This document shows positions 1 through 64,000 of a stretch of 64,000 nucleotides of DNA, in pieces (positions within the stretch are counted from its first letter, which is position 1; each line of letters opens with the position of its first letter). This DNA comes from a virus (lineage: Duplodnaviria > Heunggongvirae > Uroviricota > Caudoviricetes). Under the pieces are notes generated by a model, which made no database searches, had not been told where the DNA came from, and was given only the letters and a program-made list of their open reading frames with translations. The stretch is taken from positions 10,565-74,564 of IMG/VR virus record IMGVR_UViG_2737471844_000002, one strand, 5' to 3'. The position numbers were made by a program, and so were the translations under genes.

Positions 1-124
1 TACATGATGTTATCAAGGAAGCACTGAGAAATGACTACAACGGCGTGAATATTTTTTCTGAAAACGTTGCGCCTCGCGCACATAACACAAATTAATCTGT
101 AAATATCACTGAGGTAATTTAATT

Positions 125-769
125 ATGACGACTGAAAATAAAGTTAAGCAATACACGAAAACTCAAGCGCCTGAAGGTTACTGGGTGGATGCCCGTGGCG
201 TAATGACACCTGAAAGCCTTATCAAAGATATTGACCGCGACCGCGAGCAGCTGGTCGGTGAGCTTGTGGAGATGGTGATTGCTGCCTCCGCCTCACTGCG
301 TGAACTGAAACTGCGTGCGTTTGGTGATATTCAGGCGTTTATTGACCTGTCGGCGGAGAAATACGGCGCTGTGAAAGGCGGCAAAAAAGGCAATATCACG
401 CTTTACAGCTTTGACGGGCGTTACAAGATTCAGCGCGCCATGCAGGACCGTATCGCGCTTGATGAACGCATTCAGACCGCGAAGGCACTGATTGATGACT
501 GCCTGGCTGACTGGACGGAAGGAGCGCGCCCTGAAATTAAAGCCATCATCAGTGAGGCATTCAGCACGGACAAGGAAGGCAACATTAACACCGGGCGCGT
601 TCTGGCTCTGCGTCGTCTCGATATTACGGAGGAACGCTGGGATAACGCCATGAAACTGATTGGTGAAGCCGTCCAGGTGGTTGGCAGCAGAAGCTATATC
701 CGCGTGTATGAGCGCGTCGGTGATTCCGACGAATACCGCGCAATCCCGCTTGATATTGCAGGGGTTTAA
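125..769 (+). CDS. Mu-like phage early-region protein (DUF3164-like)
   Basis: 214-aa ORF; sequence character matches the conserved DUF3164-type proteins of Mu-like early regions (family recalled from memory, no search run). Confidence 0.5.
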   Translation: MTTENKVKQYTKTQAPEGYWVDARGVMTPESLIKDIDRDREQLVGELVEMVIAASASLRELKLRAFGDIQAFIDLSAEKYGAVKGGKKGNITLYSFDGRYKIQRAMQDRIALDERIQTAKALIDDCLADWTEGARPEIKAIISEAFSTDKEGNINTGRVLALRRLDITEERWDNAMKLIGEAVQVVGSRSYIRVYERVGDSDEYRAIPLDIAGV

Positions 770-770
770 C

Positions 771-1004
771 ATGCATCAGGATATCAAAGAGTACAGAGCC
801 GGAAATAGTTGCGCGGCGTATTCGCTGGGCGCGTCCAGAGCAGAACAACGCGGCGATTATGACGAGGCAGAAAAACTGTGGCGCAAGGCAGCGCAAAGCC
901 CGTGTAGCACCCTGCGCCGCATCTGGGCTGAACATCGTGCGGAGTTCTGCGCTAACGCTCACCTGAAAGGATGGAAGCCGCCTCATGAACGCGAAGAACT
1001 TTAA
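771..1004 (+). CDS. hypothetical protein
   Basis: 78-aa ORF from ATG 771 immediately after the previous stop; no recognisable domain. Confidence 0.3.
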   Translation: MHQDIKEYRAGNSCAAYSLGASRAEQRGDYDEAEKLWRKAAQSPCSTLRRIWAEHRAEFCANAHLKGWKPPHEREEL

Positions 1005-1176
1005 TAAGCAGTATCCGGTAGGGGCTCGCTTCATGCACACTGCACATCCTGCGTTGCGTGGTGGTCGTGTAGTGAAAACCGTTTCACCTGCCAGAGATTT
1101 TAAATGTGGTTGTGTGGTTGAAATTAATGTCGAGCCTTATTTCGTAAAAGTCGAAACACTGAAAGCACCGCATTAA
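985..1176 (+). CDS. hypothetical protein
   Basis: 63-aa ORF overlapping the previous stop by 20 nt; no recognisable domain. Confidence 0.25.
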   Translation: MNAKNFNKQYPVGARFMHTAHPALRGGRVVKTVSPARDFKCGCVVEINVEPYFVKVETLKAPH

Positions 1177-1454
1177 TTTAATTTGTTTTTAATTGTTATT
1201 TAAAACAGGCGTAAACCCGCCAGGGCTGGCTTACGCCTGAATCTGAGGAAGTTTATTTATGAATATTGCTAAGCAAAAAAAATTCGCCCACGAAATTAAT
1301 CTGACAATCGTTTGTTTTAATCGTCTTGCGACCAGTTCTCAATCGACAGCAGATGTTCATCCAGCGCCGCAGCCAGAACGAACTCCCCACGTTCCTGAAG
1401 GCCGTGCCGGAAGTTGCGTAATTCAGAATTCAGGATGCTGAGGTTCAGACGACC

Positions 1455-2165
1455 ATGAAAGATAAATACATTGCCAAAATCAAAAAACTGTTACGCCTTG
1501 CCAGAGGAACATCAAGCCCGGAAGAAGCCGCTAACGCTATTGCAAAAGCCCAGGCTTATATGCGCCAGCATGGCATCAGCGAAAACGACGCGGAATTGTT
1601 CGATATTCAGGAGGCTGCCAGCGCGGGTGCCCCCAGTAATGCTGTGATTTCGCCGCGCTATATGCATGTTCTGTGTAGTCTGGTCAGCAATGCCTTCGGG
1701 GTTGAATGTTATATCTCCTTTAAATATCTGGAATCTGGTTCACTCAAACGTTACGTGCGTTTTTATGGTCCTGACAGCCGCCCGGAAATTGCGGCCTACG
1801 CGTTTGATGTGCTTTCCCGTCAGATGATGGCAGAGCGCAAGAAATATCAGGATAAACACTGCAAACGTTGTGGTCCGTCCACGCGGGTGGCCCGTGGCGA
1901 CCAGTTCTGCGAAGGCTGGGTCTTTGGTGCCCGTGATGTCATTGCGGTGTATGACGTCTCCCCGGAAGAAAAAATCCGCCTTGAGCTTTACAGAAAGAAC
2001 CTGTACAGCACTAAGGGGCTGCGTGACGGGGATATGCGCACAGCTAAAGCGTGCCGGGGTGCAGAGTTTGCCGCTACTGCCGGTTTTATCGCCGGGAAAA
2101 ACGCCAGACTGCATCAGGGGGTTAATGGTCAGAGCAACAGACCGCTGGCACTGGGGAGGGGATAA
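1455..2165 (+). CDS. phage protein with DUF2786-like N-terminus
   Basis: 236-aa ORF; N-terminal KKLLRLARGTSSPEEAANAIAKAQ motif typical of DUF2786-family phage proteins; CKRCG cysteine pair suggests metal binding. Confidence 0.4.
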   Translation: MKDKYIAKIKKLLRLARGTSSPEEAANAIAKAQAYMRQHGISENDAELFDIQEAASAGAPSNAVISPRYMHVLCSLVSNAFGVECYISFKYLESGSLKRYVRFYGPDSRPEIAAYAFDVLSRQMMAERKKYQDKHCKRCGPSTRVARGDQFCEGWVFGARDVIAVYDVSPEEKIRLELYRKNLYSTKGLRDGDMRTAKACRGAEFAATAGFIAGKNARLHQGVNGQSNRPLALGRG

Positions 2166-2167
2166 CG

Positions 2168-2395
2168 ATGGCTTTTAAACTTCTCAGTGTTACCGAAGCA
2201 ATATACCAGCCGCCCGGAGAACGCCACGAATACAGGATGAATGACGGCAGCGCGGCGGTTGAGTTTCCCAAATATCCGGGGGCTTCCCGGTGGCGGTTCT
2301 ATGACAGTGTGGGACGCCGGATTATTAAAAGAACTGTGCACAACGCCATGAAAGCCGCCGTAGAGCGTCATAAAAGGAGGTTTAACTGTAAATGA
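2168..2395 (+). CDS. hypothetical protein
   Basis: 75-aa ORF tightly packed after upstream gene. Confidence 0.3.
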   Translation: MAFKLLSVTEAIYQPPGERHEYRMNDGSAAVEFPKYPGASRWRFYDSVGRRIIKRTVHNAMKAAVERHKRRFNCK

Positions 2396-2622
2396 ATATT
2401 GAGTTTTATGAACGCAATGGTACCGCAGTTATCACTATCTCCTGCTGGTTCTGGGAATTTCGCCGTTACTGGCGGGTTGTGGATGCGGCTTTGTTTGTGG
2501 CTCCTGACGCGATACACGAAAGCAGTGGCGGCATTTTAATGATAACCGTCATCACCGGTAAAACGGTCCCGATGTTACGGGCGTTTAAAGTGGCAAAACA
2601 GGAGGCTGGCAATGGTCATTGA
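2392..2622 (+). CDS. hypothetical protein
   Basis: 76-aa ORF, start overlaps upstream stop (translational coupling). Confidence 0.3.
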   Translation: MNIEFYERNGTAVITISCWFWEFRRYWRVVDAALFVAPDAIHESSGGILMITVITGKTVPMLRAFKVAKQEAGNGH

Positions 2623-2902
2623 TAAAACGATAACGATAGATATAGCCATGAATGCAGGCATCGCTCTTCTCGGTTGGTGTTACATCATGCTCCGCGCCGG
2701 GATGTGGCTGTCCCTTGTATTCCTGAAAACATGGAATAAGCACCGTAAACAGACGCAGCAGCAGAAGGCAATGAATGCGTTTTTTGAGGCCTTCGATATC
2801 GACAGCATAGAGCCAGGAGAACCAACCCGCGTTATCCCCGTAGGTGATGTCGTGATTTTGGTATACCGAAGTGAAAAAAATAAACAGGAGGCGGCGCAGT
2901 GA
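2612..2902 (+). CDS. hypothetical membrane protein
   Basis: 96-aa ORF with a hydrophobic N-terminal segment (GIALLGWCYIMLRAGMWLSLVFL). Confidence 0.3.
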   Translation: MVIDKTITIDIAMNAGIALLGWCYIMLRAGMWLSLVFLKTWNKHRKQTQQQKAMNAFFEAFDIDSIEPGEPTRVIPVGDVVILVYRSEKNKQEAAQ

Positions 2903-3060
2903 ACCAGCAAACCAGAATAAGCGATAAGAGCCTGACCAGACTGATTGCCGATGCGGACAAGGTGCTGGAGCGAAACACCCCCGTTGCCGATGAGGAATGG
3001 TGGCAGGATTTCCGGGCCGCAATGCTGGAACTTCAGGAACGTCGTCGGGAGGAGTTGAAG

Positions 3061-3323
3061 TGAGTGAATTAAAGTGTCGAATTAATGGCAATCAGATAGA
3101 ACCGTGTGCGGTACTGGCAAAAGCACTCGAATATGGAAATCCAGCCTTTAAGAGTAAAGGCATATTTATCCCGGAACGCGTGAATATAAACACCGGCGAG
3201 CCAGGCTTAGACATTGCTCAAATTCACTCCGGCCAATATGTCGGTCGTGGTGTTGCCATGTGTTTTTGCCCGTTCTGTGGTGAAAGTCTGAAAACATGGA
3301 AAAAGGAGGCAACCAGTGAGTGA
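3061..3323 (+). CDS. hypothetical zinc-ribbon-like protein
   Basis: In-frame GTG at 3061 within track ORF 2997-3323; CPFCG motif near C-terminus; start uncertain. Confidence 0.3.
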
Positions 3324-3942
3324 AGTTAACTATCAGGCACTGCGTGAGGTGGCAGAGGCCGCGAAGGGGGATACGACGTGGCAGAACCTACAGGCTTTTC
3401 ATGCTGCGGCTACGCCGGAGGTTGTGCAGGCGTTGCTGGATGAAAACGAAAGACTGTGTCGAGATCTGATAGCTCGTAATGGTGAGATTGAAGGGCTTCG
3501 GGAGTGGGCAGAAGAACTGGAGGCACGGGAGGTGGCTTTGCCAGTAGCGTCATGCATTGTTGAAGATGGATGCATGTGTGTTGATGGGTTCAGTGAGTAT
3601 GTAGGTCACTCGCTGCCTGATGGAATGCATGAGCTTTATGCTGCCCCGCCAGCGCCCGTAGTGCCTGCATCACTGGAATCAGAGCCGGTGGCGTGGACTG
3701 ATGAAGAGGAACTGCGCGATGTCAAGCAGTATGGTCTCGGTGAGATATTTCAGTACCCGCCAGATAAATACGCAGACTCGCGTCGTGTAATCCCGCTGTA
3801 TCGCGAGCTGCCAGTGCCGGTAGTGCCGGATGAAATGTATTGGCAGGATGCGCCAGTTGAAGGCAGCAGCAAAGCTGCTGCATACGCTACAGGTTGGAAC
3901 GCTTGCCGCGCTGCCATGTTTAAAGGAAAAGGAGGTGCGTAA
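3316..3942 (+). CDS. hypothetical phage protein
   Basis: 208-aa ORF overlapping upstream stop; no recognisable domain. Confidence 0.4.
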   Translation: MSEVNYQALREVAEAAKGDTTWQNLQAFHAAATPEVVQALLDENERLCRDLIARNGEIEGLREWAEELEAREVALPVASCIVEDGCMCVDGFSEYVGHSLPDGMHELYAAPPAPVVPASLESEPVAWTDEEELRDVKQYGLGEIFQYPPDKYADSRRVIPLYRELPVPVVPDEMYWQDAPVEGSSKAAAYATGWNACRAAMFKGKGGA

Positions 3943-4312
3943 TGCGTGTCGCGTTTATCGGTTTATTACCATACCCGACTCGTTTTTGGGCTTCTGCGTT
4001 AATGACAAAGCCGCATGTCCTGATGGCTGACAGCATCATCCCTGCACCGAAACGCCGTACAGGCATTGCGGCGGCGAGACGAGCAGCAAAGAAACGCAGG
4101 AGAACAAAACGATGAAAAACCGTAAGGCAAAAATTCTGTTAGCTCGCAGAAACGGTGTTGGGGTCTGGCGATGGTTGAGGATTAGTAACAGACGAGTGAG
4201 GTTGACGGGGTGTTGCGGGGTGATGTTGTACAGCTGTTGCAAAAAGCCCAGCGCGGCGCAAAACCGCTGGAAGAATCACACTAACGCAAAGTAATTAAAT
4301 AATAACCAATAA

Positions 4313-4359
4313 CAGACCAAAACATATGTTTTGGTCTGCCAAAAGTGATGTTTTGGTCA
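4313..4359. promoter_or_regulatory. palindrome cluster (candidate operator)
   Basis: 26-bp perfect palindrome cagaccaaaacatatgttttggtctg at 4313-4338, followed by a further ccaaaag...ttttggtc inverted pair; four TTTTGGTC-like half sites in alternating orientation. Confidence 0.35.
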
Positions 4360-4361
4360 TT

Positions 4362-4640
4362 ATGAAGATTGAACAAATCGGAATGGCAGCTTTCAGGCAA
4401 CAGGCTGAAAGCGGTGGCGTGGATGAGTTCGTCGTGCAGCGGTTCAGTGGTGTGTATCACCTCTTCGCTGTGAATCGCCGCGCCGGGGTGTCCTATTTTC
4501 TACAGGAACGCCGTGGCGATTACAAGACGTGGCTGTCTCTTGACCGTGCCGCCGCGTTCCTGTCAGGGATTGGCGTTTCACGTTTTACCGTGCGTTTTGA
4601 GGATAATAAACATGCTGAAAAAGATGATCGGGGCCATTAA
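4362..4640 (+). CDS. hypothetical protein
   Basis: Internal ATG 4362 (MKIEQIG...) of track ORF 4326-4640; lies directly downstream of the palindrome cluster. Confidence 0.3.
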   Translation: MKIEQIGMAAFRQQAESGGVDEFVVQRFSGVYHLFAVNRRAGVSYFLQERRGDYKTWLSLDRAAAFLSGIGVSRFTVRFEDNKHAEKDDRGH

Positions 4641-5010
4641 AGCCGGTCAGGCGTATCTGGGGTGGGATGATGCCCTTTATCGCCAGACGCTGGCCCGCCT
4701 GACAGGTAAAACAAGCACCACACGCTGCAACCTCGATGAACTGCGCATCATCCGGGAATACATGCACGAACAGGGATTTCCGCGCAAAGCGCCCGCCGGT
4801 AAAGGTCGCCGCCCCCGTGTTGCAATGAGCAGAAAATCAGTATTATCCAAAATTGAAGCGTTGCTGGCTGATGCCGGTCGTTCCTGGGTGTATGCGGAAG
4901 GACTGGCATCTCACATGTATAAGCAACATGTGATCGAATGGCTGACAGATGATCAGCTGTTTGGGGTGATGGTGGCGCTGGTAAAAGATTCAAGAAGGAG
5001 AAATCAATGA
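4612..5010 (+). CDS. GemA-like (Mu gp16-like) regulatory protein
   Basis: ATG 4612 with gagga SD-like sequence upstream; 132-aa product resembles the Mu GemA/DUF1018 family (from memory). Confidence 0.5.
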   Translation: MLKKMIGAIKAGQAYLGWDDALYRQTLARLTGKTSTTRCNLDELRIIREYMHEQGFPRKAPAGKGRRPRVAMSRKSVLSKIEALLADAGRSWVYAEGLASHMYKQHVIEWLTDDQLFGVMVALVKDSRRRNQ

Positions 5011-5510
5011 TGAAAAAATGGTTGTTTTGTTTAGTAGGGGTTATTTTATCTTTTCCTGCAGCGGCTGAATGGTACGCAGGTGTACAGGAAGATGCATTCA
5101 ACGAACAAAAAACAGCTATGCTGGTTGAGTTAGATAATGGTCGCTTTGGTGTTGTTTTTGATTGCAACAGTGATGGTTTATTCGTATCAGTTGTAGAAAA
5201 ATCAAAGAAAACTGAAAGTGTAACCAAAGAGCTTCCCGTTGATCTAATTTTCAGGATAGATAACCACCCAGCAGTGAAAATGACTGGGGTATTTACACGA
5301 CGAAATGAAAATTTGTACGGGTATAGATCGGATGATGCCAGTAGCATCAAGGAATTGTTATCTTACTTACGTAAAGCAAATGATCGTATTTTAGCCGGTG
5401 CTAAATTTTCTGATGAAAAAAGAGGGATATCGTTTGATATCACGCCAATCGGCTCCACATCAGGTGTTAATAAATTCATCAAAGCCTGTAACATCACGAT
5501 TCCAGAGTAA
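5007..5510 (+). CDS. secreted protein of unknown function (moron)
   Basis: 167-aa ORF with a signal-peptide-like N-terminus (MMKKWLFCLVGVILSFPAAAEW); visibly AT-rich relative to flanking genes; followed by its own terminator. Confidence 0.55.
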   Translation: MMKKWLFCLVGVILSFPAAAEWYAGVQEDAFNEQKTAMLVELDNGRFGVVFDCNSDGLFVSVVEKSKKTESVTKELPVDLIFRIDNHPAVKMTGVFTRRNENLYGYRSDDASSIKELLSYLRKANDRILAGAKFSDEKRGISFDITPIGSTSGVNKFIKACNITIPE

Positions 5511-5520
5511 CCTAATAGCC

Positions 5521-5547
5521 GCCCCTGCCATGCAGGGGCTTTTTTTG
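5521..5547 (+). terminator. rho-independent terminator
   Basis: gcccctgcc atg caggggc hairpin followed by a run of seven T. Confidence 0.6.
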
Positions 5548-5552
5548 TGGTC

Positions 5553-5580
5553 TGTACAGGCGATCATGTATGGCTATAAT
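5553..5580 (+). promoter_or_regulatory. candidate sigma-70 promoter upstream of mor-like gene
   Basis: tgtaca (5553-5558), 16-nt spacer, tataat (5575-5580); about 30 nt upstream of ATG 5610. Confidence 0.3.
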
Positions 5581-5609
5581 AACAGTAAGTTACTACCGGA
5601 GACGCCATC

Positions 5610-6077
5610 ATGCAGACCTTCAGTGAAACAGATCTTCGCGATGCACAGGCACTGCTACCCGATTCCGTGCAGCAACTGATTAGCGTGATTGGCTTCCCCG
5701 CCCTGACCCGGTTAATCCGTTCTTTTGGTGGCGTGACGTTAAGCGGTAAAACCGGCGCACACGCCGAACGCACCGGCGGTGTCCATGCCCTGTTACATGA
5801 CGTGCTGACCGAAGACGAAATCAACAAACTGATCCGCTTTCTTGGCGGTGCGCCGTTTTATATTCCCCGTTGCGATCATGCGTTACGTGCCCTGCGTAAC
5901 TCCCGTTTTATGGCTGATTTACAGCAACATATAAAAGGCGGATGCTCACACCGGCAGGCGCTGGCACTGCTTTGTCCACGTTACGGAATTTCAGACCGGT
6001 ACGCATGGCAACTGATACACCGACGACAAAAACAGACTTCGCTGAAAAGCCCCACCCAGGTGGGGCTTTTTGATTAA
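5610..6077 (+). CDS. Mor/C-family transcriptional activator
   Basis: 155-aa ORF; product resembles the Mu Mor / C late-activator family with a C-terminal HTH-like region (from memory). Confidence 0.55.
   Translation: MQTFSETDLRDAQALLPDSVQQLISVIGFPALTRLIRSFGGVTLSGKTGAHAERTGGVHALLHDVLTEDEINKLIRFLGGAPFYIPRCDHALRALRNSRFMADLQQHIKGGCSHRQALALLCPRYGISDRYAWQLIHRRQKQTSLKSPTQVGLFD
6048..6072 (+). terminator. rho-independent terminator overlapping the mor-like stop
   Basis: agccccacc cagg tggggct hairpin followed by ttttt; overlaps the last codons of the ORF. Confidence 0.45.
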
Positions 6078-6102
6078 TGGGCCTCAGAAAAAGGAGACAC
6101 TT

Positions 6103-6381
6103 ATGACCAACTATACGGCCCTTGCCGAGTATACGGCCTACTCAGAGCAGGCCCGGGATGCTGCCGGACGCCGCTTCGCTTATATGAAAAATCTGTCCAG
6201 CCAGCTAAACCGAATGGCCGAACAACCGGATATGATTGTTCATGAAGAAGCGTTGCAGTGTGCCATTGCTGATATTATCGCCAGTGAAAACGAGATGCGA
6301 GCCGCTCTGGAAAAAGCAAACGCCTCTGCTCCGCTTTGCAATAAACCTCTTATTACGCCGGATTCCCTTTCCCGCTTCTGA
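6103..6381 (+). CDS. hypothetical protein
   Basis: ATG 6103 (MTNYTALAEY...) within track ORF 6070-6381; no recognisable domain. Confidence 0.3.
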   Translation: MTNYTALAEYTAYSEQARDAAGRRFAYMKNLSSQLNRMAEQPDMIVHEEALQCAIADIIASENEMRAALEKANASAPLCNKPLITPDSLSRF

Positions 6382-6403
6382 TTTATCACCCCGCCACGGT
6401 GGG

Positions 6404-6427
6404 GTGCTGAACTCCCCCAGCAGTACC
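6404..6427 (+). promoter_or_regulatory. conserved late-operon element, copy 1 (upstream of lysis genes)
   Basis: gtgctgaactcccccagcagtacc; shares the GTGCTGAACWCCCYC core with copies at 14500 and 26443; preceded by the dyad ccccgccacggtgggg. Confidence 0.45.
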
Positions 6428-6500
6428 TGCCACTCCATACCGCCTATCCTGTCCACTCAGTCTGTAAAACACGCAGGGATAACACTCACAGGAGAATTTC

Positions 6501-6893
6501 ATGTCTGAACCCATTTCAGGCAGCGGCGCGGTGGCACTGACCATTGGCGGTGCCGGTGTGTACGGCCTTATCACCAATACCGATTTCGGTGTGGTCGTGG
6601 GCGCATTTGCCGGGGCGCTGTTTGTGGTCACCCAGCAAAAAGAAATCCCGGTCTGGCGCATGATTATCCACCTGATTATCGCGTTTGTGGTCGGCGTTCT
6701 GGGGGCCGGTGTGGCGGCGTCACTGATGCAGTGGCTGACCCACTACAACGACAAACCCCTCGACGCGTTATGTGCGGTCGGTGTCTCGGCGCTCTCAATC
6801 AAGATTCTGACGTTTATTTATAAACAGGATATTTCATCGCTGTTTGGCCTGTTTTCACGGCTGCGCGGCGGAGGGGGTGAAAATGGTAAGTAG
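6501..6893 (+). CDS. holin-like membrane protein
   Basis: 130-aa ORF with several hydrophobic helices, immediately upstream of the endolysin. Confidence 0.4.
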   Translation: MSEPISGSGAVALTIGGAGVYGLITNTDFGVVVGAFAGALFVVTQQKEIPVWRMIIHLIIAFVVGVLGAGVAASLMQWLTHYNDKPLDALCAVGVSALSIKILTFIYKQDISSLFGLFSRLRGGGGENGK

Positions 6894-7179
6894 CGTTGCC
6901 GGCATTGTTAACGTCTGGCTGTGTGTCGCCATTGTGTTCGGGTTGTTCGTGTACCGCCGTAAAGGGGCTGTTCATAAACCTGCGGTCACCTGGGCGGCGT
7001 ACTGGCTGATGCTCTGGTACGCCATCATCCCGTTCCGCTGGTTGTTTGGTACGTACACCCACTCCAGCTGGCTGGTTGTGGCGCTTAATCTGGTGTTCTG
7101 TGCGCTCATCGTGTGGGCGCACGGGAATTTGTCGAAAATCCTTTCGTTACTGAGGCATCCACATGAAATCAAAAGATGA
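6883..7179 (+). CDS. membrane protein (holin/antiholin candidate)
   Basis: ATG 6883 preceded by ggagggggtga SD; about three predicted TM segments; overlaps the endolysin start. Confidence 0.35.
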   Translation: MVSSVAGIVNVWLCVAIVFGLFVYRRKGAVHKPAVTWAAYWLMLWYAIIPFRWLFGTYTHSSWLVVALNLVFCALIVWAHGNLSKILSLLRHPHEIKR

Positions 7180-7708
7180 CATTTTTGATGAAGTCCTGGG
7201 CAAAGAAGGCGGTTACGTCAATCACCCGGATGATAAGGGCGGCCCGACCAAATGGGGCATTACGGAAAAAGTCGCCCGCGCCCACGGATACCGTGGCGAT
7301 ATGCGTGAGTTAACCCGCGAACAGGCGCTGGATATCCTTGAAGCCGATTACTGGTATGGCCCGCGATTTGACCAGGTCGCCGCATTATCCCCTGATATTG
7401 CCGCAGAGCTGTGTGATACCGGTGTGAATATGGGGCCAACCGTGGCGTCCAGAATGCTTCAGCGCTGGCTGAACGTTTTCAACCTGCGCGGCAGGCTGTA
7501 CCCGGATATGGATACAGACGGACGCATCGGACCTCGCACCATCAGTGCATTGCGCGCCTTCCTGAATAATCGCGGTCAGGACGGTGAGCGGGTGATGCTG
7601 ACGGCCCTGAACTGCACGCAGGGTGACCGCTATCTGGAACTGGCAGAGAAACGCGAGGCTAACGAATCGTTTGTTTATGGCTGGCTGAAGGAGCGCGTGG
7701 CGGTATGA
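7163..7708 (+). CDS. endolysin, GH108-like muramidase with peptidoglycan-binding domain
   Basis: N-terminal FDEVLGKEGGYVNHPDDKGGPTKWGIT matches the GH108 signature (EGGY..P.D.GG.T..GIT); C-terminal half resembles a PG-binding domain. Confidence 0.7.
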   Translation: MKSKDDIFDEVLGKEGGYVNHPDDKGGPTKWGITEKVARAHGYRGDMRELTREQALDILEADYWYGPRFDQVAALSPDIAAELCDTGVNMGPTVASRMLQRWLNVFNLRGRLYPDMDTDGRIGPRTISALRAFLNNRGQDGERVMLTALNCTQGDRYLELAEKREANESFVYGWLKERVAV

Positions 7709-7887
7709 CGCGTCAGCACTGGACACACAGAACGCCACGTAAAGCCGCGCGCTGTGTTCTGGCCCTGTTTCTGGTGATGTTGCTTCCGGTGGGATGCACA
7801 GACATTAACAGGGCGGGCCAGCTGTTTGACGCGGCGGCGCAGGTCTGCCGGATTGTTGATGGCATCCGGCAGTGTTCGCAGAACTGA
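7705..7887 (+). CDS. putative lipoprotein (spanin candidate)
   Basis: 60-aa ORF with signal-like N-terminus and LLPVGC near-lipobox; position directly after the endolysin. Confidence 0.3.
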   Translation: MTRQHWTHRTPRKAARCVLALFLVMLLPVGCTDINRAGQLFDAAAQVCRIVDGIRQCSQN

Positions 7888-7908
7888 TTTTTTTGAAGGT
7901 CTGACACA

Positions 7909-8115
7909 GTGAGCATTATCAGATTTACAGAATGCGCAGGTTCAGGGAGCACCAGCGCTGTCATGGTAGTCGCTGAACGCATCACCCATTTTTACCGTCA
8001 GTGTGGTGCATATGGTGGCACGATCATTGAGCTGGATACCGGGAAAAACGTGTATGTTCTTGAAAATCCCGACAAAGTTAAATGCCTGATTGAACAGGCT
8101 CAGAAGGTCACTTAA
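7909..8115 (+). CDS. hypothetical protein
   Basis: 68-aa ORF. Confidence 0.3.
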   Translation: MSIIRFTECAGSGSTSAVMVVAERITHFYRQCGAYGGTIIELDTGKNVYVLENPDKVKCLIEQAQKVT

Positions 8116-8615
8116 TGGCGTGGTCACAGGATATCAGGGACAAAGTCCGTAACGGGTACATCTTTGACCAGCTTCCGCTGGATATCGTCGCCATGAAGTA
8201 CGCCGTGCCGCACGACACCGCGCGGCGCTGGAAAACGCAGGCGATGAAGAACGGCGATGACTGGGACAAGCTGCGGGCCGCGCACGCGCTCGCCGGTGAC
8301 GGGCTGGAAAGTGTCGCCCGCACCGTGCTTATCAGTCTGGTGGTGAAGTGTCAGACGACGCTTGAACGGCTGAACCAGAACCCGGACATCCCGCCGCAGG
8401 AGTCCGTCGAACTGCTGGCGAGTCTGTCTGACAGCCTCAGTAAGGCGGTGGCCAGCAGTAAAAAAATCCTGCCGGAAACCGACCGGCTCGCCACGGCACT
8501 GGAAGTGGTGCAGCGGCTCGGCGCGTTCATCAGGGACCGTCACCCGGCGCAGTATGCCCCGTTTCTTGAGGTGCTCGAAAGCTTCGCTAAAGAGCTTGAG
8601 GATAATTTCAGTTAA
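8115..8615 (+). CDS. Mu gp27-like small terminase subunit (DUF1804-like)
   Basis: 166-aa ORF just upstream of the large terminase; N-terminal region resembles Mu-like gp27 proteins (from memory). Confidence 0.5.
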   Translation: MAWSQDIRDKVRNGYIFDQLPLDIVAMKYAVPHDTARRWKTQAMKNGDDWDKLRAAHALAGDGLESVARTVLISLVVKCQTTLERLNQNPDIPPQESVELLASLSDSLSKAVASSKKILPETDRLATALEVVQRLGAFIRDRHPAQYAPFLEVLESFAKELEDNFS

Positions 8616-8661
8616 CCACAGCGGCCCGGTTTTCCGGGCCGTCTGATATTCGGGATTTGTA

Positions 8662-9402
8662 ATGCAAAAACAGATTATTGGTAACGCAACGTTGTATTGC
8701 GGTGATGTTCTTGATGTGCTGCCGGCGTTATCTGAACGTTTTGATGCCGTCATTACCGACCCGCCTTACAGCAGTGGTGGCACACACAAATCAGACCGCA
8801 GTATGGCCCCTTCGGACAAGTATGTCGGTCACACCCACTATGCCGAGTTCAGCGGGGATAACCGCGACCAGCGCAGCTGGGCATACTGGAGCACCCTGTG
8901 GATGTCCGGGGCTGCCCGCCTTGTGCGCCCCGGTGGTTATTTCATGGTGTTCAGTGACTGGCGACAGCTTCCCACCATGACCGACGTTTTTCAGGCCGGT
9001 GGTGTGCTGTGGCGTGGTCTGGTTGTCTGGGATAAAACGCAGGCTTCCCGTGCGCCACACACTGGCTATTTCCGGCATCAGGCCGAGTATGTGGTCTGGG
9101 GCAGCAACGGAAAACTCGACAAATGCCCGCACGGTGGCCCGTTCCCGGGTGTGATTACGCAGCGTGTTGTCCCGTCCGCAAAACTGCACATGACCGCAAA
9201 GCCGGTTCAGCTGATGGCCGAGCTGGTTAAACCGCTGGCACCGGATGCGCACGTTCTCGATCCGTTTATGGGAAGTGGCACCACCGCCATCCCTGTACTT
9301 GCCCGTGGCGGACGGTTTACCGGCATTGAAATGACTAACCAGTATTTTGATATCGCCTGCGCACGTATCGAAAAAGCGCAGGCAGAAGCAGCGCAGGTGT
9401 GA
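8662..9402 (+). CDS. DNA methyltransferase (amino-MTase, DPPY motif)
   Basis: 246-aa ORF with catalytic DPPYS motif preceding the AdoMet-binding DPFMGSGTT motif (beta-class order); sits between the small and large terminase genes. Confidence 0.75.
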   Translation: MQKQIIGNATLYCGDVLDVLPALSERFDAVITDPPYSSGGTHKSDRSMAPSDKYVGHTHYAEFSGDNRDQRSWAYWSTLWMSGAARLVRPGGYFMVFSDWRQLPTMTDVFQAGGVLWRGLVVWDKTQASRAPHTGYFRHQAEYVVWGSNGKLDKCPHGGPFPGVITQRVVPSAKLHMTAKPVQLMAELVKPLAPDAHVLDPFMGSGTTAIPVLARGGRFTGIEMTNQYFDIACARIEKAQAEAAQV

Positions 9403-9403
9403 C

Positions 9404-11044
9404 GTGGCAAAACGTAAACTTTCCATTAAAGAGTTTCAGAGAAGCCTGCAGGAGTACATCGCCAACCTCCGCCAGACCATCGAGGCTGAATGTCTGGGGT
9501 TCGATGTTAACCCGCAGGCCACACAGGCCCGCCGGGCGGCAGTCTGCGACCCGGTGACGGGCTACGATTATTTTGTCGAAAACTATTTTCCGCACTATGT
9601 CCGCAACCCGGCAAAAAGTGAGCTGCATAAATACCTGTTCAGCCGTCTGCCACAGGTTGTGGCAAGCCCGGACCCGGAGAACGACGCCATCGCCGCGCCC
9701 CGTGGTGAAGCAAAATCCACGCTGGTGACGCAGCTGTTTACCCTGTGGAACATTATCCGGGCCATTAAGCATTACCCGGTCATCATTATGGACAGTATCG
9801 ACCAGGCTTATCCGATGCTGGAAGCCATTAAGGCTGAACTGGAATTTAACCCCCGTTTAAAAAACGATTTCCCGGAAGTGTGCGGACAGGGCCGTGTCTG
9901 GCGTATGGGGACCATCGTCACGGCCAACAATATCAAGGTAACCGTTGCCGGTAGTGGTAAAAAACTGCGTGGTCTGCGCCACGGCCCGTACCGTCCTGAC
10001 CTGGTCATCCTCGACGACATCGAGAACGACGAGATGGTGCGTAACCCGGAGCAGCGCGACAAGCTGCATGACTGGCTCACCAGAACCGTGATGCCGCTGG
10101 GCGAGGCTGGCGGTAAAACCGATATTATTTATATCGGAACCATCCTGCATTACGACTCCGTGCTGTCGCGCACACTCAATAACCCGATGTGGAAAACGGC
10201 CCGCTTTAAGGCGGTCATTCAGTGGCCTGCCAACATGAAGCTGTGGGACGAGTGGGAAGAACTCATCCGCAACAAACAGCCAGAAGCGGCGGAGGCACTT
10301 TATCAGCAGAACGAAGCCGACATGCTCGCCGGGTCGGTGGTGTCATGGGCGGCGCGCCCACTGCTGGCGCTGATGAAAATCCGTGTCCGTGACGGTCACG
10401 ACACCTTTGATTCTGAATACCAGAACGACCCGGTCAGCGGTGAAGATGCGCTGTTTGCGGGCTGCATTAAGTTCTGGGTTAACCGTCTTGATGAATGGGT
10501 GTTTTATGGTGCTGTTGACCCCAGTCTCGGGAAGAAGAATAAAAACCGCGACCCGTCGGCCATTCTCGTGGGGGGCTTTAACCGTTTTACCGGCATTCTG
10601 GATGTGGTTGAAGCCGATATCCGCCGACGTCTGCCAAACAAACTTATCGAAGACGTGATTAAGTATCAGCGGGAATACCACTGTCTGTGCTGGTCGTTTG
10701 AGTCCGTCCAGTTTCAGGAGTTTCTGCGTACCGTGCTGGTTGAGCGTTCGGCGGCGCTGGGCGTGCCGGTTCCGGCGCTGCCGGTCATCCCGCTGGAGGA
10801 TAAGGCGCTGCGCATTGAGTCCCTTCAGCCGCATATGGCCAACGGCCTGATTCGTATCAGCCACACACATCAGACGCTGATTGACCAGCTGCGCCACTAC
10901 CCCAAAGCCGACCACGATGATGGCCCGGACTGTCTGCACATGCTGTGGACGCTGGCGGTATCGCGCAGCGCAAAATTTCAGATTCACACCCCACGCAGCA
11001 CCGGGCGTGACCGTGGCGGGCGTTTTGGTTCAGGAGGATGGTAA
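9404..11044 (+). CDS. terminase large subunit (Mu gp28-like)
   Basis: Large ORF; GTG 9404 chosen because it follows the MTase stop (the track ATG at 9347 overlaps the MTase); Mu-type terminase sequence character. Confidence 0.8.
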   Translation: MAKRKLSIKEFQRSLQEYIANLRQTIEAECLGFDVNPQATQARRAAVCDPVTGYDYFVENYFPHYVRNPAKSELHKYLFSRLPQVVASPDPENDAIAAPRGEAKSTLVTQLFTLWNIIRAIKHYPVIIMDSIDQAYPMLEAIKAELEFNPRLKNDFPEVCGQGRVWRMGTIVTANNIKVTVAGSGKKLRGLRHGPYRPDLVILDDIENDEMVRNPEQRDKLHDWLTRTVMPLGEAGGKTDIIYIGTILHYDSVLSRTLNNPMWKTARFKAVIQWPANMKLWDEWEELIRNKQPEAAEALYQQNEADMLAGSVVSWAARPLLALMKIRVRDGHDTFDSEYQNDPVSGEDALFAGCIKFWVNRLDEWVFYGAVDPSLGKKNKNRDPSAILVGGFNRFTGILDVVEADIRRRLPNKLIEDVIKYQREYHCLCWSFESVQFQEFLRTVLVERSAALGVPVPALPVIPLEDKALRIESLQPHMANGLIRISHTHQTLIDQLRHYPKADHDDGPDCLHMLWTLAVSRSAKFQIHTPRSTGRDRGGRFGSGGW

Positions 11045-11047
11045 TTA

Positions 11048-12643
11048 ATGGCACAGCTTGTTGATATTTACGGACGCCCGCTGAAACGTGAGGCACTCAA
11101 AACCACGCAGACGGTCAGAGTGGCGGAACGGCTGCGCATTTATCCAGACCACCCGTCGCGTGGTCTGAACATCAGAAAACTGCCGCGCATTCTGGAAGCC
11201 GCCGAGCGTGGTTATCTTCCTGCGCAGGCGATGCTGTTTGCGGATATGGAAGAGCGTGACGGGCACCTGTTCGCCGAGATGGAAAAGCGCAAAAAAGCGT
11301 TGCTGACGCTGGACTGGTCGGTGGAGCCGCCCCGCAATACCTCGAAGGCAGAAAAGGAGCTGGCCGCCGCCGTGGATGAATGGCTGCACGGCATCCCGGA
11401 CATGGAGGACATCATCCTCAACGGGATGACCAGTGTCGGTTACGGCTTCAGCTGTCAGGAAATCAGCTGGGCGTTCGTGGATAAAACGTGGTTACCGGAT
11501 GCGGTGACGCTGCGCCCGCATAACTGGTTCATTACCCTGCCGGAACACAATGACGAACTCCGGCTGGATGACGGCGGTCGCGGGGAAGACGGTAAGGACG
11601 GTTCCGCGCTGTGGCCGTTCGGCTGGCTGGTTCACCGTTACAACGCCCGGTCGGGATTTCTGGGTTCATCCGGTCTGTTCCGCGTACTGGTCTGGCCGTA
11701 TCTGTTCAAAAACTTTGCGCTGCGTGATATGGCGGAATTCCTGGAGATTTACGGCCTTCCGGCGCGTATTGCGTACTATGCACAGGGCACCAGTGACGAA
11801 GACCGGGACAACATTCTCGAAGCCCTGGTCAATCTGGGCCATGAAGCGGTGGCAGCCCTGCCGCAGGGTAACGAGATTGAGTTCAAGGAGGCCGCGTCCG
11901 GCGGACCGGAGGCGTTCATGTCGATGGTGGAATGGGCAGAGCGCACCACCTCAAAAGCAATTCTGGGCAGTACGCTGACCAGCCAGGCTGACGGTAAAAC
12001 CTCCACCAACGCGCTGGGTAATGTGCATAACGAGGTCCGGCACGACATTCTGGCCGCCGATGCGCGCCAGCTGTCCGGCATGTTCAGCAGCCTGATACAG
12101 ATGATGGCCAGCCTGAACGGCTGGCAGGATATCCCGCCACGCCGTCTGCCGCGTCTGGTGTTTGATGTGCAGCAGGAAGCCGACATTAAGGGCGTGGCGG
12201 AAGCCGTCAGTGTGCTGGTCAACAGTGTGGGGATGAAGGATATCCCGGCGTCGTGGGTGCGCAAAAAAACCGGTATCCCCACCCCGAAAGACGGCGAAGA
12301 GGTGCTGGTGCCGGTGGCACAGCGTCTCCCTGTGCAGGCGGGCCTCAGCCAGCTGCGTGAGCGGATGAATGTTGCCGCACTCAGTCAGCAGGACAACGGG
12401 GAGGACGACCTGGCACAGAACGCCATCGACCGGGCAGAGCTTCCGGCAGAGGCCATCGCGCAGGGGATGAACGAACTGGTGGCCCCACTGGTGCAGGCCA
12501 TACAGGAAGGCCGGGATGCAGACGAGGCCATGAACATACTGGCGGAAGCCTGGCCGGAACTGCCGGATGACACGCTGCGGCAGTTGCTGACGCAGGCATT
12601 CTTTGTGGCGGATATCTGGGGGCGACTGAATGCCGACAGCTGA
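11048..12643 (+). CDS. portal protein (Mu gp29-like, DUF935)
   Basis: 531-aa ORF immediately after the terminase; Mu-type portal sequence character. Confidence 0.8.
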   Translation: MAQLVDIYGRPLKREALKTTQTVRVAERLRIYPDHPSRGLNIRKLPRILEAAERGYLPAQAMLFADMEERDGHLFAEMEKRKKALLTLDWSVEPPRNTSKAEKELAAAVDEWLHGIPDMEDIILNGMTSVGYGFSCQEISWAFVDKTWLPDAVTLRPHNWFITLPEHNDELRLDDGGRGEDGKDGSALWPFGWLVHRYNARSGFLGSSGLFRVLVWPYLFKNFALRDMAEFLEIYGLPARIAYYAQGTSDEDRDNILEALVNLGHEAVAALPQGNEIEFKEAASGGPEAFMSMVEWAERTTSKAILGSTLTSQADGKTSTNALGNVHNEVRHDILAADARQLSGMFSSLIQMMASLNGWQDIPPRRLPRLVFDVQQEADIKGVAEAVSVLVNSVGMKDIPASWVRKKTGIPTPKDGEEVLVPVAQRLPVQAGLSQLRERMNVAALSQQDNGEDDLAQNAIDRAELPAEAIAQGMNELVAPLVQAIQEGRDADEAMNILAEAWPELPDDTLRQLLTQAFFVADIWGRLNADS

Positions 12644-13796
12644 CGATGTTGACCTGGGTTATGCGTATACCCTGAAACCGGAAGAAGCGATTACGTATTT
12701 CGAAAGCAAGGGATACGTTATCGGCTTCCGCTGGCACGATGTGAGGGACATCGCCAGTGCCCGGGCGTTCACGGTGGCAGGCGTGCTGAAACTGGATGTT
12801 CTGAAGGATATCCGTGATGGCCTGACGACGACACTGGCTGATGGCGGGACGTTCCGGGAGTTTGCAGCACAACTGGAACCACTGCTGGAATCAAAAGGCT
12901 GGCTGGGTAAAAAGCTGATTGTGGACGAGGACACCGGCGAACTGCACGGCAGACAGCTGACGCCGCGCCGGTTGCGCACGATATTTGATACCAACATTCA
13001 GTCCGCCTATAACGCCGGGCGTTATCAGCAACAGATGGCGAACGTGGCTGACCGGCCTTATTTTGAGCGCGTGGCGGTGATGGACCTTCACACCCGCCCG
13101 AAACACGCCGCCCTGAACGGTTTTACCGCCCGGGCGGATGACCCGGTCTGGGAGTATTTCTACGCGCCGGACGGATACGGATGCCGCTGCCGTATCCGGG
13201 CGCGTTCAGCGTCTGATGTGGAGAAATACGGCCTGACGGTGCAGAGCAGCGAGGGGCGGCTGGTTGAGGTTGAACAGGAATATGGTCAGCCGGGCCAGAC
13301 CATCAGAACGATGGGGCTGAAGATGCCGGACGGCTCCGTGTATACCGCCGACCCGGGCTTCGGATTTAATCCCGGTCGGGTGGCATGGCAGCCGGAACCG
13401 GAAAAATACGATTACCGCAGCGCCCGCCAGTATGTCACCGGCACTCTGACCGGGCCGGATTTTGCCCGGGGACTGGCGAACGTCAGCGAACTGGATGCGC
13501 GCCAGCGATATCCGCTGGCCATCCGTTCACCGGAACAGGTCGCCGCCACGGGCGCTGCACGGCAGACGGTAAACCTTACGGCTGATGTCATGAAGCGCCT
13601 CAGTGCAGCAGACACGCCCCCGACCGCCGCCGACTATGTGCTGATGCAGCAGACCATCGAACGGGCGGAGCATGTCACACAGGACGGCAACGCGTGGCGG
13701 TATGCGTTACAGTCGGGCGACCGCTGGTCGGTGGTGACGGTGGAGGATGACGCGCTGACAGACTGGGTTATGCAGGATACCCCGGAGGCATCATGA
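12630..13796 (+). CDS. head morphogenesis protein (Mu F-like)
   Basis: 388-aa ORF overlapping the portal stop; resembles the Mu F / minor head family. Confidence 0.7.
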   Translation: MPTADDVDLGYAYTLKPEEAITYFESKGYVIGFRWHDVRDIASARAFTVAGVLKLDVLKDIRDGLTTTLADGGTFREFAAQLEPLLESKGWLGKKLIVDEDTGELHGRQLTPRRLRTIFDTNIQSAYNAGRYQQQMANVADRPYFERVAVMDLHTRPKHAALNGFTARADDPVWEYFYAPDGYGCRCRIRARSASDVEKYGLTVQSSEGRLVEVEQEYGQPGQTIRTMGLKMPDGSVYTADPGFGFNPGRVAWQPEPEKYDYRSARQYVTGTLTGPDFARGLANVSELDARQRYPLAIRSPEQVAATGAARQTVNLTADVMKRLSAADTPPTAADYVLMQQTIERAEHVTQDGNAWRYALQSGDRWSVVTVEDDALTDWVMQDTPEAS

Positions 13797-14344
13797 GCAA
13801 CGGTAAACTGGATATTAAGATTGATTTAAGCGCGTATAACACCACGCTGGGGAAACTGATTCGTTCCGTGAAGGACCGGCGCGACCTGATGACTGCGCTT
13901 GCGGGTTCCATGCTGGATGCGGTTGAGACTAACCTGGAACAACAGGGTCGCCCGAAATGGATGGGCTGGAGTCCGGCTTATGCGAAGCGGCGCGGCCCCG
14001 GGCAAATCCTTCAGAAGTCCGGGCGACTGGCCGCCAGTATCCGCTCTGCGGTTAACAATAACGAGGCCACGGTCGGGACAAACGTCCGTTATGCCCGTAT
14101 CCACAACGAAGGCGGCGAAATCCGCCATCAGGCACGGACGCAGAACCTGTATTTTAAGCAGTATAAAAACGGCAGCGTCAGCACCCGCTTTGTGAAAAAG
14201 CGCAACAGTAATTTTGTACAGAGCGCAACGGTCGGAGCGTATACGGTCAACATGCCCGCGCGCCCCTTTCTTCAGCTTGTACAGGACGACATCGACGAGC
14301 TGGAGAACACCGCAAACCGCTATTTTGCGCGTGTGATTGACTGA
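13793..14344 (+). CDS. virion morphogenesis protein (Mu G-like)
   Basis: 183-aa ORF, ATGA overlap with upstream gene. Confidence 0.65.
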   Translation: MSNGKLDIKIDLSAYNTTLGKLIRSVKDRRDLMTALAGSMLDAVETNLEQQGRPKWMGWSPAYAKRRGPGQILQKSGRLAASIRSAVNNNEATVGTNVRYARIHNEGGEIRHQARTQNLYFKQYKNGSVSTRFVKKRNSNFVQSATVGAYTVNMPARPFLQLVQDDIDELENTANRYFARVID

Positions 14345-14499
14345 ATGGCCAGAAACGCGCTGTAATCGCCTTTGACGACATAAACGCCTCACGGATGAGG
14401 CATTACAGCACCGCACCCCATAAATGCCGTCAGAATCGTTTTTAAAAGGGTTTTAAAAACGGTTTTATTTCCCCTTTTATCCTTTCGCGTTATGGCAGG

Positions 14500-14523
14500 G
14501 TGCTGAACACCCTCCACAGTACC
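14500..14523 (+). promoter_or_regulatory. conserved late-operon element, copy 2 (upstream of head protease gene)
   Basis: gtgctgaacaccctccacagtacc in the 200-bp intergenic region after G. Confidence 0.45.
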
Positions 14524-14544
14524 CCGTGTTCCCCTTCCGTCATC

Positions 14545-15669
14545 ATGTCGCGTATGAAGATGAACATTGCGGCGTTAAGCCTCGAAATTACTAAAGCAAC
14601 CCACAGCGAAATCCAGCTGTTTCCGGCGGGCGAGTTCAGCGCGGTGGATGGTCGCCCGTATACCGATGAAATCGAAAGCGGTAAATGGGTGCTGACTGCT
14701 GAACTGGCCGCGCAGCTTGTCGCGCAGGTGGCCGCCCGTACCACGCCTTTTGTCATTGATTACGAACATCAGACGCTGCGCGCCGTAAACAACGGCAAGC
14801 CCGCCCCGGCGGCGGGCTGGTTCAGCCAGGTGGAATGGCGAGAAGGTGCGGGCCTGTATGCCATCGGTGTGGAGTGGACGGATAACGCGGCGGCCATGAT
14901 TGCCGCCGGTGAGTACAAGTTTATTTCCCCTGTTTTTGCCTACAACAAGCGCGGCGAAGTGCTGGAGCTGTTACACGCTGCGCTGACCAATACCCCTGCG
15001 CTCGACGGTATGGACGCGGTCATGCTGGCTGCGGCCAGCCGTCTGGCGAGTCTGTCAACTGAAACGGAGACCACAACGGTGGATGAAGAACTGTTAAACG
15101 ATTTGCTGTCCAGTCTGCGCTGGATGCTTAACCTCCCGGTTACCTCAACGGCGGAAGATATTAAAAGCGAGCTGCAAAAGGTCGTTGACATGATTTCGAA
15201 CGGTCAGGGAACGGCGGCGGCATCCGTCAGCCTGCTGACCCTGCTGAATCAGAAAGACGAGCAAATCGCCAGTCTGTCAGCAAATGCCTATGACCCGACG
15301 AAGCATATCCCTCTGACGGCATATGAAGAACTTCAGGGACGTTATGCCGTACTGGCGCAACAGTCCGGTGAGGCCGAAGCCGGGGCACTGATTCAGGCGG
15401 CGCTGTCTGACGGGCGACTGCTTCCGGCCCAGGAAGACTGGGCAAAAGATTACGCCAGCCGCGATATCAACGGCTTTAAGTCCTGGCTGGATAACGCACC
15501 GAAACTTGTTGCGCTCAGTCAGACCCAGACCGGCGGCAAACCACCCAAAACGCCGTCACCGGCCCCGGCGCAGATTAAAACCGGCGATGACGTCGATGTC
15601 GATATCGCCATTTGTTCCATGATGGGCGTTGATCCAGAGGATGTCGCCCGTTACGCAGGAGATGAGTAA
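14545..15669 (+). CDS. head protease / scaffold (Mu I-like)
   Basis: ATG 14545 within track ORF 14500-15669; resembles Mu I protease-scaffold; start may be 14554 or 14560. Confidence 0.7.
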   Translation: MSRMKMNIAALSLEITKATHSEIQLFPAGEFSAVDGRPYTDEIESGKWVLTAELAAQLVAQVAARTTPFVIDYEHQTLRAVNNGKPAPAAGWFSQVEWREGAGLYAIGVEWTDNAAAMIAAGEYKFISPVFAYNKRGEVLELLHAALTNTPALDGMDAVMLAAASRLASLSTETETTTVDEELLNDLLSSLRWMLNLPVTSTAEDIKSELQKVVDMISNGQGTAAASVSLLTLLNQKDEQIASLSANAYDPTKHIPLTAYEELQGRYAVLAQQSGEAEAGALIQAALSDGRLLPAQEDWAKDYASRDINGFKSWLDNAPKLVALSQTQTGGKPPKTPSPAPAQIKTGDDVDVDIAICSMMGVDPEDVARYAGDE

Positions 15670-16065
15670 ATGGATCGCAATACCCCCTACCGTGACGGCG
15701 AACTGAACCCGGTGCCGGTTGCCGCTGCGACCGAAATTTTTGGCGGTCATATGGTGGCCGTTAACGCCTCCGGTTATGCCGTTCCGGCCAGTGCCACGGC
15801 CTCACAGATTACGCTGGGCGTGTCTGATGGCTGGGTGGATAACAGCAAGGGCAGCGATGGCGACGCCACCGTTCTGGTGCGTTGCGGCAAAGCCTTTCTG
15901 ATGGCGAACAGCACCTCAGATCCGGTCACGCAATCGCAGGTCGGCAAGCTGTGCTACGTGGAAGACAGCGTGACCGTGGCAAAAACCGACAACAGCAGCG
16001 CCCGTCCTGTCGCCGGGAAAGTGATCGGCATCGGTGACGATGGCGTCTGGGTTCATTTCAGTTAA
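15670..16065 (+). CDS. hypothetical head-associated protein
   Basis: 131-aa ORF between protease and major head genes. Confidence 0.35.
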   Translation: MDRNTPYRDGELNPVPVAAATEIFGGHMVAVNASGYAVPASATASQITLGVSDGWVDNSKGSDGDATVLVRCGKAFLMANSTSDPVTQSQVGKLCYVEDSVTVAKTDNSSARPVAGKVIGIGDDGVWVHFS

Positions 16066-16075
16066 GGAGCGAAAC

Positions 16076-16984
16076 GTGATAGTCAACGTTAAAAACGTCA
16101 AACAGATTTTTATCAATCTGAAGGCCACCTTCCAGAAAGCCTTCGACCAGTCGCCAACTGACTGGCAGAAGGTGGCAATGGAAGTGCCATCAAACGGCAA
16201 GGAAAACGACTACAGCTGGTTAAGTCGTTTCCCGAAAATGCGCGAGTGGATTGGTGACAAGGTCGTCAAATCACTGGCGGCATTTAACTACACCATCCGT
16301 AACAAGGACTGGGAAGCCACGGTTGAAGTCGATCGTAACGACATCGAGGACGACCAGATTATGGGCTATGCCCTTCAGGCGAAAGGGGCCGGACAGTCGG
16401 CAGCAGAGCTACCGGCAGATATTGTGGCGTCCCTTATCAGTAACGGTTTTACCAATCCCTGTTACGACGGTCAGATGTTCTTTGATACCGACCACCTGGT
16501 CGCCGGTAAATCGGTGTCCAACAAAGGCACCAGAAAACTCAAAGTTGGCTCGCTTGCCGAGGCGAAAGCCTCCTACGGTACCGCCCGTACGGCCATGCGT
16601 AGTCTGAAAGATGACGAAGGCGCATCCCTCAAAATTCGCCCGAATCTGCTGGTTGTGCCACCGGCGCTGGAGGATGACGCGAACTACCTGATGACCGCCG
16701 AGAAGTTCCCGGACGGCACGCCGAACCCGTACCGCAATACCGCCGAAGTGCTGGTGATGCCGGAGCTGGCGTCGGATTCTGCGTGGTTCCTGTTTGACAC
16801 CACCAAACCGGTGAAACCGCTGATTTATCAGCTGCGTAAAAAGCCTGTTTTTGTGGAGCAGACGGACTACAACAGCGACAACGTGTTCAAGCGTAAGAAG
16901 TTCCTGTTTGGTGCCGAAGCGCGCTGTAACGGCGGTTACGGCTTCTGGCAGATGGCATTTGGTTCTGATGGTACGACGGAGTAA
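16076..16984 (+). CDS. major head subunit (Mu T-like)
   Basis: GTG 16076 preceded by aaggagcg SD; 302-aa product resembles Mu gpT. Confidence 0.75.
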   Translation: MIVNVKNVKQIFINLKATFQKAFDQSPTDWQKVAMEVPSNGKENDYSWLSRFPKMREWIGDKVVKSLAAFNYTIRNKDWEATVEVDRNDIEDDQIMGYALQAKGAGQSAAELPADIVASLISNGFTNPCYDGQMFFDTDHLVAGKSVSNKGTRKLKVGSLAEAKASYGTARTAMRSLKDDEGASLKIRPNLLVVPPALEDDANYLMTAEKFPDGTPNPYRNTAEVLVMPELASDSAWFLFDTTKPVKPLIYQLRKKPVFVEQTDYNSDNVFKRKKFLFGAEARCNGGYGFWQMAFGSDGTTE

Positions 16985-16987
16985 TGC

Positions 16988-17329
16988 ATGGAAAAGGTGA
17001 TTGAAATTACCGCCCGCCGTGAGGGTTTTCGCCGCTGCGGTGTGGCACACAGTGCAACCACGAAGGCATGGCCTGTGGATGCGTTCACCCCGGAACAGCT
17101 GGCGGTGCTGAAGGCTGACCCCATGCTGATTGTGGTGGAGCGCGATAAAGCGTCCGGCCAGAACGACGCGGCCCAAAGTGATGAACTGGCCGCACAGCTG
17201 GATGCCGAGCGTCAGAAAGTCAGCGAACTGACGGCGCAACTGGAAGAAGAACGCCAGAAAGTCAGTGAACTGACCGCACAGCTGAACGCCGCACAGAAAA
17301 CACAAAAAGCGGACAAAAAGGAGAAGTAA
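16988..17329 (+). CDS. hypothetical protein with tandem coiled-coil repeat
   Basis: 113-aa ORF; ERQKVSELTAQL is encoded twice in tandem. Confidence 0.35.
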   Translation: MEKVIEITARREGFRRCGVAHSATTKAWPVDAFTPEQLAVLKADPMLIVVERDKASGQNDAAQSDELAAQLDAERQKVSELTAQLEEERQKVSELTAQLNAAQKTQKADKKEK

Positions 17330-17332
17330 CCC

Positions 17333-17764
17333 ATGTCTTACGCCACACCGGAACAGTTCATCAGGGCGTTCAGTGAACGCGAGGCGCGCACACTGACAGA
17401 TGAAGACATGACGGGATTCATCGACGAAGAAAAGCTGGCCTCCGCGCTTGCGCGTGCCAGTGCCCAGATTGATGGCTATCTGGTGGGGCGTTACCGGACC
17501 CCGTGGCCTGACAGCCCGGGGATTCTGGTGGGTTACTGCTGCGATATCGCCCGCTATCACCTGGCGACCGATTACCGTATCAGCTCAGAAGAAATTCAGA
17601 TGCGCTACCGGGACGCCATCCGCTTTCTGGAGAAAGTCGCGGCAGGACAAATCAACCTCGGGCGGGATACGTCCGGCAGTGTGATCCAGTCATCGTCACA
17701 GGTGCGTATCCGCTCCGGCTCCCGTCAGTTCGGGCGTGAGTCCACGCGGGGAGGTGCATTCTGA
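17333..17764 (+). CDS. Mu gp36-like protein (DUF1320-like)
   Basis: 143-aa ORF in the conserved position after the major head gene. Confidence 0.55.
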   Translation: MSYATPEQFIRAFSEREARTLTDEDMTGFIDEEKLASALARASAQIDGYLVGRYRTPWPDSPGILVGYCCDIARYHLATDYRISSEEIQMRYRDAIRFLEKVAAGQINLGRDTSGSVIQSSSQVRIRSGSRQFGRESTRGGAF

Positions 17765-17817
17765 TTACTGAAATTGAACGGGCGCTGGTTGAGCGTCTGC
17801 GTTGTGGTCTGGGGCAT

Positions 17818-18399
17818 ATGGTGCGGGAAGTCCGCACCTATGCCGGTGAACTGGATGAAGACCCGGGCCGGATTGTTCGCAGCCTTCCGGCAGCCTGGGT
17901 GACGTTCGGTGGTATCGTGAAAACCGAACGCTATTCCACGTCACGCCGGAAATACATTGCCACCGGACGCTTTGTGGTTGTGGTGGGTGATTACAACACC
18001 CGCAGCGAACAGAGCGCCAGACAGGGAGGCACCGTCCGGGATGAGGTCGGGACAAACCAGCTGGTTGAATCCGTCCGTCGCCTGCTGACCGGTCAGGATT
18101 TGGGACTGGAGATTGATTATTTCGAACCCGGGCGGGTCAGGACGCTGTTTAACACCGGCGTGGCAGAGCGGGCAATGTCCGTGTTTGCCTGTGAGTTCGA
18201 TACCCGCTGGGTGGAGCACGCGCTGGAGAACGGCAAATGGCCGGAGCGTGGCGCAGAAGCGGACCGCCTCTTCAACCGCTACTACGGCAGGCTGTCAGAC
18301 CCTGCCCCGGATTTACTGCGAATTGGTACGCAATACGGTGCAGATATCTGTGGTCTGGATGAATTAAGAGAGCAACAGCATGAACAAAATGAAGGTTAA
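17818..18399 (+). CDS. Mu gp37-like protein (DUF1834-like)
   Basis: 193-aa ORF; the reading frame is open upstream to 17740 with no canonical start, so the N-terminus is uncertain. Confidence 0.5.
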   Translation: MVREVRTYAGELDEDPGRIVRSLPAAWVTFGGIVKTERYSTSRRKYIATGRFVVVVGDYNTRSEQSARQGGTVRDEVGTNQLVESVRRLLTGQDLGLEIDYFEPGRVRTLFNTGVAERAMSVFACEFDTRWVEHALENGKWPERGAEADRLFNRYYGRLSDPAPDLLRIGTQYGADICGLDELREQQHEQNEG

Positions 18400-18622
18400 G
18401 GCGGCTCCCGGGGTGAAGTTCCCGATGGAGGATAACGCCCGGAAATACATCACCACGGAAGCGGTGACCGTTGAGAACACCGCTTATTACCGGCGCGCCG
18501 TTCAGGACGGTGACCTGATTCTGGTGAAAGATGAGCCTGAAATCACCGTGACGGCTGAACAGGACGCCGTGCAGGTAAAAGCGAAGGCGAAGAGAGAGAA
18601 ACAGGTGGATTCCGATGAGTGA
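18380..18622 (+). CDS. Mu gp38-like protein (DUF2635-like)
   Basis: 80-aa ORF immediately before the sheath gene. Confidence 0.45.
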   Translation: MNKMKVKAAPGVKFPMEDNARKYITTEAVTVENTAYYRRAVQDGDLILVKDEPEITVTAEQDAVQVKAKAKREKQVDSDE

Positions 18623-20036
18623 AATTCAGTTTGACACCATTTCGGGCGGTATCCGTAAGCCCGGTGTGCATTTTGAGTTTAATACCCGGCTGGCCGTTAA
18701 CACGCTGCCGGGTAATGAACAGCGTGTTCTGGTGATTGGCCCGATGCTGTCAGGCGGCACCGCCACGCCCCTGAATGCCGTTTCCGTGTATTCCGAAGAC
18801 GAAGCGGATTTGTATTTCGGGGCCGGTTCGCTGGCCGCTGCAATGGCGCGCGCGGCCATTAATGCCAACAGCTATCTGCAACTGGATGTTATCGGTATTG
18901 CAGACAGTGGCGCAGGAAAGGCAGCAACCGGCGCGGTTACCGTCAACGGTACGGCAATCAGCAGCGGAACACTGTCGGTATGGGTTGCCGGTGAGCAGGT
19001 TTCGGTGGATGTGGAAACCGGTGATGGACCGTCGAAAATCATTCCGGCACTGGTGGAAGCAATGACGCATACGCCCTCGCTTCTGGTGACGGGGGAATAC
19101 AAATCGGAAGCCTCTCAGCTGACGGTGACCACCCGGACCAAAGGAGCCTGGGGGAATGACATCACCCTGTCAGCATCCACCACGGCAGGTGGTCTGACCG
19201 TGAGCGCCACGCCGATGGCGAACGGTGAAATGGACCCGGATATTCAGCCCGCACTGGATGCGGTCTTTGCCGCCGGTCACAACATTCTGATTTGTCCGTT
19301 CAGTACCACGCCAGCCCTTGCCGCCCTGAAGCAGCATCTGGAGAAAACCGGGAACGCGATGGAACAGCGCGGCGCGATTGGCTGTGTGGGCTGGACGGGC
19401 AGTCTCGGAAACGGGATCACCCTGGCAGCAGGTGTGAACAGCGGGCGCGTGTCCGTCCCCTGGTATCGCGGCTCCGTGAAGCTGCCAGCGGTGCTGGCCG
19501 CCATCTACGGCGCTGTGATGGCGGGCGAGGAAGACCCGGCGCGTCCGCTGAACTCGCTGGCACTGTCCGGACTGGATGTGGTCGCCATGTCACAGCGTGA
19601 AAGCCGTAACGAGCAGGAAAACGCCCTGCATAACGGCCTGACGCCGGTTGAGGTTGGCCCGGGTAACACGGTGCAGATTGTGCGTGCGGTCAGTACATAC
19701 ACGGTTAACGCACAGGGCGTGACTGACGTCTCGTTACTGGATATCACGTCCATCAGAACGCTGGACTACACCCGCAAGGCGTGTCGCGAGCGCATCAGCC
19801 TTCGCTTCCCGCGCGAAAAACTCAGCACCCGCACTATCGCCAAAGTGGAAAGCGAACTGTATGACGTGCTGATCAAGCTGGAGGAAGCGGAGATTCTGGA
19901 GAACGTGGAAGCGAACAAGGCAAAGCTGCGCGTTCAGCGAAACGGGAAAGATGCAAACCGTCTCGACTGCGTGGTTCCGGCGGATGTGGTTAACGGCCTG
20001 CATGTGTTTGCCGGCCGCATCGACATGATTTTGTAA
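18615..20036 (+). CDS. tail sheath protein (Mu L-like)
   Basis: 473-aa ORF; contractile-tail sheath sequence character. Confidence 0.8.
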   Translation: MSEIQFDTISGGIRKPGVHFEFNTRLAVNTLPGNEQRVLVIGPMLSGGTATPLNAVSVYSEDEADLYFGAGSLAAAMARAAINANSYLQLDVIGIADSGAGKAATGAVTVNGTAISSGTLSVWVAGEQVSVDVETGDGPSKIIPALVEAMTHTPSLLVTGEYKSEASQLTVTTRTKGAWGNDITLSASTTAGGLTVSATPMANGEMDPDIQPALDAVFAAGHNILICPFSTTPALAALKQHLEKTGNAMEQRGAIGCVGWTGSLGNGITLAAGVNSGRVSVPWYRGSVKLPAVLAAIYGAVMAGEEDPARPLNSLALSGLDVVAMSQRESRNEQENALHNGLTPVEVGPGNTVQIVRAVSTYTVNAQGVTDVSLLDITSIRTLDYTRKACRERISLRFPREKLSTRTIAKVESELYDVLIKLEEAEILENVEANKAKLRVQRNGKDANRLDCVVPADVVNGLHVFAGRIDMIL

Positions 20037-20048
20037 GGAGCGCGGTAA

Positions 20049-20423
20049 ATGTCCATTAAAGAATATGTCGGCTCGATTGTGCTGGAGGTGGACAGCCAGG
20101 AAATCGAGATCACCGACTTTGATGTTCAGATCAACACCGGGCGAAAGCTGGTCAAGACCATGAACAAAACCGGCAGGGCCAAAGGCTTTGCCCGTGGCAT
20201 TGCCACTTACGATATTTCTGTTTCGGCGGTTATCCCTGATACCAACGAGCCGGACTGGGAAAATCTGGAAGGTGTGAAAATCTCAATTTATCCGCTCAGT
20301 AACAGCGGTAAGCGCACCTCCTATCTGGACTGCTTTACTGTTGAAGTGGGTGAGAAATACACCGTCGACAGTGAAGCGAAAATTGATATCAAAATGGCTG
20401 CACTCAGGAAGGTGACGGGATGA
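20049..20423 (+). CDS. tail tube protein (Mu M-like)
   Basis: 124-aa ORF after the sheath gene. Confidence 0.7.
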   Translation: MSIKEYVGSIVLEVDSQEIEITDFDVQINTGRKLVKTMNKTGRAKGFARGIATYDISVSAVIPDTNEPDWENLEGVKISIYPLSNSGKRTSYLDCFTVEVGEKYTVDSEAKIDIKMAALRKVTG

Positions 20424-20803
20424 CTTTGATTAATACACAGACCGGCGAGCTGTCTGATGGCGTGGTGTTTAACGGCACCGTTCATAAAAACTTTGAGCTG
20501 CGTCTGCCGGTCATGCGTGATAACGGGCAGGCACTGGAAGAAACTGAAGAACGCTTTCAGACGGTGGATGGCTTCGCGGCGGATTATTACTACCGCTGTG
20601 CGGTGATGGCGGCAACGCTGGTCCGTCTGGGGGATATTCCGCAGGAAGAACTGACGGCGGAGCTGTTACACGACAACATGACGCCGGACGATTTTAATAT
20701 TCTGCTGGCATCACGCAACGTCCTGAAGGTAAAGCGGAACGGCGGGAATCCCGGCTCGCCGGACTCCGGCTCGCAGTCCTCATCCTCGGGCGCTACGGAA
20801 TAA
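20420..20803 (+). CDS. tail assembly chaperone (Mu gp41-like)
   Basis: 127-aa ORF between tube and tape measure; acidic, Ser-rich C-terminus. Confidence 0.5.
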   Translation: MTLINTQTGELSDGVVFNGTVHKNFELRLPVMRDNGQALEETEERFQTVDGFAADYYYRCAVMAATLVRLGDIPQEELTAELLHDNMTPDDFNILLASRNVLKVKRNGGNPGSPDSGSQSSSSGATE

Positions 20804-20817
20804 CCGAAGAGCAAATC

Positions 20818-20976
20818 ATGACCATGAGCCGTCCCGAGTTGGACGGCTGGCTTGCCGCCGTTGACAGGCTGAACGGCGGCGGCTCAGGAAGGAAGGACAC
20901 CTCACAGACCACCCGCCAGTCATTTAAATCCCTCAGAAAGAAACGCAGAAAAGGTAAGCAGAAAAATGGCCGGTAA
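20818..20976 (+). CDS. small basic ORF before tape measure (possible chaperone frameshift extension)
   Basis: 52-aa ORF; its frame is open back to 20698, overlapping the 3-prime end of the chaperone gene in the -1 frame; no canonical slippery heptamer found. Confidence 0.25.
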   Translation: MTMSRPELDGWLAAVDRLNGGGSGRKDTSQTTRQSFKSLRKKRRKGKQKNGR

Positions 20977-23248
20977 TTTCAAAGTTGGCATGACCCTGAC
21001 TGCGAAGGACGAAGCCTCGCAGGTTCTGGAAAAGGGACAAAAACAGGTTATCAAAGCCACCGAAGGTGTAACAAAGGCAACCCGGAAGGCAGGCGCAGAG
21101 CAGAAGCGTACCGAGCAGGAAAGCATTAACAGCACGAAAAAGGCCGCAAAAGAGATACAGCGTGCCGCCCGTGCCCGGGAAACGCTCGGTATTCGTGCAG
21201 AGCGTGAGATCCGGCGTGAAATTTATCTGACGGTTGCCAGTTATAACCGTCTGGCCCGCGCCGGTTTTGAATCTGCGCAGGAGCAGGAGCGCGCCATGCA
21301 GGCCACCCGGGAAAAAGCCCGGGCACTCAAGCGCGAACTGGATGGCGTTACTCAGGCTCAGATGAAGATGGCGAAAACGCCTGTTATCCCTGAACAGGGA
21401 CGTTTTGCCCGTGCGGCTGCATTTGGCGGGAATGCCGTGACAATAGGCGGAGGTATCGCGGCAGGTGCTGCCATTATGGCGCAGCCAGTCAAAAAGCAGA
21501 TGAGCTACGAACGCCAGCTGGCAATGATGGCCAATACCGCCTTCAGTGATGGCGGTCTGGAGGGGCGCAGGGCTGGTCTTGAGCAGATGAAAAGCAGCAT
21601 CCGTAACGCAGTGACCTATGGTGGCGGCACGAAAGAGGATGCGGCCGAAACGCTGGATGCCCTGCTGAAAGATGGCGGTATTTCATTTGAAACAGCCAGT
21701 AAGTGGCTGCCTGAACTGATGAAATACGCCACGGCTTCTGGTGCATCAGCGACAGACCTGGCTAATGTGATGCTTAAGGGCAAAAAGACGTTTGGATTCA
21801 GGGATGAAGATATTTCCACCGTTCTGAATATGGCAATTGCAGCGGGCAAAGAAGGCAGCTTTGAGCTGAGCGACATGGCCCGATGGTTATCTTCGCAGCT
21901 GGGGTCAGCGTCAGCTGCGGGGATGAGAGGCAAGGATGATTTTGTCAAGATTCTGGCACTGAATGAAGCTGCCGCCATCACGGCGGGAAGCAGTGATGAG
22001 GCCGGAAATAACGTGTTTAACCTGCTGGCTAAACTGACCAGCCACGATATTGAAACAGCGGCAAAGAGCATTGATTACAACGGTAAAGGAATTGATTTTT
22101 CCGGCACGCTGGTTCAGGCGCGTGAACATGGACTTGATCCGATAGATGCGCTGTCCAGCCTGATAGACAAAATCGTTGCCAGCGATAAACGCTTTCAGGA
22201 GTTGCAAAAGAAACTGGCCTCCGCCCGGGATAAGGGCGAGCAGACAGCTGTTTATGATTCGATGGCAAAACTCCTTGAAGGCTTTGGTGTCGGGAAACTG
22301 GTTGCAGACCAACAGGCGTTAAAAGCGTTGCTGGCTTACCGTAACAACCCGGAATACCGGAAAAAGGTTGAAGACGCGATTAATCAGCAGCGCACCCTGC
22401 CGGAAGGCCAGCGCGCGGGTGATGTGGATTTTAACTTCATATCCGGCCTCAATGACTTTAAAACCGAACAAGCTAAAAACACGTTTGAATTTTCACAAAT
22501 GGACAGCGTGAAAAAGCTGGCTGATGCGTCCGGTACTGTGGCCGATGCCATAAGCTGGGCGGGTGAAAAATTTCCGGGGCTGACCACAGCAGTGGTGGGT
22601 GCCACGACCGCCATTGAAGCGATGACCGCAGCGGCTCTGACATGGGCCGGGATCAAAATCCTGACCGGGGGTAAACCTGGTGGCAAGGCTGGCGAGGTTG
22701 TCGGTGATGTCATTGAAAACACGGTCAAAAAAGGCAAAGGATTTAAAATCCCCGGCATTGCCGGTAGCCTGCTTTCTTTCGGTGGCACCGTTACGGCACT
22801 GGCCACCGCAACCAGCCCGGAAGAAGACGCCGCCGTCGAAGGAAGCGAGGAGCGCTGGAAAAATATACGGGCTAAATATCCTCAGTGGCTGATTGATGCT
22901 GCCCGTGAAAAATATCAGCCGTGGTGGCAGTTTGGCGAAGGTTACTCAACAGAAAACGAGAAATGGATCCAGCAGTATCTTGACGAACTGAAAAAAACCG
23001 GGGTTATCGCCGGTGATTCTCTGCCGACACCAGAACAAGTCCGACAGCAAGCCGGAATGGCAGCGTCTGAAACGGCATCAAAGCAACCCAGACGCATCAC
23101 CCAGCCGGAATACCTCACGCACTGGGGACCACCTGCCAGCCCCATTAATTTCACCACACAACTGGTGCTCGATGGTCAGGTCATAGCGGAGGCAGTGAAC
23201 AAATACAACCTTCAGGACGGCAACAGAGGCACGGGAGGAACTTACTGA
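20966..23248 (+). CDS. tail tape measure protein
   Basis: 760-aa Ala/Gly-rich ORF in tape-measure position. Confidence 0.75.
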   Translation: MAGNFKVGMTLTAKDEASQVLEKGQKQVIKATEGVTKATRKAGAEQKRTEQESINSTKKAAKEIQRAARARETLGIRAEREIRREIYLTVASYNRLARAGFESAQEQERAMQATREKARALKRELDGVTQAQMKMAKTPVIPEQGRFARAAAFGGNAVTIGGGIAAGAAIMAQPVKKQMSYERQLAMMANTAFSDGGLEGRRAGLEQMKSSIRNAVTYGGGTKEDAAETLDALLKDGGISFETASKWLPELMKYATASGASATDLANVMLKGKKTFGFRDEDISTVLNMAIAAGKEGSFELSDMARWLSSQLGSASAAGMRGKDDFVKILALNEAAAITAGSSDEAGNNVFNLLAKLTSHDIETAAKSIDYNGKGIDFSGTLVQAREHGLDPIDALSSLIDKIVASDKRFQELQKKLASARDKGEQTAVYDSMAKLLEGFGVGKLVADQQALKALLAYRNNPEYRKKVEDAINQQRTLPEGQRAGDVDFNFISGLNDFKTEQAKNTFEFSQMDSVKKLADASGTVADAISWAGEKFPGLTTAVVGATTAIEAMTAAALTWAGIKILTGGKPGGKAGEVVGDVIENTVKKGKGFKIPGIAGSLLSFGGTVTALATATSPEEDAAVEGSEERWKNIRAKYPQWLIDAAREKYQPWWQFGEGYSTENEKWIQQYLDELKKTGVIAGDSLPTPEQVRQQAGMAASETASKQPRRITQPEYLTHWGPPASPINFTTQLVLDGQVIAEAVNKYNLQDGNRGTGGTY

Positions 23249-24597
23249 TGGGCTGGGCTGAAAACCTGCAAAACGCCTCCTTTCGTGGCGTGCAGTTTGA
23301 TGTGCTGAACACGGATGAACAAATCAGCCGCGACCATGCGGTCTATGAATACCCGTTTGTTGACGGGGCGGATTTGCACGACCTCGGACGCAAGGCGCGA
23401 CCGTTCCGCATGACGGCGTTCCTGTGGGGAGAGTATTACGAATATAAACTTGAAAAGCTGATCGCCGCCCTGGACGAAGGCGGTGCTGGTGAGCTGATTC
23501 ACCCGGTTTATGGCTCCGTACCATCGGTGATTGTGACCGGCTACAGTATTCGCCATGACGCAGAAAGCCCGGACAGCTGCACCATCGACATGAGTTTTCT
23601 GGAGAACCGCACCGGCAGCGCGTTGTTCAGCACCCCGTTACCGGAGCTGTTTGCACAGCAGTTATTTGAAGAACTGGATAAGTTACTGGCACAGTTAAGC
23701 GAATTATTTGACGCTGTTACGGCCCCATTAAAGACCATTAACAGCGTGATTAAAAAAATCCAGACGGTACGCGCCACGCTGGTGAATACCCTGCTGACGT
23801 TCAAAAGCGATTTTCTCTCATCCATCGACAATATGATGTCGCTGGCCAGCGAACCAGGAAAGTTCATCGGCGGGCTGGCAGAGGTGCTGGAAATCCACAC
23901 GTCAGATGTCGGGCACGCGGTGCCGGTGCTGGAGCGTACTGATTCCGCCACCACGACCGGACTGACCGGGGAAGACAGCGTCGCCAGTTCTGCGACAGTG
24001 ATGACCTGCTGGAATGAGGTGATGGCAGATATGGATGAGCTGGTCGCGCTGCCGGTCGCACTGGTCAGCGGTGATAAAACGCCGTCTGTGGCACTTCCGC
24101 CGGATGCGTCCGTGGAAGACGTGCAGGACGTGAAAGCGGCTTATGCGGTTTTGGCAGCCTCAGAGCTGGCCAGCGTGGCGACGGCGATACTGTCAGATGA
24201 GGCCCAGTCAGAGCCGCTTATACCGGCGGATATCGGGCGACTGGTCGGGGATGTGCGCACCCGCTTACAAGCAGCCATCACGCTGTTCCGTGAACGCTAT
24301 GAAGGCGAACGCGAACGGATAACCGAAACCGCATCACCGCTGGGGCTGATGTACCCGGAAATCATTCAGAGCATGAAGAACGTGGCGGCATCCGTGCAGG
24401 ATGTCGGCCTGCTGGTTCTGTCTCGCCGCCCACCACTGACGCAGAAACAGGTGCAGGCGGACAGTTGCCTGCTGTTGCTGGCGTGGCAGTGGTACGGTGA
24501 TTACAGCCGTGCGGCAGAGCTGCAACGTCTGAACCCGCAGCTGCGTGACCCGAACAACATAACTGCCGGGATGGTGATTAATGCCTATGCAAAATAA
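23248..24597 (+). CDS. DNA circularization protein (Mu N-like)
   Basis: 449-aa ORF; resembles Mu gpN. Confidence 0.7.
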   Translation: MGWAENLQNASFRGVQFDVLNTDEQISRDHAVYEYPFVDGADLHDLGRKARPFRMTAFLWGEYYEYKLEKLIAALDEGGAGELIHPVYGSVPSVIVTGYSIRHDAESPDSCTIDMSFLENRTGSALFSTPLPELFAQQLFEELDKLLAQLSELFDAVTAPLKTINSVIKKIQTVRATLVNTLLTFKSDFLSSIDNMMSLASEPGKFIGGLAEVLEIHTSDVGHAVPVLERTDSATTTGLTGEDSVASSATVMTCWNEVMADMDELVALPVALVSGDKTPSVALPPDASVEDVQDVKAAYAVLAASELASVATAILSDEAQSEPLIPADIGRLVGDVRTRLQAAITLFRERYEGERERITETASPLGLMYPEIIQSMKNVAASVQDVGLLVLSRRPPLTQKQVQADSCLLLLAWQWYGDYSRAAELQRLNPQLRDPNNITAGMVINAYAK

Positions 24598-25792
24598 CGA
24601 TGACAAAATCAGCCTGGTCATTGCCGGAAGGTCGCATTCTGACTGGAGCAGTTATCGTATTGACAGCGATTTCCTGAAAGCCGCCGACGGCTGGCAGCTT
24701 CAGCTGGGACTGCCTGAAAAGGTGTTCCCGGCGGATATCGTCCGGGGTGCGCCGGTCCGTTTGCAGGTGGGAGACGAGACGGTCCTCAGTGGTCGCGTGG
24801 ACAGCGTGCGCCGCAGTGTATCCCGTCAGAGCTGCACGCTGACCCTGTCCGGGCGTGATGATGCCGCCATCCTGGTGGACTGTGCCGCACCGGTGTTCAG
24901 CGCCAATCAGCTGACGCTGGACGAGGTCATCGACAGGATTGTCAGACCGCTGGGGATACAGCGCATCCGTATTCAGGCGTCCGGTGTGTCACGTAATGAC
25001 AAGGTCGTTATAGAGCCGGGGATGCGTGCGTGGGATGCACTGGCTAAAGCTGCCGCCGGTCGCGGCTTATGGCCGTGGTTTGAGCCTGACGGTACGCTGG
25101 TTGTGGGTGGCCCTGACTACACCACCACGCCGGTGGATACACTGATTATGAAGCTGGACGGCACCGGGAACAACTTGATGGAGCTGGACGATACCCGGTC
25201 CATTAACGGCTGTTTCTCCGAGCTGACGGTGCTGGCCCAGAGCCACGCCCGCCGCGCAGACAGCAAGAAACAGGTGGCCGTGGTGCCGCTGGATATCTGG
25301 AACGAGGACGGCAGCGTGCGCACATTATCCGGGCAGGACAGCGGTAATACAGGCAGTGGTCAGACAGGCATTCATAACATGAAAGCCGTGGCCACCGACC
25401 CCACCGTGGATTATTACCGCCCGCAGATAATCACCCAGGGCGACACCAGTAACATGGAGCAGGTGAACTGGCGCGCAAAAAAAATGATGAGTGATGCCCG
25501 CCTGTCGGGGCTGGATATCGTCGCACTGGTTGCAGGCCATCGCACGGCGGATGGTGTCCTGTGGCAGCCCGGCCAGCGTGTGCGGATTGTCAGCGAACCC
25601 CACGGCATCGATGCCATTTTTTTTCTGATGGGCCGCGAGTTCAGCGGAGGCCGGAGCGGGCAGACAACCCGGCTCCGCTTTAAGGAGGATGGCGTGTGGA
25701 TACCTGATGCCTTCCCGCGCGAGAAGAAACGCCATCACCGCAGGGGCAAAAAGAAAAAAGAGGTCGCCATTGTTAAGGTCTGGGAGAAATGA
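24581..25792 (+). CDS. tail protein (Mu P-like)
   Basis: 403-aa ORF overlapping the N stop. Confidence 0.7.
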   Translation: MPMQNNDDKISLVIAGRSHSDWSSYRIDSDFLKAADGWQLQLGLPEKVFPADIVRGAPVRLQVGDETVLSGRVDSVRRSVSRQSCTLTLSGRDDAAILVDCAAPVFSANQLTLDEVIDRIVRPLGIQRIRIQASGVSRNDKVVIEPGMRAWDALAKAAAGRGLWPWFEPDGTLVVGGPDYTTTPVDTLIMKLDGTGNNLMELDDTRSINGCFSELTVLAQSHARRADSKKQVAVVPLDIWNEDGSVRTLSGQDSGNTGSGQTGIHNMKAVATDPTVDYYRPQIITQGDTSNMEQVNWRAKKMMSDARLSGLDIVALVAGHRTADGVLWQPGQRVRIVSEPHGIDAIFFLMGREFSGGRSGQTTRLRFKEDGVWIPDAFPREKKRHHRRGKKKKEVAIVKVWEK

Positions 25793-26442
25793 TGTGGGAC
25801 AAGGTTAATCAGCGCATACAGCAGGCACTGGCCGCCGTTCGCCAGGCATTCAGGGTGGTGACCGGTACGGTGGACAGTTCGACCAAAGTACAGCTACTTC
25901 AGCTGAACGGGCTGGCAGGCGAACAGCTGGACGGTGCGGAGTATTTTCAGCATTACGGCCTCACCACATCCCCGCCGCCCGGCTCGATGGGTATTGCCGT
26001 TCCGCTGAATGGTAATACCTCCCATACCGTCGTCGTGGCCACAGAGCACGGCGCATATCGCCTGACGGAACTGAAACCCGGCGAGGTGGCGCTGTATACC
26101 GACGAAGGCGCGAAAATCGTACTGAAGCGCGGGCGGGTTATTGAGCATGAATGTGATGTTTATCGCGTGAAATGCAAACGCTATGAGGTTGAGGCAGAGG
26201 AGAACGCCGCATTCACGACACCGTTACTGACAGTCAGCGATAAGCTGACTGTGGAAGGTAAAATCACCGGCAACGGTGGCATGGCCATCCGTGGAGGCAA
26301 GAAATACGCTGCCACCTTTGAAGGCAATATCAACCATGTGGGCGGTGTGATTACCTCCGTTGACGTCACCATTAATGGCGTTAAAATCGGAACACACAAA
26401 CACGATACCCCTCACGGCATATCCGGCCTGCCGCATAATTAA
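25789..26442 (+). CDS. baseplate hub/spike protein (Mu gp45-like, gpV family)
   Basis: 217-aa ORF with ATGA coupling to upstream gene. Confidence 0.6.
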   Translation: MMWDKVNQRIQQALAAVRQAFRVVTGTVDSSTKVQLLQLNGLAGEQLDGAEYFQHYGLTTSPPPGSMGIAVPLNGNTSHTVVVATEHGAYRLTELKPGEVALYTDEGAKIVLKRGRVIEHECDVYRVKCKRYEVEAEENAAFTTPLLTVSDKLTVEGKITGNGGMAIRGGKKYAATFEGNINHVGGVITSVDVTINGVKIGTHKHDTPHGISGLPHN

Positions 26443-26466
26443 GTGCTGAACACCCTCACCTGATTC
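26443..26466 (+). promoter_or_regulatory. conserved late-operon element, copy 3 (upstream of baseplate genes)
   Basis: gtgctgaacaccctcacctgattc starting immediately after the gp45-like stop. Confidence 0.4.
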
Positions 26467-26495
26467 TGACCTGTCCATGCTGCCAGACTGGCGGC

Positions 26496-26846
26496 ATGGA
26501 CCAGACGATTTCACCTGCAACCGGCGACTACGAACGCCGCCGGATTTACACACTCCATAACGCGGTTTATCTGCGACTGGCGACACCGCTTGGCAGTTAC
26601 TGGGCGGATGCGTCGCTGGGGTCACGCCTGCACGAGCTGAAGCGGGAAAAAGACGTTCCCCGTGTTCACAGACTGGCGGCGCAGTATGCCAGCCAGGCAC
26701 TTCAGCCACTGCTCGATGACGGGCGGGCAAAATCCATTACCGTTGACACGAAAGCGGGCCAGCGCGGCTGGCTGTTGCTGTTAATCACCGTCACGGATAA
26801 CGCGGGCACACCGCAGACGTTTGAACACCCTGTGAGGATTATGTAA
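26496..26846 (+). CDS. baseplate protein (Mu gp46-like, gpW/gp25 family)
   Basis: 116-aa ORF. Confidence 0.55.
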   Translation: MDQTISPATGDYERRRIYTLHNAVYLRLATPLGSYWADASLGSRLHELKREKDVPRVHRLAAQYASQALQPLLDDGRAKSITVDTKAGQRGWLLLLITVTDNAGTPQTFEHPVRIM

Positions 26847-27925
26847 TGCCGTTTCCTGTTCCGGGCGTTGCTGAAAACACAGAACGCCAGCTACGTGATA
26901 TCGCTAACGCCCTGCCGGGAGAAACCATAGACACCGGCGCTGACAGCGATTACCGCATTCGTGCAAATGCTGTATCCGGCGTGGCGGAGGGGCTTTTTAT
27001 GCATCAGGGATGGATCCTCCGTCAGGTGTTTCCTGACACGGCAGACCCTGAATATCTGGAGCTGCACTGTCGCACGCGCAATGTTTTTCGTAAAAAAGCA
27101 ACGGCCTCATCCGGTCCGGTGGTGATTACCGGCACACCCGGTAAGACGCTGCCAGCCGGTGCGGAAATTCGTGGTGAAGGTGTCAGCGTGGCCACCACAG
27201 CAGACTGCACCATCGGTGATGAAGGCAGCGCAGAGGTGACGGTAAAAAGCACCGCTACGGGGGCACAGACGAACGCATCCGCGACGCAGACGGCAACGCT
27301 GGTCAGTCCGCCGGAAGGCATCAACAGCACGGTGACGATTAAATCCCTGACCGGCGGAACGGACAGGGAAAGCGACGCTGACCTGCTGGCGCGTTATCTG
27401 GATATTCTGCGCAGGCCGCCCGCTGGCGGTAATAAATATGATTACAAACGCTGGGCGCTGGAGGTGGATGGCGTTACGTCTGCATATGTGGAGCCATTGC
27501 GCAGAGGGAAAGGTACTGTTGATGTGGCCATTACGTCAGCCAATGACATCCCCTCGCAGGAACTGATTAATGCCGTGCTGGCACATATTGAGGAAGTCCG
27601 CCCGGTGACAGCGAAGGACACGATGGTACTGGCTCCGACGAAAAAAGCCGTTGATTTCGTTGTCCGGGTAAAAACCAGCGGCCTGACCGTTGAGCAGATA
27701 AAACCGCAGATAACTGGCGTTATCACGGATTTCATGAACCGACTGGCGCCGGGGCAGGAATTAATTATTTCACAACTGGAAACCCAGATTTCACTCATTT
27801 CCGGTGTGAGTGACAGAAAAATAATCACGCCTGACGGGAATGTAAAAGCCGTGATTAATGCGTCAACGTGGGAATGGTTGCGTCCGGGGGATATTGATAT
27901 TCAGCCATTTCCCCGGGAGGGTTAA
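26846..27925 (+). CDS. baseplate protein (Mu gp47-like, gpJ family)
   Basis: 359-aa ORF. Confidence 0.7.
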   Translation: MPFPVPGVAENTERQLRDIANALPGETIDTGADSDYRIRANAVSGVAEGLFMHQGWILRQVFPDTADPEYLELHCRTRNVFRKKATASSGPVVITGTPGKTLPAGAEIRGEGVSVATTADCTIGDEGSAEVTVKSTATGAQTNASATQTATLVSPPEGINSTVTIKSLTGGTDRESDADLLARYLDILRRPPAGGNKYDYKRWALEVDGVTSAYVEPLRRGKGTVDVAITSANDIPSQELINAVLAHIEEVRPVTAKDTMVLAPTKKAVDFVVRVKTSGLTVEQIKPQITGVITDFMNRLAPGQELIISQLETQISLISGVSDRKIITPDGNVKAVINASTWEWLRPGDIDIQPFPREG

Positions 27926-27928
27926 TTC

Positions 27929-28501
27929 GTGAATACAGTCGATTTATTCCGCGCCATGCTGCCGCCGGTCAGTTATGACCTGAACGGGAAATATATTTCC
28001 GCGGAGCTGACAGCCGAGGCTAACGTCATGGAGGCCGTGAAGGCCTCAGCGGCGCGCGTTCTGGCACAAATCACCCCGTTGCAGGCATCGATGACGCTGT
28101 CCGACTGGGAGCGCGTGTACGGTGTTGTCCCCCGTGAAGGGGCAACCCAACAGGAGCGGCGGCAGAACATCCTGGTAAAAATGGCGGCAACGGGCGGGCT
28201 GTCCATTCCCTATTTTAAAAATCTGGCCGCAAGCCTGGGATACACCATAACGATAACCGAACCACGAGCCTTTCGCACCGGGGTAAATCGTTGCGGTGAC
28301 CGTCTGTTTATCCCTGAAATGCGCTGGGTATGGCAGGTCAATGTTATTGGTGCAAAAACGCCGGTATACCGTTTCAGAACGGGCGCATCTGCAACAGGTG
28401 AGCCGCTGACGGCCTTTGGTGAATCCATTTTAGAAAATACCTTTAAAGACCTTAAACCGGCTTTTACAGACTGTTATTTCACGTATGAGGATAAGCAGTA
28501 A
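27929..28501 (+). CDS. tail protein (Mu gp48-like, gpI family)
   Basis: 190-aa ORF, GTG start. Confidence 0.55.
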
Positions 28502-29430
28502 TGCAGAATTTAATTCCTCCGGTGAATACGCCGGATCAATTGTTTCACGATGGTGACCCCACTCAGGGCATTGAGGGCACTATTGTTTATGCTGAACACA
28601 TGAATAATCAGCAGGGAGCCATTCGTGACCTGCAACAGGAAATTATTAATGTGCTCCGTGCGGCTGATATATCACCGGACCCGAAGAAACAAAATCAACT
28701 GCTTGATGCTATATCGCAATATGTCGGGAAAAAAGTTCCTGACGCATCATTAACGAAGAAGGGCATCGTTCAGCTCAGTAGCGCAACAGACAGTGATTCA
28801 GAAACGGAAGCAGCCACACCAAAGGCAGTAAAATCACTGGCGGAAAAAATAACAGAATTGCAGGGAGTGGCTTTACCGGTAGGTACCCCAATACCGTGGC
28901 CGTCTGATTCAGTGCCACCCGGCTATGCCTTAATGCAGGGGCAGAGCTTTGATAAAGGCTCTTACCCTAAACTTGCAGCTGCCTACCCATCCGGGATTAT
29001 CCCGGATATGCGGGGCTGGACAATTAAGGGTAAGCCTGCCAGTGGTCGTGCTGTATTGTCTCAGGAGCAGGACGGCATTAAATCACACGCCCACAGTGCC
29101 AGTGCATCCAGTACGGATTTGGGGACGAAAACCACATCGTCGTTTGACTACGGAACTAAATCAACAAATAACACAGGTGGTCATAATCACGGTGTTGGTG
29201 AAAATGTTTCTGTCAGTGCCGGCAGTGGCAAAACAGTAAATATGAGTACCGGCACCGTAAATCTTTACACCAAATCTGCTGGCGCTCATGCGCACACTGT
29301 CGGCATTGGTGCTCATGTGCACACTGTTGCTATTGGTTCACACGGACACACCGTCACTGTTAACGCTACTGGTAACGCAGAAAACACCGTCAAAAACATC
29401 GCATTTAACTATATTGTGAGGCTTGCATAA
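28501..29430 (+). CDS. tail fibre protein
   Basis: 309-aa ORF; C-terminal half is near-identical to the C-terminus of the P2-like H protein at 51456-53588, including His-x-His repeats and the [18 protein letters not shown] end. Confidence 0.7.
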
Positions 29431-30005
29431 TGACTTTTAAAATGAGCGATAAAGCACGGACCATGCGTGTATTTAATTTTCTTGAAGATACAAAAGAATT
29501 TATCGGCAGTGGTGACGCTTATATACCGCCTCATACCGGATTACCCGCAAACTGTACGGATATTGTACCGCCGGAAATTCCCGAAGGTTTTACGGCAATG
29601 TTTGATACTGCTGACAATTCATGGCGTCTGGTAGAAGACCATCGGGGGGAAACAGTTTATTCAACGGAAACCGGAAATGCAGTCCCGATATCTGAACTGG
29701 GGGAACTTCCTGAAAATGTCACATTTATTGCACCAGACGGAGAATACCAGCGCTGGGATGGCAGTCAGTGGGTGACGGATGAAGAGGCGAAGCGTGATGC
29801 GCTGATTAATCAGGCGGCAGAAAAGAAAACCAGCCTGCTGAAACAGACTGGAGAACAAATCGCAATCTTACAGGATGCTGTTGATTTTGGTGAAGCAACA
29901 CCAGAGGAACAGGAGCAACTGACAGCCCTCAGAAAATTACGAATAAAGTTAAATCGTATTCAACCGGAAAATGCACCAGATATCGACTGGTCAGACTTTG
30001 AATAA
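29430..30005 (+). CDS. tail fibre assembly protein
   Basis: 191-aa ORF; homologous to the P2-like G product at 53588-54187 (shared [14 protein letters not shown] motif). Confidence 0.7.
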   Translation: MTFKMSDKARTMRVFNFLEDTKEFIGSGDAYIPPHTGLPANCTDIVPPEIPEGFTAMFDTADNSWRLVEDHRGETVYSTETGNAVPISELGELPENVTFIAPDGEYQRWDGSQWVTDEEAKRDALINQAAEKKTSLLKQTGEQIAILQDAVDFGEATPEEQEQLTALRKLRIKLNRIQPENAPDIDWSDFE

Positions 30006-30050
30006 ATTCCACAGCCGCCAGCAGGCGGCTTTTTATCATTCAGAGGCTCT

Positions 30051-31475
30051 ATGTCTGTATTAATTTCAGGGGCGCTGATTAATGGCGCTGGCGTTCCGAT
30101 GGCGGAATGCAAAATTTATTTAGATGCACTGGTTAATACCAGTGAAGTGGTCACTGAGTCATTTGCGGTTATTGAAACCGATGCGGCGGGACAGTATGCC
30201 TTTGAAGCACAAAAAGGCAAATACACCGTACACATCAAGCAAAAGAACGGCCCCAAGTGCTGCGTGGGTGACATTTCGGTTTACGACGACTCAAAGCCCG
30301 GCACGCTGAACGACTTTCTGACTGCCCTTGATGAAAGCGATTTAAAGCCGGATGTAGTGAAACGCTTTGAGGAACTGGCGCAACAGGCACAGCAGAGCGC
30401 GGAAGCCGCCGCTGGCAGCGAACAACAGGCAGGACAACACGCCACTGATGCACAGCAGATTAAGGCCGACTGTCAGGCGCTGGCGAAAGACGTACAGCAG
30501 AACGCCGACGCGGTTGCGGAGGGTAAACAACAGGTCGAAAATCTGGTCTCACAGGTTGAGAATGCCGCCGAGGAGGTAAAAAAGGACGCTGAAGCTGCTA
30601 AACAGGCCGCATCTGATGCAGAGCATGTCAGGGAGGATATTGACACCGCGTTATCTGCGACACTGAAAACGGCGAATCGTTTATCAGAGCTGGCTGATGA
30701 AGGTGAAGAGGCTCAGCAGGAATCCCGTGATAATCTTGGACTGAAAAGCGCTGCCACAATGACGCCACAGAGCGACATTCGTGACCGGACTGAAGGTCGT
30801 CTGGCGACACCTGGCGCATTTGGTTTTGGGCATATTTTTTTGCCCGCAGAGCGGATCCGTTTTAACACAGAGGATGATTTTCTGTCCTGGGTAAGGAATG
30901 CGACGCCGGGTGAATATTTTGTTGAGGGTGGCAGTAAAATCATATCCGGAGGTGTGTTGTTTAACGGGGTGGTCAGCATCCGGTGGGTTGAGGCACGCAA
31001 TAATCCACCGGAACCGCGATATACATCAAAGGCCATTATTTTCTACGGTATCAATGGCGATGTTTATTACAGCCGCTACTGGACAACAGGTAATGGTTAT
31101 CTGACTGGCTGGGAAAATCTGAAAATTACCTCACAGGACATTATCTCTCTTCTGTCCGGTATTGCTCCCGGTACCACGGACGGCTGGTACGGTGCAGGCA
31201 GTCTTGTACTGGCGGCTTATAACGGTAAGGGAGACGCAGACACCGACCGCCGGATAAAACGCGGTTACAGCTATCCGGGGTCACGCCTGAGCGCGGTTGA
31301 ATTTATGTGTCACGGCACGACCGGTAGCGGGGTTGGATATAACGGCAGCGTTTCCGTATATGTGCGGAGTTCTGGTGGTGGTATGCCGGGGTCATATCGG
31401 GCACTGTCAGGTGATGGGCTCGGGTCTGCCGGGTCAGCCAGTGTCATGATTGGTTTGTTCATACGTATTGCGTAG
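30051..31475 (+). CDS. side tail fibre protein (Phage_fiber_N / Stf-like)
   Basis: 474-aa ORF; N-terminus resembles lambdoid side-tail-fibre N domains, followed by an Ala/Gln-rich coiled segment. Confidence 0.65.
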   Translation: MSVLISGALINGAGVPMAECKIYLDALVNTSEVVTESFAVIETDAAGQYAFEAQKGKYTVHIKQKNGPKCCVGDISVYDDSKPGTLNDFLTALDESDLKPDVVKRFEELAQQAQQSAEAAAGSEQQAGQHATDAQQIKADCQALAKDVQQNADAVAEGKQQVENLVSQVENAAEEVKKDAEAAKQAASDAEHVREDIDTALSATLKTANRLSELADEGEEAQQESRDNLGLKSAATMTPQSDIRDRTEGRLATPGAFGFGHIFLPAERIRFNTEDDFLSWVRNATPGEYFVEGGSKIISGGVLFNGVVSIRWVEARNNPPEPRYTSKAIIFYGINGDVYYSRYWTTGNGYLTGWENLKITSQDIISLLSGIAPGTTDGWYGAGSLVLAAYNGKGDADTDRRIKRGYSYPGSRLSAVEFMCHGTTGSGVGYNGSVSVYVRSSGGGMPGSYRALSGDGLGSAGSASVMIGLFIRIA

Positions 31476-31482
31476 GTGTTTT

Positions 31483-32049
31483 ATGGAAATAAAACGCATC
31501 GAAAATGCGCGTTATCTTGAAAATGGCGCGATTGACTGCGGGGTGTTGTTTGATGGCATGGATGAACCGGTTCCGTATACGGCAACTGCCACGGATACAG
31601 CAGAGACAGGGCAGCGAGTCTGGCAGGAGCTGCAAAGTGGGAGATGGGGAGAAATAACGCCGTTCACCGTCACGCCAGAGATGCTGGAAGCAGCAAAAGC
31701 AGCCAAACGCCGGGAAATTGAAGCATGGCGCACAGAACAGGAGGCGCAGCCATTCATTTTTGAATGGAACGGCCATAGCTGGAACGGGGGACCGGATTCT
31801 ATGGCCCGTCTTTACCCGGTGGTGATGTCAGCAAAATCAGTCACGGCACGGAAATCTATGGTATGGGGTGATGCGGAAAATCAGCAGGTAAAGTTGTCAA
31901 TGCAACAACTGGATGAACTGCTTACTGCAATGGTTCAGGCGCAGGTCGATCGCAATGACGAGATTTATCGCCGTCAGCGGGAGATGAAGGAAACACTGGC
32001 GGGGCTGGATGACCTGAACACCATCAGAAGTCTGCCCATCAGTGAATAA
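31483..32049 (+). CDS. tail fibre assembly protein (Tfa-like)
   Basis: ATG 31483 within track ORF 31450-32049; Tfa-like sequence character. Confidence 0.6.
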   Translation: MEIKRIENARYLENGAIDCGVLFDGMDEPVPYTATATDTAETGQRVWQELQSGRWGEITPFTVTPEMLEAAKAAKRREIEAWRTEQEAQPFIFEWNGHSWNGGPDSMARLYPVVMSAKSVTARKSMVWGDAENQQVKLSMQQLDELLTAMVQAQVDRNDEIYRRQREMKETLAGLDDLNTIRSLPISE

Positions 32050-32062
32050 AAACGTAAGTGGT

Positions 32063-32142
32063 CAAATAAAGTGCTGTATCACCTTATTTTGCGCTTTATT
32101 CTGGATTTTTTTTATTATGTCAACCGTTCAAAATAAAGCGCT
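32063..32142. repeat. three AAATAAAGYGC motifs in alternating orientation at the Mu-like / P2-like junction
   Basis: caaataaagtgc (32063), gcgctttatt on the complementary strand (about 32091), caaaataaagcgc (32128); AT-rich 130-bp intergenic region. Confidence 0.3.
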
Positions 32143-32183
32143 AAATAGTCCAGAAAAAATCGCGAAGTTACACACGCGGCGCG

Positions 32184-34727
32184 GTGGATGAAGCCATGGC
32201 CTCGCTGCGCCTGCTGCCGTCCTATCTGCGCGATCCGCTTATTCGCCACCTCTCCTTCCTTCGCAAAAAACAGGAAGCCGATCGCCGGAAAGGCAAAAAG
32301 AGCTGGCAGGCGGAACGCTATGCACGCGGAACCCTGCGCAAAATATTCGAACGTCTGGATCGCACTGACGGACGCTGGCTGACACCGGGTTATCGCTCCC
32401 TTGCCGGACGCGAACGCCTGGACGATTTGCTTTACCTGCCGCAGCTCAACAAACACCAGATACAGACGTTGGCCACCATGACGGCGGCGATGTTCAGCAG
32501 CACCTTCGAAAAGCTCTGCGATGGCTTTGGCGCCAGAGATGGCGAGCTGACCATGGATGTAATGTTGAAGGCTTACCGGATGCTGGCTCGTATCGCATTA
32601 CGCCTGCACATCATGCCGCCACATTACGAAGCCCTGAACAAGAGCGAACCGGATACGGAACTGCTGCCGGGCGCAATCCTTCGCCTGACCTGTGCGGACT
32701 GGTGGAAACGCAAACTGTGGCTGTTACGTTGCGAGTGGAGAGAAGAACAACTCCGCGCCGCCTGTCTGGTTTCCAGAAAAACATCGCCTTATCTGAGCCA
32801 GGACGCGTTAAGCGAGTTTCGCGCACAGCGCGAGAAAACACGCGATTTCCTGAAAAGTTTCATGCTGGAAAACGAAGACGGGTTCACGATTGATCTCGAG
32901 ACAGTGTATTACGCGGGAGTAAGTAACCCGGTTCACCGTAAGGCAGAAATGATGGCCACCATGAAGGGGCTGGAACTTCTGGCCGAAGCCCGTGGTGACA
33001 AAGCGGTGTTTCTGACTGTCACCTGCCCGTCAAAATACCACGCAACAACGGAGAACGGTCATCCGAATCCCAAATGGAACGGGGCCACCATGCGCGACTC
33101 CAGCGATTACCTGGTTAACACGTTTTTTGCGGCGGTCCGCAAGAAACTGAACCGCGACGGCCTGCGCTGGTATGGCATCCGCACGGTGGAGCCTCACCAT
33201 GACGGCACCGTGCACTGGCATATGATGGTCTTTGCCCATCCGGAAGAAATCGACACCATTGTGTCCCACACCCGCGATATTGCCATTCAGGAAGATCGTC
33301 ACGAGCTGGGCGATGATATTACTCCGCGCTTTAAGGCGGAGTATGTCGACGGCTCAAAAGGCACGCCAACCAGCTACATCGCCACCTACATCGGAAAAAA
33401 CCTGGACAGCCGCGCCGTGGATGGCATCGCCCCGAAAACAGGCAAACCACGCGTTGACCACGAAACCGGAAAATCAATGGCCGAGAGCGTGGAGCGCGCC
33501 ATCGGCTGGGCGCGCCTTCACCGGGTCCGCCAGTTCCAGTTCTTTGGCATCCCCTCCCGTCAGGTGTGGCGTGAACTGCGCCGCCTTGCCAGCCAGATGG
33601 CACGCAACCCGGAAGGCCCGCAACGGCTGAAGGACGACGCAATGGATGCGGTACTCGCTGCCGCTGATGCCGGGTGTTTTGCCTCCTACATTGAAAAACA
33701 GGGTGGCGTACTTGTTCCACGCAAGGACTACCTGATTCGCACCGCCTACGACCTCGCAGATGAGCTGAACGATTACGGCGAACAGAGCGTACAGATTTAC
33801 GGGATCTGGTCACCACTCATCGGGGAATCCTCCCGTGTGTGCACGCACCCGGATAACTGGAAGCTGGTAAGACGTAAACCGGAAGCGGAAGACAGCGCCC
33901 GCGAAAATTGTTTTGACCTTCAGGGCGGCCCTGCCGCCCCTTGGACTCGTGGCAATAACTGTCCCCGTGTACAGGAAACGGACAACAACGGGACAGAACA
34001 GCCGGAAGAACGGCCAGCACCGTGGCCGCAGCTTCCTGACGGCGTTGATGTGGATGAATGGATGCGCTCACTGAAACGGCACGAACGCCGGGCGCTGATG
34101 CGTTCGCTGCGTGACAAACAGGCCAAAAACAGCAGTGATGAAATGCAGAACTGGACACAGAGCCGCAAACAGCCACAGCCTTTGCCTGATAAACACGAAT
34201 TACTCGCTAAAGAATGGCGGGAGTCTGCCGAATCTCTCGGCCTGCATATCGGTGAACAGCAGATGCAGCACCTGTTACGGGGCGGCAGCCTGTACGTTGA
34301 CGGCAGCATCATTGCACCGCAGGGATTTGAAATTGTACGCAAACCGGATACCCGCCCGGACAGCCGAATCACGCAGCTCTGGCAGCGCCTGAGCCGTAAT
34401 CACGGCGTAAGCAGCACGGAGATCCGCCATAACCCGGTCGCCAGCTATCTGGCACAGCTCGGGGCATCAGACCCCGAAGCCGCCGCACGCCTGGCATCCA
34501 CACTTCAGCAGGACCAGAACACCATGAAAACACCCGTTACCGTGCTTTCTGACATGCTGCGCGCCATTCGTGACGCAGAGCACGCACAGAGAATCAGTGA
34601 AACCACTGAACACGCCCGCCGCAAAGCAGACCTGCTGCGGGGTAGCCTGACCAGTGGCAACAAAAAACAGACAGAAACGGGATTCACAAATCCCGCAAAT
34701 GAGCAAAAAACGCGCCGCGATATATGA
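32184..34727 (+). CDS. A: P2-type replication initiation endonuclease gpA
   Basis: 847-aa ORF (GTG 32184 or ATG 32196); contains the rolling-circle initiator signatures VEPHHDGTVHWHMM and YIATYIGKNLD (paired Tyr). Confidence 0.8.
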   Translation: MDEAMASLRLLPSYLRDPLIRHLSFLRKKQEADRRKGKKSWQAERYARGTLRKIFERLDRTDGRWLTPGYRSLAGRERLDDLLYLPQLNKHQIQTLATMTAAMFSSTFEKLCDGFGARDGELTMDVMLKAYRMLARIALRLHIMPPHYEALNKSEPDTELLPGAILRLTCADWWKRKLWLLRCEWREEQLRAACLVSRKTSPYLSQDALSEFRAQREKTRDFLKSFMLENEDGFTIDLETVYYAGVSNPVHRKAEMMATMKGLELLAEARGDKAVFLTVTCPSKYHATTENGHPNPKWNGATMRDSSDYLVNTFFAAVRKKLNRDGLRWYGIRTVEPHHDGTVHWHMMVFAHPEEIDTIVSHTRDIAIQEDRHELGDDITPRFKAEYVDGSKGTPTSYIATYIGKNLDSRAVDGIAPKTGKPRVDHETGKSMAESVERAIGWARLHRVRQFQFFGIPSRQVWRELRRLASQMARNPEGPQRLKDDAMDAVLAAADAGCFASYIEKQGGVLVPRKDYLIRTAYDLADELNDYGEQSVQIYGIWSPLIGESSRVCTHPDNWKLVRRKPEAEDSARENCFDLQGGPAAPWTRGNNCPRVQETDNNGTEQPEERPAPWPQLPDGVDVDEWMRSLKRHERRALMRSLRDKQAKNSSDEMQNWTQSRKQPQPLPDKHELLAKEWRESAESLGLHIGEQQMQHLLRGGSLYVDGSIIAPQGFEIVRKPDTRPDSRITQLWQRLSRNHGVSSTEIRHNPVASYLAQLGASDPEAAARLASTLQQDQNTMKTPVTVLSDMLRAIRDAEHAQRISETTEHARRKADLLRGSLTSGNKKQTETGFTNPANEQKTRRDI

Positions 34728-34768
34728 AGCGCGCACAAAACAGGCGAAAGCGGGATTTAAAAATCCCG
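34677..34768. promoter_or_regulatory. two CGGGATT-N4-AATCCCG palindromes (candidate ParR centromere/operator)
   Basis: cgggattcacaaatcccg at 34677-34694 and cgggatttaaaaatcccg at 34751-34768, just upstream of parM. Confidence 0.35.
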
Positions 34769-34803
34769 TAAACGGTTAATTAACCAACATAAGGAAAATC
34801 GAC

Positions 34804-35763
34804 ATGAAAATTTGTATCGACGACGGCTCCACCAACATCAAGCTGGCATGGACTGAAAACGGCGAACGCCGCAACGCCATCAGCCCGAACAGCTTCAAGT
34901 CGGAATGGTCTGCGCCGTTCGGTGGCTCGCAGCCTGCGAACTACATGCTTGATGGCGTGCGCTATGGTTTTGATCCGGTCAGCGATCGCTTTGTCCAGAC
35001 GACCGACACGCAATACCAGTACAGCGATGTGAATGTCATTGCCATTCATCACGCGCTGGTCAAATCAGGCATCACGCCACAGGAAGTGGATGTTGTTGTC
35101 ACCCTGCCACTGAGCGAATATTTCGACACTAACGCCCAGCCGGACATGGCCAACATCAACCGCAAAAAAGCGAACGTTATGCGCCCGGTGGAGTACCAGA
35201 ACGGTGAGGCATTCACTATCCGTAACGTGCGGGTTATGCCTGAATCCATTCCGGCTGGCTTTAAGGCACTGGCTGACATGAGTCCGTTTGAATCCCTGCT
35301 GATTGTGGATTTGGGCGGAACCACGCTGGATGTGGCAAAGGTTCAGGGGCAACTGGCAGGTATCAGCCAGGTGTTTTGCGATCCACACGTAGGCGTTTCT
35401 CTGATGGCCGATGCCGTACTGTCGGTGATGGCCACTAACGGTATGCGCACCAGTCACCACATAGCCAATACCATTATCGAACATCGCCATGATGAAGCCT
35501 GGCTGCGCCAGCACATCCACAATGACGCGCATTACGCCAGCCTGATGGCGGTTATTCGTGAAAAGGAAGAAACACTGAAACAACGTGTTATCCGCGCGCT
35601 GGCGGTTTTTTCGGGTTACGGGCGGGTGATGGTTGTCGGTGGAGGGGCGGAGATTGTGGCACCCGCTATCCGCGAAGCCTGCGGAGTTAATGCGACTTTC
35701 ATCGCGGACGGGGTGCCACAGTTTGCTCTGGTTAATGGGCTGTACGCAATGGACAAGGAGTAA
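34804..35763 (+). CDS. parM: ParM/StbA actin-like segregation ATPase
   Basis: 319-aa ORF; strong resemblance to plasmid R1 ParM (MKICIDDGSTNIKL, YSDVNVIAIHHAL, LLIVDLGGTTLD). Confidence 0.8.
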   Translation: MKICIDDGSTNIKLAWTENGERRNAISPNSFKSEWSAPFGGSQPANYMLDGVRYGFDPVSDRFVQTTDTQYQYSDVNVIAIHHALVKSGITPQEVDVVVTLPLSEYFDTNAQPDMANINRKKANVMRPVEYQNGEAFTIRNVRVMPESIPAGFKALADMSPFESLLIVDLGGTTLDVAKVQGQLAGISQVFCDPHVGVSLMADAVLSVMATNGMRTSHHIANTIIEHRHDEAWLRQHIHNDAHYASLMAVIREKEETLKQRVIRALAVFSGYGRVMVVGGGAEIVAPAIREACGVNATFIADGVPQFALVNGLYAMDKE

Positions 35764-35767
35764 ACCA

Positions 35768-36079
35768 ATGACGACTCCAACCAGACGGATAAGTTTCTAT
35801 CTGAAGCCCACCGCCGTCAAGAACGAAGGAGAAGCATGCGCCTGGCTGGACAGCCTTACACCAGAAGCCCGCAAAAGCGGCCAACGCGTGGCTTTTCTGG
35901 CCGGGCTGGCACTTCTGAAAATGAATCCGGCAGAGGCTTACCGACTGGCTGCATGGGCTGATGATGAGGTGTTATCAGTGACACAAACCAAGACAGAACG
36001 CCCCGCGTCACAGCCAGTATCAACCGCACAGATAACCAGTCAGATGGCCGGAAATATCCGGGCGTTATTTCCTGAATAA
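35768..36079 (+). CDS. parR: ParR/StbB-like partition adaptor
   Basis: ATG 35768 five nt after the parM stop; 103-aa product with N-terminal RISFYLKP...LDSLTPEARKSGQ pattern resembling R1 ParR. Confidence 0.5.
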   Translation: MTTPTRRISFYLKPTAVKNEGEACAWLDSLTPEARKSGQRVAFLAGLALLKMNPAEAYRLAAWADDEVLSVTQTKTERPASQPVSTAQITSQMAGNIRALFPE

Positions 36080-36122
36080 CATCAGGGCGTATTCGCCCTG
36101 CCACCAATCCCATAACATAAAG

Positions 36123-36152
36123 AACGGGGTGCAAATCACTATGCACCCCGTT
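36123..36152. promoter_or_regulatory. 11-bp perfect inverted repeat
   Basis: aacggggtgca, 8-nt loop, tgcaccccgtt; in the AT-rich gap between parR and the ATPase gene; no T-run follows on the plus strand. Confidence 0.3.
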
Positions 36153-36457
36153 CCAATACAAACCATCAGAAGATCTACACATCTTTCTCAAATGGCCAAG
36201 TAATCGAGCTGGTTCAGGAATAAGCAGGCTGCCAACACAAGTGAAGGAGATAAAACTGTAGAACTGATCAATCGTTGGAAACAAGTATTGACAGTATGTT
36301 CGAGTAACCCAACTGGATAGATTTTATGCTGATTATCCATACAGTAAAAAAGTGAGGATACTCTTTGAATTACGCCAGCAAGAGTGGTAACATTAGTCAA
36401 TGATTTTCATTAATGTAGTTACCAGCTTACACAAGCTGATGTTTTATTGGGGGTTTT

Positions 36458-37540
36458 ATGGTAAACGTGAGGGAGGATGAACTTTTCAAACTCATCGAGC
36501 AAGGCATCAAAGGCAACGCAAATGCATTTACACTCCTATGCAGAAAGATGATTAACAACATCCGTAAAAATGATGAGGCTTTAGCTTCTAAGCTGGCTTC
36601 GTTAGTTGCTGAGGGAACAGTATTACGTGGGGCATCTAGTAAGGCTCCTATGCCTGTGGATGGAGACTCCAGACGAAACCTTTTGCAGGAAACATCTGTC
36701 AACGCAATTGTTGAAGAACCTGTATGGAATACGGATATCTCAAAGAAGCTGGAGTCAATTGTTAACGAAAGAGAGAATGCGGTTTCTTTGTTCAAAGCTG
36801 GTCTTGAACCTGTGAAGACGGTTTTACTTTCTGGCCCGCCAGGCGTAGGCAAAACAATGTCCGCACATTGGCTTGCTGCAAAGTTAAATTTACCTCTTTT
36901 AACATTGGATCTCTCATCTGTAATGAGTTCTCTTTTGGGAAAAACAGGTAATAATATTAAATCCGTTATGGATTATGCCAAAGAGAAACCATGTGTCCTT
37001 TTGCTTGATGAATTTGATGCTGTTGCAAAAAGACGTGATGATGACAGGGACGTTGGAGAATTAAAACGTTTAGTTACTGTACTCCTACAGACCATAGATG
37101 AGTGGCCAGCGACCTCGCTTCTTGTTGCTGCGACTAATCACCCTGATATCTTAGATCCGGCTGTTTGGCGTCGATTTGAGCACATCCTTAAATTTAATAT
37201 GCCATCAGTAGAACTGATAGATAGATATTTAGTCAATCATAATATTGAACCTGAACTATCTAAAAAACTTGCACCATTATTAGATGGCATGTCCTTTGCC
37301 ATCATTAACCGTATTTTGAATTTCTCCAAAAAGAATGAGGTACTTAGAAATATTCCATTTGAAAGCTCATTAATAGAAGCCGTAATTACGGAGAGGGTTT
37401 CATTGGATGAGTTTAGCGATAATGATCTCAATATAATTAAATATCATTTTGACGGTTTTTCAAATAGGAAGATAGCTGAATTAGTTGGTGTTTCACATCC
37501 AACAATCGCGAATAAATTACAAAAGTGGGGGATTAAATGA
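36458..37540 (+). CDS. AAA+ ATPase with C-terminal HTH domain
   Basis: 360-aa ORF; Walker A GPPGVGKT, Walker B LLLDEFD, sensor/Arg-finger region ATNHPDILDPAVWRRFE; C-terminal GFSNRKIAELVGVSHPTIANKLQKWG helix-turn-helix; AT-rich. Confidence 0.8.
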   Translation: MVNVREDELFKLIEQGIKGNANAFTLLCRKMINNIRKNDEALASKLASLVAEGTVLRGASSKAPMPVDGDSRRNLLQETSVNAIVEEPVWNTDISKKLESIVNERENAVSLFKAGLEPVKTVLLSGPPGVGKTMSAHWLAAKLNLPLLTLDLSSVMSSLLGKTGNNIKSVMDYAKEKPCVLLLDEFDAVAKRRDDDRDVGELKRLVTVLLQTIDEWPATSLLVAATNHPDILDPAVWRRFEHILKFNMPSVELIDRYLVNHNIEPELSKKLAPLLDGMSFAIINRILNFSKKNEVLRNIPFESSLIEAVITERVSLDEFSDNDLNIIKYHFDGFSNRKIAELVGVSHPTIANKLQKWGIK

Positions 37541-39741
37541 TGGAAAGGAACTTACTTTTAGGTAACGGTCATGTTCTGACAAAAAAGGAACCTTTGCCTA
37601 AAGGAAGGGATGGTAAGCGCTATCCCTATACTCTTGAAGAAGTAAGGGAGCATTTAAACCCAGAGATTGATACTTTACTCTCACGCTTTCGCAGTTTGGA
37701 TGATGCGGCTAAGCCAAGGGGGGAGAGTGTATTCAATTTAACTTTACACCCAGCGTTTTTGGGTAAAAGCTACTTTCCGGAAGGATTGCTTAGAGCGACA
37801 GGTTTACGGGATGTCGGTAGCCGTCAGGTAATCATTCGCCCACGGAAAGCGGCACGTCAGTGCGATCAGAATAAGGACTTAGTAACGGCGCAACTGTTTG
37901 TTAGCGGTGATGATGATGCCGTTATAAGATTTAAGGAAATTTTAAATTCCCCTACAGCTCCGAAGGGCGTACAAAAGGATTTGATCGAAATTGAAAGTGT
38001 TAGCTTTTTTGAAGGAAAAGAGAGAGCACGCAATTTTGAGCATGCGAAAAGTGATTTGATAAAATTTGAAGTGGTTCTTCATGCTGGGGTTGAAGACGAT
38101 GATATCGTTAAAGCCTATATTAGCTATGCGGCACAATATGATGTCTCTGTTGATTACAAAAGTAGAATCCAAGTTGGTGGGCTGACTTTCATCGTTGCAC
38201 ACGCGCGACCTGAAGATATGAAAAAAACACTCGATTTTTCATTAATCCGCGTTGTGCGGCCGATGCCGTCTCTCAGGTGTACTCAGCCGAACATTGTCAG
38301 AAAGTTATCTAATATAGTTACACCGGAGCTCCCTAATTCTAAAGCTGTTCTTGAATCCGAACGTATTGCCATTTTTGATGGTGGCTTGGGGACAGCTGAC
38401 TTGAGTAATTGGGTTACGGAATACGTGTATCCAGACACCAAAGAAACAAGCGGATTATTATTGCAGCACGGTAATGAAGTGACATCCACTTTCTTATTCG
38501 GACGTGTCGAGGAAAATGCACCTTCTTTTAAAAGACCGTTTATGAATGTAGATCATTATAGAGTTCTTTCACCGACATCAGGTGACAATGGCAATTGGGA
38601 TTTATTTGATGTCCTTAAGAAAATACAGTCCGTTCTTGATAGTGGTGACTATAAGTTCGCTAATCTAAGTATTGGTCCTCATCTTCCAATTGGTGATGAT
38701 GAGGTTCATGTATGGACTGCTGTTTTAGACCAAATCTGTGCTAAGCATGGGATATTACTTACTGTTGCTGTTGGGAATGATGGCAATGAGGACGGTGATG
38801 CAGCGAGAATACAACCTCCTTCCGATATGGTAAACGCGCTAGCGATTGGTGCTGCTGATCGTAGCGGTGAAAAATGGGGGCGGGCACCATATAGCTGTAT
38901 TGGGCCAGGCAGAAGCCCCGGATTCGTTAAACCTGATGGTGTTATTTTTGGTGGAAGCGACGACGAGCCTTTTTACACTTACAACCCTCTGCTTGGTTCT
39001 ATAGTTGGAGTTCAAGGAACCAGTTATGCCTCTCCATTAGCATTGAGAACGGCCGCTGGAGTTGCGGCTCTATCAGGAACTCCATTGAACACCATTGCAT
39101 TGAAAGCGTTGCTTGTTCATCATGCTGAAACATCAAGAAAATATTCGCGTGAACATATCGGTTGGGGACGGTTTAGTGAGGATCCTAACGTTTTAATCGA
39201 TTGTCCAAATGATACTGCTACAGTAATTTACTATGGTTCATTAGCAAAAAATAAATATTTAAGGGCACCGATCCCATTCCCTGATGTTCCCTTTGACGAA
39301 GCATTTGAGCTTACCGCTACTTTATGCATTCAAACCCCAGTAGATCCTGAACATTCAGTAAACTATACAAGGGCCGGTATGCAGGTAACTTTCCGCCCAA
39401 GATTCGGCCTTGACGATACCGATACAGATGATTTCTTTGGTCAAAAAAGCCAGTATAAGACTGAAAGGGAGTGTAGGAGTGAAGGTCATAAATGGGAAAC
39501 TTGTTTGCACAGAAGCAAAAAGTTCAGTGCTGATACATTATTAAGCGATCCAGTTTTTGATATACGGTATCATGCCCGAGATTCTTCGCGCCATGTTAAG
39601 GGAGTTTCAGCCCCTGATATGCAATATGCGATGGTAATAAGCGTAAGGGTAAAAGACTTTGATTTATATAATGTTATTCGCCAGCGATATACAATTCTGA
39701 ATCCTATTCAACTGCGCACACAAATTTCTCTCGACACGTAA
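37537..39741 (+). CDS. S8 subtilisin-like serine protease with N- and C-terminal extensions
   Basis: 734-aa ORF with ATGA overlap to the ATPase gene; catalytic triad motifs IAIFDGGLG (Asp codon 38377-38379), LQHGNEV (His codon 38467-38469), GTSYASP (Ser codon 39022-39024) in canonical D-H-S order and spacing. Confidence 0.8.
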   Translation: MMERNLLLGNGHVLTKKEPLPKGRDGKRYPYTLEEVREHLNPEIDTLLSRFRSLDDAAKPRGESVFNLTLHPAFLGKSYFPEGLLRATGLRDVGSRQVIIRPRKAARQCDQNKDLVTAQLFVSGDDDAVIRFKEILNSPTAPKGVQKDLIEIESVSFFEGKERARNFEHAKSDLIKFEVVLHAGVEDDDIVKAYISYAAQYDVSVDYKSRIQVGGLTFIVAHARPEDMKKTLDFSLIRVVRPMPSLRCTQPNIVRKLSNIVTPELPNSKAVLESERIAIFDGGLGTADLSNWVTEYVYPDTKETSGLLLQHGNEVTSTFLFGRVEENAPSFKRPFMNVDHYRVLSPTSGDNGNWDLFDVLKKIQSVLDSGDYKFANLSIGPHLPIGDDEVHVWTAVLDQICAKHGILLTVAVGNDGNEDGDAARIQPPSDMVNALAIGAADRSGEKWGRAPYSCIGPGRSPGFVKPDGVIFGGSDDEPFYTYNPLLGSIVGVQGTSYASPLALRTAAGVAALSGTPLNTIALKALLVHHAETSRKYSREHIGWGRFSEDPNVLIDCPNDTATVIYYGSLAKNKYLRAPIPFPDVPFDEAFELTATLCIQTPVDPEHSVNYTRAGMQVTFRPRFGLDDTDTDDFFGQKSQYKTERECRSEGHKWETCLHRSKKFSADTLLSDPVFDIRYHARDSSRHVKGVSAPDMQYAMVISVRVKDFDLYNVIRQRYTILNPIQLRTQISLDT

Positions 39742-39748
39742 TTTTTAT

Positions 39749-39771
39749 GGCCGCGAAAGCGGCCTTTTTTC
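39749..39771 (+). terminator. rho-independent terminator
   Basis: ggccgc gaaa gcggcc hairpin followed by tttttt, 8 nt after the protease stop. Confidence 0.6.
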
Positions 39772-40077
39772 TGTAATTTTTTTATGAATTTACATGCACG
39801 ATAGTGCACAAATTTGCACAATTTTTTTGAACGAATTTTTGCCCTTCTGGCCCGCGTGGCGGCTGGATCCGTCAGGGATCCGTGCGTGCACAAAAAAACG
39901 CGCTTTTTCTGCGCGCAGGTGACGGGGGAACAGCCCGCGTTTCAGGGGGTAAATAGCATTCCCTGAACGATGTCGCAGCGACACAACAGAATGGCTGTAT
40001 TTCTCACGCTGAACGTGAAAAAGGCGTGAGGGATTCTGATTTGATGGGGTGAAAGGTAAGGCCGTCAAAATCGCACT

Positions 40078-40096
40078 GAGGCGGCGAAGAACATGC
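40078..40096. other. candidate P2-type cos site
   Basis: gaggcggcgaagaacatgc resembles the recalled P2 cohesive-end sequence and lies in the expected position upstream of Q. Confidence 0.3.
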
Positions 40097-40193
40097 AGTC
40101 AACGCGGTGGGATTGCGTAAAAGTCTGACCGCCGATGATGGCAATAAGCAGAAAAGCGTCGTGAAATTATCTGATTGATACAGGAGCTGGAGA

Positions 40194-40222
40194 GCCGGGG
40201 CATAAATTTTTTATGCCCCGGC
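40194..40222 (-). terminator. hairpin downstream of Q (possible terminator)
   Basis: gccggggcata aatttttt atgccccggc inverted repeat about 25 nt beyond the Q stop. Confidence 0.35.
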
Positions 40223-40246
40223 GAAGCAGCAGACAAGCGAAGCGCG

Positions 40247-41293
40247 TCAGGATGTGGGCTGGGTATCTAACAGTGCGTAAGGGTTAAAGCGGATCACCTC
40301 TTCGCCAAGCCAGTCATTGATGTGCTTCATGGCCTCCATGACGGGCATCAGCTCGTTAATTGCGTAAACCCGCGCGGCCTTCTCCACATCACCAAACGCA
40401 CTTTTTTCACCCGGCATCGCCCCCATCAGTTGCGGCGGAACGCGGTGCGCAGCCAGCACATCATCACGGGATGCCGCCTTAACATTCATGAACTCATCCT
40501 TTGCGGTGATCTGCTGGAACGGCAAAATTTGCACACCTTCTTTGCCACCGTTGGGCGCATGAATGAGCACGTTTTTAAATGCACCACCACCACGCGCACC
40601 CTGTAACGTTTCTTTCAGGGAGTCCATGCTTTCGCGGTTTACCTGCGCTGCACCGATGTAGATGATGCACCCGGCGTGGGATCCGTTGTCGTAATACAGT
40701 TTTCTGAACATGTCCGCCGAATGAGACAGGCTGGCCGAGAGTAATGCGCCGAGATATTCCGGCATGCCGTAGATTTCCTGGTTAATGTCAGGATTCATCA
40801 GGTGGCACACTTTGCCAGGGCGAAACTGAAACGCATCCTTGCCATCCTGCACATACCACCATGATTCAAGATCGCTTCCGCGTCGCATGTATTTCGCCAG
40901 GGCGTGCCGTAATTTAAGCGGTTCGCCGAGCATATTGCTTCGAAGCTCAAGGAATGCGTTACCGAACACAAACCAGTCCAGCGCCAGCGCCGAGAAATCC
41001 TGCCGGGAAAGCAGCGGGTGCGGAATATAGCAGCCGAGCAATACATTGCGCTTAAAGTAAAGCGCAGACTGATGCCAGGACGTTTGCCGGGCAGCTCTTG
41101 CCAGACCGTACCAGTCCACCGGGGTTTCATACCACCGCCCGTTATCAGCACAGTACATATTGTCCAGCAGGTCATGCCCGGTCAGGCGATAAGGACCATC
41201 AAATGTGAATGCACTGAGCGATGATTCTTTCCTGAGCGCATCAGCGAGATCAATGCGTGAACTCATGCGCACTTTTTTATTTTTTCTGCTCAT
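40247..41293 (-). CDS. Q: P2-type portal protein gpQ
   Basis: 348-aa ORF; start codon overlaps the P stop (ATGA); P2 Q-like sequence and position. Confidence 0.8.
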   Translation of the reverse strand: MSRKNKKVRMSSRIDLADALRKESSLSAFTFDGPYRLTGHDLLDNMYCADNGRWYETPVDWYGLARAARQTSWHQSALYFKRNVLLGCYIPHPLLSRQDFSALALDWFVFGNAFLELRSNMLGEPLKLRHALAKYMRRGSDLESWWYVQDGKDAFQFRPGKVCHLMNPDINQEIYGMPEYLGALLSASLSHSADMFRKLYYDNGSHAGCIIYIGAAQVNRESMDSLKETLQGARGGGAFKNVLIHAPNGGKEGVQILPFQQITAKDEFMNVKAASRDDVLAAHRVPPQLMGAMPGEKSAFGDVEKAARVYAINELMPVMEAMKHINDWLGEEVIRFNPYALLDTQPTS

Positions 41294-43044
41294 CAGAACT
41301 CCATAACCGTGAAACGCTCGTTTTCTCCTTCGCCGCCAATCGGTTCGTTAATGACAGCAAGCATGGTTGCCCACGCAAGGTCGCCGTGGCTGATCCCCCT
41401 CGCGCGGTCCGTTTCGTAAGTGATAAAGCCGCCCGGTGTTTTCACCTTACGCACGGCGTTAAAGGCCGCGACCAGCTCGCGTTCGGCGCGATCGTATTCC
41501 CAGCGCCCGGCACGCATTATTTGCAGCATTTTCAGTACCAGCGACCGTTTTGATGACAGCGTGAAGGTGTACGGAATAGCAGCAGGGAAAAACCGTTTCA
41601 CTATCTGATAAACAGCCTCCCCGTTCCCGCCCGTCACATCAATGCCGATGTGTTCCACGTTGTAGCGACACGTGAACTCTTCAATGACTCTGGCCTGTTC
41701 TTCAAACTCCAGCCCCTGAACGCGTCGCGTCTCCACCGTTCGAAAACGGCCACCAGGAACAGCCGGAGGAACCACCACGGACAAAGCGCCGCTGTCGCCG
41801 TTGCCACTGCTGCCGTTTGCGTCATACCCAATCCATACCGGACGATTCCCCATCGGGCGGGGAGCAAAAGGTTTCCAGTCTTTCCAGTCGTCGTATCCGT
41901 CAACACCGCAGCCAATCAGGATATTCAGGTTAAATGCCGATTCCCCTTCGCGGACAAACTCACACATATAGAGATTGAGGAACTCGTCTTCGGTGTTTTC
42001 ATCACGAATTTCGTCGATATCGGTGTGTTTCCAGCCGTGATTAACCACATCTTCCAGCGTGACAATTTGCCGCCATGTCCGGTCAGGGCAGATAAGCCCG
42101 TTATGCAGCGTTTTCCAGTCCACAAAAAAACGCTGGCGTTTATGCGAGGCCTTTTTCTCGTTCCAGCGGTCGCCATTCCAGTAGGCGTATGCCTCGTGCG
42201 TTTCGGTGGATGGCGTGGAGAAGTAGGTGCGCCGCAGTCCGCTGAGGGTTGCCATAGCGCCAGCCACCTTGCGCAGTTCAGCAAAGCGACTGACCCAGAA
42301 AAATTCATCAAAATAAAAATTGCCCGTATAGGACTGTGCCGACGCAGCAGAAGTGCCGAGAAAATGCAGCTCTGCGCCGTTGGAGAGGATGATTTTATCG
42401 CCCCCTTTCAGCTCCACATCAACTTCAGCCGCGGCCTTCTGAATAATGCTTTTAAACTGGAACGCCTGACGACGCGACGCAGACAAAAAAATCTGGTTAC
42501 GCTGGTAAGGTTGCGCCACATCGTCACGCAGCGCCATCAGCAGCGCTTCCTGTGCAAAATACCAGGTCGCCCCAATCTGTCGGGATTTCAGGATCATCCT
42601 GTTACGTATCCCGGCTTCCCTGCAAAGGGTCAGGGAGTCAAACCAGCCCCGCTGATGCCACTCCAGCCTGCTGATGATTTTTTCCCGCAGTGCGGCAATC
42701 TGTTCCGGCGTGAAATGATTTTTGAGTTTTTTCGCCCGGCCTTTCTTTCCTGCGGCCATCACATCCGGCTGGCCATCATGCAGCTTTTTAAGCTGCCGGG
42801 TCAGCAGGTCTATTTCCTTAAAGTCACCGCCTGTTTTATTCTGTTTTTCAGTAAGCTGGATGAGGCGCGCATCGATGGACTGCGTGACACGCTGCACGGG
42901 TGGCGTTTCATCCCACTGGTCGCGTTTTTTCCACGCATAAATCGTGTTCGGGTTTATTCCCATCAGACGTGATATTTCTGCGGGCGGATAACCCTGCCAG
43001 TAAAGTTGCCGCGCACGCTGGCGCACAAAAGCGTCCTGAATCAT
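41293..43044 (-). CDS. P: P2-type terminase ATPase subunit gpP
   Basis: 583-aa ORF; divergent from O as in P2. Confidence 0.85.
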   Translation of the reverse strand: MIQDAFVRQRARQLYWQGYPPAEISRLMGINPNTIYAWKKRDQWDETPPVQRVTQSIDARLIQLTEKQNKTGGDFKEIDLLTRQLKKLHDGQPDVMAAGKKGRAKKLKNHFTPEQIAALREKIISRLEWHQRGWFDSLTLCREAGIRNRMILKSRQIGATWYFAQEALLMALRDDVAQPYQRNQIFLSASRRQAFQFKSIIQKAAAEVDVELKGGDKIILSNGAELHFLGTSAASAQSYTGNFYFDEFFWVSRFAELRKVAGAMATLSGLRRTYFSTPSTETHEAYAYWNGDRWNEKKASHKRQRFFVDWKTLHNGLICPDRTWRQIVTLEDVVNHGWKHTDIDEIRDENTEDEFLNLYMCEFVREGESAFNLNILIGCGVDGYDDWKDWKPFAPRPMGNRPVWIGYDANGSSGNGDSGALSVVVPPAVPGGRFRTVETRRVQGLEFEEQARVIEEFTCRYNVEHIGIDVTGGNGEAVYQIVKRFFPAAIPYTFTLSSKRSLVLKMLQIMRAGRWEYDRAERELVAAFNAVRKVKTPGGFITYETDRARGISHGDLAWATMLAVINEPIGGEGENERFTVMEF

Positions 43045-43198
43045 TGCTCCCCCTGAGTCATTACAGGAAGATTACCCGCGCGCGAAACCGTTCTCCTTAA
43101 CCCCCTGTTCTGGCCGTTTTCTTACAACAAAAGCCCTTTGTATCAGCCTGTTACGCTTTGCCATCATGACTGAAGAACCAGTCAGAGGGGCAAAAACT

Positions 43199-44035
43199 AT
43201 GGCTAATGAAAAAAAGACATCCCGCAAAAAGTTTCGCGTGGCTGTCTCCGGATCAACTGTTGATGGCCGCGAAATCAGCCCGGTACATCTGCGTGAAGCC
43301 GCCGAGAACTTCAACCCGGATGTTTACGCTGCCCGCGTGAACGTTGAGCACTATCTCTCGCCATGCCCGTCAAGCGAATTTTCCGCAATGGGCGATGTCA
43401 CCGCGCTGAGTACGGAAGATATTACGGAAGGCCCGCTGGCCGGACGTACTGCGCTGTATGCAGAAATCGAACCGACCGAGCGCATGAAGCAGCTTGTCGC
43501 TGACGGCAAGAAAATCTATTCCAGTATCGAACTGCACCCGCAGTTCTCCGTTAACGGGCGCGCCTATCTGGTCGGGCTGGCGATGACCGACACCCCGGCA
43601 AGCCTGGGCACTGAGCGCCTGAAATTTACGGCACAGCAACGTCAGGCGGTGATGACGTTCAACAGTGTCCAGGGTGAAGCACCGCTTATCTCCGAAGCCA
43701 TCGAGTCTGAAATCATCGAAATGGCAGAACAACGCCAGGAAGAAGGCACCCAGTGGTTTAACCGCGTAATGGGGATTATTGGTCGTGGCCGCAAAGCGGA
43801 TGGCGCCAGTTTCTCCCGTATTCAGGAAGCGGTGGAAGGTGTCGCAACGTCACAGGCCGACATTATCGACCGTTTTAATGTGCTGGAAACCCGCCATCAG
43901 CAGGACAGCCAGAAAATCACTTTACTGACCACAGAGCTGGCAGCACTGAAGGAAAAACTGCGCACGCAGGACGGCGATCCGCAGAACCGGTTCACCGCAA
44001 CAGGTGCAGCCTCCGACCAGCTGGCTGACTTCTGA
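43199..44035 (+). CDS. O: capsid scaffolding protein gpO
   Basis: ATG 43199 with gagggg SD upstream (track ATG 43166 is an alternative); 278-aa product close to P2 gpO length. Confidence 0.75.
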   Translation: MANEKKTSRKKFRVAVSGSTVDGREISPVHLREAAENFNPDVYAARVNVEHYLSPCPSSEFSAMGDVTALSTEDITEGPLAGRTALYAEIEPTERMKQLVADGKKIYSSIELHPQFSVNGRAYLVGLAMTDTPASLGTERLKFTAQQRQAVMTFNSVQGEAPLISEAIESEIIEMAEQRQEEGTQWFNRVMGIIGRGRKADGASFSRIQEAVEGVATSQADIIDRFNVLETRHQQDSQKITLLTTELAALKEKLRTQDGDPQNRFTATGAASDQLADF

Positions 44036-44058
44036 TAAGACAAAGGAGCAAATTTTTT

Positions 44059-45111
44059 ATGAATCTGGTGATGTCAGATATTACCCGCAACAAGCTGGGT
44101 TGCTATATGGCGCAGCAGGCGTCGCTTAATAATATCCCGGTTTCCGCACTGGTATCGCGATTTACCGTAGAACCCTCGGTGCAGCAGCGTTTTGAAAACG
44201 CCTCAAAGGAAAGTACCGAATTTACGAAAAGAATTAACGTGATCGGCGTGACCGACCAGAAAGGCGAAAAAATCCTCCCGGATACCACAGGACCGATTGC
44301 GCGCACGAATACCAGTTATGACGGCACAAAACGCCGTAACCCGAATAACGTGGTTGATCTGAAAAACCGCAAATACCAGTGCGAACAGGTGAACTACGAC
44401 ACGTTTATTTCGTATCCGCAGCTTGATGCCTGGTCGGCACACCCTGATTTTCAGTCCCGCATCAGCGCACAGATTGCCCGACAGGTGGCACTTGACCGCA
44501 TCATGATCGGTTTCAACGGCACGTCTCACGCGGATGAGTCCAACTTCAGCACCAACAAGTTGCTTCAGGACGTTAACGTGGGGTGGCTGGAGCACATCAG
44601 AACCGACGCCAGCGAACGCGTTATGAATGACGTGACGCTGACCTCCCGTAACATGGACAACACCGTGGCGCACGCGGGTAAGTATGCGAACGCTGATGCA
44701 CTGGTACAGGACGCGCGCTCATCCCTGCTGGATGAATGGCACAAGGAAGCTGACGACCTCGTGGTGATTATGGGGCGCAACCTGTTTAACTCGCTGCGTC
44801 TGCCCGTGCTGAACAGCATCAGCGGCCAGAATCCCAATGCGGAATTACTTGCCGGGCAGCTCATTCTGTCATCGCGCACCATTGGCGGTCTGGGCGTGTT
44901 CCTTGCGCCGTTCTTCCCGGATTCAACGATGCTGATCACCTCGTTCAACAACCTGTCGATTTACTGGCAGAAAGGTTCAATGCGTCGTCTGATGAAAGAT
45001 GAACCGGAATACAACCGCATCGCCACCTACCAGTCCATCAATGACGCTTATGTCGTTGAAGACTATGGCAAGTGCGCGATGGTCACTGGCCTGAAGTTCG
45101 CCGACAGCTAA
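44059..45111 (+). CDS. N: major capsid protein gpN
   Basis: 350-aa ORF with aaaggag SD; strong resemblance to P2 gpN (FTVEPS..., FNGT..., LQDV.VGWL...). Confidence 0.8.
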   Translation: MNLVMSDITRNKLGCYMAQQASLNNIPVSALVSRFTVEPSVQQRFENASKESTEFTKRINVIGVTDQKGEKILPDTTGPIARTNTSYDGTKRRNPNNVVDLKNRKYQCEQVNYDTFISYPQLDAWSAHPDFQSRISAQIARQVALDRIMIGFNGTSHADESNFSTNKLLQDVNVGWLEHIRTDASERVMNDVTLTSRNMDNTVAHAGKYANADALVQDARSSLLDEWHKEADDLVVIMGRNLFNSLRLPVLNSISGQNPNAELLAGQLILSSRTIGGLGVFLAPFFPDSTMLITSFNNLSIYWQKGSMRRLMKDEPEYNRIATYQSINDAYVVEDYGKCAMVTGLKFADS

Positions 45112-45156
45112 TCAACTCACGGCGGGCATCATGCCCGCCTGTAACGGAGAGAAAAA

Positions 45157-45957
45157 ATGATTACTCCTGCACAGCAACACTGGCAGAACGTGATGGCACA
45201 GCGCGCAGGCCGGGCGAATGAAGGCGTGGACCACGCCGCGCGTACCGCGCATGAAGAGGTGCTGTATCGTCTGCGTCTGGCACAGGCCCGGCTTAAGGGC
45301 GTACAGGCCAGAAGCGCCAAAGCCGCCATCAAAAAAGAGTTGTTGCCGGACTTTTCCGGCTGGATTGAGGGAACACTGGAGGCTGACGGCGGGCAGCAGG
45401 ATGAAGTGATTGCCACGCTGATGGTGTGGGCGATTGACTGCGGCGATCTTCCGCTGGCGCTGCGTATTGGTGCATATGTGGTCCGTCACAACCTCATCAT
45501 GCCGGATAACTTTGGACGTACTGCTGCTACGGTACTGACCGAAGAAATCTGCAACCCGGTACTGACGCAGGCCGGGACGGATGCCGACGCGGATTTGTCC
45601 GCCTTTATCGAACCACTGGATACCCTCCGGGAGATTGTCGCCGACCAGGACATGCCGGACGAAGTGCGCGCCAAATTATGCAAGGCGTGCGCCTTTGCCC
45701 GCCGTGGCCTGACCGATGCGGACAGCATGGCCTCATCACTGAAGCTGCTGCGCGAAGCGATGCACCTGAACCCGAACGCAGGTGTGAAACGCGAGATTGC
45801 AACCCTTTCCCGCGCTCTGAAAAAAGCCGATTCCGCAGCCGCACCAGAAGATGCCAGCACACCGCAGGCGCAGGACGAAAGCAGCAAAAGTAAAAAGACA
45901 ACGCGGAAGCCTGCAACACGAAAAACCACCGCGACGCAGAAGGCGAAGCGCGGTTAA
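45157..45957 (+). CDS. M: terminase endonuclease (small) subunit gpM
   Basis: 266-aa ORF; shares MPDEVRAKL... and AGVK.EI... blocks with P2 gpM. Confidence 0.75.
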   Translation: MITPAQQHWQNVMAQRAGRANEGVDHAARTAHEEVLYRLRLAQARLKGVQARSAKAAIKKELLPDFSGWIEGTLEADGGQQDEVIATLMVWAIDCGDLPLALRIGAYVVRHNLIMPDNFGRTAATVLTEEICNPVLTQAGTDADADLSAFIEPLDTLREIVADQDMPDEVRAKLCKACAFARRGLTDADSMASSLKLLREAMHLNPNAGVKREIATLSRALKKADSAAAPEDASTPQAQDESSKSKKTTRKPATRKTTATQKAKRG

Positions 45958-46049
45958 CGACTGACCCCGTCAGCGGGCGGCGTGCGCGGTGTTCCGGTTT
46001 GACTCCGTGACCGTTTACACCGCGCACCCACCGCCCGATTTTTTCAGGA

Positions 46050-46553
46050 GTGAACCCCATGAGTATGGTTGCCAGAACCAACCCCGGACCCGCAGAGGAC
46101 GACATCACCGATACCGATGATGGTGATACCAGTATTTCAGCGGGTGCATTCTGGCCGGATATTGTGCTGCGTGAGCTGCGTCTGGCGGTACGACTGCCGG
46201 GGCGCGTGACCACCTCCCGCCTGCTGCATACCGCCACCGGAGCTGTGGCACACGTTACCCGCGAGCTGGAAGCATGGCAGCAGGAACAGCAGGCGGCTGG
46301 CCATCAGACGCTGGCCGATGTTCCGGCACCCGTAATTAACGGAGAAAGCGTCAATCTCTGGCACTGGCGCAATGCTGTTTATACCGCCACGCGCGCCCTG
46401 ATTCTGGAGCGTTATCGTGATGCAGACACAACGGACAAGGGCGACCGCCGGGCGGACGCACTGGATATACAGACATCGGATTTGTGGCGTGATGTGAGCT
46501 GGGCCATCTCTGACATTCTGTGCCGCCCGCGAATCTTTGCGGAGTTGTGCTGA
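46050..46553 (+). CDS. L: head completion/stabilization protein gpL
   Basis: 167-aa ORF; P2 gpL-like size and position. Confidence 0.75.
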   Translation: MNPMSMVARTNPGPAEDDITDTDDGDTSISAGAFWPDIVLRELRLAVRLPGRVTTSRLLHTATGAVAHVTRELEAWQQEQQAAGHQTLADVPAPVINGESVNLWHWRNAVYTATRALILERYRDADTTDKGDRRADALDIQTSDLWRDVSWAISDILCRPRIFAELC

Positions 46554-46753
46554 TGAAAGTGAAGGCACTGGAAGGCGACACCGTGGATTCGCTCTGTTTC
46601 CGGTACTACGGCACGACGCAGGGCGTCACCGAAAAGGTGCTGGATGCTAACCCCGGACTCTGTCAGCAGGTATTTCTGGACGCCGGGCAGGACGTGGAGA
46701 TGCCGGAGCCGGAGAAGAAGAAACGAGAAATGATTCAGTTGTGGGGGGAGTAG
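46553..46753 (+). CDS. X: tail protein gpX
   Basis: ATG 46553 overlapping the L stop (tgATGa); 66-aa product. Confidence 0.65.
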   Translation: MKVKALEGDTVDSLCFRYYGTTQGVTEKVLDANPGLCQQVFLDAGQDVEMPEPEKKKREMIQLWGE

Positions 46754-47079
46754 CAGTGAGCACCATTCAAACAGGGATCACAGAGCAGGTTATTGCGTGG
46801 CTCTTTGACCACCTGCCAACGGTGTATGCAGTAGGCGCGGCAGTCAGCATTTCCGCGCTGATGAGTCTTTATGACGGACGAACACTGGTTCAGACCGTAA
46901 CGGGATCGCTGGCGTGCGGCGTTCTTGCCATGGCCGTGGCCGGGTCGTTGCGCTTCTTCGGGTTTCCTGAAGATGCTGTGACGTTTATCGGCGCATCAAT
47001 CGGTTTTATGGGGGCAGAGAAAGCACGCGACAAGGTTATTGCGGCCTTTAATCGCAGGGTGAAGGAGAAGGACGAATGA
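46741..47079 (+). CDS. Y: holin (gpY-like)
   Basis: GTG 46741 or 46756; product has two hydrophobic helices and a charged C-terminus; directly upstream of the endolysin. Confidence 0.6.
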   Translation: MGGVAVSTIQTGITEQVIAWLFDHLPTVYAVGAAVSISALMSLYDGRTLVQTVTGSLACGVLAMAVAGSLRFFGFPEDAVTFIGASIGFMGAEKARDKVIAAFNRRVKEKDE

Positions 47080-47468
47080 GCAACACATTTAAATTCAGCA
47101 GCCGGAGCGAAAATAATTTGCAGGGCGTAAATCCTGATCTGGTGAAAGTGACCCGGCGGGCACTGGAAATCTCGGAAGTGGATTTTGGTATCACCGAAGG
47201 GTTGCGCAGCCGTTACCGCCAGAAGCAACTGGTGGCCACGGGTAAGAGCCAGACCATGAACAGCCGCCACCTTACGGGTCATGCCGTGGATGTTGTGGCT
47301 TATATCGGCAGCCAGGTGTCATGGGAATGGCCGCTGTACGAAAAAATCGCAACCGCATTCAGACAGGCCAGCCGGGAACTGAATATTCCGGTGGAATGGG
47401 GCGGCGACTGGAAGACCCTGAAAGACGGACCGCATTTTCAGTTACCACACGGAGCCTATCCGGCATGA
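47076..47468 (+). CDS. endolysin, M15-family peptidoglycan peptidase
   Basis: 130-aa ORF; zinc-peptidase motifs SRHLTGHAVD and EWGGDW...DGPHFQ typical of M15 L-alanyl-D-glutamate peptidases (not the P2 lysozyme type). Confidence 0.6.
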   Translation: MSNTFKFSSRSENNLQGVNPDLVKVTRRALEISEVDFGITEGLRSRYRQKQLVATGKSQTMNSRHLTGHAVDVVAYIGSQVSWEWPLYEKIATAFRQASRELNIPVEWGGDWKTLKDGPHFQLPHGAYPA

Positions 47469-47872
47469 AGCTCTGGCCCACGCTTGGCGTCGCTTTCCTT
47501 CTGATTGCCGCATGGGGAACATCCATGCGTCTGTCGTGGTCGCTGGGCCGGGAGAACGCCAGAAACGAAGCGCAGGCCAGCACCCTGAAAAGTACCGTCG
47601 ACACCCTGAATATCATCAGCACCGGGGTACAGGATATGCAGCAGGTGCTGGCGCAACTCCGCGTGGAAAATCAGCAACGCAATCAGGACGGAGAAGCCAG
47701 ACGTGAACAGCTACGCAACGATATTGCAAAAGATGAATGCGCCCACGCTTTGCCTGACGCTCGTTTTACTGACAGGTTGCGCAGGCACGCAGAACGCGCC
47801 ACGGCCAGCGCCGTCAGTCCGGCTTATACCGCAGACGCTGACCATACCGGTAACGCCTCCCCCCTTCCCTGA
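47465..47872 (+). CDS. lysB: i-spanin (Rz / LysB-like)
   Basis: ATG 47465 overlapping the endolysin stop; N-terminal TM helix then coiled-coil periplasmic domain. Confidence 0.55.
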   Translation: MKLWPTLGVAFLLIAAWGTSMRLSWSLGRENARNEAQASTLKSTVDTLNIISTGVQDMQQVLAQLRVENQQRNQDGEARREQLRNDIAKDECAHALPDARFTDRLRRHAERATASAVSPAYTADADHTGNASPLP

Positions 47873-48023
47873 TACTCCCACATGGGGAAATCTCGGTATA
47901 TGGGGCGACCGCCTTCTGGATGCACTGGAAACCTGTAACGCGGATAAACGGGCCATTGAATTACTGGAACAGCGCAGGCTGCAACGACTGAACAACGAGG
48001 ATAACAACCATGCTGAAAACTGA
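47733..48023 (+). CDS. lysC: o-spanin lipoprotein (Rz1 / LysC-like)
   Basis: Begins inside lysB in the +1 frame; canonical lipobox LLTGC followed by a Pro-rich mature region. Confidence 0.5.
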   Translation: MNAPTLCLTLVLLTGCAGTQNAPRPAPSVRLIPQTLTIPVTPPPFPDTPTWGNLGIWGDRLLDALETCNADKRAIELLEQRRLQRLNNEDNNHAEN

Positions 48024-48477
48024 TTCCCTGCGTGAAGCCATGACCCGTTCATGCCGATGGTGTCAGGCCAACCCGGAAAAATTCACCATTTTCGTGGAGA
48101 GCGGCAATATTGAAACGACCGGAGAAACTCCCTCGTTTGTTTACCACTATCAGATGGTGATGTTTGTCATGGATTACGCCGGAGAGCTGGACGACCTCAC
48201 GCTGCCGCTGCTGGCGTGGTTATCCGAAAATCAGCCACAGTTGTTGCTCAATCCGGAGCGTAATCAGGACATCAAATTTTCTGCCGTTATCAATGACGAT
48301 GACAGCGCCGATCTCCTGTTTACGCTCCCCCTGCGGGAACGCGTTCGCATCACGCGCAGCAGTCAGGGTACACCGCAGGCAGAACACCTGCCGGAGCCAG
48401 AACCCCGCCTGCCCTCTTCCGCAGGCGACTGGTCGTATGTATTCCAGGATGTGACGTGGGGTGAAAGCGATGGATAA
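48010..48477 (+). CDS. R: tail completion protein gpR
   Basis: 155-aa ORF, identical length to P2 gpR, conserved position. Confidence 0.7.
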   Translation: MLKTDSLREAMTRSCRWCQANPEKFTIFVESGNIETTGETPSFVYHYQMVMFVMDYAGELDDLTLPLLAWLSENQPQLLLNPERNQDIKFSAVINDDDSADLLFTLPLRERVRITRSSQGTPQAEHLPEPEPRLPSSAGDWSYVFQDVTWGESDG

Positions 48478-49105
48478 GGCATTCATCCGCGTGGATGAAA
48501 CCTTTGAGGCCATCCGCGACAGCCTGAATCAGCAGGCCATCAATAACATCGCCAGAAAGCTGGCACAGGATTTACGCCGCGCCCAGCAGGCGCGCATCCG
48601 GTCACAGAAAGCGCCGGACGGGACCGCATGGACACCACGCAGACGCCGCGTAACCCGGATACAGGAGCGCATTCGCTTTATCTGGAATAACGAAGCACGC
48701 ACGCTGAAAAACTGGCATTACGACACGGGGAAATACGGGCGAACCATCACCGGGTGGGATGAGGATAAAAACAGCATCCGCACGTTTTACCGGGATGACA
48801 TCGACCGCTTTCTGAAAATACGCACCCGGCGCATCAACCAGGACAGCACAAAGCGCGTTCCCATGTTCGTAAAACTGCGCACCGCCCGCTACCTGAAAGC
48901 CCGTGCAGATGCTTCCGGTGTGACGGTGGGTTACAGCGGCGTGGCCGCACGTATTGCACGCGTTCATCAGTTCGGTGAGCGCGATCAGGTTGCGCCGGGC
49001 ATTTTCACCGATTACCCGGTACGTGAGCTGCTGGGTATCAGCCAGGCAGATGAGCGCCTGATTTATAACACGGTGCTGGGCCGGATTGCGGAGGCTGTAC
49101 GGTGA
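48461..49105 (+). CDS. S: tail completion / virion morphogenesis protein gpS
   Basis: ORF overlapping the R stop; start may be ATG 48470. Confidence 0.65.
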   Translation: MKAMDKAFIRVDETFEAIRDSLNQQAINNIARKLAQDLRRAQQARIRSQKAPDGTAWTPRRRRVTRIQERIRFIWNNEARTLKNWHYDTGKYGRTITGWDEDKNSIRTFYRDDIDRFLKIRTRRINQDSTKRVPMFVKLRTARYLKARADASGVTVGYSGVAARIARVHQFGERDQVAPGIFTDYPVRELLGISQADERLIYNTVLGRIAEAVR

Positions 49106-49683
49106 GCGCAGAACTCATGCGACTGCTGAGCAACATCATCCGCACCGGGATCATCTCTGAAGTTGATGAGAAGTCCTGGCGCGTGCGCGTTCGCAGCGGC
49201 GAACTGGAAACAGGCTGGTTGCGCTGGAATACCACGCGCGCGGGAGCCTTCAATGTGTGGCTGCCGCCATCACCCGGCGAACAGGTGGTAATTGCCTGCA
49301 TTGGCGGCAACCCGGAAACCGCCATGATAATTGGCAGCCTATGGAGTGATGCCAGTCCGGCACCCGGCAAAAGCCTGAAAGAAATCGTGGTCAGCGCGCC
49401 GGATGGCGCGGTGTTCCGCTACGACGCGGACGCAGGCGCACTGAGTGCCAGCGGCATGAAAACGGCCACTTTGCAGGCATCCGTCAGCGTGAAACTGGAT
49501 ACGCCCGTCGTGGAATGCACAAACCTTCTGAGAACAGCGACGCTTGACGTCACAAAAGGAGGAAAGATGAGCGGCAATATCACGCACAGCGGCGGCAACT
49601 TCACCTCAAACGGCATTACCGTGCATACGCATAAACACGGTGGCGTGAAAGGCGGCAGCGATTCGACAGGAGGCCCGCAGTGA
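49102..49683 (+). CDS. V: baseplate spike protein gpV
   Basis: 193-aa ORF; P2 gpV-like. Confidence 0.75.
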   Translation: MSAELMRLLSNIIRTGIISEVDEKSWRVRVRSGELETGWLRWNTTRAGAFNVWLPPSPGEQVVIACIGGNPETAMIIGSLWSDASPAPGKSLKEIVVSAPDGAVFRYDADAGALSASGMKTATLQASVSVKLDTPVVECTNLLRTATLDVTKGGKMSGNITHSGGNFTSNGITVHTHKHGGVKGGSDSTGGPQ

Positions 49684-50030
49684 CAACCCGCTACACAGGA
49701 ATGAATCCGGACGGGACGGGAAACCTGAACGATACGGAGCACCTGAAACAGTCAGTCAGGGACATCCTGACCACCCCGCTGGCAAGCCGGGTTATGCGAC
49801 GGGAATATGGCAGCCTTGTGCCTGATTTGATTGACGAACCCATGAATAACACCACGCGTCTGCAATGCATGAGTGCTGCCGTGATTGCGCTGACACGATG
49901 GGAACCCCGCATTGCCCTGGACGCCATCGACGTTGTCTGGAAAGCGGGAGGCCGCGCCGGGGTGACGCTGTCGGGCACTGTCATGCAGACCATGCAGAAT
50001 GTTGAATTAACCATCACGCTGAGGGAGTAA
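49680..50030 (+). CDS. W: baseplate wedge protein gpW
   Basis: 116-aa ORF, ATGA coupling; P2 gpW-like size. Confidence 0.75.
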   Translation: MTTRYTGMNPDGTGNLNDTEHLKQSVRDILTTPLASRVMRREYGSLVPDLIDEPMNNTTRLQCMSAAVIALTRWEPRIALDAIDVVWKAGGRAGVTLSGTVMQTMQNVELTITLRE

Positions 50031-50033
50031 ATC

Positions 50034-50930
50034 ATGCCCGCCGTTGACCTTTCCCAGTTACCGGAACCCGCCATCATCGCGGAGCCTGACTTTGAAGCAA
50101 TTCTGGCTGACACAAAGGCCATGATGATTGCGGCTTATCCCGCCGAACAGCGTGAAGCCGTTTCCGCCGCGCTGGAGCTGGAATCGGAACCCCTTAACGT
50201 TATCGCTCAAACCATGTCGTTTCGTGAAATGCTGTTACGCCAGCGGGTTAACGAGGGTGCACGCGCCTGCATGTTAAGCCACAGCGCCGGGACAGACCTG
50301 GACAACCTCGCGGGCAATATGAACACAAAGCGCCTGGTTATCACTCCGGCAACGGATACCACCGACGCGGTGATGGAGAGCGACACCTCGCTGAGACTGC
50401 GGGCGCAGCGGGCGTACGACGGCCTGAGTGTTGCTGGCCCGTCAGGTGCATACGAGTATTTTGCCCGCAGCGCCAGCGGTCTGGTGCGTGATGCGCGGGC
50501 TATCAGTCCGTCTCCGGCAAATGTGACGGTTTCCATCCTGTCCACTGAAGGCGACGGCACGGCAACGGAGGCGTTGCTTAATACCGTTCGCGCCGTTCTG
50601 AATGCAGAGGATACCCGCCCGGTGGCCGACCGCCTGACCGTACAGAGCGCCAGCATCGTGACATGGCGGCTGAATGCAAAACTGTACTTTTACCCCGGTC
50701 CGGAATCCGAACCTATTCTGGCCGCGGCGGAATCGTCGTTCAGGAAGTGGCTGTCTGAGCAGGGGCTTATCGGTCAGGACGTGGCGTTGTCAGCCATTGC
50801 TGCCGCACTGCATGTGCACGGTGTGCAACGCGTGGAGATAATCGAACCCACACAAAATATGGCCATCAGCGACATACAGGCGGCGCGCTGTGAGTCATTC
50901 ACCATCAGCGAAGGTGGGCGTAATGAGTAA
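50034..50930 (+). CDS. J: baseplate protein gpJ
   Basis: 298-aa ORF. Confidence 0.8.
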   Translation: MPAVDLSQLPEPAIIAEPDFEAILADTKAMMIAAYPAEQREAVSAALELESEPLNVIAQTMSFREMLLRQRVNEGARACMLSHSAGTDLDNLAGNMNTKRLVITPATDTTDAVMESDTSLRLRAQRAYDGLSVAGPSGAYEYFARSASGLVRDARAISPSPANVTVSILSTEGDGTATEALLNTVRAVLNAEDTRPVADRLTVQSASIVTWRLNAKLYFYPGPESEPILAAAESSFRKWLSEQGLIGQDVALSAIAAALHVHGVQRVEIIEPTQNMAISDIQAARCESFTISEGGRNE

Positions 50931-51453
50931 TTCACTGTTACCGCCATCAGCCAGCAATTTCATGCATTGTGCCGAAGCTGTCGGAACGCGCATTACAGAC
51001 ATTCCGGTAGACCTCAACACGCTGTGGTCGCCGGACACCTGCCCGGTGCATCTGCTGCCTTATCTCGCCTGGGCATTTTCCGTTGACCGCTGGGATCGCA
51101 ACTGGCCGGAAGAGACAAAGCGACAGGTGATTCGTGATGCATGGCTGATACACCGACACAAAGGGACCATCAGCGCACTGCGCCGGGCCATTGAGCCGCT
51201 GGGATACCTCATTCGCGTGTCTGAGTGGTGGGAGTTCGGCGGAGAACCGGGAACATTTACTGTTGAAGTCGGCACGCTGGACAGTGGCGTGACGGAGGAA
51301 ATGTATCTGGAAATGGAGCGGTTGATTGCTGATGCCCGCCCGGTCAGCCGCCACATGACAGGGCTGAATATCATTCAGGAGATTCAGGGAGATATTTTCG
51401 CGGCGGCAGCAACTTACGACGGCGAAGTCATTACCATTTATCCGGACGATTAA
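50923..51453 (+). CDS. I: baseplate protein gpI
   Basis: ATG 50923 overlapping the J stop; 176 aa, same length as P2 gpI. Confidence 0.75.
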
Positions 51454-51455
51454 GC

Positions 51456-53588
51456 ATGAGTACCACAACACGTAAATTTAAAACCGTTATCACCGATACG
51501 GGTGCCAAAAAATTAGCTCAGGCAGCCGCGCCAGATGGTAAGCCTGTCCGCCTGACTCATATGGCCGTGGGCGACGGTGGCGGTACATTGCCCACACCAG
51601 ACAGTAAGCAGACCCGTCTGGTGCATGAGGTGTGGCGACATACTGTTAATCGCGTCATCCTGGACGCAACACATCAGAACCGCATTATTGCAGAGCTGGT
51701 TATTCCTCCAGAAACGGGCGGATTCTGGATCCGGGAAATTGGTGTGTTTGATGAGCACGGCGATTTAATCGCGGTGGGCAATACTGCCGAAAGTTACAAG
51801 CCAGCCGTTGCCGAAGGGTCCGGTCGTGCACAAACATTTCGCACCATTCTGACCGTATCCAGCACTGCCACTGTGGCGCTTACCGTGGATAACACCATGG
51901 TGATGGCCACAGTGGATTACGTGGATAACAAACTGAAAGAGCATGAACAGTCACGACGTCACCCGGATGCCTCGCTGACCGCAAAAGGCTTTGTTCAACT
52001 CAGTAGCGCCACTAACAGCGATTCTGAAACGCTGGCTGCAACGCCGAAAGCGGTTAAGGTCGCGTATGATCTTGCTAACGGAAAATATACAGCGCAGGAT
52101 GCCACAACAGCGCGAAAAGGCCTTGTCCAGCTTAGTAGTGCAACCAACAGTACATCTGAAACGCTGGCGGCAACATCAAATGCAGTAAAAGCTGCCTATG
52201 ACAATGCTGAAAAACGTCTGCAGAAAGCTAAGAATGGTGAGGATATCTCTGACAAAGACACCTTTACGAAAAATATCGGTGCCTGCCGTGCATATAGTGC
52301 AGAGCTGAATATTGGTGGAGATAGTGAAGCATGGACAACTGCGCAGTTGATTTTTTGGCTAGAGAGTCAGGGGGCATTTAACCATCCTTACTGGATGTGC
52401 AAAGGCTCATGGGCTTATGCAAGTAATAAGGTCATTACAGATACAGGTTGCGGAAATATTTGTCTTGCAGGTGCTGTTGTGGAAGTTATTGGCACCCGCG
52501 GCGCAATGACCATACGCATTACCACACCGAGTACATCCAGCGGTGAAGGCATCCCTAATGCTCAATTTACTTATATTAATCATGGTGATGCTTATGCTCC
52601 TGGCTGGCGAAGGGACTATAACTCCAGGAATAAGCCAACAGCATCAGAGATCGGGGCGTTACCGTCAGATGGGACAGCAGTATCGTCAGTTAATCTGGCT
52701 TCAAAAGGTCGGCTGACCGCCCTGACAGATAATATGCAGGGGGCCACAGGTCTGGAGTTATACGAGGCGTATAACAACGGATATCCAACAGCGTATGGAA
52801 ATATCATTCACCTGAAAGGGATGACAGCCGTTGGCGAAGGCGAATTACTCATCGGCTGGAGTGGTATAAGCGGTGCTCATGCTCCGGCATTTATTCGTTC
52901 ACGACGGGATACGACCGACGCAAACTGGTCGCCGTGGGCGCAGCTTTACACCTCGGCTCATCCTCCTGAAGAGTTTTATCCAGTCGGTGCACCGATTCCG
53001 TGGCCATCAGATACCGTTCCGTCTGGTTATGCCCTGATGCAGGGGCAGACTTTTGACAAATCTGCATACCCGAAACTTGCAGTCGCTTATCCGTCAGGCG
53101 TGATCCCTGATATGCGTGGCTGGACTATCAAGGGCAAACCTGCCAGTGGTCGTGCCGTATTGTCTCAGGAACAGGACGGCATTAAATCGCACACCCACAG
53201 CGCCAGCGCATCCAGTACTGATTTGGGGACGAAAACCACATCGTCGTTTGATTACGGTACTAAAACGACCAGTTCATTTGATTACGGCACAAAAACCACA
53301 AATAGCGCAGGAGCTCATTCACACAATATACCTGTTGGTCACACTGGCGCGGGGAATGGTGTATCAGCCGGTTATAACGCTGCGTTAGGTACTGGTACCA
53401 CGTCGAGCGCAGGAGGGCATGCTCACAATGTATATATCGGTGCCCATAACCACACTATCGGCATTGGTGCTCATGCCCATTCTGTCATTATTGGTCCCCA
53501 CGGACACACCATCACCGTTAATGCTACGGGGAACGCAGAAAACACCGTAAAAAACATCGCATTTAACTATATTGTGAGGCTTGCATAA
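51456..53588 (+). CDS. H: tail fibre protein gpH
   Basis: 710-aa ORF; P2 gpH-like N-terminus ([21 protein letters not shown]...); internal tandem repeats; C-terminal tip shared with the Mu-like fibre at 28501-29430. Confidence 0.85.
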
Positions 53589-54187
53589 TGACATTCAGAA
53601 TGAGTGAACAATCACGGACCATAAAAATTTATAATCTGCTGGTCGGAACCAATGAATTTATTGGTGAAGGTGATGCATACATTCCACCTCATACAGGTCT
53701 GCCTGCAAATAGTACTGATATTGCTCCGCCAGATATTCCAGCTGGCTTCGTGGCTGTTTTCAACAGTGATGGGGCGTCCTGGCATCTCGTTGAAGATCAT
53801 CGTGGTAAAACGGTTTATGACGTGGCTTCCGGCGACGCGTTATTTATTTCTGAACTCGGTCCGTTACCGGAAAATGTCACCTGGTTGTCGCCGGAAGGGG
53901 AATATCAGAAGTGGAACGGCATAGCCTGGGTGAAGGATACGGAAGCAGAAAAAGTGTTCCGGATACGGGAGGCGGAAGAAACAAAAAACAGCCTCATGCA
54001 GGTAGCCAGTGAGCATATTTCGCCACTTCAAGATGCCGTAGATTTGAATATTGCAACAGAGGAAGAAACATCGTTACTGGTGGCATGGAAGAAGTATCGA
54101 GTGCTGCTGAACCGTGTTGATACATCAAGAGCACCGGATATTGAGTGGCCAGCTTCCCCAGTGGAATCAAGGAGTAAACAAGCATAA
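53588..54187 (+). CDS. G: tail fibre assembly protein gpG
   Basis: 199-aa ORF; ATGA coupling to H. Confidence 0.8.
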
Positions 54188-54251
54188 AGGCTTTCATTTC
54201 AAACCATTGTAGTCCAGTTTTTTGTATAGTACCCTGCTCATTACGGATGAC

Positions 54252-55460
54252 ATGTGTGATTTGGAATTTCAGGGTACCATTATGAATGTTATTTCATCGT
54301 TAAAACAGCTTAACAGACAGCGAAATATTAAAACAAAAAAGATAAAGACGAAGGCCAGACTGGCATTTCTAAAAATGCGATACAGAAGGAAAACATCATT
54401 ACAGCCGGATAGTTATAAAACAGTGTGCATTTTCATGCACATGCAAGCCATTGGTGACGGCATCGTTACCTCAGGGTTTATTAAACAACTTCAAAAATCC
54501 GGTATGGTGGTATATGTGATAGCACCTTCAAGAGTATCATTCCTCTTTACTGACATTGTTGGCGTGGATGCCTTTATATCTTACGAGAAAAATAAATTTA
54601 ACGAACTAAAAGCAAAGATAAAAAAACTGAATGTAGATCTTGTTGTTGACTTCTCAAATTTTGATAACACAGCGATAACCAGATTGCAAACACTACATTT
54701 ACTTAGACCTAAACACTCTATCTGTTTTAATCATCCTGCCGTAACTATTTTTGATACAAATATAATCGATAATCGTTCCATTCACACATCTGAAAGAATG
54801 AAAAAAGTTTTATCTTTACTAAAGATAAAAAATAATAATTATGCTGCAGCGCTTAATTTTGACAACAAAATATATGAACCAGCAAATATTGTTGCAAATG
54901 AATTCAGGAAAAAAAACAAAAAATTAGTTATATTTAACCCTTATGGCTCTCAGAATAGCAGAACCTTATCTGATGAACAGATAAAAAAAGTACTAGCTTA
55001 CCTTAATAACCTTAAGGGATATCACACAATAGTTTTTAATATGGGAAAACAGATTAATCACAATGGATTGGATAATGTGTCTCTATCTCCATTTTCTGAT
55101 GCCGGATGTTCATTTGCATTGGTTCGCCATGCTGATTTTGTTATAACTGTAGATACTGCCATTGTACATTTAGCCAGTGCATTAAACATTAGACAATACT
55201 GTATATATAATAACAGAATGCATGAAGGAAAATTCGAAAATAATATTGTGTGGGGGCCAAACAGCAAATTAGCGACTCAACTCACCACATCCGAACATCT
55301 AAGGTCTGAAGGGGGCGACGATATGCATAAATTCGACATAATGATCTTAATTAATGCTATCAAACAAGATTTGACAAACGATATACCGAATTACCACTCG
55401 GATTTAGGTTGTAAAAATAGTTCCAGAAACCCAGAATTAGAAAGTAGCAATTCTTTATAA
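54252..55460 (+). CDS. GT9-like glycosyltransferase (heptosyltransferase fold), moron
   Basis: Track ORF begins at TTG 54222; ATG 54252 or 54282 more likely; strongly AT-rich; C-terminal VDTAIVHLASALN and central FNPYGSQNSRTL motifs resemble WaaC/WaaF-type LPS heptosyltransferases. Confidence 0.55.
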   Translation: MCDLEFQGTIMNVISSLKQLNRQRNIKTKKIKTKARLAFLKMRYRRKTSLQPDSYKTVCIFMHMQAIGDGIVTSGFIKQLQKSGMVVYVIAPSRVSFLFTDIVGVDAFISYEKNKFNELKAKIKKLNVDLVVDFSNFDNTAITRLQTLHLLRPKHSICFNHPAVTIFDTNIIDNRSIHTSERMKKVLSLLKIKNNNYAAALNFDNKIYEPANIVANEFRKKNKKLVIFNPYGSQNSRTLSDEQIKKVLAYLNNLKGYHTIVFNMGKQINHNGLDNVSLSPFSDAGCSFALVRHADFVITVDTAIVHLASALNIRQYCIYNNRMHEGKFENNIVWGPNSKLATQLTTSEHLRSEGGDDMHKFDIMILINAIKQDLTNDIPNYHSDLGCKNSSRNPELESSNSL

Positions 55461-55556
55461 AGTAGAAACCTCAACAGTTTTATCAGGACCTACGATATAT
55501 TATATAACAACAAGCCGCCCATTACCCAATATGAAGGTATTGGCGGCAATGTAAAA

Positions 55557-56051
55557 TCAGAACAGTCCTTTAACTGAACTGGCCGCGCTGTTAAGAGATG
55601 ATGTCACCTTATCTTTGAAGCCGGACAGCATATCGCTGAACGATGAGGATTGCAGGCGCTCCCGCAAATCCTCATCACAGCGTTCAAGGGTCAGTGAAAA
55701 TTCTATCTTTTTCGCCTTACCGTAGCGATCAAACTCGGAACGGGTCGTATTCGTTCCGGTCAGGACATACATGCCGTAAATCAGCCCGACACCATCAATC
55801 AAAGGCCAGGGTCGTCCTGTATACGCCTGCGTGGTCAGCAGCGACAGCGACACTTCGCCACCTGTAATTTCAGGATAAAGCACACCAGAAAGCACGATGC
55901 GATCATCACCTGCACCGATATACTGCCAGCTTGCTGAACGGTTAACGCGTTCATTTTTCACATGCCGCCAGCTTTTGTTTTGCTGTAACTGCTGATGCGG
56001 CAGCGTGCGCAGCTCAAAAACAAACATGCCGTAGATCATCATCATGGCCAT
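55557..56051 (-). CDS. U: tail protein gpU
   Basis: 164-aa ORF on the minus strand; P2 gpU-like size. Confidence 0.75.
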   Translation of the reverse strand: MAMMMIYGMFVFELRTLPHQQLQQNKSWRHVKNERVNRSASWQYIGAGDDRIVLSGVLYPEITGGEVSLSLLTTQAYTGRPWPLIDGVGLIYGMYVLTGTNTTRSEFDRYGKAKKIEFSLTLERCDEDLRERLQSSSFSDMLSGFKDKVTSSLNSAASSVKGLF

Positions 56052-56057
56052 GACTCC

Positions 56058-58901
56058 TCAATCTTTATCGTAAAAACTTCCACGCCCGGCACGGGCGCGC
56101 CGTTCCATTTCTGCCCTGACCATTTCACCGACCAGTTTCGCCAGTTCGCGGGGATTCTGCGTAACAACGTTATGCAGATGAACATGAATTTCACCGCCAA
56201 ATCCGGAGGCAACAGGCTCCCGGTTACGGGAAGTTGCAGGAACTGATGCCACTGGCGATCGTATGGCCTCTGCCACCGGGCGGGAGCTGGCCGCAACAAC
56301 AGGGACCAGCGCCGGAGGCAGCGGAGCCGGAACCACAGGTGTGATATTAATTGCGGGGGCAGGCTTACTGACCTGCGCAATCTTCCGCTCCTGCCACTCC
56401 CCACGAACAGCAAGTGCTCGGGGCAGGTTCTTAAAGACAATATCGCCGGGGCCAATGCGTTTTTTCGTCTCATCAACCAGCTTACCTGTGTTATCAGCAA
56501 TTTTGCTGAGTCTGCGTAGCGTCCCGGTATTGCTGTCTGTGAGCGGTTTGTTGTCTTTGGGTTTATCACCTCCGGTGCCATTGCCATTTTCCACAGGCTT
56601 CGGCGGATTGATTTTCGCCAGGTCCCCCTGAAGCAAGGCAACCTTGTCCTGAAGAATGGCCGCACGCTGTGCGTCTTCGATTTTCTTGCGCGCCCTTTCC
56701 GCTTCATCCGGAAGGACGCCAAGTTTTTCAAGTATCCACGCCAGCGTATCCAGTAGCATTTTTGCAGGTGTCAGAACAAGTTGTAACGCACCGCCAAGAA
56801 CGTTACCGAATATCTCGCCAGCACTGGTACATTTATCCAGCGTTTCCTTGCTGGACTCCATCGGTGACAGCAGCGATTTAAACCAGTTAAACACCTGGCT
56901 GATCCCGCTTCCGATTGCGTCAAAAACAGGACCAAACCGTTCAAAGGTTTCGCGCAACGGGGTCAGCCTTTCCATAATCCCGCTGAACACCCCGGCAAAA
57001 AATGCCCTGATGGGATCCCAGTATTTCCAGATAAGAACGGCAGCTCCGGCAAGCGCAGCCACGATAAGACCAACCGGACTGAACAACGCCCCGATAGCGC
57101 CTCCCAGTAAAGAAACGGAACCCGTCACCATTCCCCATAGTGCTGGCAGGACCCTGACAGCATTCATTGATCCGGTCAGGAGAGAAAAACCAAGACGCAG
57201 TTTTGCCAGCGGGCCAGCAAGCACACCAATAGCCAGCGACAACGAGCCAACCGTTGCAGTCATTGCCAGCAGCGCACCGCCTGCTATCAGTAGCTGGCGC
57301 GTCAGTGCCGGATGGGCCTGCGCCAGCGCCGTCACCCTTGATACCACCCGCGTGAGCCACTGCGTGACAGAACGCAGCGGACCGTCAATCAGATCTGCAA
57401 TGCGGATGCGCAACCCTTCCCATGCACTGCCGAGTGATTTCAGATCGCCGTCAAGGTTGTTGGCCATAACCTTTGCTGTGCGTTCAGCCTCACCGCGCGC
57501 GCCTTCAAGTTCTTTTCTCAGTTTGGGTAAGGAACCGTCACCCGCTGCATCAACGAGCGCCATAAACGATGTGAAAGCCTCTTCTCCGGCAATGTCCTTA
57601 AAGAACGATACCCGGTCAACTTCCCCGTATTTGCGGGTGGCTTTATAAAGGTCGGCCAGCACATCTTCCATCGGGCGCATTTTGCCGTTCGCGTCAGAGA
57701 CTGCCACACCGAGCTCTTTCAGCGCCTCTGCTGCTGCCTTTGGCGGTGATGCCAGACGAGCCAGGCTGGCACGCATTGCCGTCCCGGCATCACTCCCTCT
57801 GATACCCATATTCGCCAGCACGCCCGCCATCGCTGCGGCCTGCTCCAGCGATATTCCCAGCTTACCCGCCGCCGGACCTGCATATTTCATGGTTTCGCCC
57901 AGTGCGCGAAGGTCAGTGTTGGTACGGGTAAACGCTGCGGTGAGCGTGTCGCCAACCCGGTCCATCTGGTCAGCAGAAAGGCCGAACTGCGTCAGGATAT
58001 TTGAGCCAATATCCGCCGTCTCGCCGAGATCCATGCCGCCAGCCGTTGCCATGCTCAGCACGCCCGGAAGCGCAGCCTGAATGGCCTGCGGTGTGAAGCC
58101 CGCCATTGCAAGAAATGCCTGCCCACTGGCGGCATCGCCTGCGGTGAACTGCGTTTCAGAGCCAAGTTTTAACGTCTGCTCACGCAGCGCCTTAAACTGC
58201 GGGCTGTTTTTGTCGATTCGCGTCAGAGCCTGAACGCGGGACATCTCTTTCCCGAACCCAATCGCGGGCTGCAAAAAACGCCCGGCAGCATAGCCGCCCG
58301 CCGCTGCCGCACCTGTTGCCAGTGCACCACCTGTTTTCAGTTTTCCCGCGGTTTCCTGCGCGCGCGAATACCGCTCACGCGCCCGCGTTACACGCGCAAG
58401 CGCCTGCCGTTCGCGTTCAAGCTGGTTGTTGTACTGTTCGGTGCGTCTGATGGCCTGCTGGATGGTGTTATCGCTGCCTGTCAGGGAAATGCCGTGGCGT
58501 TTCAGCTCTCCGCCAAGCTCCCGCATTTTCTGAATTTCCCGTGTGCGCGATTCATTCAGGCGTTCAAGCCGGGTGCTTAACTGCTGCATCAGCTTTTGTT
58601 GTTTTTCGCTGAGCACTGTACCCGTGCGTTGTAACTGATTAAGGGCGTTAAGCTGGCGTCGTGCTTTCACGATACCCGCATCCGCTTTACTGACAGCGTC
58701 GCGGGCGCGCTCAAATGATCGCGCCTGACGCTCGAGATTTTTGATCGCCCCCTGCGTTCGCTGGATGGAGTCACCAAACTGCCCCATCAGGCGGCGTGCG
58801 TTTTCGGCAGGTCGGGTCAGCCTGTCAACGGCGCTGAAAGCGACCCGGATATCAAGAGTCTTCATTGTCTGCATTCCCGCTGCGAAGTGCCGCCCGCTCA
58901 C
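56058..58901 (-). CDS. T: tail tape measure protein gpT
   Basis: 947-aa ORF on the minus strand; Ala-rich, coiled-coil N-terminus. Confidence 0.8.
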   Translation of the reverse strand: MSGRHFAAGMQTMKTLDIRVAFSAVDRLTRPAENARRLMGQFGDSIQRTQGAIKNLERQARSFERARDAVSKADAGIVKARRQLNALNQLQRTGTVLSEKQQKLMQQLSTRLERLNESRTREIQKMRELGGELKRHGISLTGSDNTIQQAIRRTEQYNNQLERERQALARVTRARERYSRAQETAGKLKTGGALATGAAAAGGYAAGRFLQPAIGFGKEMSRVQALTRIDKNSPQFKALREQTLKLGSETQFTAGDAASGQAFLAMAGFTPQAIQAALPGVLSMATAGGMDLGETADIGSNILTQFGLSADQMDRVGDTLTAAFTRTNTDLRALGETMKYAGPAAGKLGISLEQAAAMAGVLANMGIRGSDAGTAMRASLARLASPPKAAAEALKELGVAVSDANGKMRPMEDVLADLYKATRKYGEVDRVSFFKDIAGEEAFTSFMALVDAAGDGSLPKLRKELEGARGEAERTAKVMANNLDGDLKSLGSAWEGLRIRIADLIDGPLRSVTQWLTRVVSRVTALAQAHPALTRQLLIAGGALLAMTATVGSLSLAIGVLAGPLAKLRLGFSLLTGSMNAVRVLPALWGMVTGSVSLLGGAIGALFSPVGLIVAALAGAAVLIWKYWDPIRAFFAGVFSGIMERLTPLRETFERFGPVFDAIGSGISQVFNWFKSLLSPMESSKETLDKCTSAGEIFGNVLGGALQLVLTPAKMLLDTLAWILEKLGVLPDEAERARKKIEDAQRAAILQDKVALLQGDLAKINPPKPVENGNGTGGDKPKDNKPLTDSNTGTLRRLSKIADNTGKLVDETKKRIGPGDIVFKNLPRALAVRGEWQERKIAQVSKPAPAINITPVVPAPLPPALVPVVAASSRPVAEAIRSPVASVPATSRNREPVASGFGGEIHVHLHNVVTQNPRELAKLVGEMVRAEMERRARAGRGSFYDKD

Positions 58902-59088
58902 GCCAGCTAACCACTTCGCCGGGCGTCATCATGAAGATTTCGGCGGGCGACCAGTTAAAAATAACGGCAATATCTGCCACAAAGTCTTCTATGTGCTCAA
59001 AGCACACAACCGTGATCAGGCTTCCGTCGCCTGTTCGTTCTTCCCGCCAGAGTCCGCACCGCTCAAAAAATTTACGGCAACCACACAT
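58852..59088 (-). CDS. E-prime frame of tail chaperone (expressed as E+E-prime by -1 frameshift)
   Basis: ORF in the -1 frame relative to E, overlapping the E 3-prime end and the T start; a slippery heptamer lies in the overlap. Confidence 0.55.
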   Translation of the reverse strand: MCGCRKFFERCGLWREERTGDGSLITVVCFEHIEDFVADIAVIFNWSPAEIFMMTPGEVVSWRERAALRSGNADNEDS

Positions 59089-59381
59089 AACTGAATAAAG
59101 TCACTGGATGCCATTTTTTTGATCGTCACTTCATCCAGTCGCGGTGATGTCACGCGTGACAGCAGAGTAAACATGGATTCCGCTTTCAGATTCAGCACAT
59201 CAGACAGCGACAAATCTCGCAGAGATCCAGCCTGCTCAATAGCCCCGGTAATCTCCACATACGTGATTTTTTCGCCGCCTCGCTCAATTGGTTGGGTAAG
59301 TTTTACACCACGTTCACTGGTTTCTTTCACAGTGTCAGCAACTACCGTGTTTTCGGTATCGATGTTTTTCGTCTCTTTCAT
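59016..59381 (-). CDS. E: tail assembly chaperone gpE
   Basis: 121-aa ORF between FII and T on the minus strand. Confidence 0.6.
   Translation of the reverse strand: MKETKNIDTENTVVADTVKETSERGVKLTQPIERGGEKITYVEITGAIEQAGSLRDLSLSDVLNLKAESMFTLLSRVTSPRLDEVTIKKMASSDFIQLCVVAVNFLSGADSGGKNEQATEA
59034..59040 (-). other. programmed -1 frameshift slippery heptamer T_TTT_TTG
   Basis: On the coding (minus) strand the E frame reads aaT TTT TTG agc (N F L S); shifting -1 gives TTT TTT GAG (F F E), which matches the KFFE start of the E-prime frame. Confidence 0.55.
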
Positions 59382-59435
59382 CAGGAAATTCCTTTCAGTC
59401 AGAGGCGACGCACTGCGCCGCCTGCATATTACTTA

Positions 59436-59948
59436 TCAGCCAAGCCCGAGCGCGGAACGGATGCGATCGGGCACAATGTCCTTGCCGTCCTTCCGGTAAA
59501 TGAAGTTCAGCAGGTCAATCTCCCACAACGGGCGATCGTTAACACTCAGCTTGTAGTAGGTGTTTTTAATGGCGTAAGTGTGTGATGTGGCTTCGCCCTG
59601 TTTGGCTTCCCCCATATCAATTTCCGTCACACGTCCGCGCATTTCGACTTCATACAGGTCGCTTTCTGCATCGGTGTAGTATTCACCCGCAAAACGCAGC
59701 AGCGTGCCGTCAATCGTGCCGCCATACTTAAGGAACAGCTCACGAACTGCGCCCCCCATGACAAAGCTCGCATCAAGCGCGGAGTCGTCCAGACCGAGAT
59801 CAATACTTACCGCACCCATCATGCCACCACCCCGGTAGCTGTCGGTTTTGCGCGTCAGCTTAGGCAGAGTGACGGACGTCACCTTACCCACTTCGTTTTC
59901 ACCATCCACAAACAGCGTAAAAAAGCGAAGATGTTTTGGTACAGCCAT
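59436..59948 (-). CDS. FII: tail tube protein gpFII
   Basis: 170-aa ORF; P2 FII-like. Confidence 0.8.
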   Translation of the reverse strand: MAVPKHLRFFTLFVDGENEVGKVTSVTLPKLTRKTDSYRGGGMMGAVSIDLGLDDSALDASFVMGGAVRELFLKYGGTIDGTLLRFAGEYYTDAESDLYEVEMRGRVTEIDMGEAKQGEATSHTYAIKNTYYKLSVNDRPLWEIDLLNFIYRKDGKDIVPDRIRSALGLG

Positions 59949-61132
59949 CAGGCACCTCCCAGCACCGCAAATGCGGGACCAAAGAATTCATCAGTAAACG
60001 ACTGGTAAAGCTCCATGTCTTCCAGCGGGGGAACAGGCGTATATTTGTAGCGAATACGCACGCGCCCCTGACGTAAATTCGTGGTGCCGTTATCCACCAC
60101 GTCATACCAGCACGACGCCCCAATCAGTTTCCCGGCAGTAACCAGTGAATCCAGTTTTGCCCTGATGGCACTGATAACATCTTTCACGTTCGCAGGCGTC
60201 AGTGGACTGTCGATGGTTTCAAACTGCGCTTCCGCAATTGAATCAGCCAGCACCTGTGCGGTTCGGGTATACACCTCAAAGATGTAGGCGTTCGTTTCCG
60301 GTGTGCGGTTGCCCCAGAAGCGGAACCCGTTGCGACGAATAATGGTCGTGATTTCTTTGTTGTTGAGGCTGTTGGCATCACTGTCTTCGGCCTGCAACGA
60401 CCAGAACACATGCCTGGACATCCCCAGCACATTTTTAACCGGAACGTTGGACAGCGATTTGTGCCAGCCCTGCTCATGGTCAATGTACGCACGAAGGCCG
60501 CACGCATAGGCAGGCGCGGGGAACGTTTCGTTTTTGCCACTTTTCGGGTTGTAGGCGATGAAGTCCGGCCATAAGAGCATCACCTCACGTTCGTTGAATT
60601 TCTGGCGGTAGGTAATCGCCTCAGCCATCGTGTTACAGCCGTGACATGAGGCATACACAAACGCGCGCAGTTTACCCGCAATCACGCACAGGGATTTTGT
60701 TACCGCCTCCGTGTCCAGCTCCGGCGCGGCCAGAATACGCGGACGGTATCCGATGCTTTCATCCTGCTCTGCAACAAGCAGCGCATACATCCCCGTATAG
60801 CTGCCGTCAGATTCAGAACCACCGATAACCAGTTGATCCTGCGTTTTTCCGTCTTCTTCTTTGTGTTCAGCCACGCGAACGACGATCACCTTTGTGCTCA
60901 CCTGGTCTGCGATGGCCTTAAGCGCACGATAAAGCGTCCCCGTTGTTCCGCATTTTCCCAGCACGTCATTGACGCGGGTCAGCAGTGTGGGCTTGTTCAG
61001 CGGGAACAGCTCCGCATCCGCATCATCCGCCGTTGCCACGATACCGATAACACTGGAATCAACATCATTAATCGCTGTTACCAGGTCGGTACTTTCCGTA
61101 ACACGGGCACCATGAAAACGAGTTTCACTCAT
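59948..61132 (-). CDS. FI: tail sheath protein gpFI
   Basis: 394-aa ORF; strong resemblance to P2 FI (KLRAF.Y.S..GC.T..E...YRQ.F..RE.M..WPDF, GWHK.LSNV, LIRR.GFRFWGNRT). Confidence 0.85.
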   Translation of the reverse strand: MSETRFHGARVTESTDLVTAINDVDSSVIGIVATADDADAELFPLNKPTLLTRVNDVLGKCGTTGTLYRALKAIADQVSTKVIVVRVAEHKEEDGKTQDQLVIGGSESDGSYTGMYALLVAEQDESIGYRPRILAAPELDTEAVTKSLCVIAGKLRAFVYASCHGCNTMAEAITYRQKFNEREVMLLWPDFIAYNPKSGKNETFPAPAYACGLRAYIDHEQGWHKSLSNVPVKNVLGMSRHVFWSLQAEDSDANSLNNKEITTIIRRNGFRFWGNRTPETNAYIFEVYTRTAQVLADSIAEAQFETIDSPLTPANVKDVISAIRAKLDSLVTAGKLIGASCWYDVVDNGTTNLRQGRVRIRYKYTPVPPLEDMELYQSFTDEFFGPAFAVLGGA

Positions 61133-61289
61133 AGCTTCAGCCCCTTGTATCCGTTAAATGATTCGGCAACAATCATCACCCACCACGCGCGTAATCTCAC
61201 CCCTGCGCCATTCTCCCGCCACGGCGACAACAAAAAGCAGTAACCCCCTCCGCACGCACATGCGACCATGCCGCACAGGGAGGGAACAG

Positions 61290-62399
61290 ATGACCGACAC
61301 CACCATGCAATTGCTCAGTCAGGGCACAGACCCCGTGAAAATGCCGGATTTTGATATTCTCGCGGAGGGTAAAACGCTGTCAGGCGTGGCAGAGCGCCTG
61401 ATGAGCCTGTCACTGACCGACAACCGGGGATTTGAGGCGGACCAGCTCACCATCACGCTGGATGATGCGGATGGTCAGTTGCAGCTACCGCCACGGGGCG
61501 CGCGCCTGACGGTTCTCATTGGCTGGAAGGGAGAACCGCTGACAGAAAAAGGCACTTACATTGTTGATGAAATCGCTCACGAAGGACCGCCGGACAGGCT
61601 GACTGTTTCAGCCAGAAGCGCAGATTTTCGGGATGAATTTAACGTTAAACGTGAGGTGTCCTGGCATGATGTGACCGTTGAGAGTGTGGTATCCGCCATC
61701 GCTCATCGGTATGGTCTGAAACCGCAAATCAGCGAAATGCTGATGGATATCGAAATCGACCACGCCGACCAGACCGAAGAAAGCGACATGTCCTTTCTTA
61801 CGCGCATGGCGGAAATGCTGGGCGCAATCACCACCGTAAAAAGCGGCAATCTGTTATTCATCATGCCAGGTGGTGGCGTGAACGCACAGGGCCAGCCGTT
61901 GCCCTCGTTCGCCATTACACGCAGCAGCGGCGATCGCCATCAGTTCCGTATTGCTGACCGCGAGGCGTATACGGGGGTACGCGCCTACTGGCTTGATCTT
62001 AATTACGGGAAAAAGAAAAAAGTCAGCGTGAAACGCCGCAAACCGCCAAAACCCAAAAAGGAGAAAAGCAGCAGCCGTGAAGGTGATTATATGGAAGGCG
62101 CGGAAGGCAATGTGTTTGTGTTACGCAAGACTTATCAGAACGAGCAGGCAGCAAGACGCGCAGCGGCGGCAAAGTGGCAGCAACTACAACGCGGAGCCGC
62201 ATCATTCTCCATCACGCTGGCACGTGGACGAGCAGAACTCTACCCCGAAATGCATGGCACGGTAACAGGATTTAAAAGCGAGATTGATAATCAGGACTGG
62301 ATTATTGCAAAAGCCGAGCACACCATTGATAACAGTGGCTTTACCACGCAGCTTGAGCTTGAAGCCAAAATCCCGGAATGGATAGCAGAAACAGAGTAA
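61290..62399 (+). CDS. D: tail protein gpD
   Basis: ATG 61290 preceded by cagggaggg SD (track start 61158 is probably too far upstream); P2 gpD-like; on the opposite strand to FI-U. Confidence 0.75.
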   Translation: MTDTTMQLLSQGTDPVKMPDFDILAEGKTLSGVAERLMSLSLTDNRGFEADQLTITLDDADGQLQLPPRGARLTVLIGWKGEPLTEKGTYIVDEIAHEGPPDRLTVSARSADFRDEFNVKREVSWHDVTVESVVSAIAHRYGLKPQISEMLMDIEIDHADQTEESDMSFLTRMAEMLGAITTVKSGNLLFIMPGGGVNAQGQPLPSFAITRSSGDRHQFRIADREAYTGVRAYWLDLNYGKKKKVSVKRRKPPKPKKEKSSSREGDYMEGAEGNVFVLRKTYQNEQAARRAAAAKWQQLQRGAASFSITLARGRAELYPEMHGTVTGFKSEIDNQDWIIAKAEHTIDNSGFTTQLELEAKIPEWIAETE

Positions 62400-62513
62400 A
62401 CAACTTAGATGCATTAGCCCTGACATTTGCTAACGCGCTTACAGCAAGAATCATAACCAATCTGACAGCCTACCCGGTGTCAAAATCAGAAGAGCCTTAC
62501 ATTAGAATATGTT

Positions 62514-62532
62514 AATTTGTAGCAAACAAATT
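62514..62532. promoter_or_regulatory. inverted repeat (candidate operator) upstream of moron gene
   Basis: aatttgt agcaa acaaatt, 7-bp arms, within an AT-rich promoter-like region. Confidence 0.3.
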
Positions 62533-62593
62533 TACACACAAATGATTACTGCTGAAATAGCCCCCATAAATACCATGTCAAAGGATCCATGTT

Positions 62594-63259
62594 ATGAATA
62601 TGCAAATTTTTATCGCACCAGCAGCCACAGTTGCTGCAGTCTGCCTTGCTGCATATTTTGCTTTACGAAATGAACGTAAAAAGAAAGCACTTGAGATTAG
62701 AACAACTCAACTAGATCGAATATCAGAGCTAGTAAACCGAGCATCTACCAATTTGATGCAATATACAGGTACTCTTGCCTCTATACTGGAAGCGCACGCC
62801 AAAGATAATTATCTACCGAACAAAAAATTTGACATTAATGTAATTAGCAAATGGAAAGATTGCCTCGATGAGAGTGAGGTCTGGGCGATTGATAGACAGC
62901 AACTAAGAACATGTCAGCACAGTCTGGAGTTTCATCGTGAAAAAGAATGGGCTGAATGGAAAAAAATAATTCCACCATTACTTGATAAAATTGACCAATT
63001 TTTTCTCATATCTAAGCCAGGGCAACCTGTTACGTTTATAAATGGCCAAAACAAAACAGCTGATGAACTACTTGTTTTCTCAAGATATTTGAGAAAACAA
63101 ACAGCAGAAATTGAATCAGTACGTCAGCTGTTACTTTCTCAAATGAGAGAGGAATTCATCGAGTTAACTAGCTTTGAACCTGTCACAATGTTTAGCTTAT
63201 TTAAATCAATAAAGAAAAATGTCATGCAATTTTTCTGTATCAGTGCTCTTAAAAATTGA
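62594..63259 (+). CDS. membrane-anchored protein of unknown function (moron between D and ogr)
   Basis: 221-aa ORF; single N-terminal TM helix (IFIAPAATVAAVCLAAYFAL); strongly AT-rich; own terminator downstream. Confidence 0.5.
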   Translation: MNMQIFIAPAATVAAVCLAAYFALRNERKKKALEIRTTQLDRISELVNRASTNLMQYTGTLASILEAHAKDNYLPNKKFDINVISKWKDCLDESEVWAIDRQQLRTCQHSLEFHREKEWAEWKKIIPPLLDKIDQFFLISKPGQPVTFINGQNKTADELLVFSRYLRKQTAEIESVRQLLLSQMREEFIELTSFEPVTMFSLFKSIKKNVMQFFCISALKN

Positions 63260-63274
63260 CGCTCTGTTGCAAGC

Positions 63275-63297
63275 AACCCCAGTGTTAAACTGGGGTT
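63275..63297 (+). terminator. terminator-like hairpin
   Basis: aaccccagt gttaa actggggtt (9-bp stem) followed by attcttgc; flanked by an extra gcaag/cttgc pair. Confidence 0.5.
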
Positions 63298-63408
63298 ATT
63301 CTTGCTAAGAGACCTTTCTACGGCATCAGTAAACAAAACGAACTATCAGTTGGAGTCTGAGCAAGTTCAGCCTAAACTAGCGACAGCACTACGTTAAGGG
63401 AGGTCGCT

Positions 63409-63669
63409 ATGTTCCGTTGTCCGCTTTGTGGCGCATCTGCCCGTATCCGCACCAGTCGTCCGGAAAATGATTCAAACACCGTGCGGCAAAAGTATTACCA
63501 GTGTAACAACCTGGAATGCGGCGTATGCTTCTCAACACTGGAAGCTTTCCATAAATTCACATCGAAACACGCCTCCGGCATCCACTCTTCAGAAGATATC
63601 CCGTGGCATGAGCTGCCAGCTTCACACAGGGGAAACAATCAGATGAGCTTGCCTTTACCTCAGAATTAA
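63409..63669 (+). CDS. ogr: Ogr/Delta-family zinc-finger late transcription activator
   Basis: 86-aa ORF starting MFRCPLCG...RTSR...YYQCNNLECG; matches the Ogr C-x2-C ... C-x4-C zinc finger. Confidence 0.75.
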   Translation: MFRCPLCGASARIRTSRPENDSNTVRQKYYQCNNLECGVCFSTLEAFHKFTSKHASGIHSSEDIPWHELPASHRGNNQMSLPLPQN

Positions 63670-63859
63670 CAGGCAGAATTGCCGGAGTAACAAAAAAGCG
63701 ATAGATTACGCGCGGGTGCCTTTCGGCTGATGGTCGGAGGGAATACCCGAAGGCCAGATGTGGAAAGGCCCCGGAAAACATCTCTGTTTAACCGAGGCCC
63801 TAACCGCATTACCTTGACAAGTGAAAGGTTAGCGCCTCTCCGGAAAAGGAGCAAGTGCT

Positions 63860-64000
63860 ATGTCGCAAAAATCGCTTACGGCCATCACGTTCTGCGTGAC
63901 GGCAATCCTCATCATCTGGATGTTGCACGGTTCGCTGTGTGAAATACGGATGAGCTTCTGGGGAGCGGAGTTTGCGGCGTTCTTACAGTGTAAGCAGTAA
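63860..64000 (+). CDS. Hok/Gef-family type I toxin-like small membrane protein
   Basis: 46-codon ORF (below the ORF-track cutoff) with aaaaggag SD; hydrophobic helix then SLCEIR...EFAAFLQCKQ, resembling the Hok family (cf. HokA SLCELH...ELAAFLACK); overlapped by track ORF 63730-63942 in another frame (mok-like). Confidence 0.5.
   Translation: MSQKSLTAITFCVTAILIIWMLHGSLCEIRMSFWGAEFAAFLQCKQ

What the first reader, a model, noticed from the sequence alone, without database searches (positions are those of the whole stretch)
59034..59040. Slippery heptamer T_TTT_TTG for the E / E+E-prime tail chaperone frameshift
On the minus strand the E reading frame passes through aaT TTT TTG, and the overlapping ORF (58852-59088) is in the -1 frame and begins productive coding at exactly this point (FFE...). 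This matches the conserved programmed -1 frameshift that produces the tail assembly chaperone fusion in P2-like phages. It also supports the tail operon being intact despite its inverted orientation.
Basis: partly seen in the sequence, partly recalled or inferred. Interest (0 to 1): 0.4.

Follow-up and report, generated by a model that had tools for sequence, protein, structure and literature searches.

The report
P2-type tail chaperone frameshift site
This is the expected ribosome-slipping site that lets a P2-like (P88-type) prophage of E. coli make two tail-assembly proteins from one gene; it is real and well supported, but ordinary, and lies 30 bases from the reported coordinates.

Summary
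The heptamer TTTTTTG exists on the minus strand, but at 59070..59064, not 59034-59040. It sits in gene E (59381..59016) as AAT TTT TTG. The -1 frame is open from there for 72 codons to 58852 and encodes the Pfam "Phage P2 GpE" (E') domain. The genes lie between tail tube and tape measure in a prophage 97-99% identical to phage P88 (Xuanwuvirus). In 31 loci from about 20 lineages, E' is always -1 to E and a canonical X_XXY_YYZ heptamer always covers the same invariant Phe codon; this includes P2, where TTTTTTG is the published site. Against 87%-identical relatives, purifying selection switches from the 0 frame to the -1 frame exactly at the heptamer. The predicted 176-aa fusion aligns colinearly with P2 E+E' (E = 6e-26). 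There is no downstream RNA structure, as in P2. Two corrections apply. First, the window has two overlapping heptamers (A_AAT_TTT_TTG), and only the upstream one is kept in the nearest diverged relatives, so the exact slip codon is open. Second, the "inverted" operon is the native P88 layout. Public records annotate E' as a separate 51-aa gene. Verdict: new member of a known kind, low interest.

The parts
59016..59381 (-). Gene E (121 aa), 0-frame tail assembly chaperone-like protein
   Evidence: ORF and translation. phrog_103 'tail protein' 4e-35. PF10109 Phage_TAC_7 below threshold but end to end, residues 26-106. An AAAGGAA Shine-Dalgarno-like sequence precedes the ATG.
59064..59073 (-). 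Slippery run A_AAT_TTT_TTG, made of two overlapping canonical -1 heptamers
   Evidence: Identical in P88, in 79 of 80 IMG/VR relatives (the other differs only upstream of the run) and in a Salmonella prophage.
59064..59070 (-).
   Evidence: P2 site TTTTTTG as cited in PMC3091744.
59067..59073 (-). Heptamer A_AAT_TTT (P site Asn104, A site Phe105), the alternative slip site conserved across the genus
   Evidence: It is the only heptamer left in phages 520873 and Shae_phiSM, which read AAATTTTATG. The R_RR.U_UU.Y class is frameshift-prone in E. coli (PMC4066793).
58852..59070 (-). E' coding region in the -1 frame (72 codons from the heptamer to TGA 58854..58852)
   Evidence: Translation. PF06528 Phage_P2_GpE 1.4e-12 and phrog_1756 3e-40, matched from residue 1. 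The -1 frame is under purifying selection from the heptamer onward.
58852..59381 (-). Predicted E+E' fusion product (176 aa: E residues 1-106 plus 70 residues from the -1 frame)
   Evidence: Reconstruction. Colinear BLASTP alignment to P2 E+E', 31% identity, E = 6e-26.
56058..58865 (-). Tape measure gene T (935 aa); its ATG overlaps the end of E' by 14 nt
   Evidence: PF10145 4e-57 and phrog_28. Coordinates as annotated in RefSeq and P88.
59436..59948 (-). Tail tube gene FII, immediately upstream of E
   Evidence: PF04985 7.5e-47.
59948..61132 (-). Tail sheath gene FI
   Evidence: PF04984, PF17482 and phrog_23 1.7e-125.
55557..56051 (-). Tail gene U, the last gene of the operon
   Evidence: PF06995 4.9e-38.

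Best explanation
Gene E of a P88-like (Xuanwuvirus, Peduoviridae) prophage contains a programmed -1 ribosomal frameshift site in the run A_AAT_TTT_TTG (59073..59064, minus strand). Most ribosomes read through and terminate 17 codons later, giving the 121-aa protein E. A minority slip back one base while tRNAs occupy AAT-TTT or TTT-TTG, re-pair on AAA-TTT or TTT-TTT, and continue in the -1 frame for 70 more codons. This gives a 176-aa E+E' protein that shares E's first 105-106 residues and ends in the conserved GpE' domain, just inside the start of the tape-measure gene. By analogy with lambda G/GT and P2 E/E+E', both proteins act as tail assembly chaperones around the tape measure, and the slip rate sets their ratio. 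Shown here: the sequence geometry, the homology, the conservation of the site and the frame switch in selection. Inferred: that slippage actually occurs, its rate, which of the two heptamers is used, and the chaperone role.
For: (1) Geometry. The heptamer is in the 0 frame of E. The -1 frame is open only from 59100, runs 72 codons past the site, and 17 0-frame codons remain. (2) Gene identity and position. E and E' lie between the tube and tape-measure genes. E' matches PF06528 Phage_P2_GpE at 1.4e-12, and E matches phrog_103 at 4e-35. (3) In 18 phage loci from about 12 Peduoviridae genera and 13 bacterial genome loci, E' is always -1 relative to E, and every overlap holds an in-frame X_XXY_YYZ heptamer. 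Apart from the Mannheimia phage, it covers the same Phe codon, 10 codons after a conserved Asp; F105 is invariant in the 14-phage alignment. The heptamer is TTTTTTG in P2, Wphi and 186, where the frameshift is annotated or published. (4) Statistics: heptamer density is 8 times higher in the overlap than in the rest of E, and the joint chance probability is about 1e-17. (5) Selection, measured against 87%-identical relatives. In the 10 codons before the site, the 0 frame has 4 synonymous and 1 nonsynonymous changes and the -1 frame has 0 and 6. From the site to the E stop, the 0 frame has 1 and 7 and the -1 frame has 6 and 3. (6) There is no Shine-Dalgarno-like sequence before the ATG at 59088 or before the database-annotated GTG at 59007. 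(7) The reconstructed fusion aligns colinearly with P2 E+E' (E = 6e-26), with the slip residues FL aligned. The same reconstruction rule reproduces P2's published 91-aa and 142-aa products. (8) Relatives with only T3-T4 runs (CCCTTTC, AAATTTTA) still keep a canonical heptamer, which argues for ribosomal rather than transcriptional slippage.
Against: There is no direct evidence of a fusion protein for this phage group. No downstream stimulatory structure was found (z = 0.10), and no obvious upstream Shine-Dalgarno-like stimulator, so efficiency may be low; the same is reported for P2. The Pfam E-family model scores below threshold on this E (16.2 against 25 bits). Public annotations treat E' as an independent 51-aa gene. 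T_TTT_TTG is not conserved in the nearest diverged relatives, and UUG is a poor A-site slipper in E. coli assays.
Confidence: 0.9

Rival explanations
1. The frameshift is real, but the ribosome slips mainly on the upstream heptamer A_AAT_TTT (59073..59067; Asn in the P site, Phe in the A site) rather than on the reader's T_TTT_TTG. The junction would then be ...VNF-FERC... instead of ...VNFL-ERC....
For: The nearest diverged relatives (Escherichia phage 520873, Citrobacter phage Shae_phiSM) read A AAT TTT ATG. They have lost T_TTT_TTG and kept A_AAT_TTT, with an intact and conserved E'. Klebsiella relatives use C_CCT_TTC, which also places the Phe codon in the A site. In E. coli assays, UUY is a much better A-site slipper than UUG, and R_RR.U_UU.Y motifs are named as frameshift-prone (PMC4066793).
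Against: T_TTT_TTG is the published P2 site and the commonest form in the family. In the window both heptamers are present, so both may contribute. Sequence data alone cannot separate them.
Confidence: 0.4
2. There is no frameshift. E' is an independent small gene translated from its own start, either the GTG at 59007 as annotated in GenBank and RefSeq (51 aa) or the ATG at 59088 (78 aa).
For: Potential start codons exist in the -1 frame. P88 and RefSeq E. coli records annotate a separate 156-nt CDS.
Against: Neither start has a Shine-Dalgarno-like sequence. The -1 frame shows purifying selection from the heptamer onward, upstream of GTG 59007, but not between ATG 59088 and the heptamer. The heptamer is conserved at a homologous codon across about 20 lineages. 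Many relatives lack any such start at an equivalent place. P2, Wphi and Milagro are annotated with a joined E+E' CDS.
Confidence: 0.04
3. The frame change is made by RNA polymerase slippage on the T6 run (insertion of one U in a fraction of transcripts) rather than by the ribosome.
For: The window has a homopolymeric T6 run. Transcriptional slippage is known in some phage and IS genes (reviewed in PMC5009743).
Against: T6 is short for efficient slippage. Relatives keep the E/E' geometry with only T4 (AAATTTTATG) or T3 (CCCTTTC) runs, and with GGGAAAG in the Mannheimia phage, while always keeping a frame-specific X_XXY_YYZ pattern. None of the 80 near-identical IMG/VR loci varies in run length.
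Confidence: 0.03
4. The heptamer is a chance occurrence without function.
For: TTTTTTG occurs 38 times in the window. The chance of an in-frame heptamer in this overlap alone is about 10%. Another in-frame T_TTT_TTG sits in gene T with no apparent role.
Against: Positional conservation across all lineages tested, 8-fold enrichment in the overlap, and the frame switch in selection.
Confidence: 0.02

Closest known systems
Bacteriophage P2 E / E+E' programmed -1 frameshift (Christie et al. 2002, J Bacteriol 184:6522, as cited in PMC3091744)
   Same: Same gene position (between tube FII and tape measure T). Same heptamer, T_TTT_TTG, over the homologous Phe-Leu codons. Same -1 direction and homologous E and E' parts (31% identity over the fusion, E = 6e-26). 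No downstream hairpin. The end of E' overlaps the start of T.
   Different: E is longer here (121 against 91 aa, with an N-terminal extension). The fusion is 176 against 142 aa, with a 10-residue insertion just after the slip site. The overlap is 85 nt against 37 nt. An extra overlapping heptamer, A_AAT_TTT, is present. The operon is divergent from D-ogr rather than colinear with it.
Phage lambda G / GT tail assembly chaperones (Levin 1993; Xu, Hendrix and Duda 2004, 2013, 2014, as summarised in PMC5009743)
   Same: Two proteins share an N-terminus and are made by a low-level -1 slip near the end of the gene that precedes the tape-measure gene. The presumed role is to coat the tape measure and recruit the tube subunit.
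   Different: No detectable sequence homology was tested or found here. Lambda uses G_GGA_AAG and is a siphovirus. The chaperone roles of the P2-type proteins are inferred rather than shown here.
Phage 186 orf51/orf52 (gene H), Wphi E+E', Burkholderia phages KS5, KS14, KL3 and Milagro
   Same: They have the same TTTTTTG heptamer at the homologous position and are annotated or predicted to frameshift.
   Different: They belong to other Peduoviridae genera, and their E proteins are 24-35% identical to the window's.
Escherichia phage P88 and other Xuanwuvirus records (KP063541, NC_049344, OR565851)
   Same: P88 is 98.6% identical across this region with an identical slippery run. The operon layout is the same.
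   Different: Their annotations list E' as a separate 'tail fiber protein' or 'tail protein' CDS, or omit it, with no frameshift. The P88 paper does not mention one.

Membership tests
P2-type E/E+E' programmed -1 frameshift (conserved tail assembly chaperone frameshift of dsDNA tailed phages) | Two overlapping ORFs located between the major tail (tube) gene and the tape-measure gene | tested here: met
   Tube 59948..59436, E 59381..59016, E' to 58852, T 58865..56058, all on the minus strand.
P2-type E/E+E' programmed -1 frameshift (conserved tail assembly chaperone frameshift of dsDNA tailed phages) | The downstream ORF is in the -1 frame relative to the upstream one, and a slip extends the product rather than truncating it | tested here: met
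   E' codons start at 59070 and E codons at 59069. After the site there are 72 -1 codons against 17 0-frame codons.
P2-type E/E+E' programmed -1 frameshift (conserved tail assembly chaperone frameshift of dsDNA tailed phages) | A canonical X_XXY_YYZ slippery heptamer in the 0 frame inside the overlap | tested here: met
   Two are present: A_AAT_TTT (59073..59067) and T_TTT_TTG (59070..59064).
P2-type E/E+E' programmed -1 frameshift (conserved tail assembly chaperone frameshift of dsDNA tailed phages) | The slippery site is conserved at the homologous position in diverged relatives | tested here: met
   All 31 loci have a heptamer in the overlap. F105 is invariant in the 14-phage alignment. The joint chance probability is about 1e-17.
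P2-type E/E+E' programmed -1 frameshift (conserved tail assembly chaperone frameshift of dsDNA tailed phages) | The downstream ORF lacks its own translation initiation signals, and its coding begins at the slip site | tested here: met
   There is no Shine-Dalgarno-like sequence before ATG 59088 or GTG 59007. The synonymous/nonsynonymous pattern switches frame at the heptamer. This evidence is indirect, because initiation was not measured.
P2-type E/E+E' programmed -1 frameshift (conserved tail assembly chaperone frameshift of dsDNA tailed phages) | The fusion protein is actually produced, at a fixed low ratio to the short product | not testable with these tools
   This needs proteomics, a western blot or a reporter assay.
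Pfam PF06528 Phage_P2_GpE (E' part) | Score above the gathering threshold (23 bits) | tested here: met
   47.3 bits, E = 1.4e-12, profile positions 1-36 of 37.
Pfam PF10109 Phage_TAC_7 (tail assembly chaperone E/41/14; E part) | Score above the gathering threshold (25 bits) | tested here: not met
   16.2 bits, E = 0.011. The match is nevertheless end to end (residues 26-106 on profile positions 2-78 of 79). P2 E scores 47 bits. Homology to P2 E is supported instead by BLASTP of the fusion (6e-26) and by phrog_103 (4e-35).
Xuanwuvirus (P88-like Peduoviridae) prophage | Near-identity and colinearity with phage P88 over the tail operon, including the divergent D-ogr arrangement | tested here: met
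   98.6% identity over 801 nt. 97.4% identity, gap-free, over 5576 nt. The gene order is the same.

The most novel reading that the evidence does not exclude
In P88-like phages the functional slip site is the genus-conserved A_AAT_TTT heptamer, with Phe-tRNA slipping in the A site, rather than the P2-type T_TTT_TTG. The window's lineage would then carry a tandem double heptamer (A_AAT_TTT_TTG) that offers two successive chances to slip and so a higher E+E':E ratio than its relatives. This would be a natural example of tuning a chaperone ratio by stacking slippery sites without any RNA stimulator.
Probability: 0.3. Interest if true: 0.25.

Novelty: new member of a known kind. Interest (0 to 1): 0.12.

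Why it matters
Mainly for annotation. In phage P88, in related phage records and in the RefSeq E. coli annotation examined, E' is called as a free-standing 51-aa "GpE family" or even "tail fiber" gene, and the 176-aa E+E' product is missing. About 1,550 of the 5,426 complete E. coli genomes searched carry this prophage type. Recognising the site gives the correct proteome for a very common E. coli prophage. It also supplies a natural pair of heptamer variants (AAATTTTTTG against AAATTTTATG) that could be used to study stimulator-free -1 frameshifting in E. coli. It does not change current understanding of the mechanism.

Tried and rejected
- **Downstream stimulatory structure.** Folding the 89 nt after the heptamer gave an MFE of -24.4 kcal/mol against a shuffle mean of -24.7 (z = 0.10). 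The only solid hairpins start at least 30 nt away, too far to act as a stimulator.
- **Upstream Shine-Dalgarno-like stimulator.** Nothing convincing lies 6-17 nt upstream in the window.
- **Local inversion of the tail operon.** Rejected, because P88 and the E. coli prophages examined share the layout.
- **Primary P2 paper.** PMC135442 is not held in the library, so the P2 facts are taken from PMC3091744 and from GenBank annotations.
- **IMG/VR scan with E.** It returned only 98-99% identical loci, which confirm stability of the run but are uninformative for conservation.
- **Search with the 14-sequence alignment.** It was too diverse for pattern search. A 6-sequence alignment worked.
- **Solved structures.** No homologue was found by sequence.
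- **NCBIfam.** No model hits E or the fusion.
- **Not run, because they would not change the verdict.** The large protein-database searches and structure prediction.

Full report
**Observation**

The reported coordinates (59034-59040) do not hold the motif. On the minus strand those bases read GAACGAA. TTTTTTG lies at 59070..59064, 30 nt upstream in the direction of transcription. The rest of the description is accurate:

- ORF E runs from the ATG at 59381 to the stop at 59018..59016 and reads ...GTA AAT TTT TTG AGC... (V N104 F105 L106 S).
- The ORF listed at 58852..59088 is in the -1 frame. Translated from the first T of the heptamer, it gives FFERCGLWREERTGDGSLITVVCFEHIEDFVADIAVIFNWSPAEIFMMTPGEVVSWRERAALRSGNADNEDS*.

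The motif alone means little:

- It occurs 38 times in the window, against 17.9 expected.
- An in-frame X_XXY_YYZ heptamer would arise by chance in this 26-codon overlap about 10% of the time.
- Four other in-frame heptamers occur in the same operon, including a second T_TTT_TTG in the tape-measure gene at 58278..58272. Each leads only to a 5-51-codon dead-end tail.

**What the genes are**

| Gene | Coordinates (strand) | Evidence |
|---|---|---|
| Sheath FI | 61132..59948 (-) | PF04984, PF17482 |
| Tube FII | 59948..59436 (-) | PF04985, 7.5e-47 |
| E | 59381..59016 (-) | phrog_103, 4e-35 |
| E' (the -1 ORF) | 59070..58852 (-) | PF06528 "Phage P2 GpE", 1.4e-12; phrog_1756, 3e-40, matched from its first residue |
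| Tape measure T | 58865..56058 (-) | PF10145, 4e-57 |
| U | 56051..55557 (-) | PF06995 |
| D | 61158..62399 (+) | PF05954 |
| ogr | 63409..63669 (+) | PF04606 |

The region is 98.6% identical to Escherichia phage P88 (Xuanwuvirus, Peduoviridae). It occurs as a prophage in 1552 of 5426 complete E. coli genomes.

In P88 the sheath-to-U operon is also divergent from D, so the "inverted orientation" is the native layout of this genus and not a rearrangement. The 5576-nt operon aligns without gaps to P88 at 97.4% identity, and all reading frames are intact. P88 is an inducible phage (abstract of PMC5285337).

**Evidence that the site is a programmed -1 frameshift site**

1. *Geometry.* The -1 frame is open only from 59100. 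A slip at the run adds 70-72 codons that end in the GpE' domain, whereas the 0 frame stops after 17 more codons.
2. *Conservation.* I examined 18 phage loci from about 12 Peduoviridae genera and 13 prophage loci from bacterial species genomes.
   - E' is in the -1 frame relative to E in every one.
   - Every overlap holds a canonical in-frame heptamer.
   - In all but the Mannheimia phage, it covers the same Phe codon, 10 codons after a conserved Asp. F105 is one of 11 invariant columns in a 14-phage E alignment whose members are only 24-42% identical to the window's E outside its own genus.
   - The heptamer is TTTTTTG in P2, Wphi, 186, SEN5, KSP20, RSA1, Milagro and others. Variants are TTTTTTC, TTTTTTT, TTTTTTA, CCCTTTC, AAATTTT and GGGAAAG.
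3. *Statistics.* Heptamers occur at 0.031 per codon in the overlaps against 0.0041 in the rest of E (random expectation 0.0039). The product of per-lineage chance probabilities over 19 lineages is 1.5e-17. The lineages are related, so this overstates independence. Retention through this much divergence is still the point.
4. *Selection.* The window was compared with the 87%-identical phages 520873 and Shae_phiSM.

   | Region | 0 frame (syn / nonsyn) | -1 frame (syn / nonsyn) |
   |---|---|---|
   | 10 codons before the site | 4 / 1 | 0 / 6 |
   | Site to the E stop | 1 / 7 | 6 / 3 |

   So -1 coding begins at the run. It does not begin at the upstream ATG (59088) or at the GTG (59007) that GenBank and RefSeq use as the E' start. 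Neither of those codons has a Shine-Dalgarno-like sequence, unlike the ATG of E.
5. *Homology of the product.*
   - Joining E residues 1-106 to the -1 frame gives a 176-aa protein. It aligns colinearly with P2 E+E' over both halves (31% identity, E = 6e-26), with the slip residues FL aligned.
   - The same joining rule applied to the P2 locus reproduces the published 91-aa and 142-aa sizes.
   - Pfam PF10109 (tail assembly chaperone E/41/14) matches E end to end and stops at L106, as it stops at the slip Leu of P2. It scores only 16.2 bits against a cut-off of 25, so formal Pfam membership of the E part is not met.

**Mechanism**

The published P2 case is a -1 shift at TTTTTTG that yields E and E+E' without a downstream hairpin (PMC3091744, citing Christie 2002 and Xu 2004). 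Here too the 89 nt downstream fold no better than shuffled sequence (z = 0.10). Relatives keep a frame-specific heptamer even where the T run is only 3-4 long, which argues for ribosomal rather than transcriptional slippage.

By analogy with lambda G/GT (PMC5009743), the shared E part would bind the tape measure and the E' part would recruit tube subunits, with the slip rate fixing the ratio. That functional step is inferred and was not tested here.

The window actually carries two overlapping heptamers, A_AAT_TTT and T_TTT_TTG, in the run A AAT TTT TTG. Three results point to the upstream one:

- The closest diverged relatives read A AAT TTT ATG. They have lost the P2-type heptamer and kept the upstream one, with an intact and conserved E'.
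- Klebsiella relatives use C_CCT_TTC, which also puts the Phe codon in the A site.
- In systematic E. coli assays, A-site UUY slips far better than UUG, and R_RR.U_UU.Y motifs are singled out as frameshift-prone (PMC4066793).

The products differ only at residue 106 (Leu or Phe).

**Comparison, novelty and verdict**

This is the P2 E/E+E' system in a different Peduoviridae genus. The differences from P2 are a longer E, a 10-residue insertion after the junction, a longer overlap and the extra heptamer.

The frameshift is not annotated in P88, in related phage records or in RefSeq E. coli genomes, which list a separate 51-aa "GpE family" or "tail fiber" CDS. The P88 paper does not mention it. 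It is nevertheless exactly what the conserved tail-chaperone frameshift rule predicts.

I rate it a new member of a known kind, with low interest. My confidence that this is a functional -1 programmed frameshift site is about 0.9. Which heptamer is used remains open.

Noticed in passing
window 18615..23248 (+): A second, unrelated myovirus-type prophage occupies roughly the first 30 kb of the window. Its tail assembly chaperone gene (20420..20803, phrog_508, 1e-40) is followed by a 52-aa ORF (20818..20976, phrog_3114). That ORF's frame is open from 20698 and is -1 relative to the chaperone, just before the tape-measure gene (20966..23248). No canonical in-frame X_XXY_YYZ heptamer exists in that overlap, so any frameshift there would use a non-canonical site.
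   Followed up: partly
window 54222..55460 (+): A low-GC (33%) glycosyltransferase family 9-like gene lies between the tail-fibre assembly gene and gene U, where phage P88 carries a DNA invertase. It has weak heptosyltransferase hits and matches phrog_36326 at 4e-241. It is probably a prophage cargo gene (moron) that could modify LPS.
   Followed up: partly
window 62594..63259 (+): A 221-aa, low-GC (36%) ORF lies between D and ogr. It has no Pfam, PHROG or NCBIfam match and is annotated 'hypothetical protein' in RefSeq E. coli genomes. It is another likely moron of unknown function.
   Followed up: partly
window 58272..58278 (-), inside tape-measure gene T: A second in-frame T_TTT_TTG (codons F197-L198 of T) is preceded by a GC-rich hairpin (58298..58284), which the scan flagged as terminator-like. 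A -1 slip here would end after 28 codons. It looks fortuitous, but it shows that the motif alone is not diagnostic.
   Followed up: partly
window 59114..59120 (-), inside E: An A7 run (ATC AAA AAA ATG, residues I-K-K-M) lies 44 nt upstream of the slippery run. It is upstream of the point where the -1 frame opens (59100) in the window. In the Vagococcus-labelled contig L100 the run is A8, the -1 frame is open across it, and it forms an in-frame A_AAA_AAA heptamer.
   Followed up: no
L002 (E. coli MS6193, NZ_CP047405.1) 9147..10000: In some E. coli genomes that carry this prophage, gene D is annotated as a shortened 801-nt CDS plus a pseudogene fragment. Other copies carry IS1, IS3 or ISEcp1/CTX-M-15 insertions in this region. 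Many copies are therefore decaying, whereas the window's D ORF is continuous.
   Followed up: no
L100 (NZ_JBQPOM010000071.1): A contig labelled Vagococcus sp. carries a 94%-identical copy of this enterobacterial prophage's E gene. Assembly contamination or mislabelling is likely.
   Followed up: no

Follow-up and report, generated by a model that had tools for sequence, protein, structure and literature searches.

A variable D-ogr site of P2-like prophages holds a mobile one-gene cassette for a single-pass membrane protein, a candidate in phage defence

The interval between the genes D and ogr of the P2-like prophage studied here contains an AT-rich cassette that is, with very little room for doubt, a horizontally mobile cargo of a single gene (a 'moron') in a site of variable content. 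The gene encodes a protein of 221 aa from a family that is uncharacterised to date, and it is plausibly a good candidate for a phage-defence gene. Our full proposal, namely that this mobile moron supplies the lysogen with a stand-alone anti-phage membrane protein acting in an Abi-like manner, is put forward tentatively, as we rate its chances somewhat below even.

The analysed window is a stretch of 64,000 nucleotides that is collinear 1:1 with NC_013941.1, starting at position 2123712, and the region shows 100% identity to E. coli O55:H7 CB9615. The prophage extends from about 28640 to the window end and lies between btuC and ihfA; the isolated phage nearest to it is a member of the genus Xuanwuvirus (P88-like). 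In this P88/P2-like lineage the minus strand encodes the tail genes FI-FII-E-T-U, which are followed by D, ogr and a hok-type gene on the plus strand. The D-ogr region of the window comprises the following features.

61290-62399, plus strand: tail/baseplate hub gene D, the left conserved flank (Pfam Phage_GPD, E=1.6e-17)
62410-63385, plus strand: AT-rich inserted cassette of about 976 bp, as aligned to the empty D-ogr junction of UTI89
62452-62593, plus strand: upstream non-coding DNA, presumed to be regulatory or to hold a promoter, which travels with the gene and is kept in a copy from Kluyvera
62510-62536, no strand assigned: imperfect palindrome TGTTAATTTGT-N5-ACAAATTTACA with 11-nt arms that are 91% complementary, a possible operator
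62594-63259, plus strand: cargo ORF of 221 aa, RefSeq WP_001057122.1 'hypothetical protein'
62606-62728, plus strand: codons 5-45, TM helix (residues 5-23) and juxtamembrane motif LRNExxKKxLEIR, from hydropathy and conservation
62729-63256, plus strand: codons 46-221, predicted cytoplasmic four-helix bundle and C-terminal amphipathic helix (199-220, low-confidence)
63269-63305 (core 63275-63297), plus strand: hairpin resembling an intrinsic terminator and followed by UAUUCUU, from folding against shuffled sequences
63409-63669, plus strand: ogr, the late-gene activator and right conserved flank (Pfam Ogr_Delta, E=5e-14)

The preliminary description of this DNA had pointed out that about 1 kb of AT-rich sequence separates D from ogr, two genes that are adjacent in P2, and this is indeed the case. 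The spacing amounts to 1009 bp in the window, versus 42 bp in UTI89-type relatives; in P2 itself the gap is 81 bp, and the F-operon/ogr terminator is located after ogr. Homology to the flanks of UTI89 stops at CAACTTAGA (62401-62409) and restarts near TAGCGACAGCAC (about 63378). The edges of the insert are fuzzy in this alignment, and no clean target duplication was found at its ends. The GC content is 0.345-0.415 in the 1009-bp spacer, 0.47-0.60 in D and 0.475-0.535 from ogr onward. The cassette therefore has two of the hallmarks of a moron, being extra DNA between genes that adjoin each other in relatives and differing from its surroundings in base composition.

We searched 5426 complete E. 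coli genomes with a query spanning the empty D-ogr junction, and 1202 of them gave a match. The junction was contiguous, and thus empty, in 720 of the 1202; D and ogr were split in the remainder, so that about 40% of the junction-bearing genomes lack a contiguous copy. The cassette itself was found in 58 genomes; 50 of these match the query over its entire 1009 bp with an identity of 99% or more, and the other eight have variants of 90-95% identity. D is conserved at 96-98% identity across about 1450 E. coli genomes, and upstream of ogr only about 30 bp before the ATG are shared with the empty-site prophages. A sample of the split junctions revealed at least five unrelated other single-gene cargos. 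The five that we list here are all encoded by the minus strand, opposite to the 221-aa ORF.

Minus strand: DUF2971 protein, matching the PADLOC candidate family PDC-S31 (E=5e-27)
Minus strand: DUF3800 protein, also present in the outbreak strain O104:H4 2011C-3493
Minus strand: 340-aa protein with a sub-threshold match to HEPN_RiboL-PSP
Minus strand: ParA-like ATPase
Minus strand: 384-aa orphan

The matches to PADLOC at this site were to candidate families only (PDC-S31 and, weakly, PDC-M28B), and no validated anti-phage system was seen among the cargos in the sample examined. The same two conserved genes thus enclose either nothing or one of at least six cargos, and in this respect the D-ogr site behaves like the hotspots of P2-like phages. 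Since the site is variable and most junction-bearing genomes lack the cassette, the 221-aa gene is dispensable for the phage. These data bear out the view that the site varies among related P2-like prophages and that the gene is cargo, the latter also because of the copy in Kluyvera. Conversely, conservation in all related phages together with an essential late function, which the preliminary description had named as the outcome that would speak against its reading, does not apply, because the cassette is missing from most of the related prophages.

Within the spacer, the 221-aa ORF is the sole substantial ORF, and it is preceded by the Shine-Dalgarno sequence AAGGA 8 nt upstream. Comparison by blastn with the copy in a lambdoid prophage of Kluyvera showed 77% identity over 62452-63266, which means that the shared DNA begins 142 bp ahead of the ORF, ends 7 bp after its stop codon and does not include the terminator. 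The best-conserved block upstream of the gene lies at about 62497-62530. A consensus scan of the plus strand from 62400 to 62593 found no σ70-like site. By eye, a weak promoter-like combination TTTACA (62531-62536)-N16-TGAAAT (62553-62558) can be discerned, the -35 element of which is not conserved in Kluyvera. This element is overlapped by the palindrome, whose arms occupy 62510-62520 and 62526-62536. The palindrome is weak as an RNA hairpin (z = -2.5), and in Kluyvera its left arm is kept and its right arm is not; because of this divergence, we rejected its interpretation as a conserved operator as unproven. Ogr-type late promoters have the pattern TGT-N12-ACA. The only approximation to it before the ORF is a TGT-N13-ACA inside the palindrome, which is not convincing. 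Of the promoter-like region with an inverted repeat at 62514-62532 that had been proposed earlier, the repeat is therefore real, and longer than those coordinates, while for the presumed promoter the scan gave no σ70-like site.

The hairpin at the other end of the cassette could be confirmed with more certainty. Its core has a 9-bp stem with 5 GC pairs, which an outer stem extends to 63269-63305; the folding energy is -21.9 kcal/mol (z = -6.06), and none of 200 shuffled sequences folded as well. Since this terminator now stands between D and ogr, the cargo might alter the regulation of ogr. No terminator was found between D and the 221-aa ORF, and late read-through from D is therefore possible. 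The description of the cassette as self-contained is thus half shown: it holds for the 3' end, where the terminator is strong, and is putative for the 5' end, where the scan found no consensus promoter and transcription may enter from D. Indeed, the gene may be expressed mainly in lytic growth rather than in the lysogen, because it is co-oriented with the late genes and no terminator follows D; the copies located between Q and holin genes in other prophages (see below) are likewise co-oriented with late genes. A scan of 61000-64000 with Rfam gave nothing within the cassette. AT-rich cargo of this type may be silenced by H-NS (bioRxiv 10.64898/2026.09.05.749240).

The 221-aa protein had no credible match in Pfam, PHROGs, PADLOC, NCBIfam or the sequences of the PDB, either when searched as a single protein or as an alignment of 17 members. 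The best match in PADLOC-DB v2.0.0 was to REase_II, with a non-significant E-value of 0.023 and covering residues 16-48 only. No family member matched a superinfection-exclusion or holin/antiholin family in Pfam or PHROGs, no link in sequence or fold to a characterised defence, Sie or Abi protein was found, and the protein contains no catalytic motif. 'DUF4760 domain-containing' is the label of one UniRef cluster for the exact protein. We could not reproduce this label, as neither the protein nor 16 homologues gave the corresponding Pfam match even at E<=10, and the sole paper that mentions DUF4760 assigns no function to it. A literature search for WP_001057122 retrieved no paper.

Homologues are few in number. 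A HMMER search of 1.84 billion representatives returned 23 proteins at E<=0.001, and a profile search of 5.8 billion clusters returned 34 family clusters, all of them 'hypothetical' and none with a precomputed Pfam domain. Those of the 34 that carry an organism name belong to Enterobacterales. Full-length homologues are 19-40% identical and span two families of this order. A profile search of genome contigs with a narrower alignment detected one locus, and among isolated phage genomes tblastn found only a frameshifted copy in phage 520873. Other disrupted copies are two genomes with an IS1 insertion and a 35-codon remnant in Salmonella. Relative to the 73%-identical ortholog from Kluyvera the dN/dS is 0.24 at a dS of 0.67, and it rises to 0.65 between close E. 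coli variants. The ORF is a real gene under purifying selection.

With regard to its anatomy, the protein has the single N-terminal TM helix that had been described. The segment 5-23 has a mean Kyte-Doolittle value of 2.11 over 19 residues, versus at most 0.93 for any other segment, and in every family member the only hydrophobic segment is the one close to the N-terminus. The flanking charges range from 0 to -2 on the N side and from +1 to +4 on the C side (RNERKKK in the present protein). With a neutral-to-acidic N side and a basic C side, the protein would, by the positive-inside rule, adopt an N-out/C-in topology with its bulk in the cytoplasm; only 4-8 residues are predicted to be exposed to the periplasm. 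A signal peptide or lipoprotein was considered and, from reading the sequence itself, rejected because of the charge distribution (there is no basic n-region, and RNERKKK follows the hydrophobic core) and because there is neither a lipobox nor a conserved Cys, C17 being W in most homologues.

AlphaFold2, run with 17 sequences, gave a model with a pLDDT of 86.1 and a pTM of 0.71, in which a helix of residues 4-71 runs from the TM segment into helix 1 of an up-down four-helix bundle. Structure prediction, which had been suggested as a check alongside homology searches, thus gave a probable fold, albeit a generic one, and the homology searches led to no known defence, Sie or Abi protein. Conservation is distributed unevenly over the protein. 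The mean pairwise identity is 52-53% for residues 1-45 and 21-27% for the remainder; by this measure the bundle is half as conserved as the anchor with its juxtamembrane segment. Residues P9, A20, L24, K30, K31, H114 and W122 are invariant, and T12, V16, N26, L33, E34 and F113 nearly so. The TM helix is rich in Ala and Thr, and P9, T12, V16, A20 and L24 share one face, which suggests that this face may form a specific helix-helix interface. This conservation pattern would be consistent with a division of labour in which the bundle serves as sensor and the TM module as effector.

The gene is mobile across types of genetic elements. In Kluyvera it lies in a cargo island in the nin region of the lambdoid prophage, beside a pore-forming colicin and anti-oriented to the phage genes, and homologues of 33-36% identity are situated between the antiterminator gene Q and the holin gene of other lambdoid prophages (loci L015-L017). 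Several family members have defence systems as neighbours within 5 kb. One adjoins PD-Lambda-1/SNIPE (E=9e-240) and an integrase, one adjoins Gabija GajA (E=1e-242) and GajB (E=2e-211), one adjoins a 1292-aa nSTAND NTPase on an ICE-like contig, and one, on a plasmid-like contig, has a CBASS cyclase with a 2TM effector at a distance of 0.5 kb. A KAP NTPase occurs together with a homologue in an integrase island next to smpB, and another follows pifC, which is 1.1 kb from a homologue on a plasmid. The Salmonella remnant, from Salmonella Infantis, comprises the 5' end of the gene and is flanked by HipA and an Mrr nuclease, with BREX genes next to them. Other homologues are carried by ICE or IncC-like backbones, where one position is directly downstream of hipA, and the neighbours on ICEs include HipA and an autotransporter. 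Family members are present on 8 PLSDB plasmids from Pantoea, Erwinia, Winslowiella and Klebsiella, and in two plasmid contexts Rep genes are directly upstream. One homologue directly follows an integrase in an integrase islet, and an Erwinia homologue sits in a plain chromosomal islet amid ordinary metabolic genes. An all-against-all blastp of the neighbours at 13 loci revealed no conserved partner gene; the matches that recurred all came from ORFs lying antisense to the conserved 5' part of the gene. Because no neighbour is common to all contexts, the protein would appear to act alone or with host components.

Judging from these neighbourhoods, an anti-phage role of some kind is probable, if only slightly so. 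This reading is based on the hotspot position, the spread over element types and the adjacency to several unrelated defence systems. It should be noted that mobile elements are rich in defence genes in any case, so that the neighbour argument carries little weight for a gene that simply travels on them. The assignment to abortive infection or exclusion made in the preliminary description is circumstantial, as it draws on the repeated occurrence of defence systems beside homologues on other mobile elements. In the mechanism that we propose, the lysogen would benefit from the 221-aa protein as a stand-alone anti-phage protein that is bitopic in the inner membrane. The variable cytoplasmic bundle would sense a component or an effect of the infecting phage, and the conserved TM and juxtamembrane module would be the effector, self-associating or engaging a partner in the inner membrane. 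This module might then compromise the integrity or energisation of the membrane, and the infection would be aborted. Our preference for such an Abi-like model stems from the pairing of a conserved membrane module with a fast-evolving bundle, and from the presence of family members on plasmids and ICEs. One TM helix would be a minimal effector, and its oligomerisation is putative. An Abi-type membrane mechanism is itself putative and, taken by itself, doubtful; the choice between Abi-like membrane action and a block of phage entry is a guess.

The main rival to the Abi-like model is superinfection exclusion, in which an inner-membrane protein blocks the entry of the incoming genome and the cell is not killed. 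The protein would bind a host inner-membrane component or phage ejection proteins, from within the plane of the membrane or from its cytoplasmic face. A membrane-anchored moron of one gene on a prophage is the classic format of exclusion, one family member adjoins PD-Lambda-1/SNIPE, and the conserved TM face with its juxtamembrane motif would suit the binding of a conserved host membrane protein. However, only 4-8 residues would be available in the periplasm, no Pfam family of Sie or Imm proteins was matched, and it is unusual for phage-specific exclusion functions to be found, as this family is, next to broad innate systems on plasmids, ICEs and chromosomal islets. We regard this explanation as improbable. 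A serious alternative, to which we assign the same low likelihood, is an accessory gene that benefits the element or host in ways unrelated to phages, for example through tolerance of membrane stress or toxins, element maintenance or addiction, or modulation of a host membrane process. In that case, the defence systems nearby would simply reflect shared cargo hotspots. This would agree with the heterogeneity of the neighbours (colicin, HipA, autotransporter, plasmid Rep and, in Erwinia, metabolic genes), the absence of a catalytic motif and the generic helical fold. On the other hand, the gene is found repeatedly, next to no fewer than five different recognised anti-phage systems and in classic prophage sites for morons and defence genes, and the elevated dN/dS between close variants is more typical of genes in conflict.

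Two further explanations are much less likely. The protein could be a late-expressed lysis gene or modulator of lysis timing, antiholin-like and transcribed together with the late genes. The protein is bitopic in the membrane, its gene has the same orientation as D with no terminator in between, and its Q-holin position in L015-L017 would fit such a role. Nevertheless, the gene is absent from about 95% of the genomes with the D-ogr junction, and hence dispensable, no holin or antiholin family was matched, members of the family are found on plasmids, ICEs and islets devoid of lysis genes, and the Kluyvera copy is anti-oriented to the phage genes. We rejected the lysis explanation because of this sporadic distribution and the non-phage contexts, and consider it highly improbable. 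Lastly, the disrupted copies mentioned above (IS1 in two genomes, the frameshift in phage 520873 and the 35-codon remnant) might indicate a decaying or non-functional ORF that merely hitch-hikes. We give this view almost no credence, as in 50 of the 58 genomes the identity to the whole 1009-bp query is at least 99%, the dN/dS is 0.24 over a dS of 0.67, and full-length homologues with only 19-40% identity keep the invariant residues and share a confidently predicted fold.

If the protein is protective, it would represent a minimal defence family of one gene and one TM helix that has no recognisable enzymatic domain and that cannot be detected by HMM-based finders such as PADLOC, by Pfam or by PHROGs. 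It would also provide a compact model for the arrest of infection by a membrane anchor and a helical sensor. The D-ogr pair would offer precisely bounded anchor genes for mining the cargo of thousands of P2-like prophages. If there is no phage phenotype, the gene would be one more orphan moron. It is possible, although on balance unlikely, that we are dealing both with a new stand-alone, single-pass anti-phage family of Enterobacterales mobile elements, with a TM effector and a bundle sensor, and with a distinct hotspot of P88/P2-like prophages at D-ogr that is occupied in up to about 40% of the junction-bearing E. coli genomes.

The main hotspots of P2-like phages are gpA-gpQ (old/tin) and Z/fun (Rousset 2022, PMC9122126; Vassallo 2022, PMC9519451), a hotspot being defined as a high-turnover locus of 1-5 kb between two conserved phage genes (Rousset 2022, PMC9122126). 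'Tail protein to CI' is a further hotspot, and 'downstream of GpL' and 'att-integrase' are coarse classes. In these published accounts of P2-like hotspots, D-ogr is not delineated as such, and the last three classes may subsume it. Like the old, tin and Z/fun hotspots of P2, D-ogr is small, AT-rich, of high turnover, occupied in a minority of prophages and dispensable. It differs from gpA-gpQ and Z/fun in position, and the 221-aa protein has no sequence relation to old, tin or any PADLOC model and is a candidate for defence activity.

Some membrane proteins encoded by single genes are known to exclude phages, such as HK97 gp15, P22 SieA and T4 Imm. The present protein resembles them as a prophage moron product and a small inner-membrane protein that lacks an enzymatic domain. 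Unlike these proteins, with which it shares no homology, it is predicted to have its bulk in the cytoplasm rather than to be periplasmic or polytopic, and its family also occurs on plasmids and ICEs. Membrane effectors of the Abi type include lambda RexB and the 2TM/Cap15-type effectors of CBASS. The proposed logic would be similar to that of RexB and the CBASS 2TM effectors, in that the effector would be a conserved membrane module and the sensor a variable soluble part, whereas the 221-aa protein has one TM helix, no partner gene for a sensor and no similarity to these effectors. Membrane damage by it is purely hypothetical. The bundle is similar to 4HB_MCP, NarX, TorS and the ligand-binding domain of Tsr at the level of the fold only, and the protein matched no 4HB_MCP model of Pfam. 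A bundle of the 4HB_MCP type is periplasmic and placed between two TMs, whereas the present one would be cytoplasmic according to the charge pattern and is attached to one TM.

Finally, the sopE moron is reportedly shared by the P2-like SopE-phi and lambdoid Salmonella phages. The cassette is comparable to sopE in that one small unit is found in unrelated temperate phages, here at the P2-like D-ogr site and in the nin region or Q-holin interval of lambdoid prophages. The two differ in their products, which is a secreted effector in the case of sopE and a membrane-anchored protein in the case of the cassette.

Cargo inserted between tail gene D and ogr may change the transcription of ogr. This view is based on three features of the locus: the cassette terminator is located between D and ogr (in the stretch 63269-63408 of the window), only about 30 bp of the DNA upstream of ogr is shared with the prophages that have an empty site, and the TAGAAT hexamer that spans the D-ogr junction of the empty site is replaced by TAAACT at the equivalent position of the cassette-bearing window. 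The gene for the 221-aa protein has the same orientation as D and ogr, unlike the five other types of cargo found at this site in other E. coli, all five of which are encoded by the opposite strand (loci L019-L023, L040 and L041). One of these, the DUF3800 cargo, is present at the D-ogr site of the O104:H4 outbreak strain 2011C-3493, together with an IS5-like element.

Several copies of the cassette are damaged. Two E. coli genomes (NZ_CP021722.1 and NZ_CP020048.1) have an IS1 element within it, and the copy in Escherichia phage 520873 (L002) is frameshifted; the sheath gene of this phage is also broken, by IS100. A remnant of the family to which the 221-aa protein belongs was found in Salmonella Infantis SARB27, where 35 codons (MAFEWKEIITPVATLTAVWLGVRFTLRNELRKKME) of a 47-codon ORF (L024, 4956-5099) correspond to the conserved N-terminus. 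This ORF lies immediately 5' of a gene for an Mrr-like nuclease, and it is flanked on one side by the HipA toxin and on the other by genes with the LT2 locus tags STM4491 and STM4492, which we take to be BREX genes. An intact member of the family is likewise located downstream of hipA in an integrative element (ICE, L047). The weak PADLOC match of the 221-aa protein to 'REase_II' involves the same N-terminal segment as the SARB27 remnant.

The annotation of gene D itself varies between genomes. In CB9615 and many others, RefSeq/PGAP lists an N-terminally truncated CDS of 801 nt as 'VgrG/Pvc8 family' (61599-62399) and, on the other strand, a pseudo-CDS of 93 nt (overall span 61546-62399). The D ORF that starts at 61290 is intact with 369 codons, and the full-length gene is labelled 'late control D' in other genomes. 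The truncated and full-length versions look like inconsistent annotation rather than biology.

Other features of the prophage:

63860-64000, Hok/Gef ORF at the right prophage end
63714-63873, sok (Rfam match of 48.4 bits, E=4e-9, under the gathering score of 59)
54921-55520, recombinase (DNA invertase) gene
28642-29037, 131-aa hypothetical gene between btuC and the prophage integrase
36989-38995, gpA-gpQ hotspot cargo (RefSeq: ParM-like segregation ATPase, partition/stability protein, ClpX-type zinc-finger protein, hypothetical protein)

The first two make up a hok/sok-type toxin-antitoxin module (63714-64000), and a module of this type is kept beside ogr in all related prophages examined. The invertase gene lies amid duplicated or alternative genes for tail fibres and tail-fibre assembly on both strands, a layout as expected for an invertible host-range segment. 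The 131-aa gene occupies the att-integrase position, which the literature lists among the minor sites of P2 for cargo or defence genes. Lastly, gpA-gpQ is the classical hotspot, and its cargo in this prophage fits the 'plasmid partitioning' class of cargo noted by Rousset et al. (PMC9122126).

Follow-up and report, generated by a model that had tools for sequence, protein, structure and literature searches.

The right end of the window, by which we mean the whole 64,000-nucleotide stretch of viral DNA analysed here (positions 10,565 to 74,564 of IMG/VR record IMGVR_UViG_2737471844_000002), very probably carries an intact hok/sok-type type I toxin-antitoxin locus, which is cargo of a P88-like (P2-family) prophage and lies between its ogr gene and attR. 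Its toxin belongs to the 46-residue Hok type designated 'cluster 72' in the Hok catalogue preprint (Escalera-Maurer et al., 2026; bioRxiv 10.1101/2025.08.07.668861). The features of the locus, in window coordinates, are as follows.

63409-63669, plus strand: ogr, late-gene activator (Pfam Ogr_Delta, 52.4 bits), the conserved upstream neighbour of hok.
63679-63707, plus strand: predicted hok promoter, read from the sequence; -35 TTGCCG (63679-63684), 17-nt spacer, -10 TAGATT (63702-63707).
63714-64000, plus strand: hok mRNA, predicted +1 at 63714 (GGGUGCC...), continuing for about 122 nt (fbi, terminator) beyond the window.
63714-63726, plus strand: tac-like 5' element, predicted to pair with the fbi-like AAGGCACCC, which lies outside the window (positions 6758-6766 of L001, a locus from E. 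coli TUM9757).
63730-63942, plus strand: 70-codon ORF ('mok-like') with an ATG start, overlapping hok in another frame.
63818-63757, minus strand: predicted Sok-like RNA, comprising a 5' tail of about 19 nt, a long hairpin GGGCCUCGG...CCGGGGCCU and UUU; the 3' end is approximate.
63826-63854, minus strand: predicted Sok promoter; -35 TTGCTC (63854-63849), 17-nt spacer, -10 TAACCT (63831-63826), +1 G at 63818.
63846-63851, plus strand: hok Shine-Dalgarno (SD) sequence AAGGAG, read from the sequence, 8 nt before the ATG and in a local hairpin with CUCUCC.
63860-64000, plus strand: hok coding sequence, ATG start, 46 amino acids and stop; peptide MSQKSLTAITFCVTAILIIWMLHGSLCEIRMSFWGAEFAAFLQCKQ.

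By homology, the 46-codon ORF is a Hok/Gef type I toxin gene, and the assignment lies far above chance. The ORF was found as the first-pass annotation had described it, with an ATG start, with the good SD claimed for it, and about 190 bp past ogr (ogr ends at 63669 and hok starts 190 nt later). The family assignment proposed there held when the alignment was run. Pfam HOK_GEF (PF01848) matched residues 7-44 with 29.9 bits (gathering score 22; E = 4.1e-7), and PHROG 251 matched with 80.6 bits. The seven residues reported to be more than 80% conserved in Hok proteins (M1, C16, T18, L30, C31, E32 and E41; Escalera-Maurer et al., 2026) all have counterparts in M1, C12, T14, L26, C27, E28 and E37 of the present peptide, as identified by alignment with HokB, HokC and R1 Hok, the last being the entry in Table S2 of the same preprint. 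Identity to HokC, HokB and R1 Hok was 24-30%, with the conserved Hok residues all retained, and the features of the family were present, namely a length of about 50 residues, an N-terminal basic residue, one hydrophobic helix, C..T, LCE and E. The NCBIfam models for the HokA and Hok subfamilies stayed under their cut-offs (34 bits where 89 is required, and 21.6 where 73 is), which makes this a separate subfamily within the Hok family. A search of 5.8 billion proteins returned 67 homologs; the source names shown for them were all Hok/Gef except one 'protein HokA', and the hosts of the named homologs were E. coli, Shigella, Salmonella and Klebsiella oxytoca. Among the relatives, variation in the hok frame followed codon position in the order 3 > 1 > 2. 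An N-terminal extension of Hok was rejected: in every relative, frame 0 closes 6-27 nt upstream. No second copy of hok was found within the window.

RefSeq has the identical protein as WP_000078916.1, under the name 'Hok/Gef family protein', and Table S2 of the preprint lists the identical peptide as 72_1621 (plasmid LRP137). With a RefSeq name and a catalogue entry already in existence, the toxin gene as such is a correct but ordinary finding and brings little gain to genome annotation. Toxicity on overexpression, which had earlier been named as a point on which the Hok assignment could fall, favours Hok by way of this identical peptide. According to the preprint, 42 of the 45 cloned Hok homologs were toxic, the non-toxic ones being 19_179, 60_1482 and 69_1540; 72_1621 is among the 45 and outside these three, and so is 72_1589, the version found in Stx phages, which was also cloned. 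The preprint reports that hok is enriched in prophages. It analysed coding sequences only and explicitly set aside Mok, Sok and mRNA structure (Escalera-Maurer et al., 2026). By our reading, its main text names neither P2-like phages nor Peduoviridae, and a search of the literature combining hok with P2-like, ogr or Peduoviridae gave nothing specific.

The hok stop codon forms the last letters of the window and the 3' UTR is absent from it; fbi and the terminator lie outside because the window stops there. Both are assumed for the window from genomes identical over its last 701 nt. The full-length RNA was read in L001 (6415-6823, 409 nt), which is 100% identical over the shared 701 nt (L001 6001-6701, window 63300-64000). 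As folded, the hok mRNA is about 410 nt long and closed by 5'-3' tac-fbi pairing. The full-length RNA had a predicted free energy of -177.8 kcal/mol (z = -8.1), and its first 13 nt paired with ...GGUCGAUAAGGCACCC about 340 nt downstream in the single-sequence fold; in L001, an intrinsic terminator follows fbi on the plus strand. For comparison, 20 distinct loci with Hok identity down to 48% were aligned, the diversity being drawn from phage, plasmid and encoding-contig records. RNAalifold recovered the long-range tac-fbi helix (columns 1-7 with 362-368, and 10-13 with 355-358), the eleven pairs of which were 98.6-98.7% paired across the 20 loci. In the second tac-fbi helix, compensatory double changes were seen at all four pairs in six of the 20 sequences; these six are Salmonella and Klebsiella sequences that have the changes in common, so they may reflect few evolutionary events. 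Over the consensus structure as a whole, 97.6% of cells were paired as compared to 36-44% in slid controls, double changes occurred at 19 covarying pairs, and the covariation seen was not attained in any shuffle.

The SD hairpin corresponds to consensus helices 9 and 10, which were 94-99% paired with G-C to G-U changes. Within the coding region, a conserved helix joins AUGUCGCAAA to UUUGCGGCGU and the start codon pairs with a downstream coding segment, while other conserved helices join the Sok-target region to the 3' UTR. When the RNA was folded after 3' truncation, the 5' element refolded locally without fbi and part of the Sok target was freed; the SD hairpin stayed closed in these folds and no activation structure emerged. 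The predicted hok promoter agrees with the consensus at 8 of 12 positions, where the scan threshold was 9 of 12, and a consensus sigma-70 promoter scan reported no site on either strand. In the aligned relatives its -10 takes the form TA[G/A/C]A[T/A]T at an equal distance from GGGTGCC. The proposed hok and Sok promoters rest on positional homology and conservation, not on the scan.

The Rfam sok model (RF01794), position 1 of which aligns to 63714, matched window positions 63714-63873 with 48.4 bits (E = 2.8e-9), below its gathering score of 59; two relatives scored 35.6 and 38.3 bits. Although named 'sok antitoxin', RF01794 matches the hok-encoding strand, opposite annotated sokC and sokB (L026 502-654, L027 567-718), and spans the whole leader up to the hok ATG. 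Since it matches the hok-sense strand on K-12 hokB and hokC, it models the hok leader and not Sok itself.

An antisense Sok-like unit is predicted at the same place as annotated sokB and sokC. A check for a Sok-like promoter on the opposite strand, as had been suggested, gave a divided result: a promoter-like element is present and positioned as in annotated sokB (TTGCCG-17-TAAGAT) and sokC, but in the window allele it agrees with the consensus at only 6 of 12 positions and went unreported by the promoter scan. Its -10, TAACCT, is nearly invariant in the relatives, and Stx-phage copies carry a stronger -35, TTGACT, at the equal place. The hairpin sequence GGCCUCGG...CGGGGCC and its layout match annotated SokB and SokC of K-12; the predicted 5' end lies about 42 nt before the hok ATG as compared to 48-49 nt for the annotated RNAs. 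The hairpin folded with -28.5 kcal/mol on the minus strand versus -23.7 kcal/mol on the plus strand. In 18-19 of the 20 loci, two stem positions are mismatched on the plus strand (A.C and C.A), whereas the minus-strand stem pairs at both positions in 19 of the 20, which argues that the hairpin is kept for an antisense RNA. The target of the Sok tail is the least conserved segment of the leader, with a pairwise identity of 0.64 as compared to 0.82-0.85 for the -10, SD and tac elements, and it differs among three tandem hok copies of Salmonella. This variability, together with the differences between tandem copies, fits a specificity determinant.

The locus was compared with hok/sok (parB) of plasmid R1. 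Both have a Hok-family toxin with an SLCEIR core and an mRNA closed by tac-fbi. The Sok-like RNA predicted here would share with R1 Sok an unpaired 5' tail followed by a GCCUCG...CGGGGC hairpin with a U.G wobble, and its predicted -10 and -35 elements lie in homologous position beside the hok SD. The numbering of the R1 leader and Sok sequence used for this comparison agrees with the positions of the R1 mok and hok ATG codons. The two systems differ in protein identity (30%) and length (52 residues in R1, 46 here), in the mok start, which is present in R1 and finds no conserved counterpart here, in the separate intrinsic terminator that follows fbi by about 20 nt here, and in being plasmid-borne and phage-borne, respectively. 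K-12 hokB/sokB and hokC/sokC have the geometry of the present locus, Sok hairpins very similar to the predicted one, and likewise a Sok -35 that abuts the hok SD. In contrast, they have annotated mokB and mokC 57-58 nt upstream, show 24% protein identity, and score 110-118 bits with RF01794 as compared to 36-48 bits for the 46-residue subfamily (gathering score 59). Another prophage-borne hok/sok is hokW-sokW of the Stx2 phage Sp5, a working prophage type I system that raises phage release (Takada et al. 2021, PMC8621323). It was considered as a characterised homolog and rejected, as the cloning primers encode a HokD-like toxin of 51 residues (MKQQKAM...), i.e. a different paralog (PMC8621323). 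The PHROG label 'MokW-like' on the 46-residue Hok is therefore a misnomer; the protein is a Hok toxin and not HokW. Two labels are thus corrected here, this one and the Rfam 'sok' name given to a model of the hok-mRNA sense strand.

By analogy with the R1 paradigm (PMC9841398), the locus would work as follows. The full-length hok mRNA would be stable and inert. Slow trimming from the 3' end would remove fbi, upon which the 5' end would refold locally. Short-lived Sok would pair with the leader at about 63757-63818, and RNase III would destroy the mRNA. Once Sok synthesis ends, Hok would be translated and the inner membrane would be depolarised (PMC9841398). Candidate roles for such a device in a prophage are addiction of the host to the element, defence by abortive infection, and help in lysis. 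Possibly the same molecular device serves mainly a phage function, either abortive infection when host transcription is shut off by a superinfecting phage or lysis help as in hokW-sokW, and not addiction. The hok/sok of R1 has been reported to defend against phage, hokW-sokW has been reported to increase the release of Sp5 (PMC8621323), and another cargo site of the hok-bearing prophage holds an IetAS defence pair. However, hok was not found to be enriched near defence systems (Escalera-Maurer et al., 2026), no PADLOC model matches Hok, and hokW is the HokD-like paralog described above.

Whether the locus also follows R1 in its use of mok was considered next to the overlapping frame. The ORF at 63730-63942, earlier taken to mirror the mok-hok arrangement, does exist, but it is not a conserved mok. 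Pfam and PHROG assign its product to no family. The mok-like frame has a stop 13-43 nt before the hok ATG and no ATG, GTG or TTG upstream in 20 of the 23 relatives compared. Even when near-cognate starts (CTG, ATT, ATC or ATA, 3-19 nt after the conserved GAGG) are allowed, an ORF extending to the hok SD is missing from 17 of 20 loci. In most relatives the stop is a TAA within CCTAAG or CTTAAG, with the Hok ORF and the RNA structure intact; the Chuche and P88 alleles are natural examples with a stop in this frame. Variation is lowest at what would be the third codon position of the mok frame, a pattern which fits the hok frame instead. The ORF thus looks like an accident of the window allele that is not conserved, and as a mok it is probably not functional; the 46-residue Hok subfamily appears to be without mok, which is a modest new point.

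It is unlikely, then, that the locus is of the canonical R1 type, in which TTG 63814 or ATG 63730 would be the start of a genuine mok in the overlapping frame, translation of that mok would be required to open the hok ribosome-binding site, and Sok would block mok initiation. In R1, the mok ATG occupies nt 116-118 and the hok ATG nt 174-176, and translation of mok is required, though only up to the hok SD. The window allele does keep the frame open from 63730 to 63942 with both starts in frame upstream of hok; its TTG lies 46 nt before the hok ATG, near the 57-58 nt offset at which annotated mokC and mokB of K-12 start, and the R1 mok SD has its counterpart in the conserved GAGG at 63794-63797. 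Yet the distance of 16 nt between GAGG and the TTG exceeds normal SD spacing, and the ATG at 63730, at 17 nt from the RNA end, is part of the 5' stem. In 17 of 20 relatives a start that reads through to the hok SD is missing, near-cognates included, and the frame lacks coding-type variation. Most likely, Sok would act in this subfamily without translational coupling, either through cleavage or decay of the duplex or by blocking an upstream ribosome-loading site. In tisB/istR-1, the antisense RNA binds well upstream of a structured ribosome-binding site and no leader ORF is involved (standby-site control). This is a possible analogy only, as toxin and RNA are unrelated.

Taken further, we tentatively propose that the 46-residue Hok subfamily is a naturally mok-less branch of hok/sok with Sok control that bypasses translational coupling, for instance via decay triggered by RNase III or via a blocked upstream ribosome-loading site; that it is now fixed beside ogr, at the right end of P2-family prophages in Escherichia and Salmonella, where three tandem copies that differ in their Sok-recognition sequences are sometimes present; and that together with the conserved parMR pair it would serve P88-like phages as a plasmid-style maintenance kit. 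A large, intact and widespread hok subfamily, seemingly without the mok that is essential in R1, would offer a natural test case for silencing by Sok.

Most chromosomal hok loci of E. coli K-12 are inactive relics, and we consider it very unlikely that the present locus is likewise one without present function. The P2-like prophage in the window is itself disrupted, the Sok promoter is weak by consensus, and some relatives have decayed, one carrying a stop in hok (L012) and another lacking the 5' leader (L020). On the other hand, all hok/sok elements are intact in the window locus, RNA pairs are maintained by compensatory change, the hok codon positions vary as in a coding sequence, and the identical peptide stands outside the three non-toxic of 45 tested homologs (Escalera-Maurer et al., 2026). 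The locus is also identical or nearly so in many genomes: five complete E. coli genomes match the 701 nt of ogr and hok at 100% identity, and ogr and hok are found together, with at least 80% of that length covered, in 1158 of 5426. A match is present in roughly 1,700 E. coli genomes. The last 25 kb of the window had no exact match among complete E. coli genomes, the best matches being 96-98% identical over 87-93%.

By gene order, the intact hok/sok locus is phage cargo just inside the right end of the prophage, between ogr and attR or int. The first-pass annotation had allowed for either cargo or a chromosomal hok locus marking the integration site; the former stands, on phage records and the K-12 empty site, and the latter does not. 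The comparison with an empty site that had been suggested for the right boundary was run on L001, where 262 nt follow the hok stop before K-12 btuC-ihfA intergenic sequence begins at the ihfA terminator. In phage Chuche, isolated from mud, the order is D-ogr-hok-com/methyltransferase-int. In the P88 record, the hok locus lies between D and the record end, about 0.75 kb before the integrase at the record start, and in phage 500465-2 other cargo comes after hok. Gene order in phage records and the empty-site comparison together thus indicate cargo with a conserved ogr adjacency. That hok is instead a chromosomal locus beside which the prophage integrated is extremely improbable and refuted by the empty-site comparison, for although no further gene stands between hok and the prophage end and chromosomal hok loci do exist in E. 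coli, the K-12 btuC-ihfA interval holds nothing that matches the hok locus, K-12 homology resumes 262 nt after the hok stop, and the ogr-hok unit occurs in phage records including Chuche and at different chromosomal sites in Salmonella.

The adjacency of ogr and hok was seen in 12 of 25 related loci, one of them with an ogr fragment on a plasmid, and in relatives from E. coli and Salmonella ogr lies directly upstream of hok even at an Ogr identity of 37-51%. The whole ogr-hok unit was present in P88-like and related Peduoviridae, including P88, P884B11, Chuche, PhiR44_2, 500465-2, 520873 and Shae_phiSM. Nearly all of the other approximately 190 matching phage records, almost all of them Stx or related phages, had the hok locus alone, at about 74-81% nucleotide identity and following lom. 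The locus was further found on 35 plasmid records, those examined being IncI1 and IncF conjugative plasmids. In Salmonella prophages, D and ogr were followed either by one hok beside ihfA (L022) or by three hok loci in tandem (L024, L025), with Ogr proteins that share just 37-51% identity with that of the window. An alignment search of a collection with one genome per species gave six loci, some in records titled Planococcaceae, Vagococcus and Xanthomonas; the loci in records titled with non-enteric genera are taken to be contamination. The tight linkage of ogr and hok identifies the interval from ogr to att as a further site at which P2-like phages carry cargo.

Several of these relatives deserve mention in their own right. 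In the Salmonella P2-like prophages L024 and L025 (2005-3141), the three tandem hok/sok loci follow ogr about 500 nt apart, and their Hok peptides are 63-73% identical to that of the window. A Stx-phage copy of the 46-residue hok locus lies directly after lom in 933W (45511-45800; L009 2020-2309), where the start of the next gene replaces the intrinsic terminator; the Stx-phage 46-residue hok was unannotated in the original 933W, VT2-Sakai and phage 86 records and is distinct from hokW-sokW. On the E. albertii IncF plasmid pEA5_1 (L012 1585-2276), a 23-codon ogr fragment stands just upstream of a divergent hok, which suggests that the module reached the plasmid with a piece of phage; the next hok copy on pEA5_1 has an in-frame stop and deletions. 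In L022, the Salmonella sRNA STnc540 (171.6 bits; 3295-3492, minus strand) was detected between the prophage-end hok and ihfA, and it appears to belong to the ihfA-proximal chromosomal flank of the corresponding integration site.

As to the rest of the window, positions 1-32172 resemble the structural half of another prophage, probably a Mu-like one. Its ORFs run from terminase- and portal-sized ones through a sheath-sized one to the tape measure, baseplate J and tail fibre genes and lastly a DUF4376 assembly protein. The right end of the Mu-like segment (...GAAGTTACA, near 32172) abuts the P88-like replication gene A. Homology to P88 begins at P88 position 6210, 253 nt inside gene A (5957-8779), indicating that the P2-like prophage with hok is interrupted and probably defective. 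Between tail gene D and ogr, an ORF of 221 residues with a hydrophobic N-terminus (62594-63259) was not matched significantly in Pfam, PHROG or PADLOC. L001 has it annotated as a hypothetical gene; P88 and Chuche lack it and have ogr directly after D. Just after gene A lies a parM/parR-like pair (34804-36079; StbA_N, ParM_N and Plasmid_stab_B). The parMR cassette ascribed earlier to the hok-bearing element was borne out, parM and parR being conserved in P88-like phages; the pair was found at 92-96% identity in P88, P884B11, Chuche, 520873, 503458 and Shae_phiSM. Its presence in these six P88-like phages makes it a standing feature of these integrating phages, alongside hok/sok. An AAA ATPase and a subtilase S8 at 36458-39741 match IetA and IetS with 297.8 and 138.4 bits, and this IetAS-like pair occupies a variable region between parMR and the portal gene.
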